Part shown: positions 1-64,000 of the stretch, piece after piece | Numbering within the stretch: position 1 is the stretch's first letter | Layout: each line of letters begins with the position of its first letter | NCBI GenBank assembly: GCA_964644385.1 | Contig: CAZXVJ010000006.1 | Span: 28,142 to 92,141 of the forward strand | Direction of reading: 5' to 3' | DNA length: 64,000 nucleotides | Source of the DNA: an uncultured Hyphomonas sp. | GTDB lineage: Bacteria > Pseudomonadota > Alphaproteobacteria > Caulobacterales > Hyphomonadaceae | Position numbers and translations under genes: made by a program | Notes under the pieces: model-generated | Told to the model about the DNA's origin: nothing | The model's database searches: none | What the model saw: the letters and a program-made list of their open reading frames with translations, nothing else

Positions 1-414
1 CATGAGCCGGAAGAGTTTATGCCCGAAGGCCTACTCGAAGAATTGGCTGATCTGCCACCTGACACAGGCGGCAGAGGCGGTCGCGGACGCAGCGGCCGCT
101 CTGGTGGCAGAGACCGCGGAGGCCGTAGCGAAGGCGGCAGAGGACGCAGCCGCAGCAGGCACAGAGATAAAGATAAGGCGCGGGAAAGCTCGGAAACAAC
201 CGAGGCAAAGGAATCGCAGCAAGACGCGCCCAAAAAAGAGCGTACCGAAAAGCCTAAACGTGAAGCACGAAGCGATAGGCCGAAGAACGAAAAGCCGAAA
301 CGCGAGCGCGGTAACCGAGATCGCAAACGCAAAGATGATGACCCCATCCTTGATCCTGCACCGGAAGCGGTTAAAGGCTTCGGCGATGATGTTCCAGGCT
401 TCCTAAAACGCTAA
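1..414 (+). CDS. C-terminal fragment of a DEAD-box RNA helicase. Arg/Gly-rich basic tail; the 5' end lies outside the window.
   Basis: Frame 1 is open from nt 1 with no start inside the window. RGG/RGR-rich then Lys/Arg/Glu-rich tail is typical of bacterial DEAD-box helicase C-termini. The frame-2 ORF (2..406) is the alternative reading. Confidence 0.4.
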   Translation, partial: HEPEEFMPEGLLEELADLPPDTGGRGGRGRSGRSGGRDRGGRSEGGRGRSRSRHRDKDKARESSETTEAKESQQDAPKKERTEKPKREARSDRPKNEKPKRERGNRDRKRKDDDPILDPAPEAVKGFGDDVPGFLKR

Positions 415-430
415 ATCTGGGCGCTGTGCC

Positions 431-1156
431 ATGACCGACATCATTGACGCCAGCAAACCCCTCTCTCAACGCTTGGCAAAGCTGCACGCGCCCGGTGACG
501 TCTTTGTGGTTGGCCTGACGGGCTCTGTCGCGTCCGGTAAATCAACACTCGCCCGGCAGGTAACCGAACAGTTAGCCGACAAGCTGAGCGTCGACATGGC
601 GTCCACCGATGGCTTTCTATTTCCCACGGCCGTTCTGGAAGAGCGCGATCTAATGCATCGCAAGGGCTTTCCGGAAAGCTACGACACAGCCTCTATGGCC
701 GCTGCGATAGAAAGCCTGCGAAGCGGCGAAGCCACATTTCCAGCCTATAGTCATATTACCTTTGATATTGACCCTTCAGGCGCACGCACGCTGCCAGCGC
801 CTGACATCATGATATTGGAAGGCTTGGGCTTCACCGCGCCAAGCCCGCCGCCTCGCAAAATCGACCAACCAGACGTTTTAATTTATCTGGATGCGAAGCT
901 GGAAGATTTGGAGCGTTGGTATCTTGACCGTTTCCTGCGCTTCTGGCGCGCCGCCGAGGACGACCGCACATCCTTTTATGCCCAATTCCTGCACATGACA
1001 GAGCCAGAACTGATCGCGTTCGCAAAATCCGTCTGGGCGGGCATCAACCTGCCCAATCTCGAAAACCACATCCTACCCCTGCGCGACACCGCAGACATCG
1101 TGGTCAAAAAAGATGCCAGCCACCGCATTGAAATAATGGAAGATCGAACTGCCTGA
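431..1156 (+). CDS. coaA: Type I pantothenate kinase (CoaA family, P-loop kinase). N-terminal region is short.
   Basis: Walker A GLTGSVASGKST. TDGFLFP..VLEERDLMHRKGFPESYD, AYSHITFDI and DIMILEGL blocks match the E. coli CoaA core (TDGFLHPN..LKERGLMKKKGFPESYD..PVYSHLIYDV..DILILEGLN). Confidence 0.7.
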   Translation: MTDIIDASKPLSQRLAKLHAPGDVFVVGLTGSVASGKSTLARQVTEQLADKLSVDMASTDGFLFPTAVLEERDLMHRKGFPESYDTASMAAAIESLRSGEATFPAYSHITFDIDPSGARTLPAPDIMILEGLGFTAPSPPPRKIDQPDVLIYLDAKLEDLERWYLDRFLRFWRAAEDDRTSFYAQFLHMTEPELIAFAKSVWAGINLPNLENHILPLRDTADIVVKKDASHRIEIMEDRTA

Positions 1157-1269
1157 CACCTAGTATCCGGCTTGAAAAATCATTGTCTATGTAAAAGAGA
1201 GATTGGAACTGCCGAAGAGTCGTGCGCCGCGGTAATGTTAGGGCATCCAACTTGAACCGGTGTCTCAAT

Positions 1270-3870
1270 CTAAGGCAGGCGCGCACATTGGCTTTGAGAT
1301 TGATACGCGTTGAACCGCGAAAGGTCTCCGCTGGATAAATAGTAGTCGGGGTTCGCCTCCACGCCCGCCCTGGTGAGCGCATCCACTTCAGCCAAAAGTG
1401 CACAAATTTCGCTGCGGCTGTCTTCCCTGAAAATCTCATCGCGGCGAACCATGATGAGCGCCTTTTGGAGCCGTAAGGCAATAGATTCATCCCTCACGAT
1501 CTCATTTTCTGGCTGAATATCCAGATAGGCATCTGGAATGGCGGTGGCGCGCGATATGCTTTCGATGGCTGCGTCCAATTCGAAAGACAGCCCCGCTTCG
1601 ACATAGGCTCTATTCTTATGCGTGGCATAAACCAATTGGAGATAGGAATAGGTGTTGTCATCGAAGGGCTTCAGCCGTTCAAGCAAAACCTCCGCCGTAT
1701 CCAAATGCTCTTTGAGCTCATTTGCGATCTTGAGGTTCTCCGCCATTCCGGGTTGTCGTTTCTGAGCCTCCAAAATAGCACGCCCGCCATCTGAGTAAGT
1801 TCCCAGACGTGTCTCAACATCTTGAAGGGATGGTCGCCAGTCCAGTCCCATCACCGTTGTCCCAATCATTGTCTCCAGTGCCCAAAAATAGGTGTATATG
1901 TCCTCCGGATTAGACGGGTTGTCCTCCATCCTGCTTTTTGCGGTTTGAAATCCCGTCTGCACCCACTCGCGTACCGTCTCATATTCTGACCTGTCTGAAA
2001 TCGGCACGGTATCATGTGGTGGATTCCACTTACTCGAAGAGATCGCGTTGCCGGCAAGGTACAGGAAAGACCAATGTGAAATGATGTGGTCGTTATTGGC
2101 CAAATCATCTGCATACAATGCCCTGACGTCTCGCTCGATCGCGATGATTTCATCATCTAACTCTGCGAAACCTTGAGCGTCTGATTTTGCGCCCCAAAGC
2201 TCGAAGCGAATATCCAATAACGCCGCTTTGATCTCGATATTGTCTGGATCATCCTGAAGCAGGTCTTCATAGATCGCGCGCGCCTGCTCTGCGGCTTCTG
2301 GCATTTGTGAGCGGTCATTGAAATGAAAACGATAGACGTAGGCGCGGTTGACCAACTCATCAGCAAACAATTTCCGAACCTGCGGGCTCGCGTCGGGTCT
2401 CCCGGCGAGATCCTTCAATATGTTTAGCGAAATCTCAAACTGTTTTAGGCCCTCCTCAGGGTCACCCAGATTTCGGCCGCCCGACTGGGTCAACAAGTCT
2501 CCCAGTTGTTTGCGGCCCCGTGCATGTTCCAGGTCTAGGCTCGAATCCGCTTTCGCAGCCTCGGCTATAATGTTCAAATAGCGCGAAGACGTTTCGCTAA
2601 CCTTCTGCTGCAATGGCAACGTTCCGGGCAACTTGCTGAGGTCCTCGCCAAGGTCATTAAGTAGGAAACTCGTCAACTCGCGGGTTTCGGCAAATCGCTG
2701 GTCAGCTTGAACCCTTGCCGTCTGCGCCCGCCCATACTGCACCAGCGTTACGGTCAGGGCGGCAACAAGACCAAGCAGCGCCGCGCTCGTCAGGCCCACG
2801 CCAACTTTGTGCCGCGACATGAACTTGCTCACAGCATATTTACGCCCACCATCCACAGCGCTTACAGCGCGCCCGTTTAGATAGTTCTGAACGTCCTCTA
2901 CTAAGCCGCTGACGCTTGTAAAACGGCGCTCAGGTGCCTCGGCGGATGCTTTTTGCATAATCGCGACCAGTTCACCGTCCTGATCATTCGGTTCAATGAG
3001 GGCTTCGAGAAGTTTGCCAAGCGAATACACATCCGACAACGTGTTCGCACGCGCGCCGACAGAACGCTCTGGCGCAGCAAACCCAGGTGTAAAGCTCAGA
3101 CTGGCCAGTGAACCCGATCCCGCCTTTGCCGGGGCCGCCTCATCGAGGGGTTTGGCGATCCCGAAATCAATCAGTTTCACAACACCCGACATATCCACCA
3201 AAACATTGGAGGGGGTGATATCCCGGTGAATGATCTGGTTTTGGTGCGCGTAGGCCACGGCCGAACACGCAGCGATGAACAGTTGAAGACGATCGTTTTT
3301 CGACAAACCGTTTTGGCTCGCCCATTTTGTGATGGGCGAGCCGTCAATAAACTCCATCACAATATAGGGCTCGCCAGTGTCTAACTCACCGCCATCATAC
3401 AGGCGGGCAATGTTAGGATGGCTAAGGCCAGCCAGTGTTTGGCGTTCAATCGCAAATCTCGCGACCAATTTCTCAGACAGTGCGCCCGGGCGAACCACCT
3501 TGATGGCAACCTGGTGATCAAAGTCTCCGCTCGCTCGTTCCCCGCGATACACAGCGCCCATCCCACCGCGACCAATGAGGTCAATTATCCTGTAGGCCCC
3601 AATTTTCTCAGGCACTTTCGTGTCATCCAATGCGTCGTTAAAGGCCCCGCCCGTTCGCAGTTCGACGCGCGCCTCATTATCTCTGGACAGGTAAGTTAGC
3701 GCCCGTTCTATAAGGGCGGCGTCGCCTCGTCCTTCAGCCTCGATCCAGGCGATACGATCATCGGAGGGCACATCCAACGATCGCTCAAACAGCTCCAGCG
3801 CCCGCGTTTCAAGACTATTTTTATCATCTGACATATCGTCCCCCGCCCTCAGGTAATCACATCGCGTCAC
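1270..3870 (-). CDS. Ser/Thr protein kinase of the ECF-sigma-associated type. N-terminal helix motif, Hanks kinase domain, one TM helix, then a ~470-aa extracytoplasmic helical repeat domain.
   Basis: VAIKVV (VAIK), HRDITPSNVLV, DFGIAKP and APE motifs. N-terminus ALELFERSLDVPSDDRIAWIEAEGRGDAALIERALTYL matches the conserved N-terminal segment of kinases encoded next to ECF sigma factors. TM at LTSAALLGLVAALTVTLV. An alternative start at MSDDKNS (about nt 3834) is possible. Confidence 0.85.
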   Translation of the reverse strand: MTRCDYLRAGDDMSDDKNSLETRALELFERSLDVPSDDRIAWIEAEGRGDAALIERALTYLSRDNEARVELRTGGAFNDALDDTKVPEKIGAYRIIDLIGRGGMGAVYRGERASGDFDHQVAIKVVRPGALSEKLVARFAIERQTLAGLSHPNIARLYDGGELDTGEPYIVMEFIDGSPITKWASQNGLSKNDRLQLFIAACSAVAYAHQNQIIHRDITPSNVLVDMSGVVKLIDFGIAKPLDEAAPAKAGSGSLASLSFTPGFAAPERSVGARANTLSDVYSLGKLLEALIEPNDQDGELVAIMQKASAEAPERRFTSVSGLVEDVQNYLNGRAVSAVDGGRKYAVSKFMSRHKVGVGLTSAALLGLVAALTVTLVQYGRAQTARVQADQRFAETRELTSFLLNDLGEDLSKLPGTLPLQQKVSETSSRYLNIIAEAAKADSSLDLEHARGRKQLGDLLTQSGGRNLGDPEEGLKQFEISLNILKDLAGRPDASPQVRKLFADELVNRAYVYRFHFNDRSQMPEAAEQARAIYEDLLQDDPDNIEIKAALLDIRFELWGAKSDAQGFAELDDEIIAIERDVRALYADDLANNDHIISHWSFLYLAGNAISSSKWNPPHDTVPISDRSEYETVREWVQTGFQTAKSRMEDNPSNPEDIYTYFWALETMIGTTVMGLDWRPSLQDVETRLGTYSDGGRAILEAQKRQPGMAENLKIANELKEHLDTAEVLLERLKPFDDNTYSYLQLVYATHKNRAYVEAGLSFELDAAIESISRATAIPDAYLDIQPENEIVRDESIALRLQKALIMVRRDEIFREDSRSEICALLAEVDALTRAGVEANPDYYLSSGDLSRFNAYQSQSQCARLP

Positions 3871-3966
3871 TGTATTAAAGGCGCAGACGTCTGCAATATC
3901 GGGTCAATAACTGAACGTTCTCAAACTCAAATTGACCCAAAGACAATCGCTCTCACGCCTATTCTA

Positions 3967-4719
3967 TTGTACGCCATTGTGGAATCGATCATGATCAAAC
4001 GTCCCAAGGCCCCTGACATGGCTCCTGTAATTTACGCTATCGGAGATGTTCATGGTGAAGCGCAGCGACTGCTTCAGTTGCATAGCTATATCTTTGAGCG
4101 CCATGAACAGATGCATGCAGACCGTCCTTTGCGCATGGTCCATCTCGGCGACTATGTTGACCGCGGCTCAAACAGCGCGGATGTCATCGACATCATAAGC
4201 GGGCTTGAAAACAGACAAGATATCTCATGCATCAATCTACTCGGAAACCACGAGGAAATGATGCTGAATGGCCTGACACGCGCCACAGCGACCGCTTATG
4301 ACAATTGGCTCATCAATGGCGGTAAAGCGACGATCGAAAGCTATAAAGCACGCGGAGAAGACTCCGTACCGAAGCGCCACATCAATTGGCTAAAAACCTT
4401 GTTGCCAATCCATATTGAAGACACGCCAAAGTTGATCTTCGTGCATGCAGGCATAAATCCATCGCTGTTTCCAAATGAATCTGACGCCACCTATCGTTGG
4501 ACGCGCTCGCCTCGCTTTTTCAACGTTTCCAATTGGTCCAATCCAGATCTCGACGGCTGGACGGTTGTGCATGGTCACACGCCGACAGATGACTTCTATC
4601 CCGAACACAGTTCGGCAAAGGCAGCGCGACTAAACATAGACACAGGCGCGGTATTTGGGGGACGGCTCACCGCAGCCATCTTTGTTCCTGGGGAAGACGT
4701 TCAGTTCATCTTTGCCTAA
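3967..4719 (+). CDS. PPP-family (metallophosphoesterase) Ser/Thr protein phosphatase, PrpA/PrpB / lambda-phosphatase-like.
   Basis: GDVHG, GDYVDRG and GNHE metallophosphoesterase motifs in canonical order. Divergent from the kinase and convergent with the ECF sigma gene. An alternative start at MIKRPK (nt 3991) is possible. Confidence 0.8.
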   Translation: MYAIVESIMIKRPKAPDMAPVIYAIGDVHGEAQRLLQLHSYIFERHEQMHADRPLRMVHLGDYVDRGSNSADVIDIISGLENRQDISCINLLGNHEEMMLNGLTRATATAYDNWLINGGKATIESYKARGEDSVPKRHINWLKTLLPIHIEDTPKLIFVHAGINPSLFPNESDATYRWTRSPRFFNVSNWSNPDLDGWTVVHGHTPTDDFYPEHSSAKAARLNIDTGAVFGGRLTAAIFVPGEDVQFIFA

Positions 4720-4749
4720 AGTGTGCGTTTGATGGGCCGGGATTTTCAA

Positions 4750-5340
4750 TTACACGGCGTCGTTTATCGCATCGAGTAACCACGCCCGCGCCACACGCCA
4801 TTGACGCTTCACCGTCGACTCAGATGTTCCGGTCACTTCGGCGACCTCTTCCATCGTCATGCCGCCAAAATACCTCAGCTCAACAATGCTGGCCTTCTCC
4901 GCGTCGATGGCTGCAAGACGTATCAGAGACTTTTCCAACACATCCATGTCCAACCGCTGCGAGCCCCCTTCGAAGCGCGTCACAAGCGTAACCTTGCGAT
5001 GGTGTCGCTTGTCGGTCTTCTTCTTGCGCGCATGATCAATCAACACCCGGCGCATTGCGCGCGCAGATAGCGCGAGGAAGTGGCTTTTGTCCGCCCATTC
5101 AATCTGATCCAGCTGAATTAAACGAAGCGCGGCCTCATTCACCAAATCTCCCGTAGTGAGAGAATTATTACTTTCTGCTCGCAGAAGCGCCGCGGAAACC
5201 TGCCTTAACTCCGAATACAACAGCTCAAACAACGCGTCGCGCGCAGCTGTTTCGCCGCCGCGCCAGCGCTGTAGCAGCGCATTGCTGTCTTCAGAATTTG
5301 TCACCATCGACCGTCTTCCCCCCACGCTAGTAAGCCGCAA
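4750..5340 (-). CDS. ECF-type RNA polymerase sigma factor (sigma-70 regions 2 and 4) of the Ser/Thr-kinase-associated group.
   Basis: LLQRWRGGETAARDALFELLYSEL (region 2), HFLALSARAMRRVLIDHAR, and VELRYFGGMTMEEVAEVTGTSESTVKRQWRVARAWL (region 4 HTH). Adjacent to a kinase carrying the matching N-terminal motif. A probable alternative start at MVTNSE (about nt 5307) exists. Confidence 0.85.
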   Translation of the reverse strand: MRLTSVGGRRSMVTNSEDSNALLQRWRGGETAARDALFELLYSELRQVSAALLRAESNNSLTTGDLVNEAALRLIQLDQIEWADKSHFLALSARAMRRVLIDHARKKKTDKRHHRKVTLVTRFEGGSQRLDMDVLEKSLIRLAAIDAEKASIVELRYFGGMTMEEVAEVTGTSESTVKRQWRVARAWLLDAINDAV

Positions 5341-5456
5341 CCACAGCGCTTTTGCAAGAAATCATGAGCTTGCGCGATTTATTTCAAATTCTCCTGACCC
5401 ATTACCCGGTCAAGCTGCGCCTCTAACCGTGACACCGAATTTTTTGGAGATACGAA

Positions 5457-6011
5457 ATGGAAGACGTCGTCAGTGCGATCCCACCCGAAGCGTGGCCCCT
5501 CATAGATATATTATTCAATGTCACGATGGCGGTGACAGGCATTTGGCTGGCATGGACAGTCTTTGTCATTTGGCGACGCAACTCATCGAATTTGACGTCC
5601 ATGAGCAGCGTCTCACCAAATCGAAAAGCAAAACCCGACTTTTTGTCCGTCGATGAAAAGGAACGGCGTGAAGCCATCAAACGCGGCGAAAAGTTTGAAA
5701 AAGACCTCGACACTCGTGAACGAGAAGACGCCAAAGCGCTCAAGAAGGCGGGACGGAAAAAGGAGACCAAAGCCGGTCGTATCGGCCGCATCGTCTCATT
5801 CGGAATGGCGTTATTTTCAATCGCCACGATGATCTCTGGAACGGTTTTTCAGGTCTCAATCATGGGTCGGTATTGGGAACAATATTCTGCCAGTGAGCGC
5901 CTTCTCTCCGTCATCCAGAACCACCCCATCGGCGTTTCGGTCACCGTGCTGGTCATTCTCTACAACGTCATCACTTTCATCACTAACTACACATCGGAAG
6001 GGAGTTCATAA
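5457..6011 (+). CDS. Hypothetical 3-TM membrane protein with a central charged (KR/E-rich) helix. First gene of the operon.
   Basis: GGAGA RBS 7 nt upstream of the ATG. Hydrophobic segments at about aa 14-38, 113-135 and 157-178. Its stop is 1 nt before the next start. Confidence 0.5.
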   Translation: MEDVVSAIPPEAWPLIDILFNVTMAVTGIWLAWTVFVIWRRNSSNLTSMSSVSPNRKAKPDFLSVDEKERREAIKRGEKFEKDLDTREREDAKALKKAGRKKETKAGRIGRIVSFGMALFSIATMISGTVFQVSIMGRYWEQYSASERLLSVIQNHPIGVSVTVLVILYNVITFITNYTSEGSS

Positions 6012-6012
6012 C

Positions 6013-7608
6013 ATGGCTTCTGAACCAGTCATTCTAAGCGACCCACGGATCATCGCCGAATTTTTGCGCCAAACAGAATTCCAGGGTTTTTTCGAAAAGC
6101 GCTTCGCCGTTCCCCCAGACTATGCCGCCCTACTCTTTAAAAACGGACAGCTGATTGATGCCTTCAAAGGCGGACACTTCTCAGTTGGCGGCTTGGTCGA
6201 CAAGCTCAAAGGCGTCATTGGCGGCTCCACTCATGTCTCAATGATGATCGCGGATCTGAAACCGTTTCAAGTGCAAACGATGATTCAAGGCCGCAGCAAA
6301 GACAATGTCGATATTGTGGGCGTTGCCACACTGGAACTGCAGGTCAATCCAGATAAGCCGTCGAACTTCTTGGGCATGATGCACGGCGTGGATCGCGCAC
6401 CGGGCGACGCAAACGAGTTGGGCCGCAAATCTCTGACAAAAGGTCAGATTCTTGCGCGCATTCGCCCTCACCTATCAGACCGCGTTTTTGAAGCCACGAT
6501 TGGCCGGATCGACGCAATTGATCTGCGCGGTGACGTTGGCCTGCAAGACAAATTGCAAGCTGACATGATGCAAGAGGTGGAACGGGTCGCCGGCGATCTT
6601 GGTCTCTTGGTTCGGGCGGCGTCTATCGAATGGGCGGAAAACGCTGAAGAAGCCGCGCATCAGGCCCGGGCTGACGCGTCCCGCCAGCAAGACAATATCG
6701 ATTTTGAGATCGAAATGGCAAGACGCTCAGCTGAGCGCGCTCAAGACGCTATGATCTACAACATCAACAGCGAAGTCGATATCGCCAAGCTTCAGAACGC
6801 CAGTGAAGACGAACTCAAACACATGGCGCTCAACAGCGAGATCACCTTCCTGGACGCCCGCGAAGACGCAAAACGTCGTCAGGAAATGGATGAGTTGGAT
6901 CACCAGATTGCCTTTCTTGAAAAAGAACGCCGAACAACGTTTCAGAACGCGATTGAAACCGCGGAAAACGAAACGGATCTCAAACAGATCCAGCAGAAGC
7001 AGCTCAAACTCGACACCGAGATGGATGCGATGCGCCAGTTGCATCTGCAAAAAATGCAGCAATCCGGCGCATACAGCGAAGCGGAAGTCACCGCAAAAAT
7101 CCAAAAGCAACAGCGTGAACACATCTCTGCCCTGCAAGACATTGAGTTACGTGCAGAAAAAGTGCGTTCCGAATTAAAGCGAATTGAACGCAAAGACTCC
7201 CAGGACTTTGAACTAAAAAAACTTGGCGTTCAGCAGTCGATGAGTTCGGAACAAATTCTGGCTGTTCAGGCGGGGCTATCGCCGGATGTCGCTGCCGTAC
7301 TGGCCGAGCGAGCCCGCGCCGATTCCGATGGCAATGAAACCACGATGAAACTGATGCGCGAAATGGTAGAGGCAGCAACCGCCAGCCAAATCCGCTCAGA
7401 GGCGCAGGCCCGCGAGATGTTTAAAATGGGCATGGATGGCACGGTCGGCGTCGCAGCAGGCGCAGGAGGGGGACGCGCAAGCGGAGCGGCTGGGTCATCC
7501 AATAACGACTCAGCCGCTCAATCCTCAGTCGACTGTCCAAAATGCAGCACCACAGCGGACGCAATGTCAAAATTTTGCGCCAAGTGCGGCCACAAGCTTC
7601 GGACCTGA
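6013..7608 (+). CDS. SPFH (band-7/flotillin-like) domain protein with a long coiled-coil and a C-terminal zinc ribbon.
   Basis: GGAAGGGAG RBS before the ATG at 6013. The six-frame ORF starts at 5893, but the internal Met 41 at 6013 is the supported start. SPFH core-like TMIQGRSKDNVDIVGVATLELQVN (compare stomatin ILTKD.V.V.VD.VVYYRV). About 250 aa of heptad-like E/K/Q/R-rich sequence follow. C-terminus is VDCPKCSTTADAMSKFCAKCGHKL (CxxC..CxxC). Confidence 0.6.
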   Translation: MASEPVILSDPRIIAEFLRQTEFQGFFEKRFAVPPDYAALLFKNGQLIDAFKGGHFSVGGLVDKLKGVIGGSTHVSMMIADLKPFQVQTMIQGRSKDNVDIVGVATLELQVNPDKPSNFLGMMHGVDRAPGDANELGRKSLTKGQILARIRPHLSDRVFEATIGRIDAIDLRGDVGLQDKLQADMMQEVERVAGDLGLLVRAASIEWAENAEEAAHQARADASRQQDNIDFEIEMARRSAERAQDAMIYNINSEVDIAKLQNASEDELKHMALNSEITFLDAREDAKRRQEMDELDHQIAFLEKERRTTFQNAIETAENETDLKQIQQKQLKLDTEMDAMRQLHLQKMQQSGAYSEAEVTAKIQKQQREHISALQDIELRAEKVRSELKRIERKDSQDFELKKLGVQQSMSSEQILAVQAGLSPDVAAVLAERARADSDGNETTMKLMREMVEAATASQIRSEAQAREMFKMGMDGTVGVAAGAGGGRASGAAGSSNNDSAAQSSVDCPKCSTTADAMSKFCAKCGHKLRT

Positions 7609-7612
7609 TCTG

Positions 7613-9187
7613 ATGTCATCATCACCTCTTGAAATCTGTTCGTCTTGCGGCGCCACTATACCCGAAAACGCACGCTTTTGCGTTGAATGCGGCATCACAC
7701 TGGGATCTGGTCCGGTCGATACGCCGACGATGCACACGGTCAGCGGTCTCGAAACCGTCTTGCCGGACGATCAGGGCCACGCGCTCGCCAATGCGTCGTC
7801 ATCTGTTCTCAGCCCAGGCGACGTCATCGCTGACAAGTTTGAGATCGAGCGCGTCATCGGCCAAGGCGGCATGGGCACAGTCTACAAAGCAAAGGAGATT
7901 CTATCCGGCCAAACGGCAGCATTGAAAGTCATCTCGCAAAAGTTTGTCGGCAGCGAAAAAGCCGTCAAACGCTTGATCGAAGAAGGCATGACCACGCGGG
8001 GCATTTCACACCCCAATGTGGTCCAGATCTTCGACATCGGTCTGCACGGCACCCAGCCCTACATTGCCATGGAGTATTTAGACGGGCGGCCACTGCATGT
8101 TTGGCGCGGTGAGAAGATGGCCAATGGTGAAGCGGTTCCCGTTCGCGTCGCCGGCCAGATTATCAAAGAGGTGCTCCACGGACTTCAAGCCGCTCATGAT
8201 GCAGGGGTTATCCACCGCGACCTGAAGCCTGAAAACATCATGCTGATGGATGAGCCGTCGCAATCCTCTGCAAAAATCAAAATCGTTGATTTCGGCATTG
8301 CGCTCGCCACCAAGACAGCCACAGCGTCTGGCACCGGAACTGGGCTCGGCACGCAGCTTTACATGGCGCCAGAGCAGATCCGAAACGCCAATGCAGCAAA
8401 CGCCTCAGCAGATCTCTACTCATTGTCGAAAATCTTCTACGAATTGATCGTTGGTGTGCTGCCAACAGGTCATTGGCAACCGCCATCAGGCGGGCGTTCA
8501 GATGTGCCACGCGGCATAGATATGCTGATCGAGAAAGGTCTATCCGCCAATCGAGACATGCGCCCACAAAGCGCTGCGGCGTATAAGCAAGCGCTTATCG
8601 CGGGCATGAACCATCAGATGCCGTTACCCAAGCAGGATACAGGCAAGAATTGGAAAACGCCCGTCCTGCTCGCGGGTGGCGCACTGGCGGTCATACTGGG
8701 CGCAGTGGTCATCAACGACGCTGGATCATCGCCCCATCAATCTGGTGAACTGCAGCGTGATCAAAACGACTCAACTTTCGAGTTTTCGCCACCCAATCCC
8801 GAACGCGTTGACGTATCGCCGACAGAGCCGGTCACGCGCGATGTGCAGATTGGCCCTGGCACAGAAACGCCTCAGCCGCGCTTTGCCTACTATAATGGCC
8901 GCTGGGCTGACCCCTTCGGCGGAGCCTATGACATCACCATAAATGACAATGGAAACTTATCAGGCAATGGATATTTGGGAGATGGCACAAGCGTCTCAAT
9001 TGCAGGCCAACTGAGCGGCAACAATCTATCTTATTCACTTGGCATGTTCGGTGAAGCGTTCGCTGAGGGGACAGCAACGAAGACAGACCAGTGTCACTTC
9101 AACTTTACGACCGCCAATTACTTGACCGGCGGCTATTCTAACGGTGTCTTTCACGTCAATCACCAACCTGGGCAACCGTGTCCATGA
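7613..9187 (+). CDS. Zinc-ribbon-containing Ser/Thr protein kinase with one TM helix and a ~140-aa periplasmic C-terminal domain.
   Basis: Internal Met 60 of ORF 7436..9187 sits 5 nt after the upstream stop. N-terminal CSSCGATIPENARFCVECG zinc ribbon. Kinase motifs GQGGMGTVYKA, ALKVI, HRDLKPENIML, DFGIA, APE. TM at VLLAGGALAVILGAVVI. Confidence 0.85.
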   Translation: MSSSPLEICSSCGATIPENARFCVECGITLGSGPVDTPTMHTVSGLETVLPDDQGHALANASSSVLSPGDVIADKFEIERVIGQGGMGTVYKAKEILSGQTAALKVISQKFVGSEKAVKRLIEEGMTTRGISHPNVVQIFDIGLHGTQPYIAMEYLDGRPLHVWRGEKMANGEAVPVRVAGQIIKEVLHGLQAAHDAGVIHRDLKPENIMLMDEPSQSSAKIKIVDFGIALATKTATASGTGTGLGTQLYMAPEQIRNANAANASADLYSLSKIFYELIVGVLPTGHWQPPSGGRSDVPRGIDMLIEKGLSANRDMRPQSAAAYKQALIAGMNHQMPLPKQDTGKNWKTPVLLAGGALAVILGAVVINDAGSSPHQSGELQRDQNDSTFEFSPPNPERVDVSPTEPVTRDVQIGPGTETPQPRFAYYNGRWADPFGGAYDITINDNGNLSGNGYLGDGTSVSIAGQLSGNNLSYSLGMFGEAFAEGTATKTDQCHFNFTTANYLTGGYSNGVFHVNHQPGQPCP

Positions 9188-10317
9188 GCGCCGTGTTGAC
9201 CCCTTCCCCAAGCGCCGTTTGTTGCAACCGATCTGCACTCGACTGTGACGCGGGCTTTTGTACCGATTGCGGAAAATCGCTGATCCGCTGCATGGCCTCG
9301 GCAGAGTGTGGGTCATTGCTGGATGACCAAGGCGTCTGCCAGATTTGCGTCAGACCAGAATTGGCTCTTGATGCGGGCGCGGCAGCAACGGTTCGAGAGG
9401 GCGGCAAACTCGCTCTACCGCTCACCATCAAAAACGCGTCCCCCGTCGGTCGCCCCCTTTTCATCACGGGGCTTTGGATGAAGGAAGACGATGGAGAGTT
9501 GCGGGAAGTTCCGCTTCCCTTTAAGCGCCTGGACTCCGGCGAAGCGTCGAATGTTGGCATCCGTACAGGTGTGCTAGAATATGCTGGCGTGCACCAGGTG
9601 GATCTCCGCATTGCCGTTGCCACGCGCTATCAGTGGCGCCAGGAAGAATACGTCTTCTCCAGCGCGATCATCTTCCCGGTCGAGACCAAAGACCCAGACG
9701 GCCCGGTCACGAATATTCATGTCGATGGCGACGCAGGCCCCGGCTTCACTGTCTACAACCCAACGCGCATTGAGAACGAGCGCGCAACCGGCAACAGCGC
9801 GCACATTACCCCCATTTCGCTCAATATCCGGCGCGCCGATCAGTCTGAACGCACCTTAAAAAAACGAGGCTACGAATCTGGCCTGAGCGTGCCCCGGACG
9901 GTGACCTTCGAGTGGCAAGGTTTTGAAGACGGCGACGCCCCCTTTGTCGGCCCAATCTTAAGACCATCAGGGCTGCTTTGCTTTGGCCGCAACGCCACAT
10001 CGTTGGAGACAGGTGCAAACGATGCGCGTCTGCTTGTCAGCGGCCCAGACGGAATCGACGAAGCGGCGTCCCTTGCCATTTCTCGCCAACATTTCACGCT
10101 CTACGTGGAAAGCGGTCGACTTATGTTGCGCGTCGACAGCCGCTACGGGCTGCGTGTCAATGATCGGTCTCTTCAGCGCACCGAAACAAGCCTCCTCCAA
10201 AGCGGGGACATCATCCGCCCTTTGAGAAAATCACCCGACGCGCTGGCCATTTCTGTGCAATTCGAAACCCAGCAAGACATCGTCACGCTGATTGTCATAC
10301 GAAAGCAATCGACATGA
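9184..10317 (+). CDS. Cys-rich/zinc-ribbon N-terminal protein with a C-terminal FHA (phosphothreonine-binding) domain.
   Basis: ATG 9184 overlaps the kinase stop (ATGA); GTG 9178 is an alternative start. N-terminus has 9 Cys in 60 aa (CDAGFCTDCG..CGSLLDDQGVCQIC). C-terminus GRN..11..LLVSGPDG..6..SRQHFTLYVESGRLMLRVDSRYGLRVNDRSL..LQSGDIIRPL fits the FHA signature (GR..SRxH..StNG-like..N..GD.I). Confidence 0.75.
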   Translation: MSAVLTPSPSAVCCNRSALDCDAGFCTDCGKSLIRCMASAECGSLLDDQGVCQICVRPELALDAGAAATVREGGKLALPLTIKNASPVGRPLFITGLWMKEDDGELREVPLPFKRLDSGEASNVGIRTGVLEYAGVHQVDLRIAVATRYQWRQEEYVFSSAIIFPVETKDPDGPVTNIHVDGDAGPGFTVYNPTRIENERATGNSAHITPISLNIRRADQSERTLKKRGYESGLSVPRTVTFEWQGFEDGDAPFVGPILRPSGLLCFGRNATSLETGANDARLLVSGPDGIDEAASLAISRQHFTLYVESGRLMLRVDSRYGLRVNDRSLQRTETSLLQSGDIIRPLRKSPDALAISVQFETQQDIVTLIVIRKQST

Positions 10318-10844
10318 CACATGCATCGACATTGATCCTGCGCATAGCGCCAGTCGTCTTCATCGGCTGTCTCGCCTTAGCGGCTTGCAAACCGAGCAAC
10401 GTGCTCCGCCCTGACCAGTCACCCACACCGTCATTGACACAAAAAGAGCCAGCGGCACCGATCGCCAAACCAGCACCCCGTATTGGTTTTCCTTCCGGCG
10501 TTTGGGTCGAAGGAGATGACACAGTCTGGTCTGTTGCTGTCGACGGGAACCGCGTCCTTGCCAAAGGAGAATGCGGCCTCGGACAAGGCCTCACGCTTAC
10601 CGGAACAATAAAGAACGTCGCGCTGACCTATACCGTCAACACAGATGACCAAACCGGCATCGGAAAAGGACAAGCCGTCCTCGTCGGCGATGACCACGCT
10701 TACTTCGATGTCAGCGGCGGCATGCAAACCCACGGGCTGTTTCACTTCAATCACACCGATTTGAAAACAGCCTGCAGCCCAAAATTTACGCGCCGCGGAC
10801 CGATTGATATTCGCCCAGCGCCCAACACACGCCCCGGAGAGTGA
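10314..10844 (+). CDS. Predicted lipoprotein of unknown function.
   Basis: Signal peptide plus lipobox LALAAC. ATG overlaps the upstream stop (ATGA). No recognisable catalytic motif. Gly/Thr-rich beta-like composition. Confidence 0.55.
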   Translation: MTHASTLILRIAPVVFIGCLALAACKPSNVLRPDQSPTPSLTQKEPAAPIAKPAPRIGFPSGVWVEGDDTVWSVAVDGNRVLAKGECGLGQGLTLTGTIKNVALTYTVNTDDQTGIGKGQAVLVGDDHAYFDVSGGMQTHGLFHFNHTDLKTACSPKFTRRGPIDIRPAPNTRPGE

Positions 10845-10846
10845 GC

Positions 10847-11911
10847 ATGACAAACGCCCAAACCCGATACCGCATTGATGGCTATCTTCGTACCGATGAC
10901 GACCAACCCATCGCAACGCTCGAAATGACCAGCAAACCTAGCTTATCTGATTGGATAGATCTCAGGCCGCTCTGCTCTCCTGTTGAAGATCAGGGGCATG
11001 TCGGCTCATGCACCGCGAACGCCATTGTCGGTGCACTCGAATATCTGCAAATCGCCAGCGGCGGTCCATCTACGGATCTCTCGAGGTTGTTCGTCTACTA
11101 CAATGCCCGCAGGTTCTCAGATCGAGAGGGGGATGACTGCGGCGCCTCTATGGCGCACGCAATGGCATCGCTCCTCGCATTCGGGGCGTGCCCAGAATCG
11201 GTTTGGCCCTATGATGAGGCACGTTGGAGTAAAAAGCCGCCCGACGGCTGCTATCAGAGCGCCGTGCCTTTTGCAGGCCTGCACTATGCCAGCGTCGCCC
11301 CCAATGATGAGCGGAAATACGTCCTGGCTTCAGGCCTACCCATTATCTTTGGTATGGGTGTGCCGGAACATCTCTTGATGAACGTTGGCGCACAAACCGG
11401 CTACATGCCCGCCCCGGCAGACGGCAATTGGGAGCCCGCATCCAGCGGGCATGCAATGCTGATTGTTGGGTACAGCGACGCGAACAATGCATGGCTGGTT
11501 AGAAATTCATGGGGAACCGGTTTCGGTGAAGGCGGTCACGTTTGGATCGACTATGCGGTTATGGATCACTATGCGATCGGTGCGCAGGATTTTTGGACGG
11601 TCGGTCCGCTCGATCGGAACAAATTCTTCCGTCTTGCCGGTCCCAGTTCGCAATCTGTACAGCAACACGCCGTCCAGCACGCCACGCCGGCGACCCGCAA
11701 CTTTATGGATCAAGTCCGCAAACATCTTCGCCACGACCTCGAAACGCATCTCGACGCGACCCGTCAGGGCCTGCGCGATCGCCTTCGCGGTCCCGGAGTG
11801 GGCGGCGGATACGACAAAGGCCCCGGCGCGGGGGGCGGCTATGACAAAGGACCGGGCGTTGGCGGCGGATATGACCGCGGCCCCGGCGCAGGAGGTGGAT
11901 ACGATGACTAA
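10847..11911 (+). CDS. Papain-like cysteine peptidase (C1 family), copy 1. No signal peptide or prodomain, with 4x GPGxGGGYD(K/R) C-terminal repeats.
   Basis: DWIDLRPLCSPVEDQGHVGSCTANAI (papain mature N-terminus pattern DWR..VTPVKNQG.CGSCWAF; Q and C spaced 6 apart). HAMLIVGY (catalytic His). NSWGTGFGEGGHVWI (Asn plus Trp, compare NSWGTGWGENGYIRI). GGAGAG RBS 6 nt upstream of ATG 10847; GTG 10841 is an alternative start. Confidence 0.8.
   Translation: MTNAQTRYRIDGYLRTDDDQPIATLEMTSKPSLSDWIDLRPLCSPVEDQGHVGSCTANAIVGALEYLQIASGGPSTDLSRLFVYYNARRFSDREGDDCGASMAHAMASLLAFGACPESVWPYDEARWSKKPPDGCYQSAVPFAGLHYASVAPNDERKYVLASGLPIIFGMGVPEHLLMNVGAQTGYMPAPADGNWEPASSGHAMLIVGYSDANNAWLVRNSWGTGFGEGGHVWIDYAVMDHYAIGAQDFWTVGPLDRNKFFRLAGPSSQSVQQHAVQHATPATRNFMDQVRKHLRHDLETHLDATRQGLRDRLRGPGVGGGYDKGPGAGGGYDKGPGVGGGYDRGPGAGGGYDD
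11789..11908 (+). repeat. In-frame tandem repeat of four 30-nt units encoding GPG(V/A)GGGYD(K/R/D).
   Basis: Units ggtcccggagtgggcggcggatacgacaaa, ggccccggcgcggggggcggctatgacaaa, ggaccgggcgttggcggcggatatgaccgc, ggccccggcgcaggaggtggatacgatgac read directly from the sequence. Confidence 0.85.
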
Positions 11912-12911
11912 ACTAATTGACGGCGTCCTATTGGGCGGCTGGATTCCAGACGAGGTTGACGAGGCGATTCCAACACTCAAAACCGTAGCCGACATTCAAA
12001 CCCCGAACCTGGTCGACCTGAGGCCAAAATGCTCCCCGGTTGAAAATCAAGCGGCTGTCGGCTCCTGCGTCGCCAATGCTATCGTCGGCGCTCTCGAATA
12101 TCATCAGATCCGAAATGGCTCGACCATGAAAGATCTCTCCCGTCTCTTCGTTTATTACAATGCGCGCCGCCTCGGCGAGCGTATTGGCGAGGCAGGCACC
12201 ACCATTCAGCGGGCGATGGCCGCCATCCTCGGATGGGGCGCCTGCCCAGCTTCGATGTGGCCCTACCAAACCGCCATGGTAGATGAGCGTCCCAGCGAGG
12301 CTTGCTACAAAGCGGCGCAAATGTTCAAAGGCGTCCAGATTGCCCAAACCAGCTGGGGCGCTGGATGCCGTGAAGCGCTCGCCAACGGTTTGCCGGTTGC
12401 GTTCGGCATGAATGTCGCCATGCAAGACTTCAACAGCAATGGTCCGGCTGGCCAAACCGGCATGCTCAAGCCCCCATTGGACGGCAACTGGGCAGACCCA
12501 AGCGGCGGGCATGCCATGCTGATCGTGGGATATGACGACGCGCGCCACGCGTGGCTCGTGCGAAATTCATGGGGAGAGGCCTGGGGAGAAGGCGGGCACG
12601 TCTGGATCGACTATGATTATCTCAACCACTACATCGCATATGGACGCCGCGCCGCGCCATACGTGATTGGCCAAATTCAAGATATTCGAGCCTTTGAATT
12701 GAGCGGTGCCACAACAGAACAAGTTGTGGCGCAGGCTCTCTCGCGCGCGCCAGCGCAGGTTCAGAGCGAAATGGGCGCGCTCCGCCAACATCTTGCTTCA
12801 GACCTGGATTCAAGCCTCTCAGACGCCCGCAAAAGCATCCGCGATAGGCTACGTGGGCCGGGCGCAGGTGGCGGCTATGATAAAGGCCCTGGCGCGGGCG
12901 GAGGATATTAA
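11904..12911 (+). CDS. Papain-like cysteine peptidase (C1 family), copy 2, paralog of the upstream gene. 2x GPGAGGGYD repeats at the C-terminus.
   Basis: Internal Met 148 of ORF 11463..12911. Start overlaps the upstream stop by 8 nt. LVDLRPKCSPVENQAAVGSCVANAI, HAMLIVGY and NSWGEAWGEGGHVWIDY keep all catalytic residues. Tail motif LRDRLRGPGAGGGYDKGPGAGGGY is shared with copy 1. Confidence 0.8.
   Translation: MTKLIDGVLLGGWIPDEVDEAIPTLKTVADIQTPNLVDLRPKCSPVENQAAVGSCVANAIVGALEYHQIRNGSTMKDLSRLFVYYNARRLGERIGEAGTTIQRAMAAILGWGACPASMWPYQTAMVDERPSEACYKAAQMFKGVQIAQTSWGAGCREALANGLPVAFGMNVAMQDFNSNGPAGQTGMLKPPLDGNWADPSGGHAMLIVGYDDARHAWLVRNSWGEAWGEGGHVWIDYDYLNHYIAYGRRAAPYVIGQIQDIRAFELSGATTEQVVAQALSRAPAQVQSEMGALRQHLASDLDSSLSDARKSIRDRLRGPGAGGGYDKGPGAGGGY
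12854..12908 (+). repeat. In-frame tandem repeat of 1.8 units of the same 30-nt GPGAGGGYDK motif at the end of the second peptidase gene.
   Basis: gggccgggcgcaggtggcggctatgataaa then ggccctggcgcgggcggaggatat, followed directly by the stop codon. Confidence 0.85.
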
Positions 12912-12912
12912 A

Positions 12913-13404
12913 ATGCCAAATCCCATTCTCGCCGCGAACTCAGAACGCCAAAATCGGCTGCGACGCAACGGACCGCTCCGTAAAGCCATGACCGTTTTCC
13001 CCTTATTGGTTCCGCCAATCGGAATTTACATGATGATGGCGCTGTTTTCGGGAGATGGCGGCATTCAAGGCTCGCTCGATACAACGGTCTTCAATCTTTC
13101 AATGCTGTCGGGCGCACGCTGGGAATTGCGCGCCGGAGATCTATTGTCCCTTTTCGCCCTTCTCATGCTCTCCATCGAGATTGTGAAATCGACTAACACA
13201 AAATCTGGCGCCATCGCCAATCATGCCGCCTCAATGGGGCTTTTGCTCTTCTGCTTGATCGGATTTCTGGTGTTCCGCAGTTTCGCGACATCTGTGTTCT
13301 TTCTGATCACGATGATGTGCCTTTTAGATGTGCTGGCCGGTGTTATGGTCACAATCGTCTCCGCGCGCCGCGATTTCGGTGTTGGAGACGGGTTTGGTGG
13401 TTAG
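12913..13404 (+). CDS. Hypothetical small membrane protein with about 4 TM helices. Last gene of the operon.
   Basis: Internal Met 70 of ORF 12706..13404, 1 nt after the upstream stop. Hydrophobic segments VFPLLVPPIGIYMMMALF, LLSLFALLMLSI, MGLLLFCLIGFLVF, VFFLITMMCLLDVLAGVMV. Confidence 0.5.
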   Translation: MPNPILAANSERQNRLRRNGPLRKAMTVFPLLVPPIGIYMMMALFSGDGGIQGSLDTTVFNLSMLSGARWELRAGDLLSLFALLMLSIEIVKSTNTKSGAIANHAASMGLLLFCLIGFLVFRSFATSVFFLITMMCLLDVLAGVMVTIVSARRDFGVGDGFGG

Positions 13405-13533
13405 CGATCACATGACAGACCCATCGGGCTCATTTTCTACTCCATTTGGCCTCCAACACATCAATTTTGGGTCTATTTCGGCAACCTCTCTCAGGAATTG
13501 TGCAATTGCGCCAAATATCAGCGGTGACAGGGT

Positions 13534-13562
13534 TTGACAGCCTGCCCCAATTGGTGTTTACC
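13534..13562 (+). promoter_or_regulatory. Candidate promoter of rplU-rpmA (TTGACA -35 with a weak -10).
   Basis: TTGACA at 13534-13539. 17-nt spacer, then GTTTAC-like element. About 70 nt upstream of the rplU ATG, which has a GGAAGG RBS. Weak call. Confidence 0.25.
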
Positions 13563-13633
13563 CGCCTCTTCGGCGTGAACTGGCAACAGCTCGCGCCTCA
13601 ATCTATTTTTATTCCACCCGGAAGGACACGCGC

Positions 13634-14281
13634 ATGTTTGCGGTCATTAAGACAGGCGGTAAGCAGTATAAGGTTGCCGAAGGCGATCAAATCACTGTTG
13701 AGAAACTGGACGCCGAAGAAGGCAAGAGCATCACGTTTGATGATGTGCTTATGGTTGGATCTGGCGCAGACGTTACGATTGGCGCGCCTCTGGTGGCCGG
13801 TGCTAGTGTGACAGGCACGGTCGCCCAGCAGACCCGCGGCTCAAAAATCCTGATCCGCAAAAAGCGACAGCGTTCAACATACCGCCGCACCAAAGGCCAC
13901 CGTCAGCATCTGACCGTTGTCGATATTACAGGCATCTCTGCCAAGGGCGGCAAAAAAGCAGCCCCCGCCAAGAAAGCAGAAGCGGCTCCAAAAGCCGCTG
14001 AAGCGCCCAAGCCCGCCGCCAAGAAGGCTGACGTCAGCGCAATGGATGCGCGCGGACGCCTCGCTGGCCCGCAAGGCGAAGCAGATGATCTGAAGCTGAT
14101 CAAAGGCGTCGGCAAAGTGCTGGAAGGCAAGTTGAACGAAGCTGGCATCTACCACTTCTGGCAGGTCGCAGCGCTGAAAGGCGAACAGATCACTGAGCTT
14201 GAAGAAGAGATGAGCTTTCCAGGCCGCATCGAGCGAGATGACTGGGTAAGCCAAGCCGAAGAATTCGCAAAAGACGCGTAA
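13634..14281 (+). CDS. rplU: 50S ribosomal protein L21 with a ~110-aa C-terminal extension (Ala/Lys-rich linker plus an HhH-like module).
   Basis: [44 protein letters not shown] is canonical L21. The C-terminal extension is read directly from the ORF. Confidence 0.9.
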
Positions 14282-14320
14282 TCACGCTACACTGCCAACA
14301 TTGACGATAAGGAGCACACA

Positions 14321-14590
14321 ATGGCTCATAAAAAATCAGGCGGCTCGACACGTAACGGTCGCGACTCAAACCCAAAATATCTTGGCGTCAAAAAGTATGG
14401 CGGCGAGCATGTCATCCCCGGCAACATTCTGGTTCGTCAACGCGGCACAAAGAACTGGCCTGGCAAAGGCGTTGGCATGGGCAAAGATCATACTTTGTTT
14501 GCGTTGATCGAGGGCAAGGTTGAATTCCGCAAAAAGCGCGACAACCGCCAATATGTACATGTTGTGCCGCTATCAGAAGCAGCAGAATAG
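14321..14590 (+). CDS. rpmA: 50S ribosomal protein L27.
   Basis: [40 protein letters not shown] is the L27 signature. AAGGAG RBS. Confidence 0.95.
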
Positions 14591-14645
14591 CGGCTGATCC
14601 TTCGGCTGCGGAAACGTGGCCCGATCAATACCGATCATCCCAAAA

Positions 14646-14680
14646 GGGAGACAGGGCCACTGTCTCCCTTTTTGTTTGTC
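14646..14680 (+). terminator. Rho-independent terminator after rpmA.
   Basis: GGGAGACAGggccaCTGTCTCCC hairpin followed by TTTTTGTTTG. Confidence 0.7.
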
Positions 14681-14706
14681 TCCCCAAATTGTTGAGGACT
14701 GGGCCA

Positions 14707-17418
<2,712 letters not shown>

Positions 17419-17422
<4 letters not shown>

Positions 17423-19206
17423 AACCGAAACGCGCCTGATACCAGAGACTCATAGCGGTCTCGGGTCAGTTCCACATATTTCTTTTGGTCTGGGTGATAC
17501 ATCCAAACCGGGTCTTCAAATTTGCGTGGGTCGAAGCCGTCTTTCACAAGATCTACTTTGCGGTATTTAAACGTGCCCGTCGTCTCCGCCTCGCGCTGAA
17601 CCCGGACAAATAGTGGGACAGCATAGGATGGAAGCCGTTCAGTCAAAGTGGCATACAGCGAGTCAAAGTCGACATCGGCGTCAACCGTAATCGCCGCCAT
17701 CCCGGCCTTTCCATCCGTGCCGGCCAATTCAACGCCGTACACATTCGCAGTCGCAATACCATCAACTTGTGACAACGCCTCGCCCACTTCATTTGTGGAC
17801 ACATTCTCGCCCTTCCAGCGGAACGTGTCGCCAATCCGGTCAACAAAGTAGACGTAGCCGTCGGCGTCTTTGCTCATTAAATCTCCGGTGCGAAACCACA
17901 TATCGCCTTTTTCAAAAACATCGCGCAGGATCTTTTTCTTGGTGGCTTCTTCGTCGTGATAACCCTCGAACCGCTGGCGAATATCATCCCCGATCAGCCC
18001 CAAAGCCTCGCCCGCCTCATCCACATCTGCGGGCACACAAAAACCATCTGCGCCGCGCACGGGTTGCTCTTCCTCAACATCAAATTTCACAAACGCGATG
18101 TGCGCGAATTTCTTTTCCAGCCAGCCTGGAATACGCCCCACCGCGCCAACCTTACCATCGAAATTCAGGAAACTCACATTGCCCTCGGTCGAACCATAAA
18201 ACTCACACAAATGGTTGATGTTGAAGCGGTCCTGAAAATCCTGCCAAACCTCGGATCGTAGTCCATTGCCAAATCCGGTACGCAGATTGTGCGCCCGCTC
18301 TTTTGGATGGGGTGGTTGGTTCAGCAAATATCGACATAGCTCTCCGATATACACAATTGACGTCGCATTCTGATCGGCAACATCATCCCAGAACGCACTG
18401 GCCGAAAACCTGTCTCTGAGCAGGATACATGCCCCGGTCATCAGAGCCTGCCCAACGCCGCAAACGCCGCCAGTGCCGTGATACAGCGGAAGTGTCAGGT
18501 AAATCCGGTCTCGCTCCGTAATGCTGCACGGCGTCACAAATGTACGCATCATGCCTTGCAGGCGCGATTGGGTTAGTTTGGCGGCTTTCGGTAATCCTGT
18601 TGTCCCAGACGTGTAGACGTAAAGGCACAGATCAGCCCCGGTCAACGCCTCACGATAACTGCGCGCCGGTCGGTCTGCTGACGCTGCGGCCAGCGCATCG
18701 TCGAGGCTTTCACCCTCACCGCCGCCCAGGGTCCAGACAGCAGGGTCAGTCTTGAACAGTGTCATCGCCTCCTTGATGGCCCGGTCCTGATCCATGCCAG
18801 TGATGATGTGACGGGCTTCTGCAACATTGACACAATGGGCCAACCCGTCGCGCTCCAAATTATGATTGATGAGCGCGGTAACTACGCCAATTTTTGCCAG
18901 CCCAAACCAGACCGCGACATAGTCAGGCCGATTCTCCATAAACAGCGCAACGCAATCACCGGGCTTTAACCCCTCATGCAGCGCCCAATGGGCCACGCGG
19001 TTCGCGCGCGCATCAAACTCCGCATAAGTGGTTAGATTGTCCTCGAAGCGGAACGCCACATTGGTTGGGTATCGGTCAACTGTGTCCTCAATATCATCGG
19101 CGACGAGACGCTTTGATTCGCGTGAAATATCGGCCGTATATTTCAGCAAACGCCGCAAAGACAGGTAGTATTTGATTTCTCGAACGAGTTTGGAAAACAG
19201 ATTCAT
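17419..19206 (-). CDS. AMP-dependent synthetase/ligase, FATP-like (very-)long-chain acyl-CoA synthetase.
   Basis: YTSGTTGLPKAAKLTQ AMP-binding motif. N-terminus and overall layout resemble FadD6/SLC27-type enzymes. Stop overlaps the proB stop region (convergent). Confidence 0.8.
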
Positions 19207-19380
19207 CGTGGTCTTAAACTCCCAAAGATTTCAAAGTCTATATCGGTTTAAGCCAATGTGCGAGCGCAGGCATAGGATTTCGTACAGTTCGCAACATTCC
19301 GCAGCGGCAAGATTTGCAGGGGCCCGGGGTCTCTGATAGCTCCACCCCTTGGGCCGACCGCCAAAAACGAAAGATCAAAC

Positions 19381-20247
19381 ATGACAGACGCCGTCACCGA
19401 CTTACTAAAACTATTGGATATTGAACGCATCGAGTTAGATCTGTTTCGCGGACAAAGCCCAGATGAGCGGGCCAGTCAGCGTGTCTTCGGCGGCCAGGTC
19501 ATCGCGCAAGCCTTGGTGGCTGCCTATCGAACAGTTGAAGACCGCCGCTGTCACTCGCTGCATGCCTATTTCATTCGGCCCGGCGATCCGAAAGTCCCAA
19601 TCATCTATCAAGTCGATCATTCCCGCGACGGGCGCAGCTTTACCACGCGGCGCGTTGTTGCCATTCAACATGGAAAACAGATTTTCAATATGGCCGCCAG
19701 TTTCCATGTGGATGAAGATGGCTGGAACCATCAACATGATATGCCAAAAACCGAAAGCCCTGACGGTCTTGAAGCGGTTCGAGACCAACGCGTCAAAATT
19801 GCGGATAAATTACCAGCGGGTATGCGCGATGATTTCACCCGCGAACGGGCCATTGAAATACGTCACGTCGCACCGCTGGATATGCTGAAACCGGAAAAAG
19901 CGTCTGATGTGAACCATCTATGGTTTCGCGTCGCTCAGCCCATCACGGATGATCCGGCCCTCCACCACTGCCTCTTGGCCTATGCCTCAGATATGGCGTT
20001 GCTTGGCTCGGGCAATCGCCGGCACGGCGTCAGTTGGTTGACCGGCGATGTCATGTCCGCCAGCCTTGATCATGCGATGTGGTTCCATGCCCCGATCAAG
20101 TTTGACGAATGGCACCTTTACACAATGGACAGCCCCTATGCCGGGGGCGCGCGCAGCTTTAATCGTGGCGCCGTGTTTGATGCATCGGGCATTATGGTCG
20201 CCAGCGTGGCTCAAGAGGGCTTAATGCGCCCCAAAAAACCGAGATAG
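19381..20247 (+). CDS. tesB: Acyl-CoA thioesterase II.
   Basis: LLKLLDIERIELDLFRGQSPDE..RVFGGQVIAQAL N-terminus and double-hotdog length (288 aa) match TesB. Confidence 0.85.
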   Translation: MTDAVTDLLKLLDIERIELDLFRGQSPDERASQRVFGGQVIAQALVAAYRTVEDRRCHSLHAYFIRPGDPKVPIIYQVDHSRDGRSFTTRRVVAIQHGKQIFNMAASFHVDEDGWNHQHDMPKTESPDGLEAVRDQRVKIADKLPAGMRDDFTRERAIEIRHVAPLDMLKPEKASDVNHLWFRVAQPITDDPALHHCLLAYASDMALLGSGNRRHGVSWLTGDVMSASLDHAMWFHAPIKFDEWHLYTMDSPYAGGARSFNRGAVFDASGIMVASVAQEGLMRPKKPR

Positions 20248-20390
20248 GCGCCATTGACGCTCCACATTCCAACATAAAACCGCCCGTAAACCATCACTTC
20301 ACGCCATTTTTTCCTACAATCCGTGACATTCTATGCTGCAAGCGCAAAAAGGGGCTTGTGTTGCCCGCCGCGCTCATTATTACGGGAGTC

Positions 20391-20467
<77 letters not shown>

Positions 20468-20587
20468 TTTACCTCAAATAGTTGTGTTCGGCCCCCTCCG
20501 CTCGCCACGGCGCGGCTATCTCGCCATTGAATGCGTCCGCATTCCGATATAGGACACTAGTCTTGACTTCAGGAGGCGCTTTCAGCA

Positions 20588-20896
20588 ATGGACGCACGCA
20601 TTTATCGGCCCAGGAAAAGTGCTATGACCTCGGGTCGCGGCAAAACAAAGACGTGGGTGCTTGAACTAGCGGATGGCGATGCAACGCGCTCTACGGACCC
20701 GCTCATGGGTTGGACCAGCATAGACGACACTAACAGTCAGATCCGGATGACATTCGAAACCCGCGAGCAAGCTATCGCCTATGCTAAGCGCGAAAAACTC
20801 ACCTTCGTTGTCGAAGAACCTCGCGAACGCAAACGTCTGATAAAATCTTACAGCGAAAACTTCGCGTCAGACAGAAAACAGCCCTGGACCCATTAG
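20588..20896 (+). CDS. NDUFS4-like / ETC complex I subunit conserved-region protein (small alphaproteobacterial homolog).
   Basis: ARIYRP..TSGRGKTKTWVLE..DPLMGWTSIDDTNSQIRMTFETREQAIAYAKRE matches the conserved NDUFS4 (18 kDa subunit) domain. CAGGAGG RBS. Confidence 0.7.
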   Translation: MDARIYRPRKSAMTSGRGKTKTWVLELADGDATRSTDPLMGWTSIDDTNSQIRMTFETREQAIAYAKREKLTFVVEEPRERKRLIKSYSENFASDRKQPWTH

Positions 20897-20904
20897 GGCT
20901 CAAC

Positions 20905-20981
20905 GGCCCCTTAGCTCAGCTGGATAGAGCACCCGCCTTCTAAGCGGACGGTCGCAGGTTCGAATCCTGCAGGGGTCGCCA
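20905..20981 (+). tRNA. tRNA-Arg (anticodon TCT).
   Basis: GGCCCCT/AGGGGTC acceptor stem. TAGCTCAGCTGGATAGAGC D-arm. Anticodon loop cTTCTAa. GGTTCGAATCC T-loop. CCA encoded. Coordinates +-1. Confidence 0.85.
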
Positions 20982-21010
20982 TATTTCATTAGACCGAACG
21001 ACGAACAAGA

Positions 21011-22708
21011 TTAGCTGGACTTAAGTTCAGCGCTTAGCCGGTCACGGAGTTCTCGTTTCAAAAATTTCCCACTCGCATTTCGTGGCAGCGCCTCAGTTTG
21101 AAACCAGATGTATCGCGGGATTTTGTGCTTCGCCATCACCTCGGCGCAATGCGCGCGCAGCCCGGCTTCGTCCAGCGTTTCACCAGGCTTTGGCACGATC
21201 ACCACGCCAACCTCTTCGCCTAACCGATCATCAGCCACGCCAAAGACACTGCATTCAGCCACGGCCGAGTGACGATAAATTACGGTCTCAACCTCCGCGC
21301 AATAAATGTTCTCGCCGCCGCGCAGCACCATGTCTTTCTTGCGGTCTACGATATAAATAAACCCATGCTCGTCGATGCGGGCGATATCTCCGGTGTGTAG
21401 CCATCCATCAGTGATCGATTCAGCCGTCGCCTCGGGTCGATTGATATAGCCTTTAATGACCGATGACCCGCGCACCCACAGCTCACCCAATTCACCTTGC
21501 GCAACAGTGTTGCCATCATCATCCACGCATTTCACTTCAAAATTCGGCATCGCTGGCCCGGCACTATCAGGCTTATCGACGAAAAAGTCTGCGCCGATTG
21601 ATGTTATGATTCCGCACGTTTCGGTCATGCCATAGCCCGTGCTTGGCCGCGCGGTTGCGACATCAGACTCGATTTTGCCCACAAGATCAGGAGGAACCTG
21701 CGCACCGCCGCCAGACATTGTCACAAGGGTTGAAGTATCCGTCGTCGCAAAATTTGGATGATTGATCAGCTCCCGCGCCATGACAGGGACCCCCCCGATG
21801 GAGGTCACTTTCTCTTTCTCAATCAGACGCAACGCTTCACCGGCGTCCCACTTATACATCTGCACCAATGCTCCGCCCGCAGCGGTGATGATGTAGGCCC
21901 CACAATTATTAGCCGTCACATGAAACAACGGCGTCGTGACCAACCCCGTTGGCACGGCTGGCTCTGCAGGTGGTTCTTCGCCCGTCGCCAAGTGCATCGC
22001 GCGGGCCGACGACGCAGCCGAGTACATCATATTCATCAGATTGGCGACACATCCGCGCTGGGTCAGCTGCGCCCCCTTAGGGCGCCCCGTCGTGCCGGAT
22101 GTGTAGAATATGCAAGCATCAGAGTCTGGATCGACCGAAACATCCGGCATGTCGCCACCCGCAGCAACGATCGTGTCAAATGTCGTGCCGCCATCTGGCG
22201 CGGTGTCTAAACGCACACCGATCAGTTTAATATCAAACTCAAGGTCAGGCATTTCTATCAGGCGGGCCATGCGCTCCTTGTCCAAAAACAAAGCCTTTGG
22301 TTTTGAGTCATTCAGTGCGTACGCCATCTCATCAGCGGTCCACCACGCGTTCATGCCAACGACCGCGACGCCAATAGAAACACACGCCCAATAGATCTGC
22401 ATCCATTCAGGATAGTTGCGCATCGCGACCGCCACCCGATCTCCCGGTCCAATGCCTTGGCCATGCAACCAAGCCGCAATCGCGTTCACATTCGCGTGGG
22501 TTTGGCCATATGTGAGGCGCTCATCGTCGTATATGAGATATGGACGTTCGGAAAATTGAATGGTTGAGAGCCAAAAATCACGAATCGTTGGCGGCGCCGT
22601 TTTGAAGTTCAGAATTCGATTACCCAATATCTCGGCTTCGATGATTTCAAAATCACCACCCGGTCCGGTCAATTCTTCGCGGGCTTTCTGAAGCTCTGGA
22701 TAATGCAT
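21011..22708 (-). CDS. AMP-dependent synthetase/ligase (acyl-CoA synthetase, FadD-like).
   Basis: FYTSGTTGRPKGAQLTQ and later GYGMTE / GWLHTGD / RKKD AMP-binding motifs. Confidence 0.8.
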   Translation of the reverse strand: MHYPELQKAREELTGPGGDFEIIEAEILGNRILNFKTAPPTIRDFWLSTIQFSERPYLIYDDERLTYGQTHANVNAIAAWLHGQGIGPGDRVAVAMRNYPEWMQIYWACVSIGVAVVGMNAWWTADEMAYALNDSKPKALFLDKERMARLIEMPDLEFDIKLIGVRLDTAPDGGTTFDTIVAAGGDMPDVSVDPDSDACIFYTSGTTGRPKGAQLTQRGCVANLMNMMYSAASSARAMHLATGEEPPAEPAVPTGLVTTPLFHVTANNCGAYIITAAGGALVQMYKWDAGEALRLIEKEKVTSIGGVPVMARELINHPNFATTDTSTLVTMSGGGAQVPPDLVGKIESDVATARPSTGYGMTETCGIITSIGADFFVDKPDSAGPAMPNFEVKCVDDDGNTVAQGELGELWVRGSSVIKGYINRPEATAESITDGWLHTGDIARIDEHGFIYIVDRKKDMVLRGGENIYCAEVETVIYRHSAVAECSVFGVADDRLGEEVGVVIVPKPGETLDEAGLRAHCAEVMAKHKIPRYIWFQTEALPRNASGKFLKRELRDRLSAELKSS

Positions 22709-22834
22709 GGGTTTTCCTCACTATTGTTTTAGTCCTTAAACTTCGCATGGAAACGCCCGGTGGAAAACCGTTGGTCTTGTTTTGATTGTCGTTTGTTCAC
22801 CGAACGCGCTAAGGTTACGTAGGGAGAGATACGT

Positions 22835-23542
22835 ATGGGTTTGAAAGTTATCGGTGCCGGGTTTGGTCGCACAGGCACCCTATCTTTGAAACACGCGCTC
22901 GAGACGCTTGGTTTCACAAAAACCCATCACATGATGGAAGTCTTCCCCAGCGCCAAGCAAATCAATCATTGGCACGCCATCGGCAACGGCGAAATGCCAG
23001 ACTGGGACACCGTCTTTGAGGGCTATCAAGCCTGCGTCGATTTCCCGGCTGCCACCTATTACAAAGACCTCATGGCACACTATCCAGATGCAAAAGTCAT
23101 TCTCACCGTGCGCGATGCAGACCGCTGGTATGACAGCACCCGCAACACGATTTTTCGGTTTGGCGCGATCATTCCAAAATGGGTACGCATACTGGTTCCG
23201 CGAGCCGGCAAGATCTACAAAATGTCGGAAGGCAACATTTGGACACGCGTGTTCAAAGATCGATTCGAAGATGAGGCCTTCGCGAAATCAGTCTTCGTGA
23301 ACTATGTTGAGCAGGTAAAACGGGACGTTCCAGAAGAGAGATTGTTGGTTTTCAACGTCAAACAAGGCTGGGAGCCGCTCTGTTCATTCCTCGGTACAAC
23401 GGTGCCAGGCGAAGCATTCCCGCATTTGAATGACACCGCCAGTATGAGACGCGTTCAGGCCATTATGCAGATTGTATTCACGGCAATCCCGGTTCTCGCT
23501 GGTATCGGCCTCATCAGCGTCCTTTATCTCATGCTTCGGTAA
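22835..23542 (+). CDS. Sulfotransferase-family protein (P-loop-like PAPS-binding N-terminus) with a C-terminal TM helix.
   Basis: GFGRTGTLSLKHALE N-terminal motif resembles the 5'-PSB loop of sulfotransferases. C-terminal hydrophobic helix FTAIPVLAGIGLISVLYLML. Confidence 0.5.
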   Translation: MGLKVIGAGFGRTGTLSLKHALETLGFTKTHHMMEVFPSAKQINHWHAIGNGEMPDWDTVFEGYQACVDFPAATYYKDLMAHYPDAKVILTVRDADRWYDSTRNTIFRFGAIIPKWVRILVPRAGKIYKMSEGNIWTRVFKDRFEDEAFAKSVFVNYVEQVKRDVPEERLLVFNVKQGWEPLCSFLGTTVPGEAFPHLNDTASMRRVQAIMQIVFTAIPVLAGIGLISVLYLMLR

Positions 23543-23544
23543 AA

Positions 23545-23979
23545 TTACGCGCTCGGGCGGCGACGCAACTTCCTGAAAATTGCCGTGGCGCGTGCGATGG
23601 TCTTTCCGTCACTCATCAAATCTGCGCGCACAAAGACGACGTCGTCTTCCACTGCGGTGACCTCAGGCTGGGCCTCCACCCAACTGCCTTCCCTTACGAT
23701 ATCGAGAAACTCCAATGTAAGCTTGATGGTCACAGACCAGCGCTGCGTGGTCGCAAACACCGCCCGTGCGAGTGCACTGTCTGAAAAAGCGGAGATCATC
23801 CCCCCGTGCAGGAACCCCATGCCATTGCAGTGGCGATCTAGAACCCAAAAACCCATCCGCAAATCGCCGTCAGCGCTCGCCATGTAGGTTGGTCCGTTGT
23901 GAAGTGTAAACTTGCCCCGAGAAGGCGTCGGTGAGAATCCTGGCGGCGGCGGTGTTAACGCGGGATGATTTTCACTCAC
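23545..23979 (-). CDS. PaaI/hotdog-fold thioesterase.
   Basis: HGGMISAFSDSALA motif typical of 4HBT/PaaI thioesterases. 144 aa. Confidence 0.7.
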   Translation of the reverse strand: MSENHPALTPPPPGFSPTPSRGKFTLHNGPTYMASADGDLRMGFWVLDRHCNGMGFLHGGMISAFSDSALARAVFATTQRWSVTIKLTLEFLDIVREGSWVEAQPEVTAVEDDVVFVRADLMSDGKTIARATAIFRKLRRRPSA

Positions 23980-24427
23980 CTAGATTTTCGAGCACGTCAT
24001 GGCGCAGCATATCGCCGGGCTCGATACCAAGCGCCTCAGCTCGGCCGCCATTCAATTCCAGAACGCCCTTAACGGGCATGCCCGGATTAATATTACGCAA
24101 AGATCCCGGCACCGCGTTGCGTGCAATCGCAACGATCGTTCCATCTTCAACAAAGAACAGCATATCCAACGGAATCAGAGTGTTCTTCATCCACATATTT
24201 GCTTCGCGCGGAGTGCCAAAGTCGAAAATCATGCCGACATCTTCGTCCATCTCTGCCCGGTCCATCAGACCGCGGCGGATTTCTTCCGGTTCATCGGCCA
24301 GCTCAACTTGAAACTCAAAGGTTTGCCCCTCGCCCTCGATCACCAACGGGGACATGTTGGCCTGTGCGAGCGCAAATGGTGCTATGAAAATAAGTGTCGC
24401 GAGTGCGATAAAAAAAGTTCTGTTCAT
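23972..24427 (-). CDS. DUF192 (COG1430) secreted protein.
   Basis: Signal peptide. GLMDRAEMDEDVGMIFDF..NMWMKNTLIPLDMLFFVEDGTIV matches the DUF192 conserved core. Confidence 0.65.
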   Translation of the reverse strand: MNRTFFIALATLIFIAPFALAQANMSPLVIEGEGQTFEFQVELADEPEEIRRGLMDRAEMDEDVGMIFDFGTPREANMWMKNTLIPLDMLFFVEDGTIVAIARNAVPGSLRNINPGMPVKGVLELNGGRAEALGIEPGDMLRHDVLENLGE

Positions 24428-24496
24428 GTGACGGGTTTAGCCTCGCATGACACAAGCCGCAAGCATTCAGAACTGCGTACCAGATTACATTTCTGT

Positions 24497-25108
24497 CTAA
24501 TTGTCGCTTGCATCAGGAGATGCGCTAGATTCGCTGACAGAATTGGGCGCGGGCGCAGTGTCATCTTGAGCTGACTGACCATCAATTGGGCGAATTTGGC
24601 TCACATGCTCGCCTTTTGCCCCTGATTCAATAATGGCGTCGATCCGAATGCCTTGCTCCACGTCATCATAACCTGCACGACGCAAAACGACTGCGTGCAC
24701 AAACACGTCTTCTTCAGCACCATCTCGCTGAACGAACCCATATCCTCGAACGCGATTGAACCATTTCAGCGTGACCGTTTGAAACTCTTGCAGCGCGCCT
24801 TGTTCTTTCGCGATTTCTGCGCGGGGGCGCTCCATCTCGATCACATTTACGGCCTGCCATCCCCTGTCGCGCCGAACAGCATCGCAAACGATTCGGGCGT
24901 TCTCGTCGGCATAGGATTCGCCATAGTCTCTCAGGCAGGTGACGTGCAGCATCACATCCTTCGTCAGCGCGGGATCGGACGTCGATTCCGGCACGACAAA
25001 GCCATAACCCTTGGCACTATCGAACCATTTGATATGGCCGATTACACGAACAGTTTCCTGTTCCGTCCCCGGCTCGTCATCATCATTTGCCAATGCTGTA
25101 CTCATCAA
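24497..25108 (-). CDS. Cold-shock protein with two tandem cold-shock domains.
   Basis: Two CSD cores: IKWFDSAKGYGFV and LKWFNRVRGYGFV, each followed by an FVH-type RNP motif. Confidence 0.8.
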   Translation of the reverse strand: MMSTALANDDDEPGTEQETVRVIGHIKWFDSAKGYGFVVPESTSDPALTKDVMLHVTCLRDYGESYADENARIVCDAVRRDRGWQAVNVIEMERPRAEIAKEQGALQEFQTVTLKWFNRVRGYGFVQRDGAEEDVFVHAVVLRRAGYDDVEQGIRIDAIIESGAKGEHVSQIRPIDGQSAQDDTAPAPNSVSESSASPDASDN

Positions 25109-25340
25109 CCACTTCCCCTAACTGCATAAATTAGGTTCATGCCCACCTCTTGTCACGCCAAGAACGCATAAAAAAGCAACAAAGGTCAATTTTGGCGCGC
25201 GACCATTGCGTTTTAGTCACTAAAGACCTTAGCGACCTTGCTGGCCGATAGGCGCATGCAAACCACTAGACTCAACGGAAACTTGACGGCGGCGGCGCCC
25301 TTGTGTTCGCTCTCAATCAGCTCCACCGGAAGGCATAAAG

Positions 25341-26345
25341 ATGTTCAACAATAGTGACTGGCTTGCTCAAGTAACCGAAACGCCCATTGATCCTGACCGC
25401 GATATCGTTGACCCGCATCACCATCTCTGGCCCCAGCCAGACATGCACTACAATTTGGACCAGCTATGGAGCGATACCGATGCCGGACACGCCGTCAGCC
25501 AGACTATCTTTATGGAGTGCGGCGCCGCCTATCGCCCAAATGGGCCGGAACATCTGCGCCCGGTCGGTGAAACCGAATTCGTAGTGGCGGCAGCCAAACA
25601 ATCTGCGTGCGAAAGCGACAAAGCGACCATTGCGGGCATCATTGCCCATGCCGATTTGACCCATCCGGAACTGGATCAGATTCTCGATGCACAGTTGGAA
25701 GCAAGTGACGGTCTATTACGCGGTATCCGCCATGCCGGCGCCCATGACGAAGACCCCAGTGTTCTTGCCATCCCCGGCAGAGCGCCCAAAGATCTTTACA
25801 AAAATGAAGCGTTCCGGCAGGGCGTGATCCGCTTGGGTGAGCGCGGATTGACCTATGATACCTGGCACTATCATCATCAGAATCAAGATTTTCTATCACT
25901 CGCCGCTGCGATTCCCGGAACGACTATGATCCTTGATCATTTCGGTACACCGCTCGGTGTGGGCCGGTTTGCAGGCAAACACGATGAAATCTTCCCAAGT
26001 TGGAAAGATGACATCGCCGCCATTGCGAAATGCCCAAACGTCCACGCCAAACTTGGTGGCCTCGCCATGCCCGACAACGGGTTTGGCTGGATGGGACGCG
26101 ACAAACCACCAACCTCAGATGAGTTCGTCACCGCCCAGGCGCGCTATTACGATCATGCTATTGCATGCTTCGGCGCAGACCGCTGCATGTTCGAATCGAA
26201 CTTCCCGGTCGACCGCCTCTCCATCAGCTATGGCGTGCTTTGGAACGGACTAAAGAAAATCGCGGTTAAATATGATGAAGTCGATCAAGCGGCGATGTTC
26301 AGCGGCACGGCGCGGCGTATCTACAATCTGGACAAACCAGTCTAG
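25341..26345 (+). CDS. Amidohydrolase-2 family metal-dependent hydrolase (TIM barrel).
   Basis: DPHHHLW metal-binding start and a later ILDHFG motif, typical of the ACMSD/amidohydrolase_2 family. Confidence 0.65.
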   Translation: MFNNSDWLAQVTETPIDPDRDIVDPHHHLWPQPDMHYNLDQLWSDTDAGHAVSQTIFMECGAAYRPNGPEHLRPVGETEFVVAAAKQSACESDKATIAGIIAHADLTHPELDQILDAQLEASDGLLRGIRHAGAHDEDPSVLAIPGRAPKDLYKNEAFRQGVIRLGERGLTYDTWHYHHQNQDFLSLAAAIPGTTMILDHFGTPLGVGRFAGKHDEIFPSWKDDIAAIAKCPNVHAKLGGLAMPDNGFGWMGRDKPPTSDEFVTAQARYYDHAIACFGADRCMFESNFPVDRLSISYGVLWNGLKKIAVKYDEVDQAAMFSGTARRIYNLDKPV

Positions 26346-27982
26346 ACAGACTCGCCTTCAGCGACACGCTTAGCCCAGCGATAATCAGGTTTGCCGTTAT
26401 CGTGTCTTTTCACGGCCTCAACAATTTTGATCGCCTTGGGCAACTTGTAGCGGGCAATAAACTCACCCGCGGCCTCAACAAGGTCTCGCTCAGACGCCGC
26501 CTGCCCCGGCTTCAATTCCACAACCGCCACGACCTCTTCGCCCCAACGTTCGCTCGGTCGGCTACTAACCAGCACATCGGCAACCGCCACGTGCCGCCCC
26601 ACAGCCTGCTCCACCTCTTCGGCGAACACCTTTTCGCCGCCAGTATTGATTGAGCTAGAGTCTCTCCCATGAAACTCAATCTCTCCGTCCGTCAGCAATC
26701 GGGCCCGATCCCCCGGAACGGCATAACGCACACCGTCAATCACGGGGAAAGTCGCTGCGGTCTTCTCAGCATCGCCCAAATATCCCAGCGGCACCGCGCC
26801 AGACGTTGCCAGCCACCCAAGGTCTGAATGGCCAGGTGCCTCTAGCCTCGTCATGTCGGCGCTTAACACAACGCTTTCGCCCAGCGTTTTAGGCGCTGCG
26901 GCCGTGTTTCCGCCAGCGCTCGCCACGTGCTTCGCAAGCGGACCTGCTTCGGATGATCCGAACGTATCGACAATTTTAAGACCCGGAACTGCCTCTATCA
27001 ATGCGGTTTTGACCGTCGGCGTCATCGCGGCGGCGCTGTTTAATATCGTGGTCAGGCTCTGCGGCGGCTGCGGTGCTGCGTTCAACGCATCCAGAAACGG
27101 CCTGCCGAACGCATTGCCGACCAGTGACAGGATGCTGACCGCTTCGCGTTCAATCACCTGCAACAATTCTACGGCGTTAAACCTCTCCACATTGTCCTGA
27201 ATCACGACACAATGACCGCCATGCCATGCATTGAACGCCACCCATTGCGCCGTGCCATGCATGAAGGGCGGCGTTGGCAGGTATCGTCGCGGTTCGTTTC
27301 TGACGGCGCGCTCAGCATACTCTTCCAGCGAGCCGATCAACGCACCCGATTTGCGCCGCCCGCCCAGCGCCGCCGCGAGAATATCACCTTGTCGCCACAA
27401 TACGCCCTTTGGCATGCCCGTCGTGCCACCAGTGTAGAGAATATATAGATCGTCTGATGACCAATCGACATCTGGGCGCTCATCGGTCATCCCCGCCAAC
27501 GCGGTTTCATAATCGACCGCACCCTCTGGAACCGAATTGCCGCTCTCATCGGCCACCTGTATCCGAACGCTCAATGGCGGAATATCGGCCATGATCTCAT
27601 CCAGCAATGGCGCATAGCGCGCATGATAGATGATCGCCCGCGTTTGCGCATTTGTTAGCAAATACCGCATCTCATCGGCCACATAGCGATAGTTCACGTT
27701 GAACGATGCGGCCCGCGCTTTCGCGGCGCCCAGCATGCCCTCAAGATATTCATTCCCATTCTGCAATAGCAGCGCGACATGATCTTGCCCCGACGCCGCG
27801 TTATCCAGCAAATTGCGCGGCGTATGCAGTCCCACACCGCAAGAGCGCAAGTAATTGGCTAGCCGGCGAGACCTTCGCTTCACGTCATCAAACGTGAAAC
27901 GCCTGTCCCGAAACACCAGCGCCTCACGATCTGGGACAGCGTCAGCAATCGCCTCACTGACGGCCGCAAGATTGAAACTCAT
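26342..27982 (-). CDS. AMP-dependent synthetase/ligase (acyl-CoA synthetase).
   Basis: LYTGGTTGMPKGVLWRQ AMP-binding motif. Stop overlaps the stop of the convergent amidohydrolase gene. Confidence 0.8.
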   Translation of the reverse strand: MSFNLAAVSEAIADAVPDREALVFRDRRFTFDDVKRRSRRLANYLRSCGVGLHTPRNLLDNAASGQDHVALLLQNGNEYLEGMLGAAKARAASFNVNYRYVADEMRYLLTNAQTRAIIYHARYAPLLDEIMADIPPLSVRIQVADESGNSVPEGAVDYETALAGMTDERPDVDWSSDDLYILYTGGTTGMPKGVLWRQGDILAAALGGRRKSGALIGSLEEYAERAVRNEPRRYLPTPPFMHGTAQWVAFNAWHGGHCVVIQDNVERFNAVELLQVIEREAVSILSLVGNAFGRPFLDALNAAPQPPQSLTTILNSAAAMTPTVKTALIEAVPGLKIVDTFGSSEAGPLAKHVASAGGNTAAAPKTLGESVVLSADMTRLEAPGHSDLGWLATSGAVPLGYLGDAEKTAATFPVIDGVRYAVPGDRARLLTDGEIEFHGRDSSSINTGGEKVFAEEVEQAVGRHVAVADVLVSSRPSERWGEEVVAVVELKPGQAASERDLVEAAGEFIARYKLPKAIKIVEAVKRHDNGKPDYRWAKRVAEGESV

Positions 27983-28010
27983 GCTTTCTTCCTAGTAAAC
28001 GCTATCAGTT

Positions 28011-29447
28011 CTAGCGCTTCACGCGGCCTTTGACCTGCTTACGGAACGTGTCGCCATAAGGCGGACGCAACATAGCGAGCATTTCACTGCCTGTTTGCGA
28101 ATAAACGGCCTTGCGATGGCTAAACTCCAAAAACCCATCCCGTCCATGGTAGCTTCCCATGCCTGACGGACCCACGCCGCCAAACGGCAGATCTTCCTGC
28201 GCGACATGAAACACCACATCATTTACGGTCACACCGCCAGAGGTCGTATTGTTCAAGACGTTTTCGCGTTCAGAGGAGTCTTCACCAAAATAGTACAGCC
28301 CCAAAGGTCGATCATTCGCATTGATGTAATCAACCGCTTCACGCGTCTCGCCGTAAGATTTGATCGGTAGAATCGGCCCAAAGATTTCATCCTGCATCAC
28401 GGCCATGTCGTCGGTCGGATCAATGACGAGCGTTGGCGGGATTTTGTGGTGCGGCTGTTGGCTAAAGTTCTCGCCCGCAGGGTTGATCTCAACCACCTCA
28501 GCCCCCTTAGCTTTGGCATCGTCTAAATACCCCATGATGCGGTCATAATGGCGCTGATTAACGACTGATGTGTAGTCATCATTATCTTTCAGCCCTGTCG
28601 GGTACATTTTCGCCACCGCATTCGTTGCGGCGGCTGTGAACTCTGCCGTTTTCTCTTTCGGGACGAACGCATAGTCCGGCGCCAAACAGATTTGTCCCGC
28701 ATTCATCGTTTTCCCCGCCATGATACGATTTGCGGCTTTCTCCATGTTTGCAGAACGGCCCAAAATGACGGGGCTTTTCCCGCCCAATTCAAGCGTGAGC
28801 GGCACAAGATTGTCCGCCGCGGCTCGCATCACATGCTTGGCAATCGACGTCGCGCCAGTGAACAAGATGTGGTCGAAAGGCAATTTGGTAAACTCCGCGC
28901 CCACCTCTGGCCCGCCTGTACAGACCGCCACTTCAGTTTCGTCATAATACTGCGCAAACAGCGTCTTCATCAGTTCAGAGGTGTGCTCTGTAAACTCAGA
29001 CGGTTTGATCATGGTGCGATTGCCCGCTGCGAACACGCCTGCCAGCGGCGCGAACGTCAAGTTTACCGGAAAATTCCAAGGGCTCAGCACGCCAATCACG
29101 CCCTTAGGCTGATACTGAATATGAGCTTTTGACCCCAGCAAGCTCAGCGGAAACTCCACGCCGCGCTTTTCGGGCTTCATCCATTTGCGGACATGTTTCT
29201 TGGCATGCTTCAACGCGCCAATGGAGCTAGCCACGTCGGTGAACGCAGATTGATCGGTGGAGCGATGTCCAAAATCTTCCCGCATCGCTTCGCACAACGC
29301 CTCATTATGTGTGACCAGCAAATCTATTGATTTGTCTAGCCATTCAATGCGTTTCTCCGCGCTCGGACTCCCATCTCTCAAATTGGCCGCTTTTTGCTTG
29401 GCCAAAATTGTTTCCATGCCGCTGGATGTCGCACTGTCGAGAGCCAT
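28011..29447 (-). CDS. NAD(P)-dependent aldehyde dehydrogenase (ALDH3 / coniferyl-aldehyde dehydrogenase-like).
   Basis: ELGGKSP catalytic-Glu motif, ICLAPDY (catalytic Cys) and GTGAEF-like NAD motif. 478 aa. Confidence 0.8.
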   Translation of the reverse strand: MALDSATSSGMETILAKQKAANLRDGSPSAEKRIEWLDKSIDLLVTHNEALCEAMREDFGHRSTDQSAFTDVASSIGALKHAKKHVRKWMKPEKRGVEFPLSLLGSKAHIQYQPKGVIGVLSPWNFPVNLTFAPLAGVFAAGNRTMIKPSEFTEHTSELMKTLFAQYYDETEVAVCTGGPEVGAEFTKLPFDHILFTGATSIAKHVMRAAADNLVPLTLELGGKSPVILGRSANMEKAANRIMAGKTMNAGQICLAPDYAFVPKEKTAEFTAAATNAVAKMYPTGLKDNDDYTSVVNQRHYDRIMGYLDDAKAKGAEVVEINPAGENFSQQPHHKIPPTLVIDPTDDMAVMQDEIFGPILPIKSYGETREAVDYINANDRPLGLYYFGEDSSERENVLNNTTSGGVTVNDVVFHVAQEDLPFGGVGPSGMGSYHGRDGFLEFSHRKAVYSQTGSEMLAMLRPPYGDTFRKQVKGRVKR

Positions 29448-29597
29448 GATTTAATCCTCCAAAAATCGCCTGTTCTCCCACAGTGTAGACCGAGCGCAGT
29501 ATTAAACAAAGACTAAACGCCTGCCCCTGCGTGAGGCGTTCACAAAGCGATCCTTCGCGGTAAACTCGCCCTTGCAGACATCAAGGAGCAAACGCGC

Positions 29598-30395
29598 ATG
29601 GCCTATGAGAAGATTTCCTACGAGCTAAAAGGCGACATCGCCATCATTGCATTTGATGATGCTAAGACGATGAACGCCTGCGGCATGGATACGTGTATGG
29701 AATTGCTGCACGCTATAGAGAAAGCCGCTGACGAGGCGCGCTGCACCATCCTTACCGGAAATGGCCGCGGATTTTGCTCCGGCGCAAACCTCTCCGGAAT
29801 GGGCAGCGGGCCTAAGCTAAATCTCGACGGCATGAAGCCAGATGCCGGACGCGGGCTCGATACACACTATAACGCTGTCGTACGTGAAATACGGCACCAC
29901 CCTCATCCTGTTATCACAGCCGTAAACGGCGCAGCAGCAGGCGTCGGATGCGCAATTGCCCTGATGGGTGACCTCGTTGTGTGCGCAAAGTCTGGCTATT
30001 TTCTGCAGGCCTTCCGCCGCATTGGCCTCGTGCCAGATGGCGGCTCAACCTATCTGCTTGCCAAATCGATCGGCCGTGTGCGCGCCATGGAGATGGCTCT
30101 GCTTGGCGAAAAAGTTCACGCCGACGAGGCCAAGGATTGGGGGCTTGTGAACAAAGTCGTCGAAGATGACGCGCTCATGGATACGGCGATGGAATACGCC
30201 GCCAAAATTGCGACGGGGCCAACCAAATCCCTCGCCATTACACGTGATTTGGTTTGGAAAGCCGTCGACAGCGATTTCAACGGCGCGCTTCAGGCCGAAC
30301 GCTACGCACAGCGCGATGCTGGGCGCGGGGCAGACTTTGCAGAGGGCGTTAAAGCCTTTCTCGAAAAGCGTCCGGCTGAATTCGGCAAAGCGTAA
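29598..30395 (+). CDS. Enoyl-CoA hydratase/isomerase (crotonase fold).
   Basis: ITAVNGAAAGVGCAIALMGD oxyanion-hole region. 265 aa. Confidence 0.8.
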   Translation: MAYEKISYELKGDIAIIAFDDAKTMNACGMDTCMELLHAIEKAADEARCTILTGNGRGFCSGANLSGMGSGPKLNLDGMKPDAGRGLDTHYNAVVREIRHHPHPVITAVNGAAAGVGCAIALMGDLVVCAKSGYFLQAFRRIGLVPDGGSTYLLAKSIGRVRAMEMALLGEKVHADEAKDWGLVNKVVEDDALMDTAMEYAAKIATGPTKSLAITRDLVWKAVDSDFNGALQAERYAQRDAGRGADFAEGVKAFLEKRPAEFGKA

Positions 30396-30431
30396 AGCTG
30401 GACAACGCGAACAATCGCGCCATCATGGGGC

Positions 30432-30995
30432 ATGTTCACAAGACGACTTATACTTGGGCTGTTGGGCGCATTTGCGCTTTCTGCCTGCACGCACGTGCCG
30501 ATCCAAAGTGACCCTACAGTGGTCACAACCGTCTATCTGGTTCGCCACGCCGAAAAACTTGGTGGTGAAGACCCTAACCTCACACTGGCCGGTGAAGAGC
30601 GCGCCGCTGCGCTTGGCAAATGGATTAAGGCCGAGGGCGCAAAGCCTGTCCTGGTCCATTCCTCCCAATATAAACGCACGCTTAACACAGCGTTGCTCGC
30701 GATGCAGGCGTCAGGTCTGAAAACGGTAGAGCGACTCGGTAACAATATCCGGATCTATAATCCGCGTGACCTATCCGCAATTGCCAAACACCTGAAGCAA
30801 ACCCCAGGGCGCCACTTGGTGGTCGGCCATTCAAACACAACGCCGCAACTTGTGGCCCTGCTCGGCGGTAGTGCGGGCAATGAAATCAACGAGGCCAGCG
30901 AGTATGATCGCCTCTACATTGTTCAGTTTTTCAAAGATGGAACGGTCGCCAGCGAACTCAAGCGCTATGGCGCGCGCTACGTTCCGGCCGCCTGA
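30432..30995 (+). CDS. Histidine phosphatase family protein (SixA / phosphoglycerate-mutase-like), secreted or lipoprotein.
   Basis: Signal peptide with LSAC lipobox. VYLVRHAEK catalytic His motif. VVGHSNT second His motif. Confidence 0.7.
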   Translation: MFTRRLILGLLGAFALSACTHVPIQSDPTVVTTVYLVRHAEKLGGEDPNLTLAGEERAAALGKWIKAEGAKPVLVHSSQYKRTLNTALLAMQASGLKTVERLGNNIRIYNPRDLSAIAKHLKQTPGRHLVVGHSNTTPQLVALLGGSAGNEINEASEYDRLYIVQFFKDGTVASELKRYGARYVPAA

Positions 30996-31149
30996 CACAC
31001 CCTAGCGGCGACGCCGACGCAATGCCTCAATCGCGCGTAATTCTGCTTCGTATTTCCGCTCAACGCGGATGGCTTTGCGTTGCATACGTTGGGACAGGAT
31101 GCGCAGCGCAAAGGCAGAGTAGAGGCCAAGAAAAATTGCAGCAATCATA

Positions 31150-31431
31150 TTACGTCTCCAATGGCGGCAGGCCCAGTCGGTAGACCCCTTTGAGCTTATC
31201 AAGGTCGGGAACTGGCTTTCCTTTCCTATAGATAGTAATGGTGCCAGCCTTTGCCAAGCGTATCGCTTCATGTCGCACATCTTTCAACACACGCCGCCAC
31301 TGATCCTCGCTCACATGCTTGGCGGCGTCGTAAGGACGGATCGTCTTGCCGACCCCGCATTCCGCGGTCAGCTCGAGGATCGCCTCACGCACTGGATTGG
31401 GGTTCGGTTTTTTCTTTTCTGGCTCAGTCAT
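31150..31431 (-). CDS. DUF3253 domain protein.
   Basis: REAILELTAECGVGKTIRPYDAAKH..WRRVLKDVRHEAIRLAKAGTITIYRKGKPV matches the DUF3253 core. Start placed at MTEPEKKK; the ORF allows up to 31512. Confidence 0.5.
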   Translation of the reverse strand: MTEPEKKKPNPNPVREAILELTAECGVGKTIRPYDAAKHVSEDQWRRVLKDVRHEAIRLAKAGTITIYRKGKPVPDLDKLKGVYRLGLPPLET

Positions 31432-32578
31432 CGGACACTTTCGGTGTCGCGAGTGTGACAAGATTTGTGAGCAAAGCATCCAATCCCGTGCCTGGCGCGT
31501 TAGTTGTGACATCCAGTTTACCCACTTTTTCAGTAATCTTCTCTAGCGTTTCCATCTCTTTCATACGCAGCAAGAGCGGATTGTTCTCCATCAGGCGCGC
31601 CGTGTTCAATAAGCTGCGCGTCGCGGCTGTCTCTTCCTGACGGCGGATCAAATTGGCCTGTGCCTGCTTTTCGGCTTCGACGACACGGTTCAATATCTCG
31701 CGCATTTCGCCGGGCAGAATAATATCCTTCACCCCCACCGTTTCAACTTCAACACCAAGGTCACCAAACGCGCCCATCGCCCGCACTTTCGCCGTCAGTT
31801 CCTCATCAAGGTCCCCGCGCGCATTTAGCAACTCATCCAGCGTACGACTGGCCGTTGCATCGCGGATTGCGAATTGAATGTGGCGGTAGAGTTGATCGCT
31901 CAAATCCTTTGCACCGGATGCTTTCTCACTGTCTTTCACAGACCAGAACGCTGTCAGGGTTACCCGTACCGACACGCGATCACGCGTCAATATTTCCTGC
32001 GCGGTTACCTCCATGGTTTGACGGCGCAAATCGACCAGCTCCAACACAATCTGACGAACAGCGCCCCAATATGCATAGACACCCGGCTTCAGTCGGTCAC
32101 GTAGCTCTCCATCCACCAGCGCAAAACCTTCAAAGCCTTTTGGCACCGAGAGGGAGTTGATTTGTCCGCCCGGTGCCACTTTGACCAACGGTTTAATCAA
32201 ATTGCGCTCAATCTGCGGCGCGTCTGCGACATCCAAGTGTTCGGTAGTGATTTGGTATAAATCTTTCCAGAAACCGTAAGTCTTGCCCGGCGGCACGACA
32301 TGCGAGATCTGTCCGTTAAAGCGAATGATTGCGACTTCCGTATCCAGCGTACGAACGATTTCCAGATACTTTTCCGCCAGCTTTGGTTTCGCTTGCACAA
32401 TCGCCGCCAGCACTTCGCCATCAATCAATGGTGCCTCAACATCAAACCACTCGACGCGCGCGCGTTGCCCCAGACCAATAATTTTGTGTCGCCCTGGCGC
32501 AAGCACATTATCGATCTTGCCTTCATAGAAGTGCAAAGCGCGCTGGGTCGCTTGAACGATGACGGGTGAACCAAACAT
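31424..32578 (-). CDS. SPFH/band-7 domain protein (slipin/stomatin-like). Second SPFH protein in the window.
   Basis: 384-aa protein with an SPFH-like core (VRVTLTAFWSVKD) and C-terminal charged helices. Assignment by overall pattern only. Confidence 0.5.
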   Translation of the reverse strand: MFGSPVIVQATQRALHFYEGKIDNVLAPGRHKIIGLGQRARVEWFDVEAPLIDGEVLAAIVQAKPKLAEKYLEIVRTLDTEVAIIRFNGQISHVVPPGKTYGFWKDLYQITTEHLDVADAPQIERNLIKPLVKVAPGGQINSLSVPKGFEGFALVDGELRDRLKPGVYAYWGAVRQIVLELVDLRRQTMEVTAQEILTRDRVSVRVTLTAFWSVKDSEKASGAKDLSDQLYRHIQFAIRDATASRTLDELLNARGDLDEELTAKVRAMGAFGDLGVEVETVGVKDIILPGEMREILNRVVEAEKQAQANLIRRQEETAATRSLLNTARLMENNPLLLRMKEMETLEKITEKVGKLDVTTNAPGTGLDALLTNLVTLATPKVSDD

Positions 32579-32928
32579 TGGGCGGACTTTCTTTCAATCA
32601 AAACAAGACCAACAACCTGCCGGAGAGACCGACCCGTCGTCAAACATATAATAACAATTCAGCAAAATAGGATGACCGGGCATCTCTCACGCCGGGCGAC
32701 AGCGGTCCCTCAGGGTCTGGGCGGAGGGCGAACCGGTGGTCGTCCATGGGAAAGCCGGTTTTGAGCGCCCAAAAGCAACTCGTCCCGGCCGGCATAGACG
32801 GCCTGTCCGGCCCGGCCTTGCACACCTTCCAAGAAGGCGCAGGGCTGGCCTTGCGCTGCGCCGCCGCTTTGCCGTCGCCCGAAGGCTACGGCGCCGCATT
32901 GGCGCGGAGGGATGCCCGGCATCCCGGT

Positions 32929-32957
32929 TTAAAAGGCCCCTGCGATAAAACAGGGGC
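32929..32957 (-). terminator. Rho-independent terminator immediately after the minus-strand tRNA-Val.
   Basis: On the minus strand GCCCCTG-ttttatcg-CAGGGGC followed by CTTTTAAA (plus strand aaaaGGCCCCTGcgataaaaCAGGGGC). Confidence 0.55.
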
Positions 32958-32959
32958 GG

Positions 32960-33032
32960 AAAATACGATGGGAATCGAACCCATTACCATAGAGTGTGAG
33001 TCTATTGCTCTACCCGAATGAGCTACGTAGCT
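32960..33032 (-). tRNA. Probable tRNA-Val (anticodon CAC). The acceptor stem has one mismatch as read, and CCA is not encoded.
   Basis: On the minus strand: D-arm GCTC-ATTCGGGTA-GAGC. Anticodon arm ATAGA-CTCACAC-TCTAT (U33, anticodon CAC, A37). T-arm ATGGG-TTCGATT-CCCAT. Acceptor AGCTACG/CGTATTT pairs 6 of 7 (C3 vs T70). Could be +-1 in indexing. Confidence 0.55.
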
Positions 33033-33176
33033 TGCACCTAAAGCAAGTGTCCTTTGCAGGGACTGGAGGATCAACACATCACAGGAATACGAAACGGCAT
33101 CGCCGCCCGCACCGCCCGGGACCTTCCTAACCCGGCGAGACATGATTGGCCCGCCAGAATGATGACCCGCACAGGC

Positions 33177-34415
33177 TTACCAGTCAATCGCCGCATAAGT
33201 CAGTTGCTGGAACTGAGGGCGGATTGGGTACGTCGAAGATGGAATCATCTGGGTCATCTGGATGGCGATGATCTCTTCGGCGGGGTCAATCCAGAAGAAG
33301 GTACTTGCAAGGCCGCCCCAACTGAACGTGCCCTCAGAGCCAGGCTGTAGGTTGGCGACCTCGTTGACCAGCACTGATCCTCCAAGACCGAACCCATTGC
33401 CCTCCATTCGCGCTTCAGAAAACGTCTTATCGCCCATGTCTTTGATCGTTTTCCCGCCGGGCAAATGATTTTGACGCATAAACTCAAATGTTTTCGGGCT
33501 AATCAGGCGCGCGCCGTCCAACGTGCCGCCTCGCATCAAGCAAAGACAAAAGCGATGATAATCCCCAACGGTGGAGACAAGGCCGCCCCCTGCGTTGAGC
33601 AATTTGGGGCGTTTTGAGTAGGCTTTGGAGCTCGCGCCACCTTCGTCCGACACCGTAATCACGCCCGTCTCCGGATCCTTCTGATAGCAGTGCATCAGGC
33701 GGTCGATTTTGTCCTCTGGAACGAAGAAATCTGTATCGACCATGCCGAGCGGACTGAAGATGTGCTCCTTAAAGAACTCATCTAACGGCTGACCAGAAAC
33801 GACCTCAACGATGGCACCAAGCACATCAATCGAGTGACTATACTGCCAGCGGTCACCTGGGCTGAAGCAAAGCGGTAGGCCGGCAATGCGCTCACTCATC
33901 TCAAGGAGCGTCTCGTGCGGATGGCCAATCTTGGCTTTGCGATACAGCGCGTCGCACTCCTCCTGCATCAGGAATCCATAGGTGATACCGGACGTATGAG
34001 TGAAAAGGTCCAGCACAGTCATTTCGCGGTCAGGCTTACGCGTTTTGGGCGCCTCAACGGTGCCGCCATCAAAGACCATAGCGTCTTTAAAAGCTGGAAT
34101 GTATCGACTGACGTTGTGATCTAACCGCAGATCACCTTTCTCGAACAACATCATCGCGGCCAGCGATGTGATCGGTTTTGTCATGGAGTAGATGCGAAAA
34201 ATGGTGTCGGCAGCGATAGGTCTGCCTTTGCCATTGATCTCTGTGGTACCAGAATAATCTTCCAGCGCAATCTCGCCGCCCCGCGAAATCAGCGTGGCGA
34301 CGCAGGGCAGCTTGCCCTTGTCGATATAGCGCTCCTGAAAGAACGCCGGAATGGCGCGCAACGCGTCTTCGTTCAGGCCAACGTCAGAGGGGTCGGTAGG
34401 GTCATATTCAAACAT
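33177..34415 (-). CDS. Serine hydrolase of the beta-lactamase / EstB esterase family.
   Basis: SMTK (S-x-x-K) active-site motif in RIYSMTKPITSLAAMML. 412 aa. Confidence 0.75.
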   Translation of the reverse strand: MFEYDPTDPSDVGLNEDALRAIPAFFQERYIDKGKLPCVATLISRGGEIALEDYSGTTEINGKGRPIAADTIFRIYSMTKPITSLAAMMLFEKGDLRLDHNVSRYIPAFKDAMVFDGGTVEAPKTRKPDREMTVLDLFTHTSGITYGFLMQEECDALYRKAKIGHPHETLLEMSERIAGLPLCFSPGDRWQYSHSIDVLGAIVEVVSGQPLDEFFKEHIFSPLGMVDTDFFVPEDKIDRLMHCYQKDPETGVITVSDEGGASSKAYSKRPKLLNAGGGLVSTVGDYHRFCLCLMRGGTLDGARLISPKTFEFMRQNHLPGGKTIKDMGDKTFSEARMEGNGFGLGGSVLVNEVANLQPGSEGTFSWGGLASTFFWIDPAEEIIAIQMTQMIPSSTYPIRPQFQQLTYAAIDW

Positions 34416-35575
34416 TATAGGGTTCCTGCCTTGGCCGCCCGGGCGAGTTCACGGGCGATGATGATTTGTTGGATTTGGCTGGTGCCTTCGTACAGGCGGA
34501 AGATGCGGACATCGCGGTAGAAACGTTCGATGCCGTAATCTGTGACATAACCTGCGCCGCCAAAGACTTGCACAGCGCGATCAGCCACGCGCCCACAGGC
34601 TTCCGTAGCGAAAAGTTTGGTGGAGGATGCCAGCAACGTGACATTCTCCCCGGCATCGCGCCGACGAGCGGCATCCAGGATCATGCAGCGGGCGGCGTAT
34701 GTCTCCGCCTGGCTATCGGCAATCATAGCCTGGATCAGTTGGTGTTGCATGATCGGCTTGCCGAACTGTTCACGTTCAAGGCTGTAGGTCACCATCTCTT
34801 TGATCAACCTCTCAGACACGCCGGTCGCAACAGATGAGATGTGTAAACGCCCCTTATCCAGCACGCTCATCGCAACTTTGAAGCCTTCACCTTCATTGCC
34901 GATCATATTTTCGGCCGGCACCCTCGCATTGTCGAATATAACGTCGCAAATGTGCGCGCCTTGTTGGCCCATCTTCTTTTCCGGCGATCCAACCGACAGC
35001 CCCGGCGTGTTGCGCTCAACCACGAAGGCCGAGACTCCCTTTGGCCCGGGTGTGCCAGGATCGGTGCGCGCCATAACCGTGAATAGGTCCGCCTTATTGG
35101 CATTGGTAATGTAGCGCTTGGTTCCGTTGAGCACGTAATGATCGCCATCTTTGATCGCCTTTGTGGTGAGCCCGCCTGCGTCTGAGCCGGCTTCGGGTTC
35201 CGTTAGCGCGAAACTGGCGATCAGGTCGCCTGAGGCGATCCCGGGCAGCCATTTGGACTTTTGCGCTTCTGTCCCAAACAGAACGAGCGCCTGAGACCCG
35301 ATACCTATATTGGTGCCTGCCACGCTACGAAACGCTGGCGAGGTGCGGCCAAGTTCGAACCCAACAAGACACTCGGTCTCCATATCAAGGTCTAACCCGC
35401 CGAATTCTTCCGGCACCGCAAGACCGAATAGACCGAGATGTTTCATCTCATCAACAATCGCTTGGGGCACCTCATCTTCATCGCCCACTTGCGCCTCGAG
35501 TGGCACGCACTTTTCAGTCACAAATCGGCGCACTTGTTCAATCAGAGCGTCGCGAATGTCTGCATCAAATGGCAT
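34415..35575 (-). CDS. Acyl-CoA dehydrogenase.
   Basis: 386 aa. ALTEPEAGSD motif and YEGTSQIQ C-terminal motif of the ACAD family. Confidence 0.85.
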   Translation of the reverse strand: MPFDADIRDALIEQVRRFVTEKCVPLEAQVGDEDEVPQAIVDEMKHLGLFGLAVPEEFGGLDLDMETECLVGFELGRTSPAFRSVAGTNIGIGSQALVLFGTEAQKSKWLPGIASGDLIASFALTEPEAGSDAGGLTTKAIKDGDHYVLNGTKRYITNANKADLFTVMARTDPGTPGPKGVSAFVVERNTPGLSVGSPEKKMGQQGAHICDVIFDNARVPAENMIGNEGEGFKVAMSVLDKGRLHISSVATGVSERLIKEMVTYSLEREQFGKPIMQHQLIQAMIADSQAETYAARCMILDAARRRDAGENVTLLASSTKLFATEACGRVADRAVQVFGGAGYVTDYGIERFYRDVRIFRLYEGTSQIQQIIIARELARAAKAGTL

Positions 35576-35686
35576 AGGGTGCCTCCAGAGTGTTGTCCTG
35601 AAGATAGTCTATGCCGCGGCGTGACGCTTGTCGAAGGGTGACGGAGCGTTATCACTTACTCAAAGCAACAAAGCGGGAGCACGCGC

Positions 35687-36118
35687 ATGAACGGAACAAT
35701 CGTCGAAGGCGGTGAGTTTGATGGCTGGCTGAACTGGCCAAGCGAGCCATTTGAATATGAAACAGCGGGACCGTTTTATTATCGTACAGATCATATCGGC
35801 CACGTCGCCGCGTTTCGTGCAGAGCGCAAGCACATGAATGGCGGCGGCGTTGTGCATGGTGGCTGCCTTATGGCGTTTGCCGATTTTGCCCTTTTCGCGA
35901 TCGCCAACGATCACCTTAGCGAGGACGCCTACAGCCTAACCATCGCATTCACCTCCGAATTCCTCTCGGGGCCCAAGGAAGGCCAACTGGTTGAGGCGCG
36001 CGGCGAAGTTTTACGCGCCGGTGGATCGCTTGTATTTGTTCGCGGTGTGGTAACGGCCGATGGCACACCCGCCCTGAATTTCTCTGGCACACTTAAACGC
36101 ATAAGGAACAAAAAATGA
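35687..36118 (+). CDS. PaaI/hotdog-fold thioesterase.
   Basis: HGGCLMAFADFAL motif. 143 aa. Confidence 0.7.
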   Translation: MNGTIVEGGEFDGWLNWPSEPFEYETAGPFYYRTDHIGHVAAFRAERKHMNGGGVVHGGCLMAFADFALFAIANDHLSEDAYSLTIAFTSEFLSGPKEGQLVEARGEVLRAGGSLVFVRGVVTADGTPALNFSGTLKRIRNKK

Positions 36119-36903
36119 CCCACCTGCCCTACGAAGACCTTTCCCGCTCAATCGCTGGCAAGACGGCGCTAATAACGGGCGCAGCCAGCGGTATGGGCAG
36201 GGCCACGGCGCATCTGTTTGCGCGCGAAGGGGCAAACGTAGCGGTTACCGACCTGAATCAAGAGGCTGTCGACACAGTTGTTGATGAGATCAAAACGGCC
36301 GGCATGGACAATGTGCGTGGGTGGGCCATGGATGTGTCGGACGCCGGGGTCATTAAGTCTGTTGTCGATGCAGCTGCCACGCATTTCGGCGGATTGGATA
36401 TTTTGGTCAACAATGCCGGCTTTGCAATTCCCGGCGATGTGGCGACCGATGCTTATGAAGACGCATGGAGCAAAACCCTCGCCGTCATGTTAGATGCCCA
36501 TCACCGCGCAATTCGCGCCGCCCTGCCACATATGCGGGAAAACGGTTGGGGACGCATCGTCAACATTGCCTCTACTGAGGGACTTGGCGCAACGCCCGGC
36601 AATTCACCCTACGTCGCCGCCAAGCACGGCGTCATTGGTTTAACACGTGGCCTTGCGGTAGATTTAGGCCGCGAGGGTATAACCGTAAACTGCATATGCC
36701 CAGGGCCGATCATAACTGGCATTACCGCTGGAATATCTGACGAACACAAAACGATTTTCGCCAAGCGCCGCGTGCCACTTCGCCGCTATGGCATTCCGGA
36801 AGAAGTCGCGCACATGACGCTGTCGTGCGTGTTGCCGGCTGCCAGTTACCTAAACGGTGTGCACATTCCCGTGGATGGCGGCATGACCATCAAGAACGCC
36901 TGA
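36115..36903 (+). CDS. SDR family oxidoreductase.
   Basis: TGAASGMGRATA cofactor motif, NNAG, and YVAAK catalytic YxxxK. ATG overlaps the upstream stop. Confidence 0.85.
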   Translation: MTHLPYEDLSRSIAGKTALITGAASGMGRATAHLFAREGANVAVTDLNQEAVDTVVDEIKTAGMDNVRGWAMDVSDAGVIKSVVDAAATHFGGLDILVNNAGFAIPGDVATDAYEDAWSKTLAVMLDAHHRAIRAALPHMRENGWGRIVNIASTEGLGATPGNSPYVAAKHGVIGLTRGLAVDLGREGITVNCICPGPIITGITAGISDEHKTIFAKRRVPLRRYGIPEEVAHMTLSCVLPAASYLNGVHIPVDGGMTIKNA

Positions 36904-36905
36904 TC

Positions 36906-39593
36906 TTATTCGGCAAATACCGAAACAAGATCGTCTTGCGTCGCCTGATCCAAAGCATCGCAAAGTTCAATACTTTCGACCGTTTCTGCGAGCGCACGTT
37001 CATATCCAGACACAAGGGTAGCATTTGCGTCAAACAGCGCTTTGATTTCATCGGTGCGACTGGCGTCACAAAAACTAGCCGCGAAACGCGGCATCCGCCT
37101 GCGCCATTGTGAAGGGATATTGGCCGCGATGGTCGAAAAATTATCGTTGACGAATGCCCACGTTTCCTCGCGCGTTTCCGATCGCCCCATTTGGCTTTGT
37201 ACCAAGCTAAATGTCTCGCGAGGGCCCATTTCGCCGGATAAAATCATAGCCTGCAAACGCTTCGGCAAGTCGCCAGAAGTTGCCCGGCCAATGGCGCTGA
37301 ACACGGCCTGCTCGAATACGGGGTCGTCAATCGACTTTTGCGCGGCCAATATTCGATCAAACATTTCCGCGTCGCCGTCCTCAACCGCAACCCGCAGCGC
37401 TGTTCTATACAAATCACTTCCCAATGCACGTGGGTCGATCGCATCCGCTTCGGTGCCAGCCATAAAGGTTTCAAGCCGCTGAACCAGATCGCCCCTTTTC
37501 TCAGCATTGCGAATGGTCAACGCTTCAAACGCGTCAATGCGAGAAATTAATTCGTTTGATGAAGACTGATCCCCCATCTTGCCGCGAAGCGTATCAACCA
37601 GCGCTTGAGCGCGGGCGCGTGCCTCTGTTCTCGCATCACCGCTTGGTAGCCGGTCGATAATATCGCCAAATCTCGCCAGCGCCGACGCGACGACGCGTGG
37701 GTCATTGTGCTGTGTGCCTGCGCTAACGATATCAACCAATGCTTTTGCCGTCATCTCGCCCGCCTGATTAGCGGCCGCTGCACTGTCCAACGTCGACAGC
37801 GCGTCGCCTGCCGGAATACGCGGCAGCACTTCGGCGAGGCCCGCCCAACCAGCGGCATCAAGGGAGAACCGATAGTAACCGGTGCCACCAGCATTGGGCA
37901 TAACCCATTTCGGACAACCGGGTTGCTCCAACGCAATCAAATCTTCTTGCTTACGCAACATCGTACACGTGCGCTGAAACGCCGTGCCATCACCAGCGGC
38001 AACGCAAATTGGAATCGTCCACTGGGTTGTTGGGTCGATTTTTGATCCCAAAGGTCGATACCGCGTTTGCGACAGTTTCACCCGCGCAATGGGCGCATCA
38101 CAGATTAACTCCGCCGTCACAAGCGGCAGCCCATTTTGCGTTACAAAGCTCTGAAACGCTTCTGTGAGATCCGGCTCACCGGTGGCCGATCCAATCACGT
38201 CGAAAAAGTCCGCACTGTCAGCTGATTGATCAGCGAACTTCGCAACATACTCGCCCATGGCCGGGCGGAAGGTTTCGGGACCAAAATAGCTATCGGCCAT
38301 CGCGATGACAGCCATACCCTTTCGGTAAGTGATCGCGTCATAAGCGTTTCTGATGTCCTCATTGCGCTCAATAGGTTCGGAGACGGCGCGGGCACTGGCC
38401 AAACTATCCAGTCGCATCGCAGATATTGCTTCCGCGACCGCTTGCGCCTCATGACCTTCATCGGGCTCATACTGTGACAGCACCATTGGCTCTCCCCACG
38501 TGGCGAACCCCTCCTTCAGCCACAAATCATCCCACCAGGGCGGCGTCACGAGATTGCCAAACCACATATGGGCAATCTCATGCGCGTGCACCTCTTTCAG
38601 GCTTCGTAGAAACGCAGGTCCAGCATTCTCGCTCGCCAAAATTCGGCTTTCCCGGTATGTGATCGCGCCAGCCAGCTCGGTCGCGCCAGACGGCCATTGT
38701 GGCGCGGCAACAATATCCAGTTTCTTGTATGGATAAGGTTGCTCGATTGCTTCCTCAAACAGACGGACAAATGTCGGCGTAATCGCCAAGGCATATTCCA
38801 GCTCAGGCCCCTTGCCAGCGCGCGCATAACCTCTCAGAGGAATGGGTACGTCACGTATCGCATTCGGGGGAATATCCGGGCGCCGCACTTCATCAAAGTT
38901 GCCCACCGCAACCGATAGAAGATACGTCGATAGAGGCCGCGTTGCAGCAAACTCGACGCGCTCATATCCTTCGATCGCTGGTGTTCGAGCCGTCTGCGGC
39001 GTGTTGGCAATTGCAATCATGTCCTCCGGCACCAGATACGTCATATTGAATGGAGCTTTAAACCGCGGTTCGTCAAAGGACGGCAAAAAGCGTCGGGCCT
39101 GAATGCTTTCGGATTTCGCCAATGCATAAGCATTGCCTTGTTCTTCCACCCGAAAAAGACCCGCGAGATTAACGTCAAACGGCGCACTATATGCAATGGT
39201 CACCGTCACACCATCAACGCGTGTTCGACGTGGAAAGCCGACCCAGGACACGCCTGTTTCGAGCACCTCGGTCCACGTCCCTTCGAGTGTTTCGTCGCCC
39301 GCTTTAACCGCAACTGACGTTACGCTCAAATCGTCGCCATGCATCCAGAAGCCGGTTGTTGGTCGGTCTAGCAAGACGTCAATTTCGACGACCCCGGAAA
39401 ACGACTCTCGGCGCGGGTCGATGTCTAACTCAACACGGTAGGCCATCGGCTCAGCATTCTTCGGCAAAATACCAACCGGAGCAATTTCGCGCAATTCGTC
39501 GATGGTCACAGGCTGCGCAGGCGGTCCCCAGGCCCCTTTGTCAGTGCAGGATGCGAGCGCAAATACTAAAACGACCCAAAACCAACGTGCCAT
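36906..39593 (-). CDS. M1 family zinc aminopeptidase (aminopeptidase N-like), secreted/lipoprotein.
   Basis: HEIAHMWFGNLVT..18..LWLKEGFATW (HExxH plus E zinc site). A GAMEN variant GATELAG upstream. Signal peptide with LASC lipobox. Confidence 0.85.
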   Translation of the reverse strand: MARWFWVVLVFALASCTDKGAWGPPAQPVTIDELREIAPVGILPKNAEPMAYRVELDIDPRRESFSGVVEIDVLLDRPTTGFWMHGDDLSVTSVAVKAGDETLEGTWTEVLETGVSWVGFPRRTRVDGVTVTIAYSAPFDVNLAGLFRVEEQGNAYALAKSESIQARRFLPSFDEPRFKAPFNMTYLVPEDMIAIANTPQTARTPAIEGYERVEFAATRPLSTYLLSVAVGNFDEVRRPDIPPNAIRDVPIPLRGYARAGKGPELEYALAITPTFVRLFEEAIEQPYPYKKLDIVAAPQWPSGATELAGAITYRESRILASENAGPAFLRSLKEVHAHEIAHMWFGNLVTPPWWDDLWLKEGFATWGEPMVLSQYEPDEGHEAQAVAEAISAMRLDSLASARAVSEPIERNEDIRNAYDAITYRKGMAVIAMADSYFGPETFRPAMGEYVAKFADQSADSADFFDVIGSATGEPDLTEAFQSFVTQNGLPLVTAELICDAPIARVKLSQTRYRPLGSKIDPTTQWTIPICVAAGDGTAFQRTCTMLRKQEDLIALEQPGCPKWVMPNAGGTGYYRFSLDAAGWAGLAEVLPRIPAGDALSTLDSAAAANQAGEMTAKALVDIVSAGTQHNDPRVVASALARFGDIIDRLPSGDARTEARARAQALVDTLRGKMGDQSSSNELISRIDAFEALTIRNAEKRGDLVQRLETFMAGTEADAIDPRALGSDLYRTALRVAVEDGDAEMFDRILAAQKSIDDPVFEQAVFSAIGRATSGDLPKRLQAMILSGEMGPRETFSLVQSQMGRSETREETWAFVNDNFSTIAANIPSQWRRRMPRFAASFCDASRTDEIKALFDANATLVSGYERALAETVESIELCDALDQATQDDLVSVFAE

Positions 39594-39698
39594 AACGAAA
39601 TTCCCTAACCTGCCGAGGCCTGTATATACCCCATAAGTTCCGCGATCGGACCTACAGTTGATTGCTAAAAATACCCAGTTGATACTGGCACCAGTCTG

Positions 39699-40313
39699 TT
39701 ATCCCGCGAAACCGCGCTGCTTCATTTCACCATACCACCGCGCGACATGATCGTACTCCTTGGCCGGTTGCCACTGCATAACGCGCGCAAAGCCGCATGT
39801 AACAAATGCTGTTATGTCAGCAATCGAGAATCGGTCAGCAGCGATAAACTCATGAGATGAAAGATGCGCATCAAGGCTTTTCGCGAATGATTTTGCTGCG
39901 CGTTCCCCTTTGGCGGCCGCTTCCGGACTCTGCGGTTTCTCCAACGGTGCCATCATCTCATGCGAATTTCGGAACCACGTCGCAAATTGCAGCATCATCT
40001 GCATTTCAATACGTCGATCCCACATCTCTATCAAAGCGCGCTCTTTCGGGGTCGACCCCATCAAATTCGGCTCCGGAAAAACCCCCTCCAGATAAGTGCA
40101 AATGGCGCGGCTTTCGGTGATTGATGTGCCGTCATCCAGTACGAGAACAGGTACCTGTGCATATGGGCTGAGCGCGCGATATTCAGGCGTCTTGTGCTCC
40201 TGCTTCATAATGGAAACTTCTTCCATATCCACTGCATTCAGCTGTCCTTTTGCGCGCAGAAAAAAGACGACGCGGTCAGGATTTGGAGCCCTCGGGCTTT
40301 GGTAGAGTTTCAT
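39699..40313 (-). CDS. Glutathione S-transferase.
   Basis: MKLYQSPRAPNPDRV..VPVLVLDDG..ESRAICTYL thioredoxin-like GST N-domain. Confidence 0.8.
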   Translation of the reverse strand: MKLYQSPRAPNPDRVVFFLRAKGQLNAVDMEEVSIMKQEHKTPEYRALSPYAQVPVLVLDDGTSITESRAICTYLEGVFPEPNLMGSTPKERALIEMWDRRIEMQMMLQFATWFRNSHEMMAPLEKPQSPEAAAKGERAAKSFAKSLDAHLSSHEFIAADRFSIADITAFVTCGFARVMQWQPAKEYDHVARWYGEMKQRGFAG

Positions 40314-40322
40314 AACAGTCTC

Positions 40323-42479
40323 CTAAAATTCTTTACGTATTCCAAGTGTGACGTTGAGAGGCTCACCCGGGAAATAGCGCTCATTGCCAAATGCGAAATC
40401 GGCACGGTCAGCGTAGGCTTCGTCGGTGAGGTTGCGAACAATGGCAAACCCCTCAAGTCCACCCCCAAACGGATAACTTGCACGCGCATTAACGATTGTA
40501 TGGCCTCCATAGCGGCGCGTGTTGGACGGATTGGTGAAGTACTCGCCGACATATTCTGCGGAAAGACCAACCCGCGCACCGCGATCGCCTTCCCAAGTCA
40601 GCGAAACGTCGCCCAGCCATTCTGGCGCGGTGTCTATTTGATTTCCATTGCGAATGGTTTCGCTTCCGTTGCGGGTGATACGGTCAAACGTGTAAACTTG
40701 GTCGGACCAACTGACTTGACCGGAGAGGGTAAGCTGGTCGGCGATCTCAAAATTGGCCGCTATCTCAATACCTTTGTGCTCTGTCGAACCATTTGGGACA
40801 TTCAGGCCATCACTATCGCGGAAGAAGAAATTGTCTTTTTCCATCCAGTAAGCTGCAATATCAAACACGATGCGGCCATCAAGCCTGTTGCCGCGCAGGC
40901 CGACCTCAAAACTGTCGAGGGTTTCCTCATCAATCTGACCGGGCACTTGGCGGCTTTGCAGGCGGTAAAGATCTGAAGCCTGTGGCGCGCGCTGTCCGCG
41001 GGCGTAGTTGGCATAGTAGCTGATATCGCCAGCATCATAGATCGCGCCTAGCTTTGGGGTAAGAAGACTAAAATTGTCAGACCGGTCGGGTGAGACCTGG
41101 AACCGGCCATTTGTTCCCGGCGGGGTATCTGTGGCGTAATCGTAGCGATGCTCCTCAACGCGCAGTCCGGCGAGGATTGTAAGCCTCTCCATCGGCGTCC
41201 ATTCTGCTTCTCCCCAGAATGCGCCCATCATTGTGTCGACGCTGTAGTCGTAATGGATGCCTTCTGGGAAACGGCTATCTCCGGGGAAAAAACCAAACGG
41301 TTGGAGCTGAACCTCCTTCAGGTATCCGCTTGCAATGTCAGCGTCCGCGCCGATGCGATAAGTCAAACGATCGCTCACTTCGCGTTCGATCTGTGCAAGT
41401 ACACCACCGCCTGTATGGCCATTTTTCTCGACCCCACCATTCGGCAGAAAGTGCTGAGCAAATTGCATGGATTGGGTATGAACATATGGGGTCAAAGTTA
41501 GCTCGGCGGATCCGAACTGAGCCTCAAACCGTGATGCGGCCCGCGCGCTGAACGCATTCCGATACGCTTCCGGTTTGGCATTGGTTTTGGCAAGGTCGCG
41601 GTCTTTGTAAGCGTCAGGACCTTGCAAGAAGGCGGCGGTCTCTTGCTCCAGATTTGAGAGCGAGATCATCGGCCTTATTGTCCATCGACCAACAAACTGC
41701 TCACCTGTGACGGTGAGTTTCTGTTGATCTACGCCCGTATTATCCCGCCACCCAGTATCTTGGTGTAGCGATACAGCGACATTGTATGATTCCAATTCAT
41801 CATAAACGACGTCACCTTTGTAGCGCCCGAGCGAGCCAAAGCTAGCTTGCGCTTTGCTGCCGTGTCCGCCTTGTCCGTAAATCGTATTGACCAAGCCATG
41901 TACGGCATTGGAACCATACCGCGCACTGCCGGGACCTCTCACGACTTCAATTGCGTCGGCAATCTCGTGATGCGGTTCCAACAGTGCATTAACGTTTCCA
42001 AAGGCGGGTGAACGGGTGGGCACGCCATTTTCCAGAATTAGGAAGCTGCCCTGCCCTGCGCCGCCTGTCAGGACGGGGCTGCGAATGGCGATGAGGTGTT
42101 CCTGTCCCGAATTCATCTGGACGTTGGTGCCCGGGAGCTGATTGAGAATTTCGGCGGGATGGTCGGCAAGCGTATCTTCAATATCGGTTGAAGTCAGTGC
42201 CGAGAAACTACCCGGTCGACCAAACGGGCGATCCCCGTAGACATCGATGGACCGCAAGACCAGTGTAGACGTCCCACAACCGGCTTGCTCATTTGGACGG
42301 TTCAGCCTGAGGTCATCATTCGGCGGCCCATACCGCGCTGAAAGAACACATGCAGACGCCGCGTCCTCCGTGAATTGATCTGACGCGTCCTCTTGCCCGG
42401 CCGCAAAACCGGCGACACCCAAAACAAATGTCGTAAGCGCAAAAACGGAGCTTTTCAAAATCAGATACATCCGCCTCAA
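40323..42479 (-). CDS. TonB-dependent outer-membrane receptor.
   Basis: Signal peptide. Plug-domain motifs (VRGPGSARYGSNAVHGLVN). C-terminal beta-barrel ending ...TLGIRKEF with terminal aromatic. Confidence 0.85.
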   Translation of the reverse strand: MRRMYLILKSSVFALTTFVLGVAGFAAGQEDASDQFTEDAASACVLSARYGPPNDDLRLNRPNEQAGCGTSTLVLRSIDVYGDRPFGRPGSFSALTSTDIEDTLADHPAEILNQLPGTNVQMNSGQEHLIAIRSPVLTGGAGQGSFLILENGVPTRSPAFGNVNALLEPHHEIADAIEVVRGPGSARYGSNAVHGLVNTIYGQGGHGSKAQASFGSLGRYKGDVVYDELESYNVAVSLHQDTGWRDNTGVDQQKLTVTGEQFVGRWTIRPMISLSNLEQETAAFLQGPDAYKDRDLAKTNAKPEAYRNAFSARAASRFEAQFGSAELTLTPYVHTQSMQFAQHFLPNGGVEKNGHTGGGVLAQIEREVSDRLTYRIGADADIASGYLKEVQLQPFGFFPGDSRFPEGIHYDYSVDTMMGAFWGEAEWTPMERLTILAGLRVEEHRYDYATDTPPGTNGRFQVSPDRSDNFSLLTPKLGAIYDAGDISYYANYARGQRAPQASDLYRLQSRQVPGQIDEETLDSFEVGLRGNRLDGRIVFDIAAYWMEKDNFFFRDSDGLNVPNGSTEHKGIEIAANFEIADQLTLSGQVSWSDQVYTFDRITRNGSETIRNGNQIDTAPEWLGDVSLTWEGDRGARVGLSAEYVGEYFTNPSNTRRYGGHTIVNARASYPFGGGLEGFAIVRNLTDEAYADRADFAFGNERYFPGEPLNVTLGIRKEF

Positions 42480-43804
42480 CCGCCAACCCCAAGGAACAGA
42501 CCCACTGGTAGTGCGCCAACCACCGCGCCGCTCATACAGGTGGCCAGTGTGCCCGCAATTAGTGTTTTCCAGGCGAGGTTCAGGAAGGTTTCGCGCCGGG
42601 TCGGCTCAATGATAACAAGCCCGCCGATTAGGATGCCCATGGAGCCGATATTGGCAAAGCCGCAAATGGCGTGGGTGGTAATCATGCGTGTGCGATAGGA
42701 CATGCTCTCAGGGTCAACCATGCCAAGCTCGATGAAGGCGACGAACTCAGTCAGCACAGTCTTGACGCCCATCAGTGAACCTGACTGAGAGGCTTCAGCC
42801 CACGGCACGCCAATCATGTACATCAGCGGCGCAAACACCCAGCCAAGAATCCGCTGGATAGTGAGCGGCTCACCGCCGACGTTCGGAATGATCCCCAGCA
42901 TGGCATTGGCAATGTAGAGCAAGGCTAAAGCTGCGATCAGCATGGTCATGATGTTGAGTACAATTTTGAGACCGTCTGAGGCGCCCGTCGCGAATGCATC
43001 CATGGTGGATTCATATTCAAAGTCTGGTTCTTTCATCCGCGCCGCGATGTCTTCTTTCTCCGGCACGATGGTCATCGCAATCGCCACTGCGGCGGGCGCG
43101 GCCATGATGGAGGCCGTAAGGAGCTGCGCCAGCGGATTTGCGAGTAAGCCGTCTAGAAATGTCGTATAAATGATGAGCACAGATCCCGCGATGGTGGCAA
43201 AACCGGCCGTCATCAGGATGAAGATTTCAGACCGCGTCATACCTTTGATATACGGCTTGATCAGAACAGGCGCCTCGGTCATGCCCATGAAGACGTTTGC
43301 TGATACGGCGAGCGAGGTCGCCCCGCCGAGCCCCATGGTTTTGCGGAACACGAAGGCGAAGCCGCGCGTCACCCAGCGCAAGATTTTCCAGTGCCAAAGA
43401 ATGGCAGACAAGGCTGCTACGACGATTACGATGGGCAGGATTTGAAAGAAAAAGTTCGGTTGCAAGGGCCCGCCAGCCGCGTCTGTCAGCATGAGTTGGT
43501 CGGTGCCGGGAATGGTCTTTTGATTGTTGCCAACGAAGTTGAAGACGAAATCTGTGCCTGCACGAGTCGCGTCTTCCAGTGTTTTGATCACGATATTGGG
43601 CTCAGACCCGTCGCCGAACAAGCTGTCCCAACCAAACAATTTAGGCACGCCAAAAAACAGCAGCGCAAACGCAAATTGTAGCACGACCGCGCCAATCGCT
43701 ATGCGCCATGGGAACGCTTTTCGATTTTCAGACAAGGCCCACGCAATAGCAAAAATGAGCGCTATACCACCTAGCGCCCTGATATTGTCGAACCCGTATT
43801 CCAT
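42476..43804 (-). CDS. Concentrative nucleoside transporter (NupC/CNT family).
   Basis: N-terminus NIRALGGIALIFAIAWALSENRK and overall 442-aa polytopic layout match NupC. Stop overlaps the TonB-dependent receptor start (ATGA). Confidence 0.7.
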   Translation of the reverse strand: MEYGFDNIRALGGIALIFAIAWALSENRKAFPWRIAIGAVVLQFAFALLFFGVPKLFGWDSLFGDGSEPNIVIKTLEDATRAGTDFVFNFVGNNQKTIPGTDQLMLTDAAGGPLQPNFFFQILPIVIVVAALSAILWHWKILRWVTRGFAFVFRKTMGLGGATSLAVSANVFMGMTEAPVLIKPYIKGMTRSEIFILMTAGFATIAGSVLIIYTTFLDGLLANPLAQLLTASIMAAPAAVAIAMTIVPEKEDIAARMKEPDFEYESTMDAFATGASDGLKIVLNIMTMLIAALALLYIANAMLGIIPNVGGEPLTIQRILGWVFAPLMYMIGVPWAEASQSGSLMGVKTVLTEFVAFIELGMVDPESMSYRTRMITTHAICGFANIGSMGILIGGLVIIEPTRRETFLNLAWKTLIAGTLATCMSGAVVGALPVGLFLGVGG

Positions 43805-43964
43805 GTCGCGCTCCCTTACCTCGAAACCGTAACGTCCACACTTAGCGGCGCGGCAAAGGCTTGGGAAGCGAGCCTTTGCGCGATGCAGAAATTGTGTGCC
43901 CTACATACATCAAAAAGCGGACGCACAACCCACGTCCGCTTTTAGGGATGTGTAAGCGATCAGC

Positions 43965-44381
43965 CTATCCGCCCATTTTACAGACGCAAATCTTGTGACC
44001 GTCGGGATCGCGGAAATAGGCGCCATAGAAGCCCGGAATGCGCTCGCCCGGCGCGCCCTCATCTACGCCGCCCATTTCAAGTGCCTTTTTGTGAACCGCA
44101 GTGACTTGATCCTGAGAGTCGCAGGCCAGAGCCGGCATGACGCCATTACCACACGTGGCGGCCTTCTCGTCATAAGTGCCACCAATTGCCAGCATAGGCT
44201 GACCCGGGCCTTTGCCATAAAAGTACAGGCGATTGTTGTCGAAAAGGCGTTTCGCGCCCATTTCACCCATTACCGCATCGTAGAATTCGAGTGATTTTTC
44301 GGTATTGTTGGATCCGAGTGTCACATAAGCCAGCATGATATATTCTCCTATTCGGGGCCTGAGATGGTCCACGAAAATCAC
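43965..44381 (-). CDS. VOC/glyoxalase-family protein.
   Basis: 138 aa. Paired beta-alpha-beta-beta-beta modules with GPGQPMLAIGG / DPDGHKI signature segments. Confidence 0.6.
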   Translation of the reverse strand: MIFVDHLRPRIGEYIMLAYVTLGSNNTEKSLEFYDAVMGEMGAKRLFDNNRLYFYGKGPGQPMLAIGGTYDEKAATCGNGVMPALACDSQDQVTAVHKKALEMGGVDEGAPGERIPGFYGAYFRDPDGHKICVCKMGG

Positions 44382-44487
44382 GGGCGGCGATACAGCGCAA
44401 GAGGTAACGTCGCGGCGCGCCTTGACGTTTACGTCAACGTCTGTTGAGTCGCTCCTATCTTAGATTTGTAAGTTCAGGAGGCCACTC

Positions 44488-45405
44488 ATGGCTGATATTC
44501 GATTTGATGACCGCGTTGCGATTGTAACAGGCGCGGGCGGCGGACTTGGCCGGGAACATGCGCTGGAATTGGCGCGGCGTGGCGCCAAAGTTGTGATCAA
44601 CGACCTTGGCGGCTCTATGGACGGCACCGGCGGTAATTCCGAAGCGGCGCTCGCCGTGGTGAAAGAGATCGAAGCGATGGGCGGCGAAGCGATTGCGAAT
44701 GGCGCTTCGGTAAATGACGAAGCCGGAATGAAAAAGCTGGCCGACGACACAATGGCAAAATGGGGCCGCATCGATATTTTGATCTGCAATGCGGGTATTT
44801 TGCGGGATAAATCCTTCTCGAAAATGACGCATGATGACATCAATTTGGTGCTCGACGTTCACCTGCGCGGCACATTCGCTCCCATCAAGGCAGTGTGGGA
44901 TATTATGAAAGCACAATCATTTGGCCGTATTGTGGTGACCACATCCTCCAGCGGTTTGTATGGCAATTTTGGACAAGCCAATTACGGCGCAGGCAAAATG
45001 GGCGTCATCGGCATTATGAACACGCTGAAAATTGAAGGCGCGAAATACGACATTAAGATCAATGCCGTTTGCCCGATTGCAGCAACGCGGATGACGGAAG
45101 GCCTCATGAGTGAGGCCGTGCTTGAGCAGTTGAAACCGGGATATGTGACACCGGGCGTCATGAACCTTGTCAAAGATGACGCGCCAACAGGCATGATCTT
45201 GTCTGCCGGAGCGGGCGCATTTTCAATGGCGCAGATTGTCGAAACTAAGGGTGCATTTGTTGGCCATGGCGACGCGTTGACGGCCGAGGCTGTTGCGGCC
45301 AAGTGGGACGAGATTACCGATGTCAGCCAGCAACAACCTGCGTTCAAATCAGGCGGTGAGCATGGACAGAACATCTTTGGCCGCGTGGCCGAGGGCGCTA
45401 GCTAA
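44488..45405 (+). CDS. SDR family oxidoreductase (HSD17B4 / hydroxyacyl-CoA dehydrogenase-like).
   Basis: VAIVTGAGGGLGREHALELARRGAKVVINDLGG closely resembles the N-terminus of type-2 3-hydroxyacyl-CoA dehydrogenase SDR domains. YGAGK catalytic motif. Confidence 0.8.
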   Translation: MADIRFDDRVAIVTGAGGGLGREHALELARRGAKVVINDLGGSMDGTGGNSEAALAVVKEIEAMGGEAIANGASVNDEAGMKKLADDTMAKWGRIDILICNAGILRDKSFSKMTHDDINLVLDVHLRGTFAPIKAVWDIMKAQSFGRIVVTTSSSGLYGNFGQANYGAGKMGVIGIMNTLKIEGAKYDIKINAVCPIAATRMTEGLMSEAVLEQLKPGYVTPGVMNLVKDDAPTGMILSAGAGAFSMAQIVETKGAFVGHGDALTAEAVAAKWDEITDVSQQQPAFKSGGEHGQNIFGRVAEGAS

Positions 45406-45424
45406 CCCCCTTACCCATATTGCA

Positions 45425-45468
45425 AAAATTACGCGCCGCTTCGTATTTCACGGAGCGGCGCGTTTCGT
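45425..45468. terminator. Bidirectional hairpin between the convergent SDR and HD genes.
   Basis: aaaaattACGCGCCGCTtcgtatttcacggAGCGGCGCGTttcg. T-run on the minus strand, weaker on the plus strand. Confidence 0.5.
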
Positions 45469-45489
45469 CAAAGCAGCTTAAAAGAAAGA

Positions 45490-46104
45490 CTAGCCCGCGG
45501 GCGCGCCCTCGTCTTGCATGGCTTTTAGGTACATCGAATTGACCGGGTGGGCGAAGACACGTTCCACCATCGGACGGAAGAATTCGAGCGGTTCGCTGTC
45601 ATAGTCCGGATCAAACGCAGCTTGATCGTAGAGGTGGCAGAACTGAGCGGTATATTCGTAGTGCGGGCTGTCTTTGAAGGTCTCTCGCAGATTCTTGTCG
45701 AGCCCGAGATACTCAAAGAAGTAGTAGCCCTGAAAAGCGCCGTGATTGGCAACCATGAACAGGTTCGCCTCTGATACGAATGGCTTCAGGATCGCAGCGG
45801 CAACGTCAGGGTGATTGTGGCTGCCAAGTGTATCGCCAATGTCGTGCAGAAGCGCGCAGACGACATATTCTTCATCACGCCCATCGCGATGGGCCCGCGT
45901 TGCGGTTTGAAGCGAGTGCTCCAAGCGATCGACCGGAAAGCCACCATAGTCACCGTCCAGCAGCTCTAAATGTTTCAGAACGCGCGCGGCCAAGCCCTTG
46001 TTAAACTCTTTGGCGTGACCTGCAATGATGGTCCAGTCTTCCTTGGTCCCCTCGGTCATTGCCGTAAATTTCGCCTGATCGCCTGCACTATGTCCGTCTG
46101 CCAT
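45490..46104 (-). CDS. HD-domain metal-dependent phosphohydrolase/oxygenase-like protein (PhnZ/MIOX-like small HD).
   Basis: H..LQTA..10..VVCALLHDIGD..H.HPDVAA pattern of HD-domain metal ligands. 204 aa. Confidence 0.55.
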   Translation of the reverse strand: MADGHSAGDQAKFTAMTEGTKEDWTIIAGHAKEFNKGLAARVLKHLELLDGDYGGFPVDRLEHSLQTATRAHRDGRDEEYVVCALLHDIGDTLGSHNHPDVAAAILKPFVSEANLFMVANHGAFQGYYFFEYLGLDKNLRETFKDSPHYEYTAQFCHLYDQAAFDPDYDSEPLEFFRPMVERVFAHPVNSMYLKAMQDEGAPAG

Positions 46105-46149
46105 TTGGCATCTCCCTTTATTTTATAGGCAGATGATAGCCCAGCTTTC

Positions 46150-46193
46150 GAAAAACGAAAAGCGGCGAGGCTGGATCAATCCCCCTCGCCGCT
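46150..46193 (-). terminator. Rho-independent terminator downstream of the 355-aa hypothetical gene (minus strand).
   Basis: Minus strand GCGGCGAGGgggattgatccagCCTCGCCGC followed by TTTTCGTTTTT. Confidence 0.6.
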
Positions 46194-46218
46194 TCCAATT
46201 TGCCGCCCCTGGCGCGCT

Positions 46219-47286
46219 CTAATCCCAGAGCGTGCCAAGTTCGAGACGTTCCCGCCACGTATTCAGCGGTGGCATATGGGCCGGGCCGCAATGCGCACAA
46301 ATGTGCGCATGCAACCGCGCCGCAAGCGTCCAGGTGGAACCGCCTGTGACCAACCCCGCCGCCAATGCAGCATCGATAATTGGCCGAAGCGCATCATCGG
46401 TGATGCCGCCATTGCCGCGGGTTTCGACCTCTGCGACCCGCCAACCGGCAGGGTCCCAGCGAATAGCCATCACTGCATCCGGGCTGCCTCGCCAGACATA
46501 AATGGCCATACGTCCGGCCGAAATATCTCCGATGAAATCGCGCAGGCAGTTTTGAAACTCCAGCGCAATCTCTACGAGGCGGGCCAGCGTCGTCACCCGT
46601 TCAAAGGGCGCTGGCAGAACCGGCGGTGTACGATCACCGTCAAACCGCGTTGGCTTCAAGGCTTCAGCAGCCCCATCGAACAGGGCCATGTCAGACCCTT
46701 TGCGATCCCACGTTTTAGCACGCGCCGCCGGTTTGATATTGCTATCAATCCAGCCCGCCCGCTCAAACGCACGTGCCAAGTCACGCGCGGCCGCTTCGTG
46801 TGGCACCCGGTCAATCGTACGGGGCAAACGCAACGGCGCAGGCAAAAGCCCAATCAGCGCCAGGCGATCAGCCTGAATCCGGTCCATGTGCCGAAGCACA
46901 CGGCCGGCTTCATCGGAGGCAAACAGGCTGAGGAAACGATCATAATCGACCATGTTCCAAAGCACCTCGCCGAGACGCGCAAAGGCCTTCATCAAACCCG
47001 GGCGCGGCTCATTTGCGATCAGGCGCGCAAGATCAGCGTCCTTTGCAAACTCGACCGCCCGCAAAACGTCCGCCCCATCACCGCCAACTTTCGTAAAGCG
47101 ACGCTCAAGCAAGACCGCCGCAGCATGGCGACGTGCAGATGGCAGAGCCAAAAAGCCCATATGCGGCGCCGGCCAGACACGCGCAATATTCGCAGCGTGT
47201 GGGCCAGCAATGAACGCCAAAAGCGGCGTTGGAGTCGCTGCGCGCCGGGTAAACGGCGTCAGTGACACGTTCATGGGTTTACCCAT
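46219..47286 (-). CDS. Hypothetical protein (355 aa). No recognisable motifs.
   Basis: Long ORF with ordinary composition and a terminator just downstream. No signal peptide or TM. Confidence 0.5.
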   Translation of the reverse strand: MGKPMNVSLTPFTRRAATPTPLLAFIAGPHAANIARVWPAPHMGFLALPSARRHAAAVLLERRFTKVGGDGADVLRAVEFAKDADLARLIANEPRPGLMKAFARLGEVLWNMVDYDRFLSLFASDEAGRVLRHMDRIQADRLALIGLLPAPLRLPRTIDRVPHEAAARDLARAFERAGWIDSNIKPAARAKTWDRKGSDMALFDGAAEALKPTRFDGDRTPPVLPAPFERVTTLARLVEIALEFQNCLRDFIGDISAGRMAIYVWRGSPDAVMAIRWDPAGWRVAEVETRGNGGITDDALRPIIDAALAAGLVTGGSTWTLAARLHAHICAHCGPAHMPPLNTWRERLELGTLWD

Positions 47287-47670
47287 GACGCACCTCCTCT
47301 CAAGAGAGCGTTATTGCAGAATCTGCCCGCCGATTAAGGGCGAGCGATTCTACTTATGTATTGATCTAAAGTCAGATCGGTCTCGTCTCAGAGGCCACCC
47401 GGCAAAAGCGAGGCGGCCCTGAAATGGCTCCCCACTTTGCGTGAGGAGCAGGCTATACTTTGATAACTCTGCAACATCTCATTTGGGTCTTTCATTGATC
47501 CGAGGACAAACAGTGTGGCCCGGAGGAAGCGTGTCTTAGTGCGACAATATGGCGGCGTCAAGGCACGGATATAATTATGGAGATTGAGCGCATATCCCTT
47601 CGCCCAGCACATGCGGCCGCTGTGGGGCGGCTTGGGGTCGGCTGAATTTTTGATTGGGATGGACCCGCGG

Positions 47671-48039
47671 TCACGGAATTGGGAGCAAGGCTTCGCGGAT
47701 TTCGAACGGGCGCAGGATGGCTTGCGCGCAAGCATCACCGACACATAGAGGGCGCGAAAGCGTGCGCGCCACGGAATACATCCACGCAGGGTAATAGCCC
47801 CATGTCAGGCTTTCGAATGTCAGTGTGGTGTAGGTTTGCGGCAGGTCGTCTCTGAGATTGTCTGAAACGAAATCTATTGAGAGCGTGCCGCGTGGCCCCA
47901 TGTGAAGCATCACGGCGCAATGGTCTCCGCGCGCCACGCGCTGCGCCATCCAGCGGTCAAGCCGCCGGAATTGCAGCCATAGCCACGGCCAATACAAGAT
48001 TGGGCACGCCATGTAGTAGGGGATTTGCGAAGATTTCAT
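47671..48039 (-). CDS. Hypothetical Trp-rich small protein (122 aa). Uncertain.
   Basis: ORF with non-repetitive composition, but no RBS or motif support. Confidence 0.25.
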   Translation of the reverse strand: MKSSQIPYYMACPILYWPWLWLQFRRLDRWMAQRVARGDHCAVMLHMGPRGTLSIDFVSDNLRDDLPQTYTTLTFESLTWGYYPAWMYSVARTLSRPLCVGDACAQAILRPFEIREALLPIP

Positions 48040-48295
48040 GGGGATAAGTATATGCGAGCCCGCAAGGGGGTCGTGTTCAGCGCGTGAAATTTATCTTGAA
48101 CGTCAGCGTTTACAGGAGAATGAGCGGTTCCGGATGTGGGATAGTGGGGAATCTATCCCCCGAATTTCCAACAATGCGTTGTGAACTTGCACCGCAATTT
48201 GGACTTAGCGCCCTCCTCCCCCTGGCCCCTTGATACAGAGAAGGGACGCTCAGAGTGAGATTTAGACTGCACGCAGCCGCGATGCGAAAACAAAC

Positions 48296-48337
48296 AAAAA
48301 AGCCCGAACCAATCGGCCCGGGCTTTTGATTTTTGTT
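48296..48337 (-). terminator. Rho-independent terminator of the alpha operon (after rplQ). Bidirectional hairpin.
   Basis: aaaaaAGCCCGaaccaatcggcCCGGGCTtttgatttttg. T-runs on both sides of the stem. Confidence 0.7.
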
Positions 48338-48351
48338 GACGCGTTCGGCGC

Positions 48352-48774
48352 TTATGCGTTCATCGCTTCTAATTCAGCTTCGTGGCGCGCTTTGTCCGCT
48401 GCGCCTTTGGCTGTCTCATCACGGTCAACCAATTCGATGACGGCGATGGGGGCATTGTCACCATGGCGATAGCCCGCTTTCAAGACGCGCGTATAGCCGC
48501 CATTGCGATCTTTATAACGCTCGCCCATGACTTCGAACAATTTGCGAACGGCATCTTTGTCACGAACTTTCGAAATCGCCTGACGACGGGCGTGAAGGTC
48601 ACCCTTTTTCGCCAGCGTGATCAGCTTATCCATGATCGGCTTCATTTCTTTCGCCTTTGGCACAGTCGTCACGATTTGCTCATGCGTGATCAGGCTGGCG
48701 GCCATATTGGCAAACATCGCCTTACGGTGCGAGGCGGTGCGGTTGAGCTTGCGGTGGGCAATCTTATGGCGCAT
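48352..48774 (-). CDS. rplQ: 50S ribosomal protein L17.
   Basis: [37 protein letters not shown] is the L17 signature. Confidence 0.95.
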
Positions 48775-48822
48775 GGCAGTGTCCTTCGTGGGGGCGCGGC
48801 GGCCCCCGTCTTCTTATTATTC

Positions 48823-49866
48823 TTACAGGTGGTCGTCGTACTTCTTGGCGAGACCTTCGATATCTTCTGGCGGCCAATCCGGCACTTCCATGCCGAGGTG
48901 AAGCCCCATGCCGGCGAGCACTTCTTTGATTTCGTTCAAAGATTTGCGACCGAAGTTTGGTGTGCGCAACATTTCGGCTTCTGACTTTTGAATCAGATCC
49001 CCGATGTACACGATGTTGTCGTTCTTCAGGCAGTTCGCAGAGCGCACTGACAATTCCAATTCGTCGACTTTCTTGAGCAGCACAGGATTGAAGCCAAGTT
49101 CGGTTTCTTCTGTTTGCTGGGCTGTCTCAACGACAGGCTCTTCGAAGTTGATGAACAATTGTAGCTGGTCCTGAAGGATGCGCGCGGCATAGGCCACGGC
49201 GTCTTCCGGGGTGACAGATCCGTCGGTTTCAACGTCGAGCGTGAGCTTATCATAGTCAAGCACGGTGCCTTCACGCGTATCTTGCACCTGATAGCCAACC
49301 CGGCGGACCGGCGAATAAATCGCATCAATCGGCACATAACCGATGGGCGCGTCTTCCGGGCGGTTGGCTTCAGCCGGGACGTAGCCCTTGCCGGTGGCGA
49401 TGGTGAACTCCATGCGTACGCTGGCGCCATCATCCAAGGTACAGATGACGTGATCGGGGTTCAGGATCTTGCTGTCGCCTGACGTTTGGATTTGCTTGGC
49501 TTTGACTTCGCCAGGGCCTTTGGCTTCCAGCACCATACGCTTCTGACTGTCGCCTTCCATGAAGATGGCGACCTGCTTCAGGTTCAGCACGATCGTCGTG
49601 ACATCTTCGCGGACGCCTGGGATCGCGGAAAATTCGTGTACGACGCCATCAATCTGAACGCCGATAATGGCAGCGCCTTGAAGCGATGACAGAAGAACAC
49701 GGCGCAGCGCGTTGCCGAGCGTCATACCGTAGCCACGCTCAAGCGGCTCAACAACCAGCTTTGCTTTGCGGCGGGCATCATAGCCCGCTTCGACGACCGG
49801 GCGGTTCGGGCGTATCAGCTCTTTCCAGTTACGATCATTTACAGGGGTGAGTTCATTTTCGGCCAT
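48823..49866 (-). CDS. rpoA: DNA-directed RNA polymerase alpha subunit.
   Basis: [34 protein letters not shown] (alpha NTD). CTD with SVRSANCLK...IGDL helix-hairpin-helix. Confidence 0.95.
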
Positions 49867-49920
49867 GTTGGCTTTCCTTGAATCGAGTTCGCGGCATTCT
49901 GGCCGCAGGATATGTGTGAA

Positions 49921-50310
49921 TTAGACGCGGCGACGCTTCGGCGGGCGGCATCCATTGTGCGGGATCGGGGTTGTGTCACGAATAGACGTGACGGTCAGGC
50001 CAACAGCCTGCAAAGCGCGCAGGGCGCTTTCACGACCAGACCCGGGGCCGCGCACGTTGACTTCAACGGTTTGGACGCCATGCTCCTGAGCCTTTTTGGC
50101 GGCGTCTTCAGCCGCGACCTGAGCGGCATAAGGCGTTGACTTACGAGAGCCTTTGAACCCCATCGTGCCGGCAGACGACCATGAAATGGTGTTGCCCTGC
50201 GCGTCTGTGATGGTGATCATCGTGTTGTTGAAGCTGGAGTTCACGTGAACCACACCAGAGGTGATGTTCTTGCGTTCTCTCTTACGGATACGGGTTGTGT
50301 CACGAGCCAT
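49921..50310 (-). CDS. rpsK: 30S ribosomal protein S11.
   Basis: [27 protein letters not shown]11 signature. Follows S13 in the conserved order. Confidence 0.95.
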
Positions 50311-50318
50311 TTGCTATC

Positions 50319-50687
50319 CTACTTCTTCTTGCCGGCGATCGGACGGGCCGGGCCCTTGCGGGTGCGCGCATTGGTGTGCGTCCGCTGGCCGCGCACCGGA
50401 AGTTTCCGGCGATGGCGCAGGCCGCGATACGACCCAAGGTCCATCAGGCGTTTGATGTTCATTGACGTGTCACGGCGAAGGTCACCCTCAACCATGTAAT
50501 CCGCATCAATGGTTTCGCGAATTTTGATCACGTCCGCGTCGGCAAGTTCATGCACGCGCAGTTCCGGCGCAATGCCGACTTTTTCGATGATCTCACGGGC
50601 CATGGCAGGGCCAATTCCGTGGATATATGTCAGCGCGATCTGAACGCGCTTATTCGTCGGTATGTTGACGCCTGCAATACGGGCCAA
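50319..50687 (-). CDS. rpsM: 30S ribosomal protein S13. Probable TTG start; the ORF extends upstream to 50765.
   Basis: [25 protein letters not shown] is the canonical S13 N-terminus. It has no in-frame ATG, and TTG precedes ARIAGV. A 122-aa product fits S13 length. Confidence 0.85.
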
Positions 50688-50832
50688 AGCCAGTTCTCCT
50701 AAAGCGAATGTTAAAACATAAAAGACCGTCGACGCCGCGAAAATCACTTCCCAGCATCGGCGCATCTCGCCTGTAACTTAGACACGCGGTTATAGCCGCG
50801 ATACACCCCCAGTCAACAGGGTTTCGTAACCT

Positions 50833-51402
50833 TTATGCCGTCTGGCTTAGCGCCGCGTCAATTGCCGTGGCCACGCCTTCGATTGTGCCCATGCCATCGA
50901 CCTCAATCAGTTTGCCGCGTTCGGCGTAAATCGGGACCAAAGGCGCGGTGTCTTCATAGTATTTTTCGAGCCGTTTGGAGAAGGTTTCGGGGTTATCATC
51001 CTTACGACCCTGCTCCTCATAGCGCTTGGCAATGCGCGAGAGCAATTTGTCATCATCGACCATCATGCGGATCACGCAATCCACCTGCATATCGCGCGAG
51101 GTCAGCAGGCCGTCCAAAGCGTCGGCCTGCCCGACGGTGCGCGGAAAGCCATCAAAGATGAAACCCGCGGCGCCGGAATTGTTGGTCAATTGCTCATCAA
51201 TCAGTGCAATCACGATATCATCTGAAACCAGGCCGCCATCGTCCATAATCTGGGCGACCTTTTGGCCGAGCTCTGATCCTGAGGCCCGCGCGGCGCGGAG
51301 CATGTCACCTGTCGAGAGTTGAATGAAGTTCTTGTGCTCTACGAGGCGTTTGGCTTGCGTGCCTTTGCCCGCCGCTGGCGGTCCAAACAGGATAAGATTC
51401 AT
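50833..51402 (-). CDS. adk: Adenylate kinase (short form without a zinc lid).
   Basis: MNLILFGPPAAGKGTQAKRL P-loop. STGDMLRAA NMP-binding motif. Overlaps the secY stop (ATGA). Confidence 0.95.
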   Translation of the reverse strand: MNLILFGPPAAGKGTQAKRLVEHKNFIQLSTGDMLRAARASGSELGQKVAQIMDDGGLVSDDIVIALIDEQLTNNSGAAGFIFDGFPRTVGQADALDGLLTSRDMQVDCVIRMMVDDDKLLSRIAKRYEEQGRKDDNPETFSKRLEKYYEDTAPLVPIYAERGKLIEVDGMGTIEGVATAIDAALSQTA

Positions 51403-52766
51403 CGTTTGCGGCCCCCGAGCTTAGACTTCTTGACCATGCCCTCATATTGGTGCGCGATCAGGTGCGATTGTATCTGTGTGACCGTATCCATGGTCACCGA
51501 TACAACAATAAGCAGAGAAGTACCGCCGATGTAAAACGGTATTTCAGGATAATAGCGGCGGAGCAGTTCCGGCAGGATACACACAAAGACCAGATATATG
51601 GCGCCAATCGTGGTCAAACGCGTGAGCACATAGTCGATATAGGCGGCCGTATTGGAGCCTGGACGGATGCCCGGAATGAAGCCGCCATATTTGCGCAAAT
51701 TATCTGCAGTCTCCTCAGGATTGAACATGATCGAGGTGTAGAAGAAGGTGAAGAACGCCACGAGCGCAGCATAGGTGAGGATGTAGGTCCATGAGCCCGG
51801 CGAGAAGTTTGCCGCGAGCCAGCCAAGCGGCCCGCCGGCTGTGACTTCAGCGCCCGCCGCTGCATTCCCACCCATAAAGCCAACCGCCGTAAGCGGCAGC
51901 ATCAAAATCGCAATAGCGAAGATGGGCGGAATAACGCCAGATGTGTTGAGCTTCAATGGAAGGAAAGAGCGTTGGCCCTGCGCTGGGCCACCTGCGGCCT
52001 GTTGGCGCTTGGGATATTGAATCAACAATCGGCGCTGAGAGCGTTCGATGAACACAATGAACACCACGAGCGCGATGACCACCGCTGCAATGGCAACGAC
52101 GAACGCCACGTTCACAGATGTGGTGCGCGCTTGCCCAACGAGGTTAAAGATGGCGCGAGGCATTTCAGCGATAATACCGGCGAAGATGATCAGTGAGATG
52201 CCGTTACCGATGCCGCGTGCAGTGATCTGTTCACCCAGCCACATCAGCAACATGGTGCCGGCCGTTAGGGTTACAACGCTTGTGAGCAGGAAGAACCAAG
52301 GCGCAATGCTGTCGATCGCAAAGCTTTGCAGGCCGACTGAGATGCCGAAGGACTGAACAAAGGCAAAGGCCAACGTCAAATAGCGGGTATATTGGTTGAT
52401 TTGCTTTCGGCCTGCTTCGCCCTCTTTTTTCAGCTTTTCAAGCGTCGGTGAGGCCGATGTCATCATCTGGATGATAATGGAGGCGGTAATGTAGGGCATG
52501 ACGTTGAGGGCAAAAATACCCATTCGCTCCACGGCGCCGCCGGAGAACATATTCATGGAGCCAAGAATGCCGCCTGATTGGGATTGGAAGTATTGCGCAT
52601 AAGCGGCTGGGTCTAGGCCGGGCACAGGAATGAATGTCCCCACTCGGTACAAGATTAGAATGCCCAGCGTGAATAGAATCCGGCCTTGCAGATCCTTGGC
52701 TTTCCCAAAACTGGAAAAGTTCACATTTCGAGCCATTTGTTCGGCAGCATTCGCCATGGGCCGCAA
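51399..52766 (-). CDS. secY: Preprotein translocase subunit SecY.
   Basis: AEQMARNVNFSSFGKAKDLQGRILFTLGILILYRVGTFIPVPG SecY N-terminus. 10 TM layout. Start may be Met 4 (MANAAEQ). Confidence 0.95.
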   Translation of the reverse strand: MRPMANAAEQMARNVNFSSFGKAKDLQGRILFTLGILILYRVGTFIPVPGLDPAAYAQYFQSQSGGILGSMNMFSGGAVERMGIFALNVMPYITASIIIQMMTSASPTLEKLKKEGEAGRKQINQYTRYLTLAFAFVQSFGISVGLQSFAIDSIAPWFFLLTSVVTLTAGTMLLMWLGEQITARGIGNGISLIIFAGIIAEMPRAIFNLVGQARTTSVNVAFVVAIAAVVIALVVFIVFIERSQRRLLIQYPKRQQAAGGPAQGQRSFLPLKLNTSGVIPPIFAIAILMLPLTAVGFMGGNAAAGAEVTAGGPLGWLAANFSPGSWTYILTYAALVAFFTFFYTSIMFNPEETADNLRKYGGFIPGIRPGSNTAAYIDYVLTRLTTIGAIYLVFVCILPELLRRYYPEIPFYIGGTSLLIVVSVTMDTVTQIQSHLIAHQYEGMVKKSKLGGRKR

Positions 52767-52847
52767 AGCCTCCCTAAAAATACGTTCGCCGCCAAAATCG
52801 GCGGCGAAACTGTGTTTGTGAAGGGGTGAAAAGAAAAAAGCCCTGAA

Positions 52848-53327
52848 TTACTCAGCAGCTGTGTCTTTTATAGGCCCCGTAATTGTGACCGAACCGCCGG
52901 CTTTTTCTACCGCTTCAATGGCGCCCTTCGAGGCGCCGGTCACTGTAATAGTTGCGTTTTTCGGGGCCTCACCCTTACCCAGCAGACGGACACCATCTTT
53001 CACATGCGTGATCAAACCGGACTCAACAAGGCTGTCTTCGGTGATATTTGTCGGGTCAAGTTTTTTGGCTTCAATCGCTTTTGTGAGTCGGCCAAGGTTG
53101 ATCCAGGCATGAGTCTTCGAATTGCGCGCCGTGAAGCCGCGCTTCGGAAGACGCATATAGATCGGCATTTGACCGCCTTCAAACCCGTTAATCGCGACGC
53201 CGGACCGAGACTTTTGACCTTTGACACCACGGCCACCCGTTTTGCCTTTACCTGAGCCCACACCGCGGCCAACGCGGATGCGGTTCTTAGTAGAGCCTTC
53301 GGAGGGGGACAATTCGTTGAGTTTCAT
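52848..53327 (-). CDS. rplO: 50S ribosomal protein L15.
   Basis: [33 protein letters not shown]15 signature. Confidence 0.95.
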
Positions 53328-53378
53328 CGCTTTATCTTTCGAGCATGAGATGCGTGAGAGCAGATACGCCGCGAGGCG

Positions 53379-53564
53379 CTAGGATTCAAGCACCTTCACA
53401 AGGTGACCGACCTTTTTGATCATACCGCGCACGGCTGGTGTATCTTCGAGTTCGCGTTCGCGGCCGATCTTATTCAGACCGAGGCCGACAAGCGTCGCCC
53501 GCTGGCTGTGGTGCCGTCGGATGGGGCTGCCTGTCTGGCGAACTTTGAGCATTTTCTTGGCCAT
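53379..53564 (-). CDS. rpmD: 50S ribosomal protein L30.
   Basis: [49 protein letters not shown]30 signature. Confidence 0.9.
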
Positions 53565-53579
53565 CTTCTTAGATCTTCC

Positions 53580-54164
53580 TTAGTTGACGGCGTCAGCCAT
53601 GCCAGCCTCAGACGCACCATCGGTGCGGCGGCCAACAACATCTTGAACTTTCAGGCCGCGCTTAGACGCAACAGACCGTGGGCTGATTTGCTCTTTGAGA
53701 GCATCGAACGTCGCACGGACCATGTTGTAGGGGTTCGATGAGCCGATGGACTTGCCAACAACATCCTGAACACCCAGCACTTCCATAACAGCGCGCATTG
53801 GGCCACCGGCGATCACGCCTGTTCCGGGAGGCGCCGCGCGAAGCACAACTTTACCCGCGCCGTGACGGCCTTTGCCATCATGGTGCAATGTGCGGCCTTC
53901 ACGAAGGGGCACCCGCACAAGATTGCGCTTGGCTTCTTCGGTTGCTTTGCGAATGGCCTCTGGCACTTCGCGGGCTTTACCCTTGCCAAAACCGGCTCGG
54001 CCTTTTTGATCCCCGACAACAACGAGCGCGGCAAAACCGAAATTCTTACCACCCTTCACTGTTTTGGCGACGCGGTTGATTCCAACCAACTTGTCGACCA
54101 GGTCAGACTGTTCGTCATCGCGGTCACGGCGCCGGCCGCGCCCTCTGCCTCTATCTTCAGCCAT
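53580..54164 (-). CDS. rpsE: 30S ribosomal protein S5.
   Basis: [47 protein letters not shown]5 signature. Confidence 0.95.
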
Positions 54165-54174
54165 ATCCGGTCTC

Positions 54175-54537
54175 CTAGAACTTCAGACCGCCCTCACGGG
54201 CGGCATCCGCCAGGGCTTTCACCCGGCCGTGGAACACATAGCCGCCGCGATCAAACACGACGTCCTCAACACCCGCTTTCTTGGCGCGCTCAGCAAGCGC
54301 TTTGCCAACCAATTCAGCCGCTGAAATATCAGCGCCCGTCTTGGCCCCGCCCAGAACGTCTTTTTCAAGCGTCGAGGCGGACACGAGGGTAATGCCCTTA
54401 TCATCATCGATGATTTGGGCAGAAATATTCTTATGGCTGCGGGCCACTGATAGGCGAGGACGCCCTTCGGCAACCTTCCGCAGCTTGGTGCGTACGCGCT
54501 GTGCGCGGCGCTTCATTTTATCGCGTGAACTTTTCAT
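54175..54537 (-). CDS. rplR: 50S ribosomal protein L18. Start set at internal Met 40 (MKSSRDK).
   Basis: [34 protein letters not shown]18 signature. A 120-aa product from Met 40. Longer ORF upstream is probably untranslated. Confidence 0.85.
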
Positions 54538-54541
54538 CGGC

Positions 54542-55153
54542 TTACTTCTTCTTGCCTTCTTTGCGGCGGACATATTCGCCCTGATAGCGGATGCCCTTGC
54601 CTTTATAAGGCTCTGGTTTGCGATACTGGCGAATTTCGGCGGCGACCTGACCAACAGACTGCTTGTCAGCGCCCTCGATTATAACTTCAGTCGGCTTGGA
54701 CGAGGAAATCTTGATGCCGTCTGGCGCTTTGTAAATGACTTCATGTGACAGACCAAGGGACAGTTTAAGGTCATTGCCCTGCATCTGGGCCCGGTAGCCA
54801 ACGCCGTGAAGTTCAAGTGTTTTCGAAAAGCCTTCTGACACACCCTCGACCATGTTGGCGACACGGGCACGTGATGTGCCCCATTGTGTGCGCGCCGAAC
54901 GATCAAGCGCTTCTGCGAACGTAGGCAAACGGCGCCCGCGCTCTTTCTCTTCAGCGATCTTCTTTTCTGCAGCCTGCACCAATTCAGCGCGCGGCAGAAC
55001 AGAGACCTCGTTGTCGTTCAACGACGGCGTGATCAACTCTGAAAGGGTCAATGACATCTCGCCATTTTTACCTTTGGCAGAAATTGTCTGCCCGTCGATT
55101 GTGACAGTTGTGCCTGATGGAACGGGGATCGGGAGTTTACCAATACGTGACAT
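54542..55153 (-). CDS. rplF: 50S ribosomal protein L6.
   Basis: [40 protein letters not shown]6 signature. Confidence 0.95.
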
Positions 55154-55162
55154 GATCTTCTC

Positions 55163-55558
55163 CTAGAATACGCGGCAGAGCACTTCGCCGCCGACATTCT
55201 TATCGCGCGCGACAACGTCAGACATCACACCCTGGGACGTAGACAGGATGGAAATGCCAAGACCGTTGCGAACGAGTGGAATATCGTTGACGGATGAATA
55301 CACACGGCGGCCTGGCTTAGAGATGCGCTTGATCTCCTGAATGACAGGCGTGCCTTCGTAATATTTAAGCTCGATTTCAAGATTGTTGTGACCGTCTCTT
55401 TCAACCTGCGTGTAACCGCGAATGTAGCCCTCATTAATGAGAACATCGAGCACGCGGGCGCGCAGCTTGGATGCCGGGCTAACCACTTTGGTCATGCCAC
55501 GCATTTGAGCGTTACGGATACGGGTCAGCATATCGCCGAGGGGATCTGAAAGGTTCAT
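55163..55558 (-). CDS. rpsH: 30S ribosomal protein S8.
   Basis: [37 protein letters not shown]8 signature. Confidence 0.95.
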
Positions 55559-55574
55559 CTGTGTTCCTCCTCTC

Positions 55575-55880
55575 TTACCAGCTAGACTTCACGAGGCCGG
55601 GGATCAGGCCATTTGAGCCAAGCTCACGCAGGGCGATCCGCGACATTCTGAGTTTACGATAGTAGCCACGGGGCCGGCCCGTCACTTCGCAGCGATTGCG
55701 AACTCGGTTTGCCGCAGAGTTGCGCGGCATCTCAGCCAGCTTCAAGCGGGCTTTGAAACGCTCTTCCAGCGGCAAATTCTCATCAACAGTCATCGCCTTT
55801 AGACGCGCACGCTTTTCAGCGTAGCGTGCCACCATGCGTTGACGCTTCTTGTTTTTTTCGATTGCGCTCTTCTTAGCCAT
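55575..55880 (-). CDS. rpsN: 30S ribosomal protein S14 (long, non-zinc form).
   Basis: [28 protein letters not shown]...[29 protein letters not shown]14 signature. Confidence 0.95.
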
Positions 55881-55900
55881 TTAGCTTGCGTCTCCCAGCG

Positions 55901-56455
55901 CTAATTGCGGAACGGGAAGCCACACTCGACAAGGAGTGCTTTGGCTTCTTCGTTGGTTTGAGCTGTGGTGCAGACAACAATGTCCATTCCGCGAATGTCT
56001 TCAACGTCATCATAATTGATTTCGGGGAAAACGATGTGTTCTTTGAGGCCCATGGCGTAGTTGCCCATGCCATCAAAACTCTTGCCGTTCAGACCGCGGA
56101 AATCCTTCACACGCGGCAGAGCAATGTTGGTCAAACGATCCAAAAATTCAAACATACGGTCACGGCGGAGCGTAACTTTCGTTCCGATCAACATACCCTC
56201 GCGCAACTTAAAGCCCGCGATCGACTTACGAGCCTTCGTGGCGACAGGCTTTTGACCGGCAATCAGTTCAAGTTCAGCAATCGCCGATTTGATCTTCTTT
56301 GAGTCATTGACCGCTTCGCCAACGCCCATATTGATCACGACTTTATCAAGTTTCGGGATCCGCATTGGGTTGGTGTAGCTGAACTGTTCCTGCAGCTTTG
56401 CACGAATTTCAGCGTTATATCTTGTCTTGAGACGGGGTTCGTATGCCTTAGACAT
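55901..56455 (-). CDS. rplE: 50S ribosomal protein L5. Start at internal Met 70 ([10 protein letters not shown]).
   Basis: [43 protein letters not shown]5 signature. A 184-aa product. ATG overlaps the rplX end by 8 nt. Confidence 0.9.
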
Positions 56456-56765
56456 CGATGGCCTCCCCTGAACGTTTGGCAAAGCGCGTTTTGCGACCAT
56501 GCTCATCTGTTTTGAATCCGACGCGGACGGCTTTGCCATCGCGCGGGTCGACATGCGCCACATTGGACACGTGGATCGGCGCTTCAAAATTCTTGATGCC
56601 GCCCGGGTCCATCTGGCTTGGTTTCTGGTGGCGTTTGACGACATTGACGCCGCGCACAACAACGCGCGACTCGTCGACGAGAACCTTAAGCACTTCTCCG
56701 GTCGCGCCCTTATTACGCCCCGTCAGAATGATGACATTGTCACCTTTTTTGATCTTCGCAGCCAT
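56448..56765 (-). CDS. rplX: 50S ribosomal protein L24.
   Basis: [28 protein letters not shown] (KOW motif) L24 signature. Confidence 0.95.
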
Positions 56766-56767
56766 GA

Positions 56768-57136
56768 CTACACCACCTCCGGTGCCATGTTGGCGATCTT
56801 GACCTGGTTCTTACCGCGCAATTCGCGGGGGACCGGGCCAAAGACGCGGGTTCCAATCGGCTCACCATTATTATTGATGAGCACAGCGGCGTTTGAATCA
56901 AAGCGGATCGTCGAACCGTCAACACGGTTGATGTCCTTGCGAACGCGAACCACGACAGCGCGGCGCACATCGCCTTTTTTAACACGTCCGGTTGGGATCG
57001 CTTCCTTGATCGAAACAACGATCACATCACCCACAGAGGCGTATCTACGCCCTGCACCGCCCAGCACCTTAATACACTGGACTCGGCGCGCGCCGGAATT
57101 ATCGGCGACCCGCAGGTTGGATTGCATCTGGATCAT
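56768..57136 (-). CDS. rplN: 50S ribosomal protein L14.
   Basis: [28 protein letters not shown]14 signature. Confidence 0.95.
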
Positions 57137-57378
57137 GCGTCACCTTCCTTGTTGAGAACGAGTTCCCAACGCTTCAATTTGGAATGCGGGACGCACTCCT
57201 GAATGGTAACAATCGAGCCTTCGACAGCGGCATTGCCTTCGTCATGGGCGTGATACTTTTTCGTGCGGCGAACAATTTTCTTCATCACAGGATGTGTGAA
57301 GGTTCGTTCGACGCGAACAATTGCGGTTTTGTTCTGTTTAGAAGACACAACCACACCTTCCATTACGCGCTTTGGCAT
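57133..57378 (-). CDS. rpsQ: 30S ribosomal protein S17.
   Basis: [48 protein letters not shown]17 signature. Confidence 0.95.
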
Positions 57379-57388
57379 ATCGTCTCTC

Positions 57389-57604
57389 CTAACCCTGACC
57401 GGCTTGGGCTTTTTCGCGCTGGATCGTCAGAACGCGAGCGATGTCGCGCCGAACTTCCGTTGCTCGAGCCGTTTTTTCCAGTTGGCCTGTGGCCGCCTGA
57501 AAACGCAGGTTAAACTGTTCCTTCTTGAGCTTGCCGAGTTCGTCCTTGAGTTGGTCGGCTGACATGCCCTTAATCTCTTCGCGGCGTTTCGTTTGTTTAG
57601 CCAT
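57389..57604 (-). CDS. rpmC: 50S ribosomal protein L29.
   Basis: [34 protein letters not shown]29 signature. Confidence 0.9.
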
Positions 57605-57606
57605 GA

Positions 57607-58023
57607 CTAAATCCCCTCAATCCGCTTAACGACTTTTGTCTTGATCGGCAGCTTGGCCGCGCCGAGCGCGAGCGCCTCACGAGCAACCTCTTCCGGGACA
57701 CCGTCGATCTCAAACAGGATACGGCCTGGCGCAACGCGCGCAACCCAGCGGTCGACGCCGCCCTTACCCTTACCCATCCGAACTTCAATCGGCTTGGCTG
57801 TGACAGGCAGATCAGGGAAAATGCGAATCCACACTTTGCCTTGACGCTTCATGTGGCGCGTGACGGCGCGACGTGTGGCCTCAATCTGGCGCGCTGTGAC
57901 GCGCTCCGGCTCAAGAGCCTTCAAGCCGAACTCGCCAAAAGCCAAAGACGCGCCGCCTTTAGACGTGCCTTTGATGCGGCCTTTGAAAGCTTTACGATAT
58001 TTGGTGCGCTTGGGCTGACGCAT
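57607..58023 (-). CDS. rplP: 50S ribosomal protein L16.
   Basis: [36 protein letters not shown]16 signature. Confidence 0.95.
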
Positions 58024-58026
58024 TGT

Positions 58027-58764
58027 TTACGCTCCCGTCGCTTGCGTTCCGGAGGCCGGTCCGCGTTGGTTTGCATTTGCACGAGCACGAGACTGACCGG
58101 AAGATTCCAGCTTGCGGTCCTGAGCCATGGGATCGTGCTCCATAATCTCACCCTTATAGATCCAGACTTTGATGCCGATGATCCCATAAGTAGTCTTGGC
58201 TTCCGCCGTGCCGTAGTCGATGTCAGCGCGCAGGGTGTGCAGCGGCACGGAGCCCTCAGCATACTGTTCTGTGCGCGCAATCTCTGCGCCGCCCAAACGA
58301 CCCGCAACCATAATGCGGATGCCGTCAGCGCCGAGGCGCATGGCAGACTGAATGGAGCGCTTCATTGTGCGACGGAACGAGGCCCGGCGCTCAAGCTGGC
58401 GCGCAATGTCTTCGGCCACAAGATTAGCGTCAATCTCCGGCTTACGGATCTCGACCAAGTTCACGCGAACTTCGTCATCGGTCATCTTCGACAGGTGCTT
58501 GCGCAGCGCCTCAATATCCGCGCCCTTCTTACCAATCACAAGCCCTGGACGAGCGGTGTGGATGGTGATCAGGCACTTTTTGTGTGGGCGCTCAATAACG
58601 ATTTTTGAGATACCCGCTTGCTTGAGGCGATTGTTGACCTCTTTGCGAATGGCAATGTCTTCATGAAGAAGACGACCAAAGTCGGCACTATCAGCATACC
58701 AGCGGCTATCTGCCGTCCGGTTGATGCCGAGGCGCAACCCAATTGGATTTACTTTCTGACCCAT
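58027..58764 (-). CDS. rpsC: 30S ribosomal protein S3.
   Basis: [25 protein letters not shown]3 signature (KH domain). Ala/Gln-rich C-terminal tail. Confidence 0.95.
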
Positions 58765-59153
58765 CAGGCGGCCTCCGCTTCCATTGATGTATCGCGCAGG
58801 ACGATCGTAACCTGTGCAAATGGCTTTTGAATTCGCGCGGCGCGGCCACGGGCACGGGCCCGAATACGCTTCATCACGAGGTTCTTGCCGACATGAGCCT
58901 CTGAAACGACAAGTGAGTCGATGTCGAGGCCGTGATTGTTTTCCGCATTCGCAATCGCGCTTTGCAGCAATTTGCGAATGTCTTCTGCAGGCCGTTTACG
59001 CGAAAACTGCAGCTCAGCCAGCGCGCGCTCTACGGACAGACCGCGAATCGACTGCGCCAAAAGGTTCAGCTTTTGCGGGCTGGAACGATACATGCGCAAG
59101 ACCGCGCGAGACTCGTTTGAGGCCTGCTTAGGAGGGTTTTTCTTCTTTCCCAT
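58764..59153 (-). CDS. rplV: 50S ribosomal protein L22.
   Basis: [50 protein letters not shown]22 signature. Confidence 0.95.
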
Positions 59154-59155
59154 GA

Positions 59156-59434
59156 CTACTTTCTCCGCGCCTTCTTATCCGCGCCGTGACCGTAATAGCT
59201 ACGGGTAGGAGCGAACTCGCCGAATTTGTGGCCGACCATCTCCTCAGAGACAGACACCGGGATGAACTTATTGCCATTATGGACCTGAAAATTCAGGCCA
59301 ACAAATTGCGGCATGATTGTCGAGCGGCGCGACCAGGTCTTGATGACCACACGCTTTTCGGCGTTACGCGCCTCTTCAGCTTTCTTCAAGAGATAGCCGT
59401 CAACAAACGGACCTTTCCAGACAGAACGGGGCAT
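59156..59434 (-). CDS. rpsS: 30S ribosomal protein S19.
   Basis: [22 protein letters not shown]...[17 protein letters not shown]19 signature. Confidence 0.95.
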
Positions 59435-59448
59435 GATCCAGGCTCCTC

Positions 59449-60279
59449 TTAGCGTTTTGCGTTGCGTCGACGGATGATCAAGCGATCTGTCGACTTGTTT
59501 TTACGAGTTTTTGGCCCGCGTGTTTTCTTACCCCATGGCGTCACAGGATGACGCCCACCGGATGACTTACCTTCACCACCGCCGTGTGGGTGGTCGAACG
59601 GGTTCATAACCACGCCGCGAACAGACGGGCGCTTGCCCATGTGACGCTTGCGGCCGGCTTTCGACAGAACCTTGTTCATATTGTCTGGGTTTGAAACCGC
59701 GCCGACGGTCGCCAGGCAGCTGTCCATCACCATGCGAAGCTCGCCAGACGTCAATTTAATCTGAGCGTATCCACCATCGCGGCCAACCAGTTGAGCGTAA
59801 GTGCCTGCCGCGCGGATCATTTGACCGCCCTTTTGAGGCTTCAACTCTATATTGTGAATGATCGTACCGACTGGAATATTTTTCAGGGGCAGGACGTTGC
59901 CCGGCTTAATGTCAGCCGTCTTGGATGTGACAACCTTATCGCCCACCTGAAGCCGCTGCGGCGCGATAATGTAAGACAGCAAACCGTCTTCATATTTGAT
60001 CAGCGCAATAAAGGCTGTGCGGTTTGGATCATATTCCATCCGCTCCACCGTCGCCGGCATGTCCCATCGGTTACGCTTAAAGTCCACCTTGCGGTAAAGG
60101 CGCTTTGCGCCACCGCCAATCCGGCGCGCCGTAATGCGCCCGCGATTGTTGCGGCCACCCTTTTTGGTCAAACCCTCTGTCAGCGCCTTAACCGGCTTGC
60201 CCTTATGCAGGTGCGAGCGGTCCACCAGAACAAGCTGGCGGCGACCGGGAGAGGTTGGGTTGAATGTCTTAAGTGCCAT
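59449..60279 (-). CDS. rplB: 50S ribosomal protein L2.
   Basis: [17 protein letters not shown]...[20 protein letters not shown]2 signature. Confidence 0.95.
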
Positions 60280-60296
60280 TTGTTTCGTCCTTTCCC

Positions 60297-60596
60297 TTAG
60301 AGGCCCGTCGAAATATCGACCGACTGACCTTCTGCGAGCGTCACAATGGCCTTCTTAACGTCGCTGCGACGGCCGAGGTGGCCGCGAAAACGTTTCGTTT
60401 TGCCTTTTTGGAGCAGCGTGTTGACCTTCGTAACGTCGACCTTGAAGAGCGACTCGACAGCCTCTTTGATCATTGGCTTTGTGGCATCCATGGACACCTC
60501 AAAGATAACCTTGTTTTCTTCGGCCACGAGGGTCGACTTTTCTGTAATGATTGGGCGACGAATGACGTCGTAGTGATGGGTTTTTGGATCGGCCAT
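60297..60596 (-). CDS. rplW: 50S ribosomal protein L23.
   Basis: [45 protein letters not shown]23 signature. Confidence 0.95.
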
Positions 60597-60598
60597 GA

Positions 60599-61531
60599 TT
60601 ATTTAGCCCCCTTTGCGCGCTTCGCCAGCAAACGCGCGGCATACTCTTTATCGACCTTGGCGCGCGGAGCGCCGCCAGCGATCATCTCTTTGCACTGACC
60701 GAGCCAGTCTTCACGGGCAGCCTTATCAGCGCGACCTACTTTTTCGAGAACAGAAGAACGGTCGGCATCTGAAAGGGCCACATAGCCCGTCAATGTTCCC
60801 GCACCGACCGCGCGAAGCTCTTTCGCGACCTTTGGACCAATGCCGTCTACCAGCTGAATATCATCTACGAAATTGTCTTTCGAGAACGGCGAAGCAGTGG
60901 TCAGCGTGCCATCGAAACGCGCCTTAATGCCCTCAGCGGCCTCCTTTGTGAGAACCAGCTGCTTACGGCGCAGGACGTCATAGACGTTGAGACCAATCAC
61001 GGGCAAAACATCAACGTTCGGAATGTTGCTGGCAGCCTTCGCCAAATTCTCGTCCACCGAAATACCAGAGATGAACAAAGCATTCTCAATACCAAGCGCC
61101 TTAAACTGAGCGGCCAACTCCTTCGTTTTCGGAGTCGCAAGCGCAGCCTCCTCAAGGACGATCACCGCGTCACTCTTCACCTTTGAAGAAATCGCGTGAG
61201 CAAGCGCCATCTTACGGATTTTTTTCGGAAGCGAATGCGCATGGCTACGAACACGAGGCCCGTGCGCGACAGCGCCGCCAACAAAGATAGGCGCATTCCG
61301 CGAGCCGTGACGCGCGCCGCCTGAACCTTTTTGACGAATAAACTTTTTGGTCGTGACCGACACCTCTGAACGCGACTGCGTTTTATGTGTGCCGGCCTGA
61401 CGCTTGGCCAATTGCCAGCGAACCGTACGGTGCAAAATATCGGCGCGAATGTCCTGGACACCAAATATCGCCTCATCAACGGCGATCTTTCCAGCGGCTT
61501 TACCCGCGAGAGTTTTGACTGCGAGTTCCAT
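60599..61531 (-). CDS. rplD: 50S ribosomal protein L4 with a ~100-aa C-terminal HhH-like extension.
   Basis: [39 protein letters not shown]4 core (~206 aa). Then the extra C-terminal domain ...[44 protein letters not shown]...EDWLGQ... Confidence 0.9.
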
Positions 61532-62598
61532 TATTCACCGCCCTCATTCAGCAGTTTCTTGAGCAGATCTTTGTCGACTTGAGCCTTCGGTTCTCCGCCT
61601 GCCAAAATATCTTTGGCCTGCCCGACCCAATCCTCAGACGCAGCCTTGTCTGTGACACCCAATTCCTCAAGCGCCGCAGCGCGGTCAGCATCGGAAGCCG
61701 AAACAAATGCCGACAAAGAGCCAAGCCCCTTTTCTTCAAGCCCCTCCTGAGCTTTCGGCCCAACACCATCAACAAGCTGGATAAGGTCAGCCGCACTGCC
61801 CTCAATCTTTGGCGCGTCAGATGCAGTAGGTGCGTCGGCTTTCGATTCAGATTTTGGGGCGGCCTTCTCAGGCGCCTTGAAGCTGCCTGCCTCTGGCGCG
61901 TCCGCATGGATCGTCTTTTTAACGGCGTCACGGACTTCGACGTAGCTGCCTTCATGTCCGGGTATGGCGCCCTTCACCAAAATGAGGCCGCGCTCAACAT
62001 CCGTTCGGACGATTTCAAGATTCTGGGTGGTGTCTCTTTTGGCGCCGTAGTGGCCGGCCATTTTTTTGCCTTTGAAGACCTTGCCTGGGTCCTGGCACTG
62101 GCCTGTTGAGCCGTGCGAGCGGTGGGAGATCGAGACGCCGTGGGTGGCGCGAAGACCCCCGAAATTCCAGCGCTTCATGGCCCCGGCAAAACCCTTACCG
62201 ATGGTCACGGCGGACACGTCTACCTTTTGACCCGGCACAAAGTGATCGGCCTGAACCGTCGCGCCAATTTCCGGCAATTCGCCAGAGACGCGGAATTCTT
62301 TCAACTTACGCTTCGGCTCAACGCCAGCCTTGGCAAATTGGCCGCGCATCGGCTTCGGCGTGCGCTTGGCCTTTTTGTTGCCAGCCCCAAGGATAACAGC
62401 AGTGTAGCCATCAGAGCGCGTAACTTCGCCGCCCTTCTTGGTTTTGACTTTACGCTCTTCCATGGTGCGCAGGCCAACGACCTGGCAATCATCAAGCGAC
62501 AGGACGGTGACGGGCACATGGCGCCCTTCATCGTCAAATATGCGCGTCATGCCCAGCTTACGGGTCAGCACGCCAGAACGGGGAGCTGGAAGCGCCAT
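61531..62598 (-). CDS. rplC: 50S ribosomal protein L3 with a ~130-aa C-terminal extension (Ala/Pro/Lys-rich linker plus HhH-like module).
   Basis: [17 protein letters not shown]...[24 protein letters not shown]3 core. Then ...[45 protein letters not shown]...EDWVGQAKD... Confidence 0.9.
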
Positions 62599-62918
62599 TA
62601 TCGTGCTCCCTCAAGCTTAATCTCAATACCCACACCAGATGACAGGTCGAGCTTCATCAGCGCGTCAACGGTCTGCGGGGTCGGGTCCACGATGTCGAGA
62701 ATGCGCTTATGGGTGCGAATCTCGAACTGCTCGCGTGATTTCTTGTTCACATGGGGTGAACGATTGACTGTAAAGCGCTCAATACGCGTTGGCAGCGGGA
62801 TCGGGCCTTTCACTTCAGCGCCGGTGCGCTTGGCCGTCTGCACGATCTCTTTTGCCGACATATCGAGGGCGCGGTGATCGAAGGCTTTCAGCCTGATCCG
62901 GATATTTTGTCGTTCCAT
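62598..62918 (-). CDS. rpsJ: 30S ribosomal protein S10.
   Basis: [52 protein letters not shown]10 signature. First gene of the S10 operon. Confidence 0.95.
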
Positions 62919-63463
62919 TGGTCTTCCGTCCGCACAAGTAAATGAGTTTCAGGCGCATACTCGTCAGTCGCTGCACCAAAACGCATGGGTTTGATAAAAT
63001 TGTCAGTTTCAAAAGGAGCGTTCACGCGAAAACGTGCGGCCATCCATGTGAAGGCTGGGGTTTAGGCGAGAAGACTCATGGCGTCAACAGCCATATGCGC
63101 AATTTTTATGGGCGTGCGCATGGTTATTTTCGGTTTCAGCAGATCGCCCTGAACCCCGCAGAGTTTTATGCGGGGTTTGCAACCGAATCGCCGCCCCTGC
63201 TTCGGCGCAGCCCGCTTCGAACACACGTGTCCATATCGGCTCTATATCCACTCTGTATCTGGTCCATATCATTGGCGAACCGTCCATATCCATTTGCTCT
63301 ACTTGAGCAAAACCGAGCGTTAGCTCCAAGCGCCTGAAATCAGAACCTAAATGGGACTGACGCAAAACGCTCTTCGTCTCGTATGGGCGCAAAATCGGAC
63401 ATTAGAGATTTGTCCGCTCCCAACTTCTCGGCGGGCGAAACCAAACATATCAAAACCTAAACA

Positions 63464-64000
63464 CTAACCTTGAAAAATGCCTTTATAAGCAGCCGCTAAT
63501 GTTTCATCGACGTCGCGAAACGTCATTCCCAGATCGGCTCTTATTTTCTCGGTCGCAATATTCGCAGACTTGCCGATGTGAGTACGCAAATATGAACCTG
63601 TCCCCGCAGGTTGGAAGCGGCTAAAAACCTTTGTCATAAAGCTTCCAATGGCGCCCTCCATATTTTTTGTCGGTAGCGTCTTGGTCTCGATGTTGTTTGT
63701 CCGGCAAAACTCCACCACCTCACGCATACTGCGCTTGCCTGCTACGCAAAGATATCTGCCATTCGCTTGCGGTGTTTCCATCGCAAGAATATGCGCTTTG
63801 GCCACATCACGCACATCTACAAATCCCCAATGCAAGTCCAGAATTCCTGGCATGCCGCCAAGCGCAACGTTCTTGAGCAAGGCATTAGAATTGTTCAAGC
63901 CCGGCCCTAAGCTTGGCCCGATTGTCATGTAGGGATTTACAACAACCAAATCCCAATCAAAGTCATTGTCTTCCATATATTTCCAAGCTGCTTTCTCAGC
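63464..64000 (-). CDS. C-terminal part of an NAD-dependent epimerase/dehydratase (extended SDR) family protein. The 5' end lies outside the window.
   Basis: ORF reaches the window edge. DWDLVVVNPYMTIGP and later VDVRDVAKAHILAME resemble the substrate-binding half of CCR/3beta-HSD-like extended SDRs. Confidence 0.45.
   Translation of the reverse strand, partial: AEKAAWKYMEDNDFDWDLVVVNPYMTIGPSLGPGLNNSNALLKNVALGGMPGILDLHWGFVDVRDVAKAHILAMETPQANGRYLCVAGKRSMREVVEFCRTNNIETKTLPTKNMEGAIGSFMTKVFSRFQPAGTGSYLRTHIGKSANIATEKIRADLGMTFRDVDETLAAAYKGIFQG

What the first reader, a model, noticed from the sequence alone, without database searches (positions are those of the whole stretch)
1270..5456. Kinase-associated ECF sigma factor, its cognate Ser/Thr kinase and a PPP phosphatase, divergent from the 8-gene operon
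Seen in sequence:
- ECF sigma (regions 2 and 4) at 4750-5340.
- A kinase whose N-terminus (LELFERSLDVP..R.AWIEAEGRGDAALIERALTYL) is the conserved segment found on kinases encoded next to ECF sigmas.
- A GDxHG/GDxxDRG/GNHE phosphatase between them.

Established knowledge (from memory): one ECF group (ECF43 in the Staron/Mascher scheme) lacks anti-sigma factors and is genomically linked to Ser/Thr kinases.

Inference: the 116-bp divergent intergenic region 5341-5456 may hold the sigma-dependent promoter driving the downstream operon, making that operon the likely regulon.
Basis: partly seen in the sequence, partly recalled or inferred. Interest (0 to 1): 0.6.

Follow-up and report, generated by a model that had tools for sequence, protein, structure and literature searches.

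The report
Kinase-switched ECF sigma factor module
This is a marine alphaproteobacterial copy of an already described kind of gene switch, a sigma factor turned on by a membrane Ser/Thr kinase instead of released from an anti-sigma factor, here with a partner phosphatase and a clearly conserved target promoter in front of the neighbouring 8-gene operon.

Summary
Window 1270-5456 encodes:
- an ECF sigma factor (4750-5307, minus strand) that passes the curated cut-offs of PF07638 and TIGR02999;
- a transmembrane Hanks-type kinase (1270-3834, minus) with the conserved N-terminal three-helix segment;
- a lambda-type PPP phosphatase (3991-4719), which lies on the opposite strand.

- The N-terminal kinase segment occurs in 76 of 81 sigma-centred sequences from many phyla. 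It also aligns with PknS of Xanthomonas citri, a kinase shown experimentally to phosphorylate an ECF43 sigma factor.
- 26 orthologous sigma/operon intergenic regions share an invariant ECF-type promoter, TGAMCC-N17-CGCC, aimed at the operon (window 5395-5422).
- The same motif precedes the kinase gene and, more weakly, the phosphatase gene. This suggests positive and negative feedback.

One deviation stands out. The sigma-2.2 motif is TTGD. The canonical ECF43 phospho-threonine column holds Gly, and the Asp of the fourth column is retained.

A review reports that an ECF43 sigma/kinase pair from Hyphomonas neptunium has already been tested, so this is a new member of a known kind. No step of phosphorylation or transcription is shown here.

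The parts
1270..3834 (-). STK1: transmembrane Hanks-type Ser/Thr kinase, 854 aa. Proposed cognate kinase of the sigma factor.
   Evidence: Pkinase E 3.2e-33. Best solved relative is 9eed_A, which is PknS residues 1-364, E 2e-44. A gene call of 854 aa was made on identical contigs.
3655..3834 (-). N-terminal three-helix module of STK1 (residues 1-60).
   Evidence: Translation. AlphaFold2 predicts helices 7-19, 24-34 and 39-60, with pLDDT above 90 for residues 11-50. A profile of the module finds it in 76 of 81 sigma-centred sequences.
2998..3594 (-). Catalytic domain of STK1, with an intact G-loop and intact VAIK, HRD, DFG and APE motifs.
   Evidence: Translation. Pfam match.
3880..3906 (-). 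Candidate sigma-dependent promoter of STK1: TGACCC-N17-CGCC.
   Evidence: Exact pattern hit. Scores 23.8 bits with the position-weight matrix. The same motif precedes separately transcribed kinase genes in L032 and L037-L040.
3933..3960 (+). Candidate, weaker sigma-dependent promoter of the phosphatase gene: TGACCC-N17-CGCCT. It sits back to back with the kinase promoter.
   Evidence: Exact pattern hit, but below 14 bits with the matrix. The -35 boxes form an inverted pair, GGGTCAAT/ATTGACCC. Orthologous sites occur in L002, L004 and L006-L008.
3991..4719 (+). PPP-family (lambda-phosphatase-like) metallophosphatase, 242 aa, with no signal peptide.
   Evidence: Metallophos E 3.9e-15. GDVHG, GDYVDRG and GNHE are present. 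Solved relatives are 4j6o and 1g5b. Linked to the sigma gene in 16 of the 40 clade loci.
4750..5307 (-). ECF sigma factor of the PF07638/TIGR02999 (ECF43) type, 185 aa.
   Evidence: 100% identical to P0001. Gene call.
5146..5157 (-). Sigma-2.2 motif T51-T52-G53-D54, at the position of DAED in canonical ECF sigma factors and of STTA/QTTA in ECF43.
   Evidence: Translation. Alignment of 81 sigma factors. Literature motifs from PMC8999054 and PMC13147305.
4975..4989 (-). [quoted passage not shown] Holds further candidate phospho-acceptors.
   Evidence: Translation. KVTLVT/S is conserved in the clade. The EcfK linker sites T104, T106, S108 and S110 are described in PMC13147305.
5395..5422 (+). Conserved ECF-type promoter of the divergent operon: -35 TGACCC at 5395-5400, a 17-nt spacer, and -10 CGCCT at 5418-5422.
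   Evidence: Invariant blocks in 26 aligned orthologous intergenic regions. Fixed distance of about 31-37 nt to the o1 start codon. Scores 27.0 bits.
5457..13404 (+). Proposed regulon, an 8-gene operon. o1 is a membrane protein. o2 is a coiled-coil protein with a zinc ribbon. STK2 is a kinase with a zinc ribbon. o4 has zinc ribbons and an FHA domain. o5 is a lipoprotein. o6 and o7 are two papain-like C1 peptidases. o8 is a protein with four membrane helices.
   Evidence: Synteny with the sigma gene in L001-L031, L033 and L038.

Best explanation
This is an ECF43-type phospho-switch.

Proposed mechanism, step by step:
1. The sigma factor (4750-5307) is made in a form that binds RNA polymerase core poorly. 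Three of the four acidic sigma-2.2 positions (DAED in ordinary ECF sigma factors) are uncharged here (TTGD).
2. The membrane kinase STK1 senses a periplasmic or envelope cue through its roughly 490-residue C-terminal domain.
3. STK1 engages the sigma factor, probably through its conserved N-terminal three-helix module.
4. STK1 phosphorylates the sigma factor on Thr51 or Thr52 in region 2.2, and/or on Thr107 or Thr110 in the linker.
5. The added negative charge lets the sigma factor bind core polymerase and start transcription at TGACCC-N17-CGCCT promoters.

In this window those promoters precede:
- the 8-gene operon;
- the kinase gene itself, giving positive feedback;
- more weakly, the PPP phosphatase gene, giving negative feedback. 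The phosphatase would reset the system by dephosphorylating the sigma factor and/or the kinase.

What is shown: gene content, catalytic motifs, family membership, conservation of the kinase module, and conservation, placement and orientation of the promoter motif.

What is inferred: that this sigma factor reads that motif, that STK1 phosphorylates it, which residues accept phosphate, and what the phosphatase acts on.
For: Family and kinase:
- The sigma factor passes the curated TIGR02999 and PF07638 thresholds.
- STK1's best solved relative is PknS(1-364), E 2e-44 against 5e-32 for PknB. The alignment includes the N-terminal module.
- PknS directly phosphorylates the ECF43 sigma factor EcfK (PMC13147305).
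- The module is present in 76 of 81 sigma-centred sequences and within 4 kb of the sigma gene in 66.

Sigma-2.2 motif:
- The sigma-2.2 alignment shows loss of the DAED charges. That loss is the basis of the published mechanism (PMC8999054, PMC8103513).

Promoter:
- The motif is invariant in 26 orthologous intergenic regions, at a fixed distance from the o1 start codon.
- The exact core pattern has 4 hits in the 64 kb window, against 1.0 expected. Three of them lie, correctly oriented, in the two short intergenic regions of this cluster.
- The other pattern and matrix hits in the window lie inside rplC and an AMP-binding gene.
- The motif stays with o8, the phosphatase gene and the kinase gene when these are relocated in other genomes.
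- In L038 the kinase, o8, the phosphatase and the operon form one string divergent from the sigma gene.
- Related TGAGCC-N17-CGC sites lie next to ECF43 sigma genes in distant phyla.

Precedent: a review states that an ECF43 sigma factor of Hyphomonas neptunium is activated by its kinase (PMC8999054, citing Iyer et al. 2020).
Against: - No experiment and no transcript data bear on this locus.
- The canonical ECF43 phospho-threonine column is Gly53 here, and Asp54 is retained. The published single-site mechanism therefore cannot be transferred unchanged, and the sigma factor might have basal activity without phosphorylation.
- ECF-group HMMs were not available, so ECF43 membership rests on Pfam and TIGRFAM surrogates.
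- The phosphatase promoter scores below the matrix threshold. It is absent by pattern search in the closest relative, L083.
- The phosphatase's nearest solved relatives include a polynucleotide phosphatase domain, so its substrate is not established.
- In the closest relative the kinase is not adjacent to the sigma gene.
Confidence: 0.75

Rival explanations
1. The conserved TGACCC-N17-CGCCT promoter is read by a different alternative sigma factor encoded elsewhere in the genome. On this view the sigma factor here controls other, unlinked genes, and the divergent arrangement is only synteny.
For: No direct evidence ties the motif to this sigma factor. ECF sigma factors often have similar AAC/CGT-like promoters. 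No copy of the motif precedes the sigma gene itself in the window, so the usual autoregulation argument is not available.
Against: The motif keeps a fixed geometry next to this sigma gene in about 30 genomes. It follows the kinase, the phosphatase and o8 to new positions. In Hellea it flanks the same sigma/kinase/phosphatase core but drives different genes. Related motifs sit beside ECF43 sigma genes in other phyla. High-scoring copies in this 64 kb window are confined to the cluster.
Confidence: 0.1
2. The sigma factor is not strictly dependent on phosphorylation. Because Asp54 is retained and the canonical phospho-Thr column is Gly, it may be constitutively competent, or controlled mainly by its abundance. 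The kinase and phosphatase would then act chiefly on other substrates, for example the FHA protein or STK2 of the operon.
For: The TTGD motif. EcfK (QATE) also retains an acidic residue, and its T51A variant remains functional (PMC13147305). The operon encodes its own kinase and an FHA phospho-threonine reader. In the closest relative the kinase is not adjacent.
Against: Three of the four acidic positions are still missing. Ser/Thr residues at motif columns 1 and 2, and the KVTLVT linker, are conserved throughout the clade. The kinase with the sigma-associated module is linked to the sigma gene in most genomes.
Confidence: 0.12
3. The metallophosphatase is not a protein phosphatase. It would be a nucleotide or polynucleotide phosphatase (ApaH-, PrpE- or Pnkp-like), sitting next to the sigma gene for unrelated reasons.
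For: All NCBIfam matches are below their cut-offs. The best ones are the Pnkp phosphatase domain (5.5e-18) and ApaH (1e-13), ahead of PrpA/PrpB-type protein phosphatase (3.1e-12). The top solved relative is the Pnkp phosphatase domain.
Against: Lambda Ser/Thr phosphatase and eukaryotic PP1 and BSU1 are also matched. The gene is linked to the sigma/kinase pair in 16 of the 40 clade loci, in several different arrangements. It carries, or inherits through o8, the same promoter motif in several genomes.
Confidence: 0.15

Closest known systems
EcfP (VP0055) / PknT of Vibrio parahaemolyticus (ECF43; Iyer et al. 2020, as described in PMC8999054 and PMC8103513)
   Same: - An ECF sigma factor with no anti-sigma factor.
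- A linked membrane Ser/Thr kinase.
- Loss of the acidic DAED motif in sigma-2.2, so phosphorylation is needed to bind RNA polymerase core.
   Different: - EcfP has STTA, with the second Thr phosphorylated. Here the motif is TTGD, with Gly at that column and Asp retained.
- The regulon differs: polymyxin resistance there, and here an operon encoding a kinase, an FHA protein, papain-like proteases and membrane proteins.
- A PPP phosphatase and sigma-type promoters on the kinase and phosphatase genes are not part of the description of EcfP/PknT that I could read.
EcfK / PknS of Xanthomonas citri (PMC13147305; PDB 9eed)
   Same: - The kinase architecture matches: N-terminal helical segment, Hanks domain, one membrane helix, and a large extracytoplasmic domain.
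- PknS is the best solved match to STK1, and the match includes the N-terminal segment.
- EcfK also keeps one acidic residue (QATE) and uses linker phosphosites as well. The conserved KVTLVT linker here is comparable.
   Different: - The EcfK phospho-Thr column is still Thr.
- The target is a type VI secretion system.
- No cognate phosphatase has been identified for that system.
ECF43 sigma/kinase pair of Hyphomonas neptunium (reported in PMC8999054 as shown by Iyer et al. 2020)
   Same: Same bacterial family. Sigma factors of six named Hyphomonas species are 64-78% identical to the one here, and they carry the same S/T-T-G-D motif and the same divergent operon.
   Different: I could not read the primary paper or retrieve the H. 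neptunium locus, so orthology is not established. The kinase here belongs to the subtype found in Hellea and Robiginitomaculum, not to the Hyphomonas subtype.
Canonical ECF sigma / anti-sigma pairs (for example RpoE/RseA)
   Same: A two-domain (sigma-2 plus sigma-4) sigma factor, and a promoter with a -35 box, a 17-nt spacer and a short C/G-rich -10 box.
   Different: - There is no anti-sigma gene.
- The sigma-2.2 acidic motif is degenerate.
- No autoregulatory promoter was detected upstream of the sigma gene.
Lambda phosphatase and the PrpA/PrpB family of bacterial PPP phosphatases
   Same: The GDxHG, GDxxDRG and GNHE metal-binding motifs, a similar size of about 220-240 aa, and a cytoplasmic location.
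   Different: Similarity is low (E 3e-8 to lambda phosphatase) and below the NCBIfam cut-offs for PrpA/PrpB. The substrate is unknown.

Membership tests
ECF43 sigma factors (kinase-regulated ECF group) | Sequence membership. The proper test is the ECF Hub group HMM. The surrogates used here are PF07638 Sigma70_ECF and TIGR02999 Sig-70_X6. | tested here: met
   PF07638, 122.9 bits against a cut-off of 21.1. TIGR02999, 181.6 bits against a cut-off of 126.15. ECF Hub HMMs were not available, and equating these models with ECF43 rests on my memory of Staron et al. 2009.
ECF43 sigma factors (kinase-regulated ECF group) | A Ser/Thr kinase gene in the conserved neighbourhood. | tested here: met
   STK1 lies 928 nt from the sigma gene in the window. 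A kinase carrying the N-terminal module lies within 4 kb of the sigma gene in 66 of 81 sequences.
ECF43 sigma factors (kinase-regulated ECF group) | No co-encoded anti-sigma factor. | tested here: met
   The neighbours are a phosphatase and a membrane protein with three helices and no anti-sigma or zf-HC2 match. Absence elsewhere in the genome cannot be tested.
ECF43 sigma factors (kinase-regulated ECF group) | The acidic DAED motif of sigma-2.2 is replaced by uncharged residues. | tested here: inconclusive
   The motif is TTGD. Columns 1-3 are uncharged, but the Asp of column 4 is retained, as is the Glu in EcfK's QATE (PMC13147305).
ECF43 sigma factors (kinase-regulated ECF group) | Thr at the phospho-acceptor column (column 3 of QTTA; present in 88% of ECF43 members). 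| tested here: not met
   Gly53 in the window. Gly or Ser throughout the Hyphomonadaceae clade, L001-L040. Thr in most of L041-L080, which read Q[PTA]TA. Thr or Ser occupies columns 1 and 2 instead. This feature holds for most members but not all, so failing it does not exclude membership.
ECF43 sigma factors (kinase-regulated ECF group) | Activity depends on phosphorylation by the cognate kinase. | not testable with these tools
   Needs in vitro phosphorylation and genetics.
PknS/PknT-like sigma-factor kinases | An intact Hanks-type catalytic domain. | tested here: met
   Pkinase E 3.2e-33. G-loop, VAIK, HRD, DFG and APE are all present.
PknS/PknT-like sigma-factor kinases | An N-terminal helical segment of about 60-80 residues ahead of the kinase domain. 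| tested here: met
   It aligns with PknS from residue 13. Profile match E 1.1e-21. The three-helix model has pLDDT above 90 for residues 11-50.
PknS/PknT-like sigma-factor kinases | A single membrane helix followed by a large extracytoplasmic domain. | tested here: met
   A hydrophobic segment at residues 343-361, followed by about 490 residues with a weak TPR match. The topology itself is inferred.
PPP-family Ser/Thr phosphatases (lambda phosphatase, PrpA/PrpB) | The GDxHG, GDxxDRG and GNHE motifs within a calcineurin-like fold. | tested here: met
   GDVHG, GDYVDRG and GNHE. Metallophos E 3.9e-15.
PPP-family Ser/Thr phosphatases (lambda phosphatase, PrpA/PrpB) | A score above the curated cut-off of a protein-phosphatase model (PRK11439 or PRK09968). 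| tested here: not met
   47 bits against a cut-off of 326, and 28 bits against 332. It is a distant relative only, and nucleotide-phosphatase models score similarly.

The most novel reading that the evidence does not exclude
In the Hyphomonadaceae branch of ECF43 the activating phosphate would not go on the canonical threonine, which is Gly here. It would go on the neighbouring Thr51 or Thr52 and/or on the linker residues Thr107 or Thr110, next to a retained Asp.

The sigma factor would also drive the genes of both its kinase and a lambda-type PPP phosphatase. The module would then be a self-amplifying and self-resetting switch.

Its output would be a second signalling tier (STK2 plus an FHA protein), two cytoplasmic papain-like proteases and small membrane proteins.

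The conserved N-terminal three-helix module of the kinase would be the autonomous sigma-docking unit. That would fit the occurrence of module-only ORFs beside kinase-less ECF43 sigma genes in some Lysobacterales.
Probability: 0.3. Interest if true: 0.55.

Novelty: new member of a known kind. Interest (0 to 1): 0.35.

Why it matters
Control of sigma factors by direct phosphorylation has only two or three studied examples. For none of them could I find, in the literature available here, a published consensus promoter or a cognate phosphatase.

This locus and its 30 or so orthologues offer three things:
- a sharply defined candidate promoter, TGAMCC-N17-CGCC;
- a candidate reset phosphatase;
- a natural variant of the sigma-2.2 phospho-site.

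Together these make the specificity and feedback logic of the system testable in culturable Hyphomonas and Henriciella strains.

The finding does not change the current picture of ECF43 regulation. It extends that picture to one more clade and proposes a regulon for it.

Tried and rejected

2. Is the operon an anti-phage defence system? PADLOC matched only the generic kinase domains (PD-T4-6, mad6) and nothing else in the operon. Rejected as uninformative.

3. Is there a separate promoter for o8 at 12989-13016? That site has an 18-nt spacer, not 17, and overlaps the likely o8 start codon. Treated as chance.

4. Are there other regulon members in the window? The hits at 27213-27239 and 62537-62570 lie inside an AMP-binding enzyme gene and inside rplC. 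Treated as chance.

5. Does the sigma gene have its own promoter? The E. coli-type scan found nothing convincing upstream of it. A second conserved block, GTCGCAAAA...GACAAG in the orthologues, lies on the sigma side of the intergenic region. It may be a housekeeping-type promoter or an operator and remains unresolved.

6. Primary literature. Iyer et al. 2020 is not held. The supplements of PMC13147305 do not mention Hyphomonas. No supplements are held for PMC7826278. I therefore could not check whether the tested H. neptunium pair is the orthologue, nor whether an ECF43 promoter motif has been published.

7. Does motif column 1 (Ser versus Thr) track the kinase subtype? The window and the Hellea group have TTGD and the Hellea-type kinase. 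All 39 closest sigma relatives have STGD. This amounts to a single independent event, so it is only a hint.

8. Sequence searches of o2 and o4 against solved structures found nothing useful.

Full report
**1. What is in the sequence**

The region 1270-5456 holds three genes. All three lie between housekeeping genes: panK at 431-1156 on one side, and rplU, obg and proB from 13634 on the other.

- The minus-strand ORF 4750-5340 is an ECF sigma factor.
  - It matches PF07638 Sigma70_ECF (E 1.9e-35).
  - It scores 181.6 bits on TIGR02999 Sig-70_X6, against a curated cut-off of 126.15.
  - Regions 2 and 4 are both matched.
- The minus-strand ORF 1270-3870 is a Hanks-type Ser/Thr kinase (Pkinase E 3.2e-33).
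  - Its G-loop and its VAIK, HRD, DFG and APE motifs are intact.
  - It has one hydrophobic helix at residues 343-361.
  - About 490 further residues follow, with only a weak TPR match.
- The ORF 3967-4719 is a calcineurin-like metallophosphatase with GDVHG, GDYVDRG and GNHE.
  - It lies on the plus strand, so it is convergent with the sigma gene and divergent from the kinase gene.

Start codons need correcting.
- A database protein 100% identical to the sigma factor is 185 aa long (P0001).
- Independent gene calls on identical metagenome contigs give 185, 242 and 854 aa for the sigma factor, phosphatase and kinase.
- The starts are therefore ATG 5307, ATG 3991 and ATG 3834.
- The sigma/operon intergenic region is 149 bp (5308-5456).

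The source organism is a member of the Hyphomonadaceae. The closest sigma factors, at 70-89% identity, come from Henriciella and Hyphomonas genomes and MAGs.

**2. The kinase's N-terminal segment**

I checked it in four ways.

- I extracted the sequence upstream of the kinase domain from kinases near the sigma gene in 80 genome loci. The segment aligns from Hyphomonadaceae to Acidobacteriota, Gemmatimonadota, Lysobacterales and other groups.
  - Hits from the large protein collection gave the consensus MTPERWQQIxxLFxxALExxPxERAAFLxxACAGDxxLRREVESLL.
- A profile of the segment, searched against all six-frame ORFs, finds it in 76 of 81 sequences.
  - It lies within 4 kb of the sigma gene in 66 of them.
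  - It lies in an ORF with an HRD kinase motif in 65.
- The best solved relative of STK1(1-343) is 9eed_A, E 2e-44 against 5e-32 for PknB. The alignment starts at residue 13 of both proteins, so it includes this segment.
  - By its length and description, 9eed_A is PknS(1-364) of Xanthomonas citri.
  - PknS is the kinase shown to phosphorylate the ECF43 sigma factor EcfK (PMC13147305).
- AlphaFold2 predicts three helices (7-19, 24-34, 39-60), with pLDDT above 90 for residues 11-50.
  - The PknS paper likewise reports a predicted bundle of three to four helices that was disordered in the crystal.

The function of the segment is therefore unknown. Docking of the sigma factor is my inference from its strict association with these sigma factors.

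**3. The sigma-2.2 motif departs from the ECF43 consensus**

The published mechanism is as follows (PMC8999054, PMC8103513, PMC13147305).
- Ordinary ECF sigma factors contact the beta-prime clamp through an acidic DAED motif in region 2.2.
- In ECF43 this motif is uncharged: STTA in EcfP, and QTTA in the consensus.
- Phosphorylation of the second Thr restores the negative charge.
- EcfK has QATE and also needs phosphosites in the linker.

An alignment of 81 sigma factors shows the following.
- The distant loci L041-L080 mostly read Q[PTA]TA followed by LV[HN]EA.
- The whole clade L001-L040 (mostly Hyphomonadaceae, with one locus annotated Parvularculaceae) reads [ST][TS][GS]D followed by LVNEA, with no gap between the conserved Leu and LVNEA.
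- In the window the motif is T51-T52-G53-D54.

So the canonical acceptor column is Gly, the fourth acidic position is kept, and Thr or Ser occupies columns 1 and 2.

The linker segment KVT107-L-V-T110-R is conserved in the clade. It corresponds in position to the EcfK linker sites.

The window is the only one among its 40 closest relatives with Thr rather than Ser in column 1. Its kinase also belongs to the subtype found with TTGD sigma factors in Hellea, Robiginitomaculum and relatives. This is one independent event and no more than a hint.

**4. The promoter**

I aligned the intergenic region between the sigma gene and the first operon gene (o1) from the window and 25 loci.

- Most of the region varies freely.
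- Two blocks are invariant: TGA[A/C]CC and CGCC(T). They are exactly 17 nt apart, oriented toward o1, preceded by an A/T-rich stretch, and end 31-37 nt before the start codon in most loci.
- In the window these are TGACCC at 5395-5400 and CGCCT at 5418-5422. A GGAG ribosome-binding site at 5446-5449 and the ATG at 5457 follow.

This is the layout of an ECF-type promoter.

The exact core pattern TGAMCS-N17-CGCC has four hits in the 64 kb window, where 1.0 is expected.
- 5395-5421 (+), before o1.
- 3880-3906 (minus), 46 nt before the kinase start codon.
- 3933-3959 (+), 32 nt before the phosphatase start codon.
- 27213-27239, inside an AMP-binding enzyme gene, which I treat as chance.

The two sites in the kinase/phosphatase intergenic region are back to back, and their -35 boxes form an inverted pair, GGGTCAAT/ATTGACCC.

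A position-weight matrix built from the o1 and o8 sites gives these scores:

| Site | Score |
|---|---|
| o1 promoter | 27.0 bits |
| Kinase promoter | 23.8 bits |
| Phosphatase promoter | below 14 bits |
| Site inside rplC | 15.3 bits |

Across genomes the motif travels with the cluster's genes.
- It precedes o8 wherever o8 is a separate transcription unit.
- It precedes the phosphatase gene in L002, L004 and L006-L008.
- It precedes the kinase gene in L032 and L037-L040.
- Where the phosphatase gene follows o8 (L017, L024, L026, L038), it inherits o8's promoter.

In Hellea (L039) the same sigma, kinase and phosphatase core is flanked by motif copies that drive different genes: a 1286-aa autotransporter and a 489-aa secreted protein. 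The regulon is therefore plastic, while the regulatory core and the motif are constant.

Related TGAGCC-N17-CGC(C/A)T sites lie next to sigma genes of this family in Lysobacterales and other phyla.

No such motif precedes the sigma gene in the window. The sigma-proximal half of the intergenic region has a different conserved block, which I did not resolve.

**5. Synteny**

- The divergent pairing of the sigma gene with o1-o2-(STK2/FHA)-(o5)-C1 peptidase is conserved in L001-L031 and L033.
- In L038 the kinase, o8, the phosphatase gene and the operon form a single string divergent from the sigma gene. This is the strongest argument that they function together.
- The kinase's position varies:
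  - directly downstream of the sigma gene on the same strand (L003-L005, L016-L031);
  - divergent from it (L032, L034, L036-L040);
  - beyond the phosphatase gene (window, L002, L006-L008);
  - at the far end of the operon (L009-L015).
- In the closest relative (L083, 89% identical sigma factor) the kinase is not adjacent to the phosphatase gene.
- The phosphatase gene is linked in 16 of the 40 clade loci and in none of the distant ones.

**6. The operon (proposed regulon)**

With refined start codons the eight genes are as follows.

| Gene | Coordinates | Description |
|---|---|---|
| o1 | 5457-6011 | Membrane protein with three helices |
| o2 | 6013-7608 | 531 aa, coiled coil, C-terminal zinc ribbon |
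| STK2 | 7613-9187 | Zinc ribbon, kinase domain, membrane helix, periplasmic domain |
| o4 | 9178-10317 | Zinc ribbons and an FHA domain |
| o5 | 10314-10844 | Lipoprotein, homologous to the periplasmic domain of STK2 |
| o6 | 10841-11911 | Papain-like C1 peptidase |
| o7 | 11904-12911 | Papain-like C1 peptidase, paralogue of o6 |
| o8 | 12985-13404 | Membrane protein with four helices |

- o6 and o7 lack signal peptides and have Gly-rich GPGAGGGYD tails. Their best solved relative is 3ois, E 1e-34.
- Apart from generic kinase-domain matches, there are no defence-system matches.
- I did not work out what the operon does.

**7. Comparison with what is known, and verdict**

The system matches the described ECF43 kinase-regulated sigma factors in these respects:
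- family membership, by surrogate models;
- kinase linkage;
- kinase architecture;
- absence of an anti-sigma factor;
- a degenerate acidic motif.

It fails one common feature: the Thr at the phospho-acceptor column, which is present in 88% of members.

A review reports that an ECF43 pair from Hyphomonas neptunium, a member of the same family, has already been shown to work through kinase activation (PMC8999054). I could not read the primary paper.

What appears to be new in detail:
- a sharply conserved candidate promoter motif;
- its presence on the kinase gene and, more weakly, on the phosphatase gene;
- the lambda-type PPP partner;
- the TTGD variant of the sigma-2.2 motif.

I could not check whether a promoter motif or a phosphatase partner is already described in Iyer et al. 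2020.

I rate this a new member of a known kind and of moderate interest.

Noticed in passing
L009 about 3335-3368 (+); equivalent sites in L011-L015: A good copy of the TGACCC-N17-CGCC motif (18-26 bits) lies on the strand opposite to the operon. It sits in the roughly 320-bp gap between the stop codon of the C1 peptidase gene and the start of the kinase gene, and points into the 3' end of the peptidase gene. No plausible ORF follows it. It may drive an antisense or small RNA.
   Followed up: partly
L047 3895-4173 (-), L073 8690-8992 (-), L067 9666-10136 (-): In three Lysobacterales loci, short ORFs divergent from a sigma gene of this family encode only the kinase N-terminal module and then stop (...TGEFLEIPVKLSMR*). 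No kinase domain follows. L053 and L042 have a kinase ORF at the same position (complete in L053; cut short after the kinase domain begins in L042). The module may work as a free-standing sigma-binding protein, or these may be decayed kinase genes.
   Followed up: partly
L047 4791-4824 (-), L073 9583-9616 (-): A related promoter-like motif lies just downstream of the sigma gene's stop codon and points antisense into the gene.
   Followed up: no
window 5330-5365; equivalent block in L016-L031: There is a second conserved block in the sigma-proximal half of the intergenic region. In Hyphomonas it reads TGTCGCAAAA...N...CGACAAG and is partly palindromic. In the window it reads GCCGCAAC...TTTTGCAAG. 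It could be the sigma gene's own housekeeping-type promoter or an operator.
   Followed up: partly
window 8789-9163 and 10314-10844: The o5 lipoprotein is homologous to the periplasmic C-terminal domain of STK2 (tblastn 25% identity, E 6e-7; shared G-x-FH-x-NH motif). A free copy of the kinase's sensor domain is thus encoded in the same operon.
   Followed up: no
window 10841-12911: Two tandem paralogous papain-like C1 peptidases (47% identical) lack signal peptides. Both end in Gly-rich GPGAGGGYD(K) repeats. Their best solved relative is 3ois, E 1e-34.
   Followed up: partly
L039 11416-15276 (+) and 5704-7173 (-): In a Hellea MAG the same sigma/kinase/phosphatase core has motif promoters that drive different genes. 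One is a 1286-aa autotransporter with a very long polyproline linker. The other is a 489-aa secreted protein rich in Gln, Asn and Pro. The 8-gene operon is not there.
   Followed up: partly
proteins P0132, P0230, P0239, P0221: Many top hits of the N-terminal-module profile are proteins of 64-126 aa. Most are kinase fragments that end in the G-loop. A few sit on long contigs (127-478 kb) and could be genuine free-standing copies.
   Followed up: no
window 1001-6000 compared with 11001-16000: The sigma/kinase/phosphatase part of the cluster has a somewhat lower G+C content (0.52-0.54) than the flanking housekeeping genes (0.59-0.62). The cluster also sits at different chromosomal positions in related genomes: panK and rplU flank it only here.
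   Followed up: no

Follow-up and report, generated by a model that had tools for sequence, protein, structure and literature searches.

A conserved SPFH, kinase, FHA and C1A peptidase gene cluster in Hyphomonas: a candidate phosphorylation-gated proteolysis module

What might a bacterium do with an operon that places an SPFH scaffold candidate, a Ser/Thr kinase and a putative phosphothreonine reader beside papain-family peptidases? The question is raised by a gene cluster in a 64-kb stretch of DNA (hereafter the window) from an uncultured Hyphomonas sp. PADLOC and NCBIfam gave generic kinase matches only and no system match, the seven non-kinase proteins matched no PADLOC model, and targeted literature searches found no described system with such a cluster. 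As the first-pass annotation had claimed, the cluster matches no described system among the sources searched.

Operon layout and conserved gene set

Eight ORFs (G1 to G8) lie on the plus strand at 5457-13404, with junctions that are either overlaps or gaps of 1-4 nt; this same-strand, overlapping or near-abutting layout, claimed before, can be read directly at every junction. The TAA of G1 (6009-6011) is followed by the ATG of G2 at 6013, the TGA of G2 ends at 7608 and the ATG of G3 is at 7613, and ATGA overlaps join G3 to G4 (9184-9187) and G4 to G5 (10314-10317). The TGA of G5 ends at 10844, G6 starting at GTG 10841 or ATG 10847, G6 and G7 overlap by 8 nt (ATG 11904; TAA ending 11911), and the TAA of G7, ending at 12911, precedes the ATG of G8 at 12913. 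G1-G8 is a real, tightly packed operon, and its junctions are compatible with translational coupling. A search of the plus strand within the operon found no sigma-70-like promoter, and the three terminator-like hairpins on that strand are all weak.

The idea that all eight genes form one unit did not hold across genomes. The conserved unit consists of five genes, encoding the 3-TM protein, the SPFH-coiled-coil-Zn-ribbon protein, the Zn-ribbon-Ig-FHA protein, the Zn-ribbon kinase and a xylellain-type C1A peptidase; only some sub-lineages also have the lipoprotein, the second peptidase or the 4-TM protein. Homologs of the core genes are clustered and recur in conserved order in at least four bacterial phyla. 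Of 65 loci that could be evaluated, each from a different species, 64 have the complete core; the arrangement is therefore more than chance. Complete cores were found in Alphaproteobacteria, Pirellulaceae, Gemmatimonadaceae and one gammaproteobacterium, usually with the FHA gene before the kinase gene (62 loci versus 3 otherwise), and no other gene was found to be conserved with the core across phyla.

Features of the encoded proteins

The core gene G1 (5457..6011, +) encodes a 184-aa membrane protein with three hydrophobic spans by hydropathy and a charged cytoplasmic loop, in which RRxASNLT and PDFLxVDxKAR motifs are nearly invariant; the juxtamembrane Thr47 is kept in 77 of 79 sequences. 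It matched no family in Pfam, NfeD included. In 77 of 80 loci G1 is the gene directly before G2, for which it is the proposed membrane anchor. G2 (6013..7608, +; core) encodes a soluble protein of 531 aa, in which an SPFH domain is joined by roughly 270 residues of long helices and, at the C-terminus, a C4 Zn ribbon. The four Cys of this ribbon are invariant, and the Zn-ribbon Pfam model scored below cut-off; hydropathy indicated no TM span. The earlier SPFH call failed one test, since Pfam Band_7/SPFH matched neither G2 nor any of 22 homologs at E<=1, but found backing elsewhere: the top Foldseek matches in the PDB for the AF2 model of G2 were all prohibitin, flotillin, HflK/C or stomatin, and distant relatives that are Band_7-positive have the same architecture (transitive homology). 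The SPFH assignment is thus supported by these relatives and by fold similarity of a medium-confidence model (pLDDT 62.7, with the N-terminal 80 residues below 50). The distant SPFH-CC-ZnR relatives also adjoin Zn-ribbon proteins and a kinase, and we propose G2 as the scaffold of the cluster.

Pfam confirmed the kinase, the FHA protein and the two C1 peptidases named by the first-pass annotation. G3 (7613..9187, +; core) is a 524-aa Hanks Ser/Thr kinase (Pkinase 6e-44) with an N-terminal Zn ribbon above the Pfam cut-off (Zn_Ribbon_1 1e-6); the VAIK-type Lys, HRD and DFG are all present and the activation loop is Thr-rich. A single TM span predicted at residues 347-371 is accompanied by a periplasmic domain of about 120 aa with two Cys. 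The 377-aa product of core gene G4 (9184..10317, +) carries two Zn ribbons (8 invariant Cys) at its N-terminus and an FHA domain (3e-7) at its C-terminus, together with an Ig-like beta-sandwich; it has no hydrophobic spans. In the FHA alignment the phosphothreonine-binding GR and SR residues are invariant and the His two residues past SR is largely conserved; the AF2 model (pLDDT 84, pTM 0.82) matched Rad53 FHA1 best in Foldseek. These features point to a proposed role as phosphothreonine reader. An identical FCxxCG-type ribbon is common to G2, G3 and G4. The accessory G5 (10314..10844, +), present in 12 of 65 loci, encodes a 176-aa lipoprotein (lipobox LAAC) paralogous to the G3 periplasmic domain (blastp against G3 residues 393-517, E 9e-9).

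G6 (10847..11911, +; core) encodes a 354-aa xylellain-type C1A cysteine peptidase (Peptidase_C1 1e-13) with an intact Gln-Cys-His-Asn set, four GPGxGGGYD repeats and a conserved basic C-terminal helix ending RDRLRG; across the family, the catalytic Gln, Cys, His and Asn are kept in 87-88 of 88 sequences. A second C1A peptidase of 335 aa is encoded by G7 (11904..12911, +; Peptidase_C1 1e-15), with two GPGAGGGY repeats and xylellain (3ois_A) as its closest solved structure (1.9e-30 over residues 12-242). It is a lineage-specific duplicate, 48% identical to G6 (blastp 5e-107); 12 of 65 loci encode two peptidases. We looked for a signal peptide, a Tat motif and a TM span in G6 and G7 and found none; G6, G7, G2 and G4 have no hydrophobic spans and are therefore taken as cytoplasmic, in agreement with the earlier placement of the peptidases. 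The accessory G8 (12913..13404, +) encodes a 163-aa protein with about four TM spans by hydropathy and a conserved C-terminal ARRDFG motif. It occurs in 39 of 80 loci at variable positions.

Sigma factor, second kinase and phosphatase beside the operon

Divergently from the operon lies a gene for an ECF43-type ECF sigma factor (4750..5340, -; Sigma70_ECF PF07638, 2e-35), and farther upstream of the operon lies bigK (1270..3870, -), so that the kinase-associated, divergent ECF sigma factor noted earlier was borne out. BigK is an 866-aa transmembrane Hanks-type Ser/Thr kinase (Pkinase 3e-33) with one predicted TM span (355-380) and an extracytoplasmic region of about 490 aa; translation probably begins at the ATG at 3834, and 51 of 80 loci contain a bigK homolog along with the ECF gene. 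In the sigma factor, sigma2.2 reads SLTTGDLVNEA in place of the acidic DxxD motif of other ECFs. Its Thr63, conserved as T in 44 of 53 orthologs and replaced by S in 5, matches the position of the phospho-threonine described in the QTTA motif of ECF43 members (PMC13147305). Between these two genes, a PPP-family (calcineurin-like) phosphoesterase (3967..4719, +; Metallophos 4e-15) carries the motifs GDVHG, GDYVDRG and GNHE; it is a probable Ser/Thr phosphatase that would reset phospho-signals, and homologs occur in 16 of 80 loci.

A promoter-like motif of ECF type, TGA(A/C)CC-N15-18-CGCCT, is common to the operon, bigK and the phosphatase gene. The copy TGACCCATTACCCGGTCAAGCTGCGCCT (5395..5422, +) ends 35 nt before G1 starts and is the probable operon promoter; TGACCCGATATTGCAGACGTCTGCGCCT (3879..3906, -) lies directly upstream of bigK and, back-to-back with it, TGACCCAAAGACAATCGCTCTCACGCCT (3933..3960, +) directly upstream of the phosphatase gene, whose homolog in one related locus (L004) has the motif upstream too. 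No copy was found on the sigma gene's own strand. The three matches in the window, all in this locus, compare with 0.37 expected from shuffles; 1.41 Mb of related loci gave 59 matches against about 8 expected, and 47 of these closely precede G1, G8, PPP or a relocated FHA gene. The motif precedes G1 in 36 related loci and G8 in 9; G8, a probable accessory regulon member, has its own motif copy when relocated.

Thus, through the common motif, the system in this lineage (Hyphomonadaceae) appears to extend leftwards to the sigma factor, bigK and the PPP phosphatase, the last of which the earlier eight-gene description had left unmentioned. The ECF link is restricted to Alphaproteobacteria; both the sigma factor and the motif are missing from the loci of Pirellulaceae and Gemmatimonadaceae, and so "envelope stress" may fit the regulation in one lineage and not the core function.

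Proposed mechanism, alternatives and known systems

We read the cluster as a self-contained, phosphorylation-gated proteolysis module at the inner membrane which, in the Hyphomonas lineage, would be induced by an envelope-sensing ECF43 sigma/kinase pair, and we give this reading a probability of about 45%. Membrane-microdomain-anchored, phospho-regulated proteolysis is the best reading that we infer. SPFH assemblies pair with proteases, as in HflK/C-FtsH, prohibitin-mAAA and stomatin-NfeD/STOPP. BigK would sense an extracytoplasmic cue and phosphorylate the ECF43-type sigma factor at the sigma2.2 threonine, by analogy with PknT-EcfP and PknS-EcfK; the activated sigma factor would then read the promoters of the operon, bigK and the PPP gene, where the motifs are positioned. 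Tethered by G1 on the cytoplasmic side of the membrane, soluble G2 may oligomerise there as an SPFH ring or cage, as suggested by the SPFH fold, a G2 free of TM spans, the strict G1-G2 adjacency and the SamG/H-SamI analogy. G3 may read a periplasmic signal via its ectodomain (duplicated as lipoprotein G5) and then phosphorylate a threonine, either in its own Thr-rich activation loop or the juxtamembrane Thr47 of G1. The FHA domain of G4 would bind that phosphothreonine, and the short Zn ribbons of G2, G3 and G4 might unite all three. The cytoplasmic peptidase(s) could dock by the basic C-terminal helix (ending RxRLRG) and, once released or activated, cleave a membrane-proximal substrate, possibly G2 itself; the PPP phosphatase would reset the system. 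Candidate docking elements are Thr47 and the PDFL motif of the G1 loop, the peptidase C-terminal helix and the FCxxCG-type ribbon on G2/G3/G4.

Membrane remodelling or repair of the PspA/SamGHI type overlaps heavily with this reading, the main difference being which protein is the effector. G2 would here stabilise damaged membrane, with kinase, FHA protein and peptidase only tuning assembly or disassembly; the peptidase may trim the G2 C-terminus, much as stomatin is cleaved by its partner, the STOPP/NfeD protease. G2, an SPFH protein free of TM spans that has a long coiled coil and a Zn ribbon and follows a small membrane protein, shares the SamG/H-SamI layout, an envelope-type ECF sigma factor probably controls the operon, and the wider SPFH-CC-ZnR class adjoins archaeal ESCRT loci (PMC10936438). 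However, a PspA/ESCRT-III-like or NfeD gene is absent from the window locus and not conserved in related loci, and the peptidase, with its catalytic set intact in every ortholog and its gene duplicated in several lineages, looks like an output rather than a maturation factor. We consider this alternative unlikely. An anti-phage or abortive-infection role, in which kinase and FHA protein sense infection at the membrane and unleash peptidases, until then restrained by the SPFH assembly, on host or phage proteins, is quite unlikely. Patchy distribution across distant phyla in a small family (113 clusters found at E<=1e-3 in a set of 1.84 billion representatives) and a chromosomal neighbourhood that differs even among close relatives would suit a conflict system as well, PADLOC kinase models such as PD-T4-6 and mad6 match the kinase with good scores, and phages and giant viruses have acquired xylellain-type C1A peptidases (PMC10380794). 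Nevertheless, these PADLOC matches reflect generic Hanks-kinase similarity, the inspected flanks hold housekeeping or metabolic genes and no defence islands, and no copies were found in plasmid and phage collections. Moreover, the Hyphomonadaceae operon is probably controlled by an ECF43 sigma factor, a class so far linked to envelope-insult responses, and presence in most Hyphomonas and Henriciella species sampled looks like a lineage trait more than an accessory set. The "defence" option of the earlier inference thus gained no positive support.

We regard as very improbable that the peptidases are exported effectors in virulence, predation or nutrient acquisition, the remaining cluster being a non-classical export or regulation apparatus. 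A link between xylellain and pathogenicity has been discussed, and the lineage-specific GPGAGGGYD repeats and conserved C-terminal helix could serve as export signals. But the peptidases carry none of the export signals looked for, secretion-system genes are absent in or beside the cluster in all 80 loci, and the Gly/Tyr-rich C-terminal repeats have a period of 10 residues, not the 9 of RTX, and are confined to Henriciella/Hyphomonas.

The nearest parallels are HflK/C-FtsH, prohibitin-mAAA, stomatin-NfeD/STOPP and QmcA-YbbJ, in which an SPFH protein extended by long helices is likewise encoded with a protease and a small membrane partner. G2 differs in ending in a Zn ribbon and in having neither TM span nor hairpin, the place of an AAA+ or ClpP-type serine protease is taken by a papain-family cysteine peptidase of the cytoplasm, and a kinase and an FHA protein are obligatory in the present cluster. 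G1 is not NfeD, having matched neither NfeD nor any other Pfam family. In the PspA-SamGHI (YdjGHI) module of B. subtilis, SamG/H bring the cytosolic SPFH protein SamI to the membrane, and SamI is tied to envelope-stress signalling; the likeness, an SPFH gene with membrane-protein gene(s) upstream, is one of layout. The present cluster has no PspA/ESCRT-III gene, and the Bacillus module, as described, has no kinase, FHA protein or peptidase.

On the regulatory side, V. parahaemolyticus EcfP-PknT and X. citri EcfK-PknS likewise pair a PF07638 sigma factor with a transmembrane Hanks kinase, and the sigma factor here has Thr at the sigma2.2 position phosphorylated in ECF43 members. Their targets are polymyxin resistance or T6SS, whereas the predicted target here is the SPFH-kinase-FHA-peptidase operon, with a PPP phosphatase in the predicted regulon and the link limited to alphaproteobacterial clusters. 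The T6SS PpkA-PppA-Fha module also encodes a transmembrane Hanks kinase, an FHA protein and a phosphatase together and gates the assembly of a membrane-associated machine, as we propose here, but its phosphatase is PP2C instead of PPP-type, and the FHA protein here is Zn-ribbon/Ig-like. T6SS core genes are absent from the examined flanks and not conserved in any related locus. Finally, G7 resembles xylellain (PDB 3OIS) in its short N-terminal extension and in lacking both a classical long propeptide and a signal peptide; G6 and G7 add the conserved basic C-terminal helix and the lineage-specific Gly/Tyr decapeptide repeats, and are embedded in a conserved five-gene cluster.

Operon architecture and the conserved core

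The eight plus-strand ORFs (G1 to G8, 5457-13404) are present as the first-pass annotation had read them, and a direct reading of each junction confirmed their tight packing, with overlaps or gaps of a few nucleotides. The stop of G1 at 6011 is followed by the G2 start at 6013, and that of G2 at 7608 by the G3 start at 7613; G3 and G4 share an ATGA (9184-9187), as do G4 and G5 (10314-10317); G5 stops at 10844, with G6 starting at GTG 10841 or ATG 10847; the last 8 nt of G6 also belong to G7 (11904 to 11911); and G7 stops at 12911, followed by the G8 start at 12913. A consensus scan found no sigma-70-like promoter on the plus strand within the operon, and the terminator-like hairpins found by scanning this strand numbered three, all weak. 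No riboswitch or sRNA family was matched near the operon in Rfam at the gathering threshold, the sole matches in the whole window being tRNA genes at 20391-20464, 20905-20978 and 32960-33032.

The operon is followed after 230 nt by rplU, and the flanking genes encode uridine-kinase-like, rplU, rpmA, GNAT, obg, proB and AMP-ligase products. The L21 ORF (13634-14281) encodes 215 aa, of which residues 1-101 form the L21 domain and about 110 residues a C-terminal extension. The GNAT acetyltransferase gene (14689-15258) lies between rpmA and obg; since the longest obg ORF (14988-16322, from TTG 14988) overlaps it by 270 nt, the obg start is probably near 15255. A fixed chromosomal site near rplU-obg-proB was not supported, as proB was nearby in only four Hyphomonas loci, and the gene neighbourhood around the cluster varies between related genomes. 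Judged by the closest homologs, the window belongs to an alphaproteobacterium of the Hyphomonadaceae that resembles Henriciella or Hyphomonas.

Conservation was assessed by scanning one genome per GTDB species, which gave 119 related loci, 80 of which were kept; ORFs were called in all 80 and matched to the eleven proteins of the window, and the 65 loci that extend 5 kb or more downstream were considered evaluable. G1 lies directly upstream of G2 in 77/80 loci, and an FHA protein, a Zn-ribbon kinase and a C1 peptidase are encoded on the same strand in 64 of the 65 evaluable loci. The gene order is thus syntenic across genomes, as expected for the eight-gene unit first proposed, but the conserved core is smaller and comprises five genes (64/65 loci): G1, G2, G3, G4 and one peptidase. 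The G5 lipoprotein and the second peptidase are each found in 12/65 evaluable loci, and G8 in 39/80 loci, at varying positions. The search for a further gene conserved with the core across phyla returned only shadow ORFs on other frames. The alphaproteobacterial hosts are Hyphomonadaceae, Sphingomonadales, Acetobacteraceae, Limibaculum, Parvularculaceae and MAGs labelled Rhizobium; the others are five Pirellulaceae (Planctomycetota), four Gemmatimonadaceae and one gammaproteobacterium. The G2 family itself is small, comprising 113 clusters (50% identity) at E<=1e-3 and 32 at 1e-30.

The FHA gene precedes the kinase gene in 62 loci, and the kinase gene comes first in the window and its two nearest relatives. 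In the closest relative (L003, 3909-7857), a kinase gene is found on each side of the FHA gene; compared with it, the window (7613-10317) retains the upstream kinase alone and the 62 other loci the downstream one alone. This looks like a duplication of the kinase followed by reciprocal loss.

The membrane, scaffold, signalling and peptidase proteins

G1 and G8 match no Pfam family. Hydropathy gives G1 three hydrophobic spans, a charged loop and nothing that would form a soluble OB domain at the C-terminus, and G8 about four hydrophobic spans; NfeD (PF01957) had no match in either protein at E<=0.1, in agreement with the earlier view that this is not a stomatin-NfeD pair. The cytoplasmic loop that follows TM1 of G1 carries the motif RRxASNLT, in which Thr47 is conserved in 77/79 sequences and is often followed by Pro, and the same loop also carries PDFLxVDxKAR.

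The reading of G2 as an SPFH protein was not recovered by Pfam. Neither Band_7 (PF01145) nor Band_7_1 (PF13421) matched G2 at E<=0.1, and the Band_7 models gave nothing at E<=1 on the 23 aligned members formed by G2 and 22 homologs; PF01145 matches are precomputed in the database table for a few G2 homologs. When PDB sequences were searched with G2, by sequence and by profile, the C-terminal Zn ribbon alone matched. The AlphaFold2 model (pLDDT 62.7; residues 85-210 mostly 65-76, N-terminal 80 residues poor) has a beta-beta-alpha-alpha-beta core, after which come long helices that span about 270 residues. Its top 36 PDB matches in Foldseek (E<=1e-3) are without exception SPFH proteins (prohibitin, flotillin, HflK/C, stomatin, QmcA) or the shoulder domain of vault; on 8gn9, the isolated SPFH domain of stomatin, it superposes with a TM score of 0.75 and an rmsd of 3.4 A. 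In addition, phmmer with the N-terminal domain against 1.84 billion cluster representatives retrieved distant relatives at 1e-8 to 1e-5. Several of them exceed the gathering cut-off of Band_7, with 36.7, 41.5 and 28.9 bits, and the majority of the distant relatives tested share the layout of SPFH domain, coiled coil and C-terminal Zn ribbon. On these fold matches and this transitive homology, and on these two lines only, the assignment of G2 as a probable SPFH protein is supported, and we therefore accept it.

Pfam recovered the kinase domain of G3 (Pkinase, 6e-44) and the FHA domain of G4 (PF00498, 3e-7), as had been called from the sequence. G3 has an N-terminal Zn ribbon (Zn_Ribbon_1, 1e-6), keeps the catalytic Lys, HRD and DFG and has a Thr-rich activation loop (ATKTATASGTGTGLGT), and continues through one TM span into a periplasmic domain of about 120 residues. 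G4 begins with two Zn ribbons, whose eight Cys are invariant, and continues through an Ig-like sandwich to an FHA domain at its C-terminus. In 30 sequences of the protein, G268, R269, S300 and R301 do not vary and the His two residues past SR is largely conserved; the best structural match of its AF2 model (pLDDT 84, pTM 0.82) in Foldseek is Rad53 FHA1. We also considered the middle domain of G4 as a chagasin-type inhibitor of C1 peptidases and rejected this, since it lacks the loop motifs of chagasin and in fold resembles generic Ig-like sandwiches such as ApaG, macroglobulin and TRAP. G5 (10314-10844) has the lipobox LAAC and is paralogous to the periplasmic domain of G3 (8789-9163; E 9e-9, 25% identity), with which it shares two Cys and the end motif G-x-F-H-x-N-H. 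As this extracytoplasmic domain has no Pfam family, it appears to be an undescribed small sensor domain.

A short C-x2-C...FC-x2-CG ribbon is common to G2, where it is C-terminal, and to G3 and G4, where it is N-terminal. On short metagenomic contigs, distant proteins with the SPFH, coiled-coil and Zn-ribbon layout also adjoin Zn-ribbon proteins and in one case a G3-like kinase, which hints that the Zn ribbon serves as a common assembly handle. Two loci (L086, 2216-3499; L088, 4044-6469) encode distant proteins of this layout followed by proteins that begin with a Zn ribbon (MKCxxCG...CPxCG), contain low-complexity repeats and end in TM spans. SPFH/Zn-ribbon modules may form a wider class whose outputs differ; the contigs of the distant relatives are short, which makes the evidence for the ribbon as a handle weak.

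G6 and G7, which are 48% identical, match Peptidase C1 above the cut-off (PF00112, 1e-13 and 1e-15), and neither has a hydrophobic leader, so that both parts of the earlier call, C1 peptidases and cytoplasmic, held. The catalytic Gln, Cys, His and Asn are kept in 87-88 of the 88 cluster peptidases. The closest match is xylellain (3ois_A, 1.9e-30), which places G6 and G7 with the short bacterial xylellain-type C1A peptidases, a type reported to be rare in Alphaproteobacteria (PMC10380794). The C-terminus forms a basic amphipathic helix (LxxLRxxLRxxLxxxLxxAKxxFRxRLRG), followed in Henriciella and Hyphomonas only by one to six decapeptide repeats GPGAGGGY(D/N)(K/R); in the form GPG(A/V)GGGYD(K/R), four are found in G6 (11790-11911) and two in G7 (12850-12911). 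A reading of these repeats as RTX/T1SS repeats was rejected because their period is 10 and not 9 and they are lineage-restricted; they could be low-complexity self-association tails. Most cluster peptidases (L003-L082) also carry L-D-G-C-L-F-E near the N-terminus, inside a short pro-region (residues 10-16 with G7 as reference). The Gly of this motif is kept in 87/88 and the Cys in 67/88, the latter being lost in both peptidases of the window (Tyr in G6, Trp in G7); the motif may serve to regulate the enzyme or to block its active site.

The sigma factor, the second kinase and a common promoter motif

To the left of the operon, the divergent gene at 4750-5340 (minus strand) encodes an ECF sigma factor (PF07638, 2e-35; Sigma70_r4_2, 1e-8), and its association with a kinase, proposed earlier, was confirmed by the neighbouring bigK gene (1270-3870, minus strand), which encodes an 866-aa transmembrane Hanks kinase matching Pkinase. 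Between them lies a gene for a PPP-family phosphatase (3967-4719, plus strand) with GDVHG, GDYVDRG and GNHE motifs. Homologs of the sigma factor and the kinase occur together in about 51/80 loci, mostly as overlapping genes. Region 2.2 of the sigma factor reads SLTTGDLVNEA, and its second Thr (position 63) is T in 44/53 orthologs and S in 5/53. Co-occurrence with a Hanks kinase is the defining trait of the ECF43 group, in whose sigma2.2 a phospho-acceptor Thr (consensus QTTA) replaces the acidic DxxD (PMC13147305). Set beside that description, the sigma factor can be classed as ECF43-type by the hallmarks of its sequence.

Alignment of 42 intergenic regions between the sigma factor and G1 revealed a conserved TGA(A/C)CC, a spacer and (G)CGCCT(C), facing G1. 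The pattern TGA[AC]CC-N15-18-CGCCT occurs 3 times in the 64-kb window against 0.37 in shuffles, always at the operon locus: at 5395-5422 (plus strand), ending 35 nt upstream of G1, at 3933-3960 (plus strand), upstream of the phosphatase gene, and at 3879-3906 (minus strand), upstream of bigK. The related loci (1.41 Mb) contain 59 copies against about 8 expected, 47 of them just upstream of a gene and on its strand (G1 36, G8 9, phosphatase 1, relocated FHA gene 1), and relocated G8 and FHA genes take the motif with them. In the loci of Pirellulaceae and Gemmatimonadaceae the motif is absent, and so is the sigma factor. Our conclusion is that one regulon with an ECF-type promoter unites the operon, G8, the phosphatase and bigK in Alphaproteobacteria; the adjacent sigma factor would read this promoter, judging from adjacency and the type of motif. 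In this lineage the unit extends further leftward than first annotated, to the sigma factor, the second kinase and the phosphatase.

The TGACCC-N16-CGCCT pair at 3879-3960 lies on opposite strands, back to back with 26 bp between, as a putative compact divergent promoter pair. The longest-ORF starts of the two genes (GTG 3870 for bigK, TTG 3967 for the phosphatase) are too near these motifs, so the real starts are probably ATG 3834 for bigK and 3991 or 4018 for the phosphatase.

A proposed mechanism, its alternatives and known systems

The function first suggested, phospho-regulated proteolysis at the membrane, is kept as the best reading, at a probability of about 0.45 for the mechanism as a whole; the domains, topology, co-inheritance and promoter motif are observed, and every interaction, the signal and the substrate are inferred. 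An envelope cue would activate bigK, which by analogy with PknT-EcfP and PknS-EcfK would phosphorylate the ECF43-type sigma factor, and the phosphorylated factor would transcribe the regulon. G1 would hold soluble G2 at the cytoplasmic face of the membrane, where G2 may form an SPFH ring or cage; the analogies here are general SPFH cage architecture and SamG/H-SamI, cytosolic SamI being recruited by SamG/H. G3 would sense through its periplasmic domain, which G5, as its duplicate, possibly assists as co-receptor or mimics as decoy, and would phosphorylate a threonine, either one in its own activation loop or Thr47 of G1. The FHA domain of G4 would bind this phosphothreonine, with G2, G3 and G4 held together by their Zn ribbons. 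Docked by its C-terminal helix, the peptidase would then become active or be set free and cleave a substrate close to the membrane, which may be G2 itself, and the PPP phosphatase would reset the system. Stomatin is cut by the NfeD protease, and the possible cleavage of G2 is modelled on this case. In a bolder form, to which we give low credence, an SPFH cage at the cytoplasmic face of the inner membrane would sequester the papain-like protease, and phosphothreonine signalling through a transmembrane kinase, an FHA reader and Zn-ribbon adaptors would open the cage or free the protease, making the cluster an unrecognised type of machine.

The patchy distribution and variable location of the cluster would also suit an anti-phage or abortive-infection system. 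This seems quite unlikely, since in PADLOC-DB v2 only the G3 kinase matches, and its matches are spread over many kinase models that are unrelated to one another, with nothing at E<=0.1 for the seven remaining proteins; in addition, the flanks hold no defence islands and the plasmid and phage collections searched held no copies. A device for membrane repair, in which G2 would be the effector and the peptidase would act as a maturation factor, overlaps with the proteolysis reading and is doubtful, as the cluster has neither PspA nor NfeD and its peptidase is fully conserved and even duplicated. That the peptidases are exported effectors is very improbable given that signal peptides and secretion genes are absent.

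Consistent with the first-pass view that this is no described system, NCBIfam gave only generic kinase similarity, and the literature searched contained no published description of the cluster and, for ECF43 with kinase and FHA, unrelated FHA work only. The database names of its proteins are 'hypothetical', 'zinc ribbon domain-containing' and 'FHA domain-containing'. We regard the parts of the cluster as known and their combination, around a conserved core of five genes, as undescribed.

SPFH proteins are universal and their bacterial role is debated, the best-understood cases being paired with a protease. The cluster encodes an SPFH scaffold, a tether, a cysteine protease and a complete phosphothreonine switch together, in a compact and genetically tractable form inherited as a unit across phyla, so that a few point mutants could put SPFH control and gating to a direct test. 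To our knowledge, the physiological roles of short bacterial papain-family peptidases are essentially unknown, and the cluster offers them a defined genetic context, just as it offers an alphaproteobacterial ECF43 sigma/kinase pair a candidate regulon and promoter motif. If the cage reading were true, prokaryotes would have a counterpart of the regulated activation of cysteine proteases within a compartment, and an SPFH-protease pair would for the first time be seen under Hanks-kinase control. Even with its function inferred, the cluster is worthwhile, and open to testing, for specialists in SPFH proteins, bacterial Ser/Thr signalling and ECF sigma factors.

Among known systems, the cluster resembles SPFH-protease partnerships in plan but differs in having no NfeD, FtsH or PspA and in a G2 that fails the Band_7 model. 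Its switch of kinase, FHA protein and phosphatase is like that of T6SS-TPP, but TssA-M, Hcp and VgrG are absent from its flanks; with no T6SS genes among the flanking genes and none conserved with the core across phyla, the earlier exclusion of a T6SS module holds. Finally, the likeness to ECF43 sigma/kinase pairs is one of control, the operon being placed under one such pair in this lineage.

What the first reader, a model, noticed from the sequence alone, without database searches (positions are those of the whole stretch)
6013..10317. Three consecutive proteins each carry a zinc-ribbon module (C-terminal on the SPFH protein, N-terminal on the kinase, N-terminal on the FHA protein)
Seen in sequence: CPKCSTTADAMSKFCAKCGHK at the end of the SPFH-coiled-coil protein. 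CSSCGATIPENARFCVECG at the start of the kinase. A 9-Cys stretch (CDAGFCTDCG...CGSLLDDQGVCQIC) at the start of the FHA protein.

Inference: a shared small Zn-binding module on three adjacent partners suggests a common docking or oligomerisation interface that brings the kinase and its FHA reader onto the SPFH scaffold. The kinase also has a TM helix and a periplasmic ~140-aa Gly/Asn-rich tail, so it likely senses an extracytoplasmic cue.
Basis: partly seen in the sequence, partly recalled or inferred. Interest (0 to 1): 0.7.

Follow-up and report, generated by a model that had tools for sequence, protein, structure and literature searches.

The report
Zinc-ribbon-tagged SPFH, kinase, FHA, protease system
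Three neighbouring genes for a membrane-scaffold protein, a signalling kinase and a phospho-reader each carry a small, strictly conserved zinc-binding tag, and they belong to a conserved, apparently undescribed gene cluster that also encodes cysteine proteases, in which the tag most likely holds the parts together.

Summary
The SPFH-type protein (6013-7608) ends in a Cys4 ribbon, the Hanks kinase (7613-9187) starts with one, and the FHA protein (9184-10317) starts with an 8-Cys module; the ninth Cys is not conserved. Every ligand cysteine is invariant across about 60-75 distinct orthologues.

The three genes form the core of a syntenic cluster seen in about 75 loci: a 3-TM protein, SPFH-coiled coil-ZnR, 2Zn-Ig-FHA, ZnR-kinase and one or two cytoplasmic papain-like peptidases. 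In 11 of 60 distinct peptidases there are N-terminal ribbons too. Close relatives add an ECF43 sigma factor, a PknS-like kinase and a PPP phosphatase.

The SPFH label fails Pfam but is confirmed by fold. SPFH, kinase and peptidase ribbons are one family; the FHA module is only half similar and is fused to an Ig-like domain.

The docking idea is plausible but untested. Support comes from recurrence of the triad in a Planctomycetota locus, the B. subtilis YdjG/YdjI pair and the ArnA zinc finger-ArnB crystal structure.

FHA-kinase coupling is more likely through a threonine (Thr48) invariant in 62/62 kinases. I rate it a new variant of known kinds, of moderate to high interest.

The parts
5457..6011 (+). 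Small 3-TM membrane protein ('TM183') with a ~70-aa charged segment between TM1 and TM2. Putative membrane anchor for the TM-less SPFH protein.
   Evidence: Hydropathy gives three TM segments. It lies immediately upstream of the SPFH gene in essentially every locus that extends far enough. No Pfam family.
6013..7608 (+). SPFH-fold protein without a TM helix. Layout: SPFH domain (~aa 35-207), long coiled coil (aa 211-481), Gly/Ala-rich linker, C-terminal Cys4 zinc ribbon.
   Evidence: AF2 model m1c07bcb2f05f. Foldseek PDB matches with E <= 0.001 are prohibitin, HflK/C, stomatin, flotillin, QmcA and major vault protein, E down to 1.5e-8. No Band_7 Pfam hit. No TM segment.
7534..7587 (+). C-terminal zinc ribbon of the SPFH protein (C508, C511, C522, C525), followed by the conserved tail GHKLRT.
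   Evidence: Invariant in 64/64 aligned sequences, 118/120 homologues and 68/69 locus ORFs. These are the only four Cys in the protein.
7613..9187 (+). Hanks-type Ser/Thr kinase. Layout: N-terminal zinc ribbon, variable linker with an invariant Thr, kinase domain (aa 76-288 by Pfam), TM helix (aa 349-367), periplasmic two-Cys domain.
   Evidence: Pkinase 150.8 bits. Catalytic K, HRD, DFG and APE motifs invariant. TM segment.
7637..7690 (+). N-terminal zinc ribbon of the kinase (C9, C12, C23, C26).
   Evidence: Zn_Ribbon_1 28.7 bits against a 25-bit cut-off. Invariant in 62/62 distinct kinases. hhalign against the SPFH ribbon profile gives 98.8% probability over 26 columns.
7754..7756 (+). Thr48 in the motif G-L-E-T-V. 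It is the only invariant residue in the variable ribbon-to-kinase linker and is a candidate phospho-Thr docking site for the FHA domain.
   Evidence: T invariant in 62/62 kinases, often followed by D at +2 or +3.
8870..9184 (+). Conserved periplasmic domain of the kinase (~105 aa, two conserved Cys, ends ...HVNHQPGQPCP).
   Evidence: Conserved in the long kinase paralogues. BLASTP 1e-5 to the adjacent lipoprotein.
9184..10317 (+). Cytoplasmic adaptor made of an 8-Cys Zn module, an Ig-like beta-sandwich and an FHA domain. Its ATG overlaps the kinase stop codon (ATGA).
9220..9348 (+). 8-Cys module (C13, C14, C26, C29 / C36, C42, C52, C55). The first half resembles the other ribbons and the second half does not.
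   Evidence: Invariant Cys. hhalign of the kinase ribbon against the first half gives 97.8%; against the second half, no similarity. Weak DZR hits in 43/68 members.
10069..10218 (+). [quoted passage not shown]
   Evidence: Pfam FHA at aa 296-345. G268, R269, S300 and R301 invariant, H303 nearly invariant.
10314..10844 (+). Lipoprotein carrying the same periplasmic domain as the kinase C-terminus.
   Evidence: Signal peptide with lipobox Cys. BLASTP 1e-5 to the kinase tail. Present in many loci.
10841..11911 (+). Cytoplasmic papain-family (C1) cysteine peptidase with the catalytic Cys/His/Asn motifs. It has a conserved C-terminal helix ending ...RDRLRG followed by GPGxGGGYD repeats.
   Evidence: Peptidase_C1 52.1 bits. 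No signal peptide or TM. A C1 peptidase follows the kinase in nearly every locus. 11 of 60 distinct orthologues carry N-terminal zinc ribbons.
11904..12911 (+). Second, paralogous cytoplasmic C1 peptidase with the same C-terminal tail.
   Evidence: Peptidase_C1 58.7 bits. Synteny.
12913..13404 (+). 4-TM protein ending ARRDFGVGDGFGG ('TM150'), an accessory member of the cluster.
   Evidence: Hydropathy. Present in many loci at variable positions.
4750..5340 (-). ECF43-type sigma factor, divergently transcribed from the operon.
   Evidence: PF07638 122.9 bits. It carries 'SLTTGDLVNEA', which I read by eye as the region-2.2 position where ECF43 factors have the phospho-acceptor Thr (PMC13147305). 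Adjacent in Hyphomonadaceae-type loci.
1270..3870 (-). PknS/PknT-like Hanks kinase (N-terminal extension, kinase domain, one weak sub-threshold TPR hit at aa 527-566; no TM test was run on this protein). Presumed cognate kinase of the ECF43 sigma factor. It has no zinc ribbon.
   Evidence: Pfam Pkinase 115.7 bits and TPR_19 18.1 bits against a 25-bit cut-off. Synteny. No CxxC...CxxC motif.
3967..4719 (+). Calcineurin-like (PPP-type) phosphoesterase, a likely Ser/Thr phosphatase arm of the module.
   Evidence: Metallophos 57.2 bits. Recurs in several loci.

Best explanation
**What it is.** The three genes are the core of a conserved membrane-associated signalling and proteolysis system. Its parts are:
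- a small 3-TM protein;
- a TM-less SPFH scaffold with a long coiled coil, ending in a flexibly tethered zinc ribbon;
- a receptor-type Hanks kinase that begins with the same kind of ribbon;
- a cytoplasmic adaptor (8-Cys Zn module, Ig-like domain, FHA domain);
- one or two cytoplasmic papain-like peptidases, which carry N-terminal ribbons in some lineages.

**Shown here.**
- The Zn-ligand cysteines are invariant.
- The SPFH, kinase and peptidase ribbons belong to one sequence family.
- The gene set is syntenic over about 75 loci.
- The kinase and the FHA domain keep their catalytic and phospho-Thr-binding residues.
- One threonine (Thr48) in the ribbon-to-kinase linker is invariant.

**Inferred mechanism.**
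1. The SPFH protein oligomerises on the cytoplasmic face of the membrane, as solved SPFH cages do, anchored by the 3-TM protein. Its C-terminal ribbons cluster at the membrane-distal end of the assembly.
2. The ribbons act as phosphorylation-independent tethers that keep kinase, adaptor and, where tagged, peptidase at this assembly.
3. An envelope signal, read by the kinase's periplasmic domain and its lipoprotein paralogue, triggers autophosphorylation of Thr48.
4. The FHA domain then locks onto phospho-Thr48. This gives a two-step 'tether then lock', as in ArnA-ArnB.
5. The outcome is a change in the activity or access of the C1 peptidases.
6. In Hyphomonadaceae the operon is probably transcribed under the adjacent ECF43 sigma factor and its PknS-like kinase.
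For: - **Cys conservation:**
- **Synteny:** 3-TM protein, SPFH-ZnR, FHA, ZnR-kinase, C1 peptidase in about 75 loci with 32-100% FHA identity.
- **Ribbons on peptidases:** 11 of 60 distinct C1 peptidases.
- **One ribbon family:** SPFH vs kinase 98.8%, kinase vs peptidase 96.9%, kinase vs first half of the FHA module 97.8%.
- **SPFH fold, no TM:**
- **FHA fold and GR/SRxH residues:**
- **Invariant Thr48:** 62/62 kinases.
- **Recurrence in distant lineages:**
  - Planctomycetota locus L082: ZnR-SPFH-ZnR, ZnR-Ig-FHA, kinase with two ribbons, CHAT protease.
  - L080: 2ZnR-SPFH-ZnR next to a ZnR-kinase.
  - L085: an SPFH protein with three 'WKACPxCG' ribbons next to a membrane protein carrying the same ribbon subtype.
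- **Fusion:** one contig (L081) has the SPFH ribbon fused in frame to the FHA Zn module.
- **Experimental precedents:**
  - ArnA zinc-ribbon docking on ArnB, followed by FHA-pThr locking (PMC12852372).
  - B. subtilis SamI/YdjI, a TM-less SPFH protein with a C-terminal zinc finger, recruited by YdjG (two ribbons) and YdjH.
- **ECF43 context:**. A conserved promoter-like motif lies upstream of the 3-TM gene.
Against: - No interaction was computed or measured, and metal binding is inferred from Cys patterns only.
- All these ribbons belong to the very large generic PF13240/DZR family. High profile similarity between them is therefore expected and does not prove a shared partner.
- The hhalign statistics are single-pair values on short Cys-rich profiles and are inflated.
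- The FHA Zn module appears rigidly attached to the Ig-like domain and is only half similar to the others. It may be structural rather than a free docking tag.
- 49 of 60 distinct C1 peptidases have no ribbon, so a ribbon is not needed to belong to the system.
- Two remote SPFH-ZnR loci (L083, L084) show no ribbon-bearing neighbour.
- The fusion in L081 is a single contig at 2.8x coverage.
- The +3 position after Thr48 is P or G in the window's subgroup, not a classical FHA preference.
Confidence: 0.5

Rival explanations
1. The ribbons are individual membrane-targeting or anchor-binding modules. Each would bind anionic lipid or the charged cytoplasmic segment of the 3-TM protein. Co-localisation would then come from a common surface, not from ribbon-to-partner docking on the SPFH assembly.
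For: - The SPFH protein, FHA protein and peptidases have no TM segment yet belong to a membrane system.
- The 3-TM protein with a ~70-aa charged segment is an obligatory neighbour.
- In B. subtilis the membrane proteins YdjG and YdjH recruit the TM-less SPFH protein.
Against: - The kinase is already membrane-anchored yet always keeps its ribbon.
- By analogy with solved SPFH cages, the SPFH C-terminus should be membrane-distal (inference from the structures matched).
- Most peptidases lack a ribbon.
Confidence: 0.2
2. The Cys4 sites are thiol or zinc switches. Oxidants or zinc limitation would release Zn and change the activity or assembly of kinase, adaptor and scaffold together, making the system a redox or metal-stress sensor.
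For: - Multiple Cys4 sites are concentrated in one stress-type operon next to an ECF sigma factor.
- A few FHA-family members give weak hits to the PknG rubredoxin family.
- From general knowledge, Cys4 zinc sites act as redox switches in ZAS anti-sigma factors, Hsp33 and the PknG rubredoxin domain.
Against: - Nothing in the cluster is redox-specific: there are no thioredoxin, peroxidase or metal-transport genes in the conserved core.
- The ribbons match generic structural ribbon families.
- The kinase has its own periplasmic sensor domain.
Confidence: 0.1
3. The ribbons have no shared function. PF13240-type ribbons are common terminal decorations of bacterial signalling proteins that stabilise termini or linkers. 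Each was kept for protein-specific structural reasons, and the system is held together by FHA-pThr and SPFH-specific contacts only.
For: - Zinc ribbons at protein termini are reported in unrelated systems: DO-GTPases and actinobacterial kinases (PMC7159879) and PspC (PMC11237479).
- The FHA module looks like part of a rigid Zn-Ig unit.
- 49 of 60 peptidases do without a ribbon.
- Some remote SPFH-ZnR proteins have no ribbon-bearing neighbour.
Against: - Only these genes carry canonical ribbons in the 64-kb window.
- Ribbons on all three partners are retained without exception across 32-100% identity.
- They recur on the same three protein classes in Planctomycetota.
- The ribbon subtype matches between neighbours in L085.
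- Experimental docking roles are known in ArnA and in the YdjG/YdjI pair.
Confidence: 0.15
4. The cluster is an anti-phage or other conflict system. The kinase senses infection or envelope damage and the cysteine peptidases are abortive-infection effectors. The ribbons would serve as effector-adaptor tags in the manner of effector-associated domains.
For: - The effector is a protease: C1 here, CHAT in L082.
- L082 lies beside a transposase, an integrase fragment and a Cas3-like helicase.
- The kinase gives generic hits to PADLOC kinase models.
- The same small domain shared between core and effector follows the logic described for conflict systems (PMC7159879).
Against: - Only the kinase domain hits PADLOC. 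No other component does.
- There are no copies on plasmids or phages.
- Within Hyphomonadaceae the cluster sits at a fixed chromosomal position next to ECF43, with an identity gradient that looks vertical.
- The effector does not vary within the family.
Confidence: 0.1

Closest known systems
B. subtilis PspA-YdjGHI (SamGHI) module: YdjI/SamI (SPFH with C-terminal zinc finger), YdjG (two zinc ribbons, NTF2-like domain, TM) and YdjH
   Same: - A TM-less SPFH protein with a low-complexity linker and a C-terminal zinc ribbon.
- An operon partner that starts with two zinc ribbons.
- Separate small membrane proteins that recruit the SPFH protein.
- An envelope-stress sigma-factor context: sigma-W there, ECF43 here.
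   Different: - There is no PspA/ESCRT-III gene in this cluster.
- The double-ribbon partner here is an Ig-FHA adaptor, not an NTF2-TM protein.
- A Hanks kinase and papain-like peptidases are obligatory members here.
- The coiled coil is much longer.
Sulfolobus ArnA (zinc-ribbon finger, linker, FHA) with ArnB and the kinase ArnC
   Same: - An adaptor combining an N-terminal zinc ribbon with a C-terminal FHA domain, working with a Hanks-type kinase.
- Experiment shows the ribbon is a phosphorylation-independent docking module and the FHA domain gives tight binding after Thr phosphorylation (PMC12852372).
   Different: - ArnA has one RanBP2-type ribbon on a disordered linker. Here there is an 8-Cys module joined to an Ig-like domain.
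- The ArnA partner is a vWA protein, and there is no SPFH protein or protease.
- It is archaeal motility regulation.
SPFH cages that organise proteases (HflK/C-FtsH, stomatin/QmcA-NfeD, prohibitin-m-AAA)
   Same: - SPFH domain followed by a coiled coil, matching these structures (Foldseek E 1e-8 to 1e-6).
- Genetic pairing of an SPFH protein with a protease.
   Different: - Those SPFH proteins have their own TM anchor and no zinc ribbon.
- Their proteases are membrane AAA+ or serine (NfeD) proteases, not cytoplasmic papain-like enzymes.
- No kinase or FHA layer is involved.
Archaeal 'Meth_adaptin' ESCRT loci with SPFH-coiled coil-zinc ribbon proteins (Makarova et al. 2024)
   Same: The SPFH, coiled coil, zinc ribbon architecture, in a locus where another component also carries a zinc ribbon (PMC10936438).
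   Different: The context is archaeal ESCRT and adaptin. No FHA, kinase or C1 peptidase is reported in that particular locus type.
ECF43 sigma factors with cognate Hanks kinases (EcfP/PknT, EcfK/PknS)
   Same: - The upstream divergent pair is a PF07638 sigma factor with a Thr-containing motif read by eye as region 2.2.
- Its partner is an ~800-aa kinase with an N-terminal extension and a weak TPR hit.
   Different: - This is the presumed regulator of the operon, not part of the ribbon-tagged core.
- It is absent from the flanks of the more distant loci.

Membership tests
Zinc ribbon (Pfam Zn_Ribbon_1 PF13240 / DZR PF12773) | Two CxxC knuckles about 10-15 residues apart | tested here: met
   SPFH protein: CPKC-x10-CAKC. 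Kinase: CSSC-x10-CVEC. The FHA protein's first half is CC-x11-CTDC and its second half is C-x5-C-x9-CQIC; both are non-canonical.
Zinc ribbon (Pfam Zn_Ribbon_1 PF13240 / DZR PF12773) | Score above the Pfam gathering threshold | tested here: inconclusive
   Kinase: met (28.7 against 25). SPFH window protein: not met (17.0 against 25; DZR 18.6 against 27.3), although 62-64 of 64 homologues match, with best E 6e-7. FHA window protein: no hit; 43/68 relatives give weak DZR hits, best E 0.018.
Zinc ribbon (Pfam Zn_Ribbon_1 PF13240 / DZR PF12773) | Ligand cysteines conserved in orthologues | tested here: met
   All 4, 4 and 8 Cys are invariant.
Zinc ribbon (Pfam Zn_Ribbon_1 PF13240 / DZR PF12773) | Binds one Zn per Cys4 site | not testable with these tools
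   Needs metal analysis of purified domains.
SPFH / Band 7 | Sequence match to Band_7 (PF01145) | tested here: not met
   No hit for the window protein at E <= 1, and none for any of 64 aligned homologues at E <= 0.01. A profile search of PDB sequences found only ribbon matches. A few database homologues carry precomputed PF01145 hits.
SPFH / Band 7 | SPFH alpha/beta fold followed by a long coiled-coil helix | tested here: met
   The Foldseek matches with E <= 0.001 are prohibitin, HflK/C, stomatin, flotillin, QmcA and major vault protein, apart from two entries the table does not name. E down to 1.5e-8, probability 1.00. The secondary structure fits.
SPFH / Band 7 | Forms a large ring or cage oligomer on a membrane | not testable with these tools
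   Only monomer prediction was available.
YdjI/SamI-type SPFH modules | TM-less SPFH protein with a low-complexity linker and a C-terminal zinc ribbon, plus a neighbour with two N-terminal ribbons and a small membrane partner | tested here: met
   here. Architecture of the B. subtilis proteins taken.
YdjI/SamI-type SPFH modules | Operon includes PspA (ESCRT-III) | tested here: not met
   None of the seven proteins from 5457 to 12911 that were scanned (TM150 was scanned separately, no hit) matches a PspA family.
YdjI/SamI-type SPFH modules | Sequence orthology to YdjI | not tested
Hanks-type Ser/Thr kinase | Pkinase domain with catalytic Lys, HRD, DFG and APE motifs | tested here: met
   Pkinase 150.8 bits. 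K105, HRDLKPE, DFG and APE are invariant.
FHA domain | FHA fold with the phospho-Thr-binding residues GR and SxxH | tested here: met
ArnA-like ribbon-FHA adaptors | N-terminal zinc ribbon and C-terminal FHA domain in one polypeptide, encoded next to a Hanks kinase | tested here: met
ArnA-like ribbon-FHA adaptors | The ribbon docks on a vWA partner (ArnB) | tested here: not met
   No vWA protein in the cluster.
ECF43 sigma factor with Hanks kinase | PF07638-type ECF sigma factor, adjacent Hanks kinase, Thr replacing acidic residues in region 2.2 | tested here: met
   PF07638 122.9 bits. The neighbouring 866-aa kinase is present. 'SLTTGDLVNEA' compared by eye with the QTTA consensus. Group assignment by phylogeny was not done.
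Known anti-phage defence systems (PADLOC) | Components match defence-system models beyond a generic kinase domain | tested here: not met
   Only the kinase domain hits (PD-T4-6, mad6). The other six proteins have no hit.

The most novel reading that the evidence does not exclude
The PF13240-type ribbon may work as a matching 'address tag'. It would assemble a closed or semi-closed SPFH compartment on the cytoplasmic face of the membrane. Inside or on it would sit a receptor kinase, an FHA adaptor and cysteine proteases, forming a phosphorylation-gated proteolytic signalosome. The ribbons clustered at the SPFH cage apex would provide the multivalent docking platform. This would be a general, ancient design principle shared by the Hyphomonadaceae cluster, the Planctomycetota CHAT/FHA/kinase loci and the Bacillus YdjGHI module. 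It would be analogous in logic to death-fold adaptor signalling.
Probability: 0.25. Interest if true: 0.8.

Novelty: new variant of a known kind. Interest (0 to 1): 0.6.

Why it matters
**Open questions it touches**
- It is still unclear what bacterial SPFH/flotillin-type scaffolds organise. It is also unclear why so many bacterial signalling proteins begin or end with a small zinc ribbon.
- This cluster gives a compact, genetically linked test case. One ribbon family marks a TM-less SPFH scaffold, a receptor kinase and, in some lineages, the protease output. A half-related 8-Cys module marks the FHA reader.
- Every ligand cysteine and one candidate phospho-threonine are invariant.

**If the ribbons prove to be assembly tags**
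- This would explain how TM-less SPFH proteins such as B. subtilis SamI/YdjI recruit clients.
- It would extend the 'SPFH cage regulates a protease' theme to cytoplasmic papain-like enzymes under Ser/Thr phosphorylation control.
- It would give a rule for predicting partners from shared ribbons.

**Practical point**
Some Hyphomonadaceae are, from general knowledge, genetically tractable, so the predictions can be tested directly.

Tried and rejected
**Checks that failed or were blocked**
- Pfam, NCBIfam and a PDB sequence-profile search could not confirm the SPFH label. Only the fold search did.
- PADLOC returned only generic kinase-domain hits, so the cluster cannot be filed as a known defence system.
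- tblastn of the FHA protein against plasmids and of the SPFH protein against phages found nothing.
- The genome-contig scan with a single protein found only two loci. The metagenome scan with the alignment was needed to sample more widely.
- The afdb50 fold library was unavailable.
- Model coordinates are not exposed, so Cys-Cys distances in the 8-Cys module could not be measured, and the pairing into two Cys4 sites is inferred from spacing only.
- The protein look-up for P0072 was not on record.

**Ideas considered and rejected**
- 'FHA protein stands alone next to ECF43 without SPFH or kinase', suggested by L002. Locus L014 shows this is a rearranged cluster with SPFH, kinase and peptidase just beyond the phosphatase gene.
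- The ninth Cys as a ligand: it is not conserved.
- A nucleic-acid-binding, TFIIB-like role for the ribbons. No evidence for it came up in this membrane-signalling context. For ArnA, the authors found no DNA binding.

**Literature**
Searches of the held library for the combination SPFH or Band-7 with FHA, kinase and papain-like peptidase found no description of this cluster.

Full report
**1. Observation**

The region 6013-10317 holds three co-directional genes.
- 6013-7608 encodes a 531-aa protein.
- 7613-9187 encodes a 524-aa Hanks kinase.
- 9184-10317 encodes a 377-aa FHA protein. Its ATG overlaps the kinase stop codon (ATGA).

- CPKC-x10-CAKC lies at the C-terminus of the first protein (nt 7534-7587).
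- CSSC-x10-CVEC lies at the N-terminus of the kinase (nt 7637-7690).
- Nine Cys lie in aa 13-55 of the FHA protein.

A scan of the whole 64-kb window for CxxC-x6-20-CxxC in long open frames finds only the first two motifs in real genes.

Pfam support is uneven.
- The kinase ribbon scores above threshold (Zn_Ribbon_1 28.7 against 25 bits).
- The first protein scores below threshold (17-18.6 bits).
- The FHA N-terminus gives no hit in the window protein.
- At family level, 62-64 of 64 homologues of the first protein hit Zn_Ribbon_1 or DZR. 43 of 68 FHA-protein homologues hit DZR weakly.

**2. Conservation**

The FHA protein has 78 database relatives, the named ones from Henriciella, Hyphomonas and other Hyphomonadaceae. 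The first protein has 421.

| Module | Conserved Cys | Counts |
|---|---|---|
| First protein, C-terminus | C508, C511, C522, C525 | 64/64 aligned; 118/120 listed homologues; 68/69 locus ORFs |
| Kinase, N-terminus | C9, C12, C23, C26 | 62/62 distinct kinases |
| FHA protein, N-terminus | C13, C14, C26, C29, C36, C42, C52, C55 | 72/76 ORFs fit the full pattern |

The exceptions in the first protein are truncated or frameshifted, and the four FHA exceptions are fragments. The ninth Cys of the FHA protein (C21) is variable.

**3. What the proteins are**

*First protein.* The 'SPFH' label could not be verified by sequence.
- There is no Band_7 hit for the window protein or for any of 64 homologues.
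- A family profile finds only ribbon matches among PDB sequences.

An AF2 model was built from 64 sequences. It has pLDDT 70.8 overall and about 80-90 in the N-terminal domain and helices. It shows an alpha/beta domain, about 270 residues of helix, a disordered Gly/Ala linker and a small C-terminal hairpin. The Foldseek PDB matches with E <= 0.001 are prohibitin, HflK/C, stomatin, flotillin, QmcA and major vault protein, apart from two entries the table does not name, with E down to 1.5e-8. The protein has no TM segment, and its only four Cys are the ribbon.

*Kinase.* It has all catalytic motifs, one TM helix (aa 349-367), a low-complexity linker and a conserved periplasmic domain of about 105 aa with two Cys. 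That domain is homologous to the lipoprotein encoded two genes downstream (BLASTP 1e-5).

*FHA protein.* The model is confident (pLDDT 87, pTM 0.84). It has three parts.
- A compact Cys-rich N-terminus.

The phospho-Thr-binding residues G268-R269 and S300-R301-x-H303 are conserved.

**4. The genes belong to a larger conserved system**

Genome, assembly and metagenome look-ups supplied the 79 related loci, plus the window, that went into the synteny script. A BLAST-based synteny script shows one core in essentially every locus that is long enough. These loci span 32-100% FHA-protein identity.

The core order is:
1. a ~183-aa 3-TM protein;
2. the SPFH-coiled coil-ribbon protein;
3. the FHA protein;
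4. one or two ribbon-kinases;
5. one or two cytoplasmic papain-family (C1) peptidases.

Only the window and its closest relative L001 place a kinase before the FHA gene.

The closer, Hyphomonadaceae-type loci add further genes.
- A divergently transcribed PF07638 sigma factor. It carries an ECF43-type Thr motif (SLTTGDLVNEA), which I place by eye at the region-2.2 position.
- An ~800-aa PknS/PknT-like kinase.
- A PPP-type phosphoesterase.
- The lipoprotein, a 4-TM protein and a second lipoprotein.

A conserved TGACCC-N17-CGCCT motif lies upstream of the 3-TM gene.

The peptidases keep the catalytic Cys/His/Asn motifs and have no signal peptide. They share a conserved C-terminal helix ending RxRLRG. 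11 of the 60 distinct peptidases carry one or two N-terminal zinc ribbons, and one 1213-aa protein carries more.

Locus L002 seemed to show an FHA gene alone beside the sigma factor. L014 shows that this is a rearranged cluster.

**5. Are the Zn modules 'the same module'?**

| Profile pair (hhalign) | Probability | Note |
|---|---|---|
| SPFH ribbon vs kinase ribbon | 98.8% | E 1e-16, 26 columns |
| Kinase ribbon vs peptidase ribbon | 96.9% | |
| Kinase ribbon vs first half of FHA module | 97.8% | matches mainly the A-x-F-C-x-x-C-G knuckle |
| Any ribbon vs second half of FHA module (C-x5-C...CxxC) | none | |

These are single-pair statistics on short Cys-rich profiles, and all the ribbons fall within the huge generic PF13240/DZR family. 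They show family membership, not special kinship.

The modules also differ in anatomy.
- The SPFH and kinase ribbons sit on variable linkers of 25-60 aa.
- The last Cys of the FHA module is three residues from the first strand of the Ig-like domain.
- The whole FHA protein is predicted as one confident unit.

**6. Evidence bearing on function**

(a) *The link recurs in distant lineages.* A profile search of 1.84 billion representatives found 935 hits. They include remote full-length SPFH-coiled coil proteins with one to three C-terminal ribbons and sometimes one or two N-terminal ribbons. Six of these (five remote, plus the P0202 fusion, which is a family member) were looked up in their contigs.

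| Locus | Content |
|---|---|
| L082 (cluster-mate named Planctomycetota) | ZnR-SPFH-ZnR, then ZnR-Ig-like-FHA-FHA, then a kinase with two ribbons; a divergent CHAT protease |
| L080 | 2ZnR-SPFH-ZnR followed by a ribbon-kinase |
| L085 | SPFH protein with three ribbons of the unusual 'WKACPxCG' subtype, followed by a GYF-ribbon-TM protein with the same subtype |
| L083, L084 | no ribbon-bearing neighbour |
| L081 | the SPFH ribbon fused in frame to the FHA Zn module (family member, see b) |

(b) *A possible fusion.* One low-coverage contig (L081) encodes the SPFH ribbon fused in frame to the FHA Zn module. As a singleton it is weak evidence.

(c) *An invariant threonine.* In the otherwise unalignable ribbon-to-kinase linker, one Thr (Thr48, G-L-E-T-V) is invariant in 62/62 kinases. 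It is often followed by Asp at +2 or +3. This is what an autophosphorylation site read by the adjacent FHA domain would look like.

(d) *Experimental precedents.*
- The ArnA-ArnB co-crystal shows the N-terminal zinc-ribbon finger of a ribbon-FHA adaptor docking on its partner without phosphorylation. The FHA domain gives tight binding after phosphorylation (PMC12852372).
- In B. subtilis, SamI/YdjI is a TM-less SPFH protein with a low-complexity linker and a C-terminal zinc finger. It is recruited to the membrane by YdjG, which has two ribbons, and by YdjH.
- Archaeal ESCRT loci also contain SPFH-coiled coil-ribbon proteins.

(e) *Mobility and defence.* PADLOC matches only the kinase domain, and no plasmid or phage copies were found.

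**7. Most likely mechanism (steps marked)**

*Shown:* invariant Zn-type ligands; one ribbon family on scaffold, kinase and some peptidases; obligatory synteny; competent kinase, FHA and peptidase residues; invariant Thr48.

*Inferred:*
1. The SPFH protein oligomerises on the inner face of the membrane, anchored by the 3-TM protein. By analogy with the solved HflK/C, flotillin and prohibitin cages matched, its C-terminal ribbons cluster at the membrane-distal end.
2. The ribbons serve as phosphorylation-independent tethers that hold kinase, FHA adaptor and tagged peptidases at this assembly.
3. A periplasmic signal activates the kinase, and Thr48 is phosphorylated.
4. The FHA domain locks onto phospho-Thr48, giving 'tether then lock'.
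5. Peptidase activity or access changes.
6. In Hyphomonadaceae, ECF43 and its PknS-like kinase control expression.

I put about 0.5 on this overall. The anatomical statements are close to certain. The tethering role of the ribbons is about even odds.

The rivals are lipid or anchor binding by each ribbon, thiol or zinc switching, no common function, and a conflict system with protease effectors. None is excluded, and each is listed with its refuting test.

**8. Comparison with known systems and novelty**

In working logic the cluster is closest to YdjGHI/SamGHI and to ArnA/ArnB/ArnC.
- From YdjGHI it shares the ribbon-tagged TM-less SPFH protein, a double-ribbon partner and membrane recruiters.
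- From ArnA/ArnB/ArnC it shares the ribbon-FHA adaptor with a Hanks kinase.
- It also shares the SPFH-protease pairing of HflK/C-FtsH and QmcA-NfeD.

It is not a member of any of these.
- It has no PspA.
- It has no vWA partner.
- It has no AAA+ or NfeD protease.
- It has no Band_7 sequence match.

Full-text searches found no description of an SPFH-FHA-kinase-papain peptidase cluster. I therefore class it as a new variant of known kinds.

The docking interpretation is reasonable and now has comparative and literature support. It remains untested and needs two corrections: the FHA module is different in kind, and the FHA-kinase link probably runs through Thr48.

Noticed in passing
window 8870-9184 and 10314-10844: The kinase's periplasmic C-terminal domain (ending ...FHVNHQPGQPCP) is homologous to the lipoprotein encoded two genes downstream (...LFHFNHTDLKTAC). 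BLASTP gives 1e-5. This may be a sensor domain paired with a free periplasmic paralogue. Neither has a Pfam family.
   Followed up: partly
window 11740-11911 and 12850-12911; also the C-termini of C1 peptidases in L001, L007, L010-L013 and L043: The C1 peptidases end in a conserved helix ...(A/S)KxxIRDRLRG. In the Hyphomonadaceae it is followed by 1-4 tandem GPG(A/V)GGGYD(K/R) repeats. More distant relatives end at RLRG(K) or continue with a charged helix instead. The function is unknown, and the SPFH protein also ends in a basic tail, GHKLRT.
   Followed up: partly
window 1270-5340: An ECF43-type sigma factor (PF07638, with the 'SLTTGD' Thr motif), a PknS/PknT-like ~866-aa kinase and a PPP-family phosphoesterase flank the operon. 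They are syntenic in the closer relatives only.
   Followed up: partly
window ~5395-5430 (upstream of the 3-TM gene); alignment A6: A promoter-like motif TGACCC(G/A)xT-N~17-CGCCT is conserved in five loci between the sigma-factor gene and the 3-TM gene. It may be the ECF43-dependent promoter.
   Followed up: no
L081 1455-4286: A single 7.9-kb metagenomic contig at 2.8x coverage encodes a 943-aa in-frame fusion of the SPFH-ribbon protein and the FHA protein (...CGHKMRT|CQKTAASDPDGTFCGYCG...). It could be a real Rosetta-stone fusion or an assembly or sequencing deletion.
   Followed up: partly
L082 2070-11553: A distant locus (a 90%-identity cluster-mate of the SPFH protein is named Planctomycetota by NCBI) has a divergent CHAT (caspase-like) protease, then ZnR-SPFH-ZnR, ZnR-Ig-like-FHA-FHA and a kinase with two ribbons plus Sel1 and FGE-sulfatase domains. 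A transposase, an integrase fragment and a Cas3-like helicase lie nearby.
   Followed up: partly
L085 7001-10230: A remote SPFH protein with three C-terminal ribbons of the subtype CxxC-x5-WKACPxCG is followed by a GYF-domain membrane protein. That protein's single ribbon is the same subtype (CRQCREPILPAWKACPACG). Ribbon subtype therefore seems to match between neighbours in this one example.
   Followed up: no
window 9184-9187, 10314-10317, 10841-10844, 11904-11911: Successive genes from the kinase through the FHA protein, lipoprotein and first peptidase to the second peptidase overlap by 4-8 nt (ATGA-type overlaps). This suggests translational coupling and fixed stoichiometry.
   Followed up: no
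L001 6640-7857; L003 11152-14377; L047, L054, L062, L065: Many loci carry two ribbon-kinase paralogues. One has the long periplasmic domain and one has a short tail or a DUF805-like membrane tail. One L003 copy has a degenerate glycine loop and may be a pseudokinase.
   Followed up: no
window 13634-14281: The ribosomal protein L21 homologue has a ~110-aa Ala/Lys-rich C-terminal extension ending in a conserved-looking domain, so it is longer than typical L21. It is unrelated to the finding.
   Followed up: no
PDB 9sfa_A: The best PDB sequence match to the SPFH protein's ribbon profile is the C-terminus (aa 344-376) of a 386-aa 'putative regulatory protein' (E 0.002). The identity of that entry was not followed up.
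   Followed up: no
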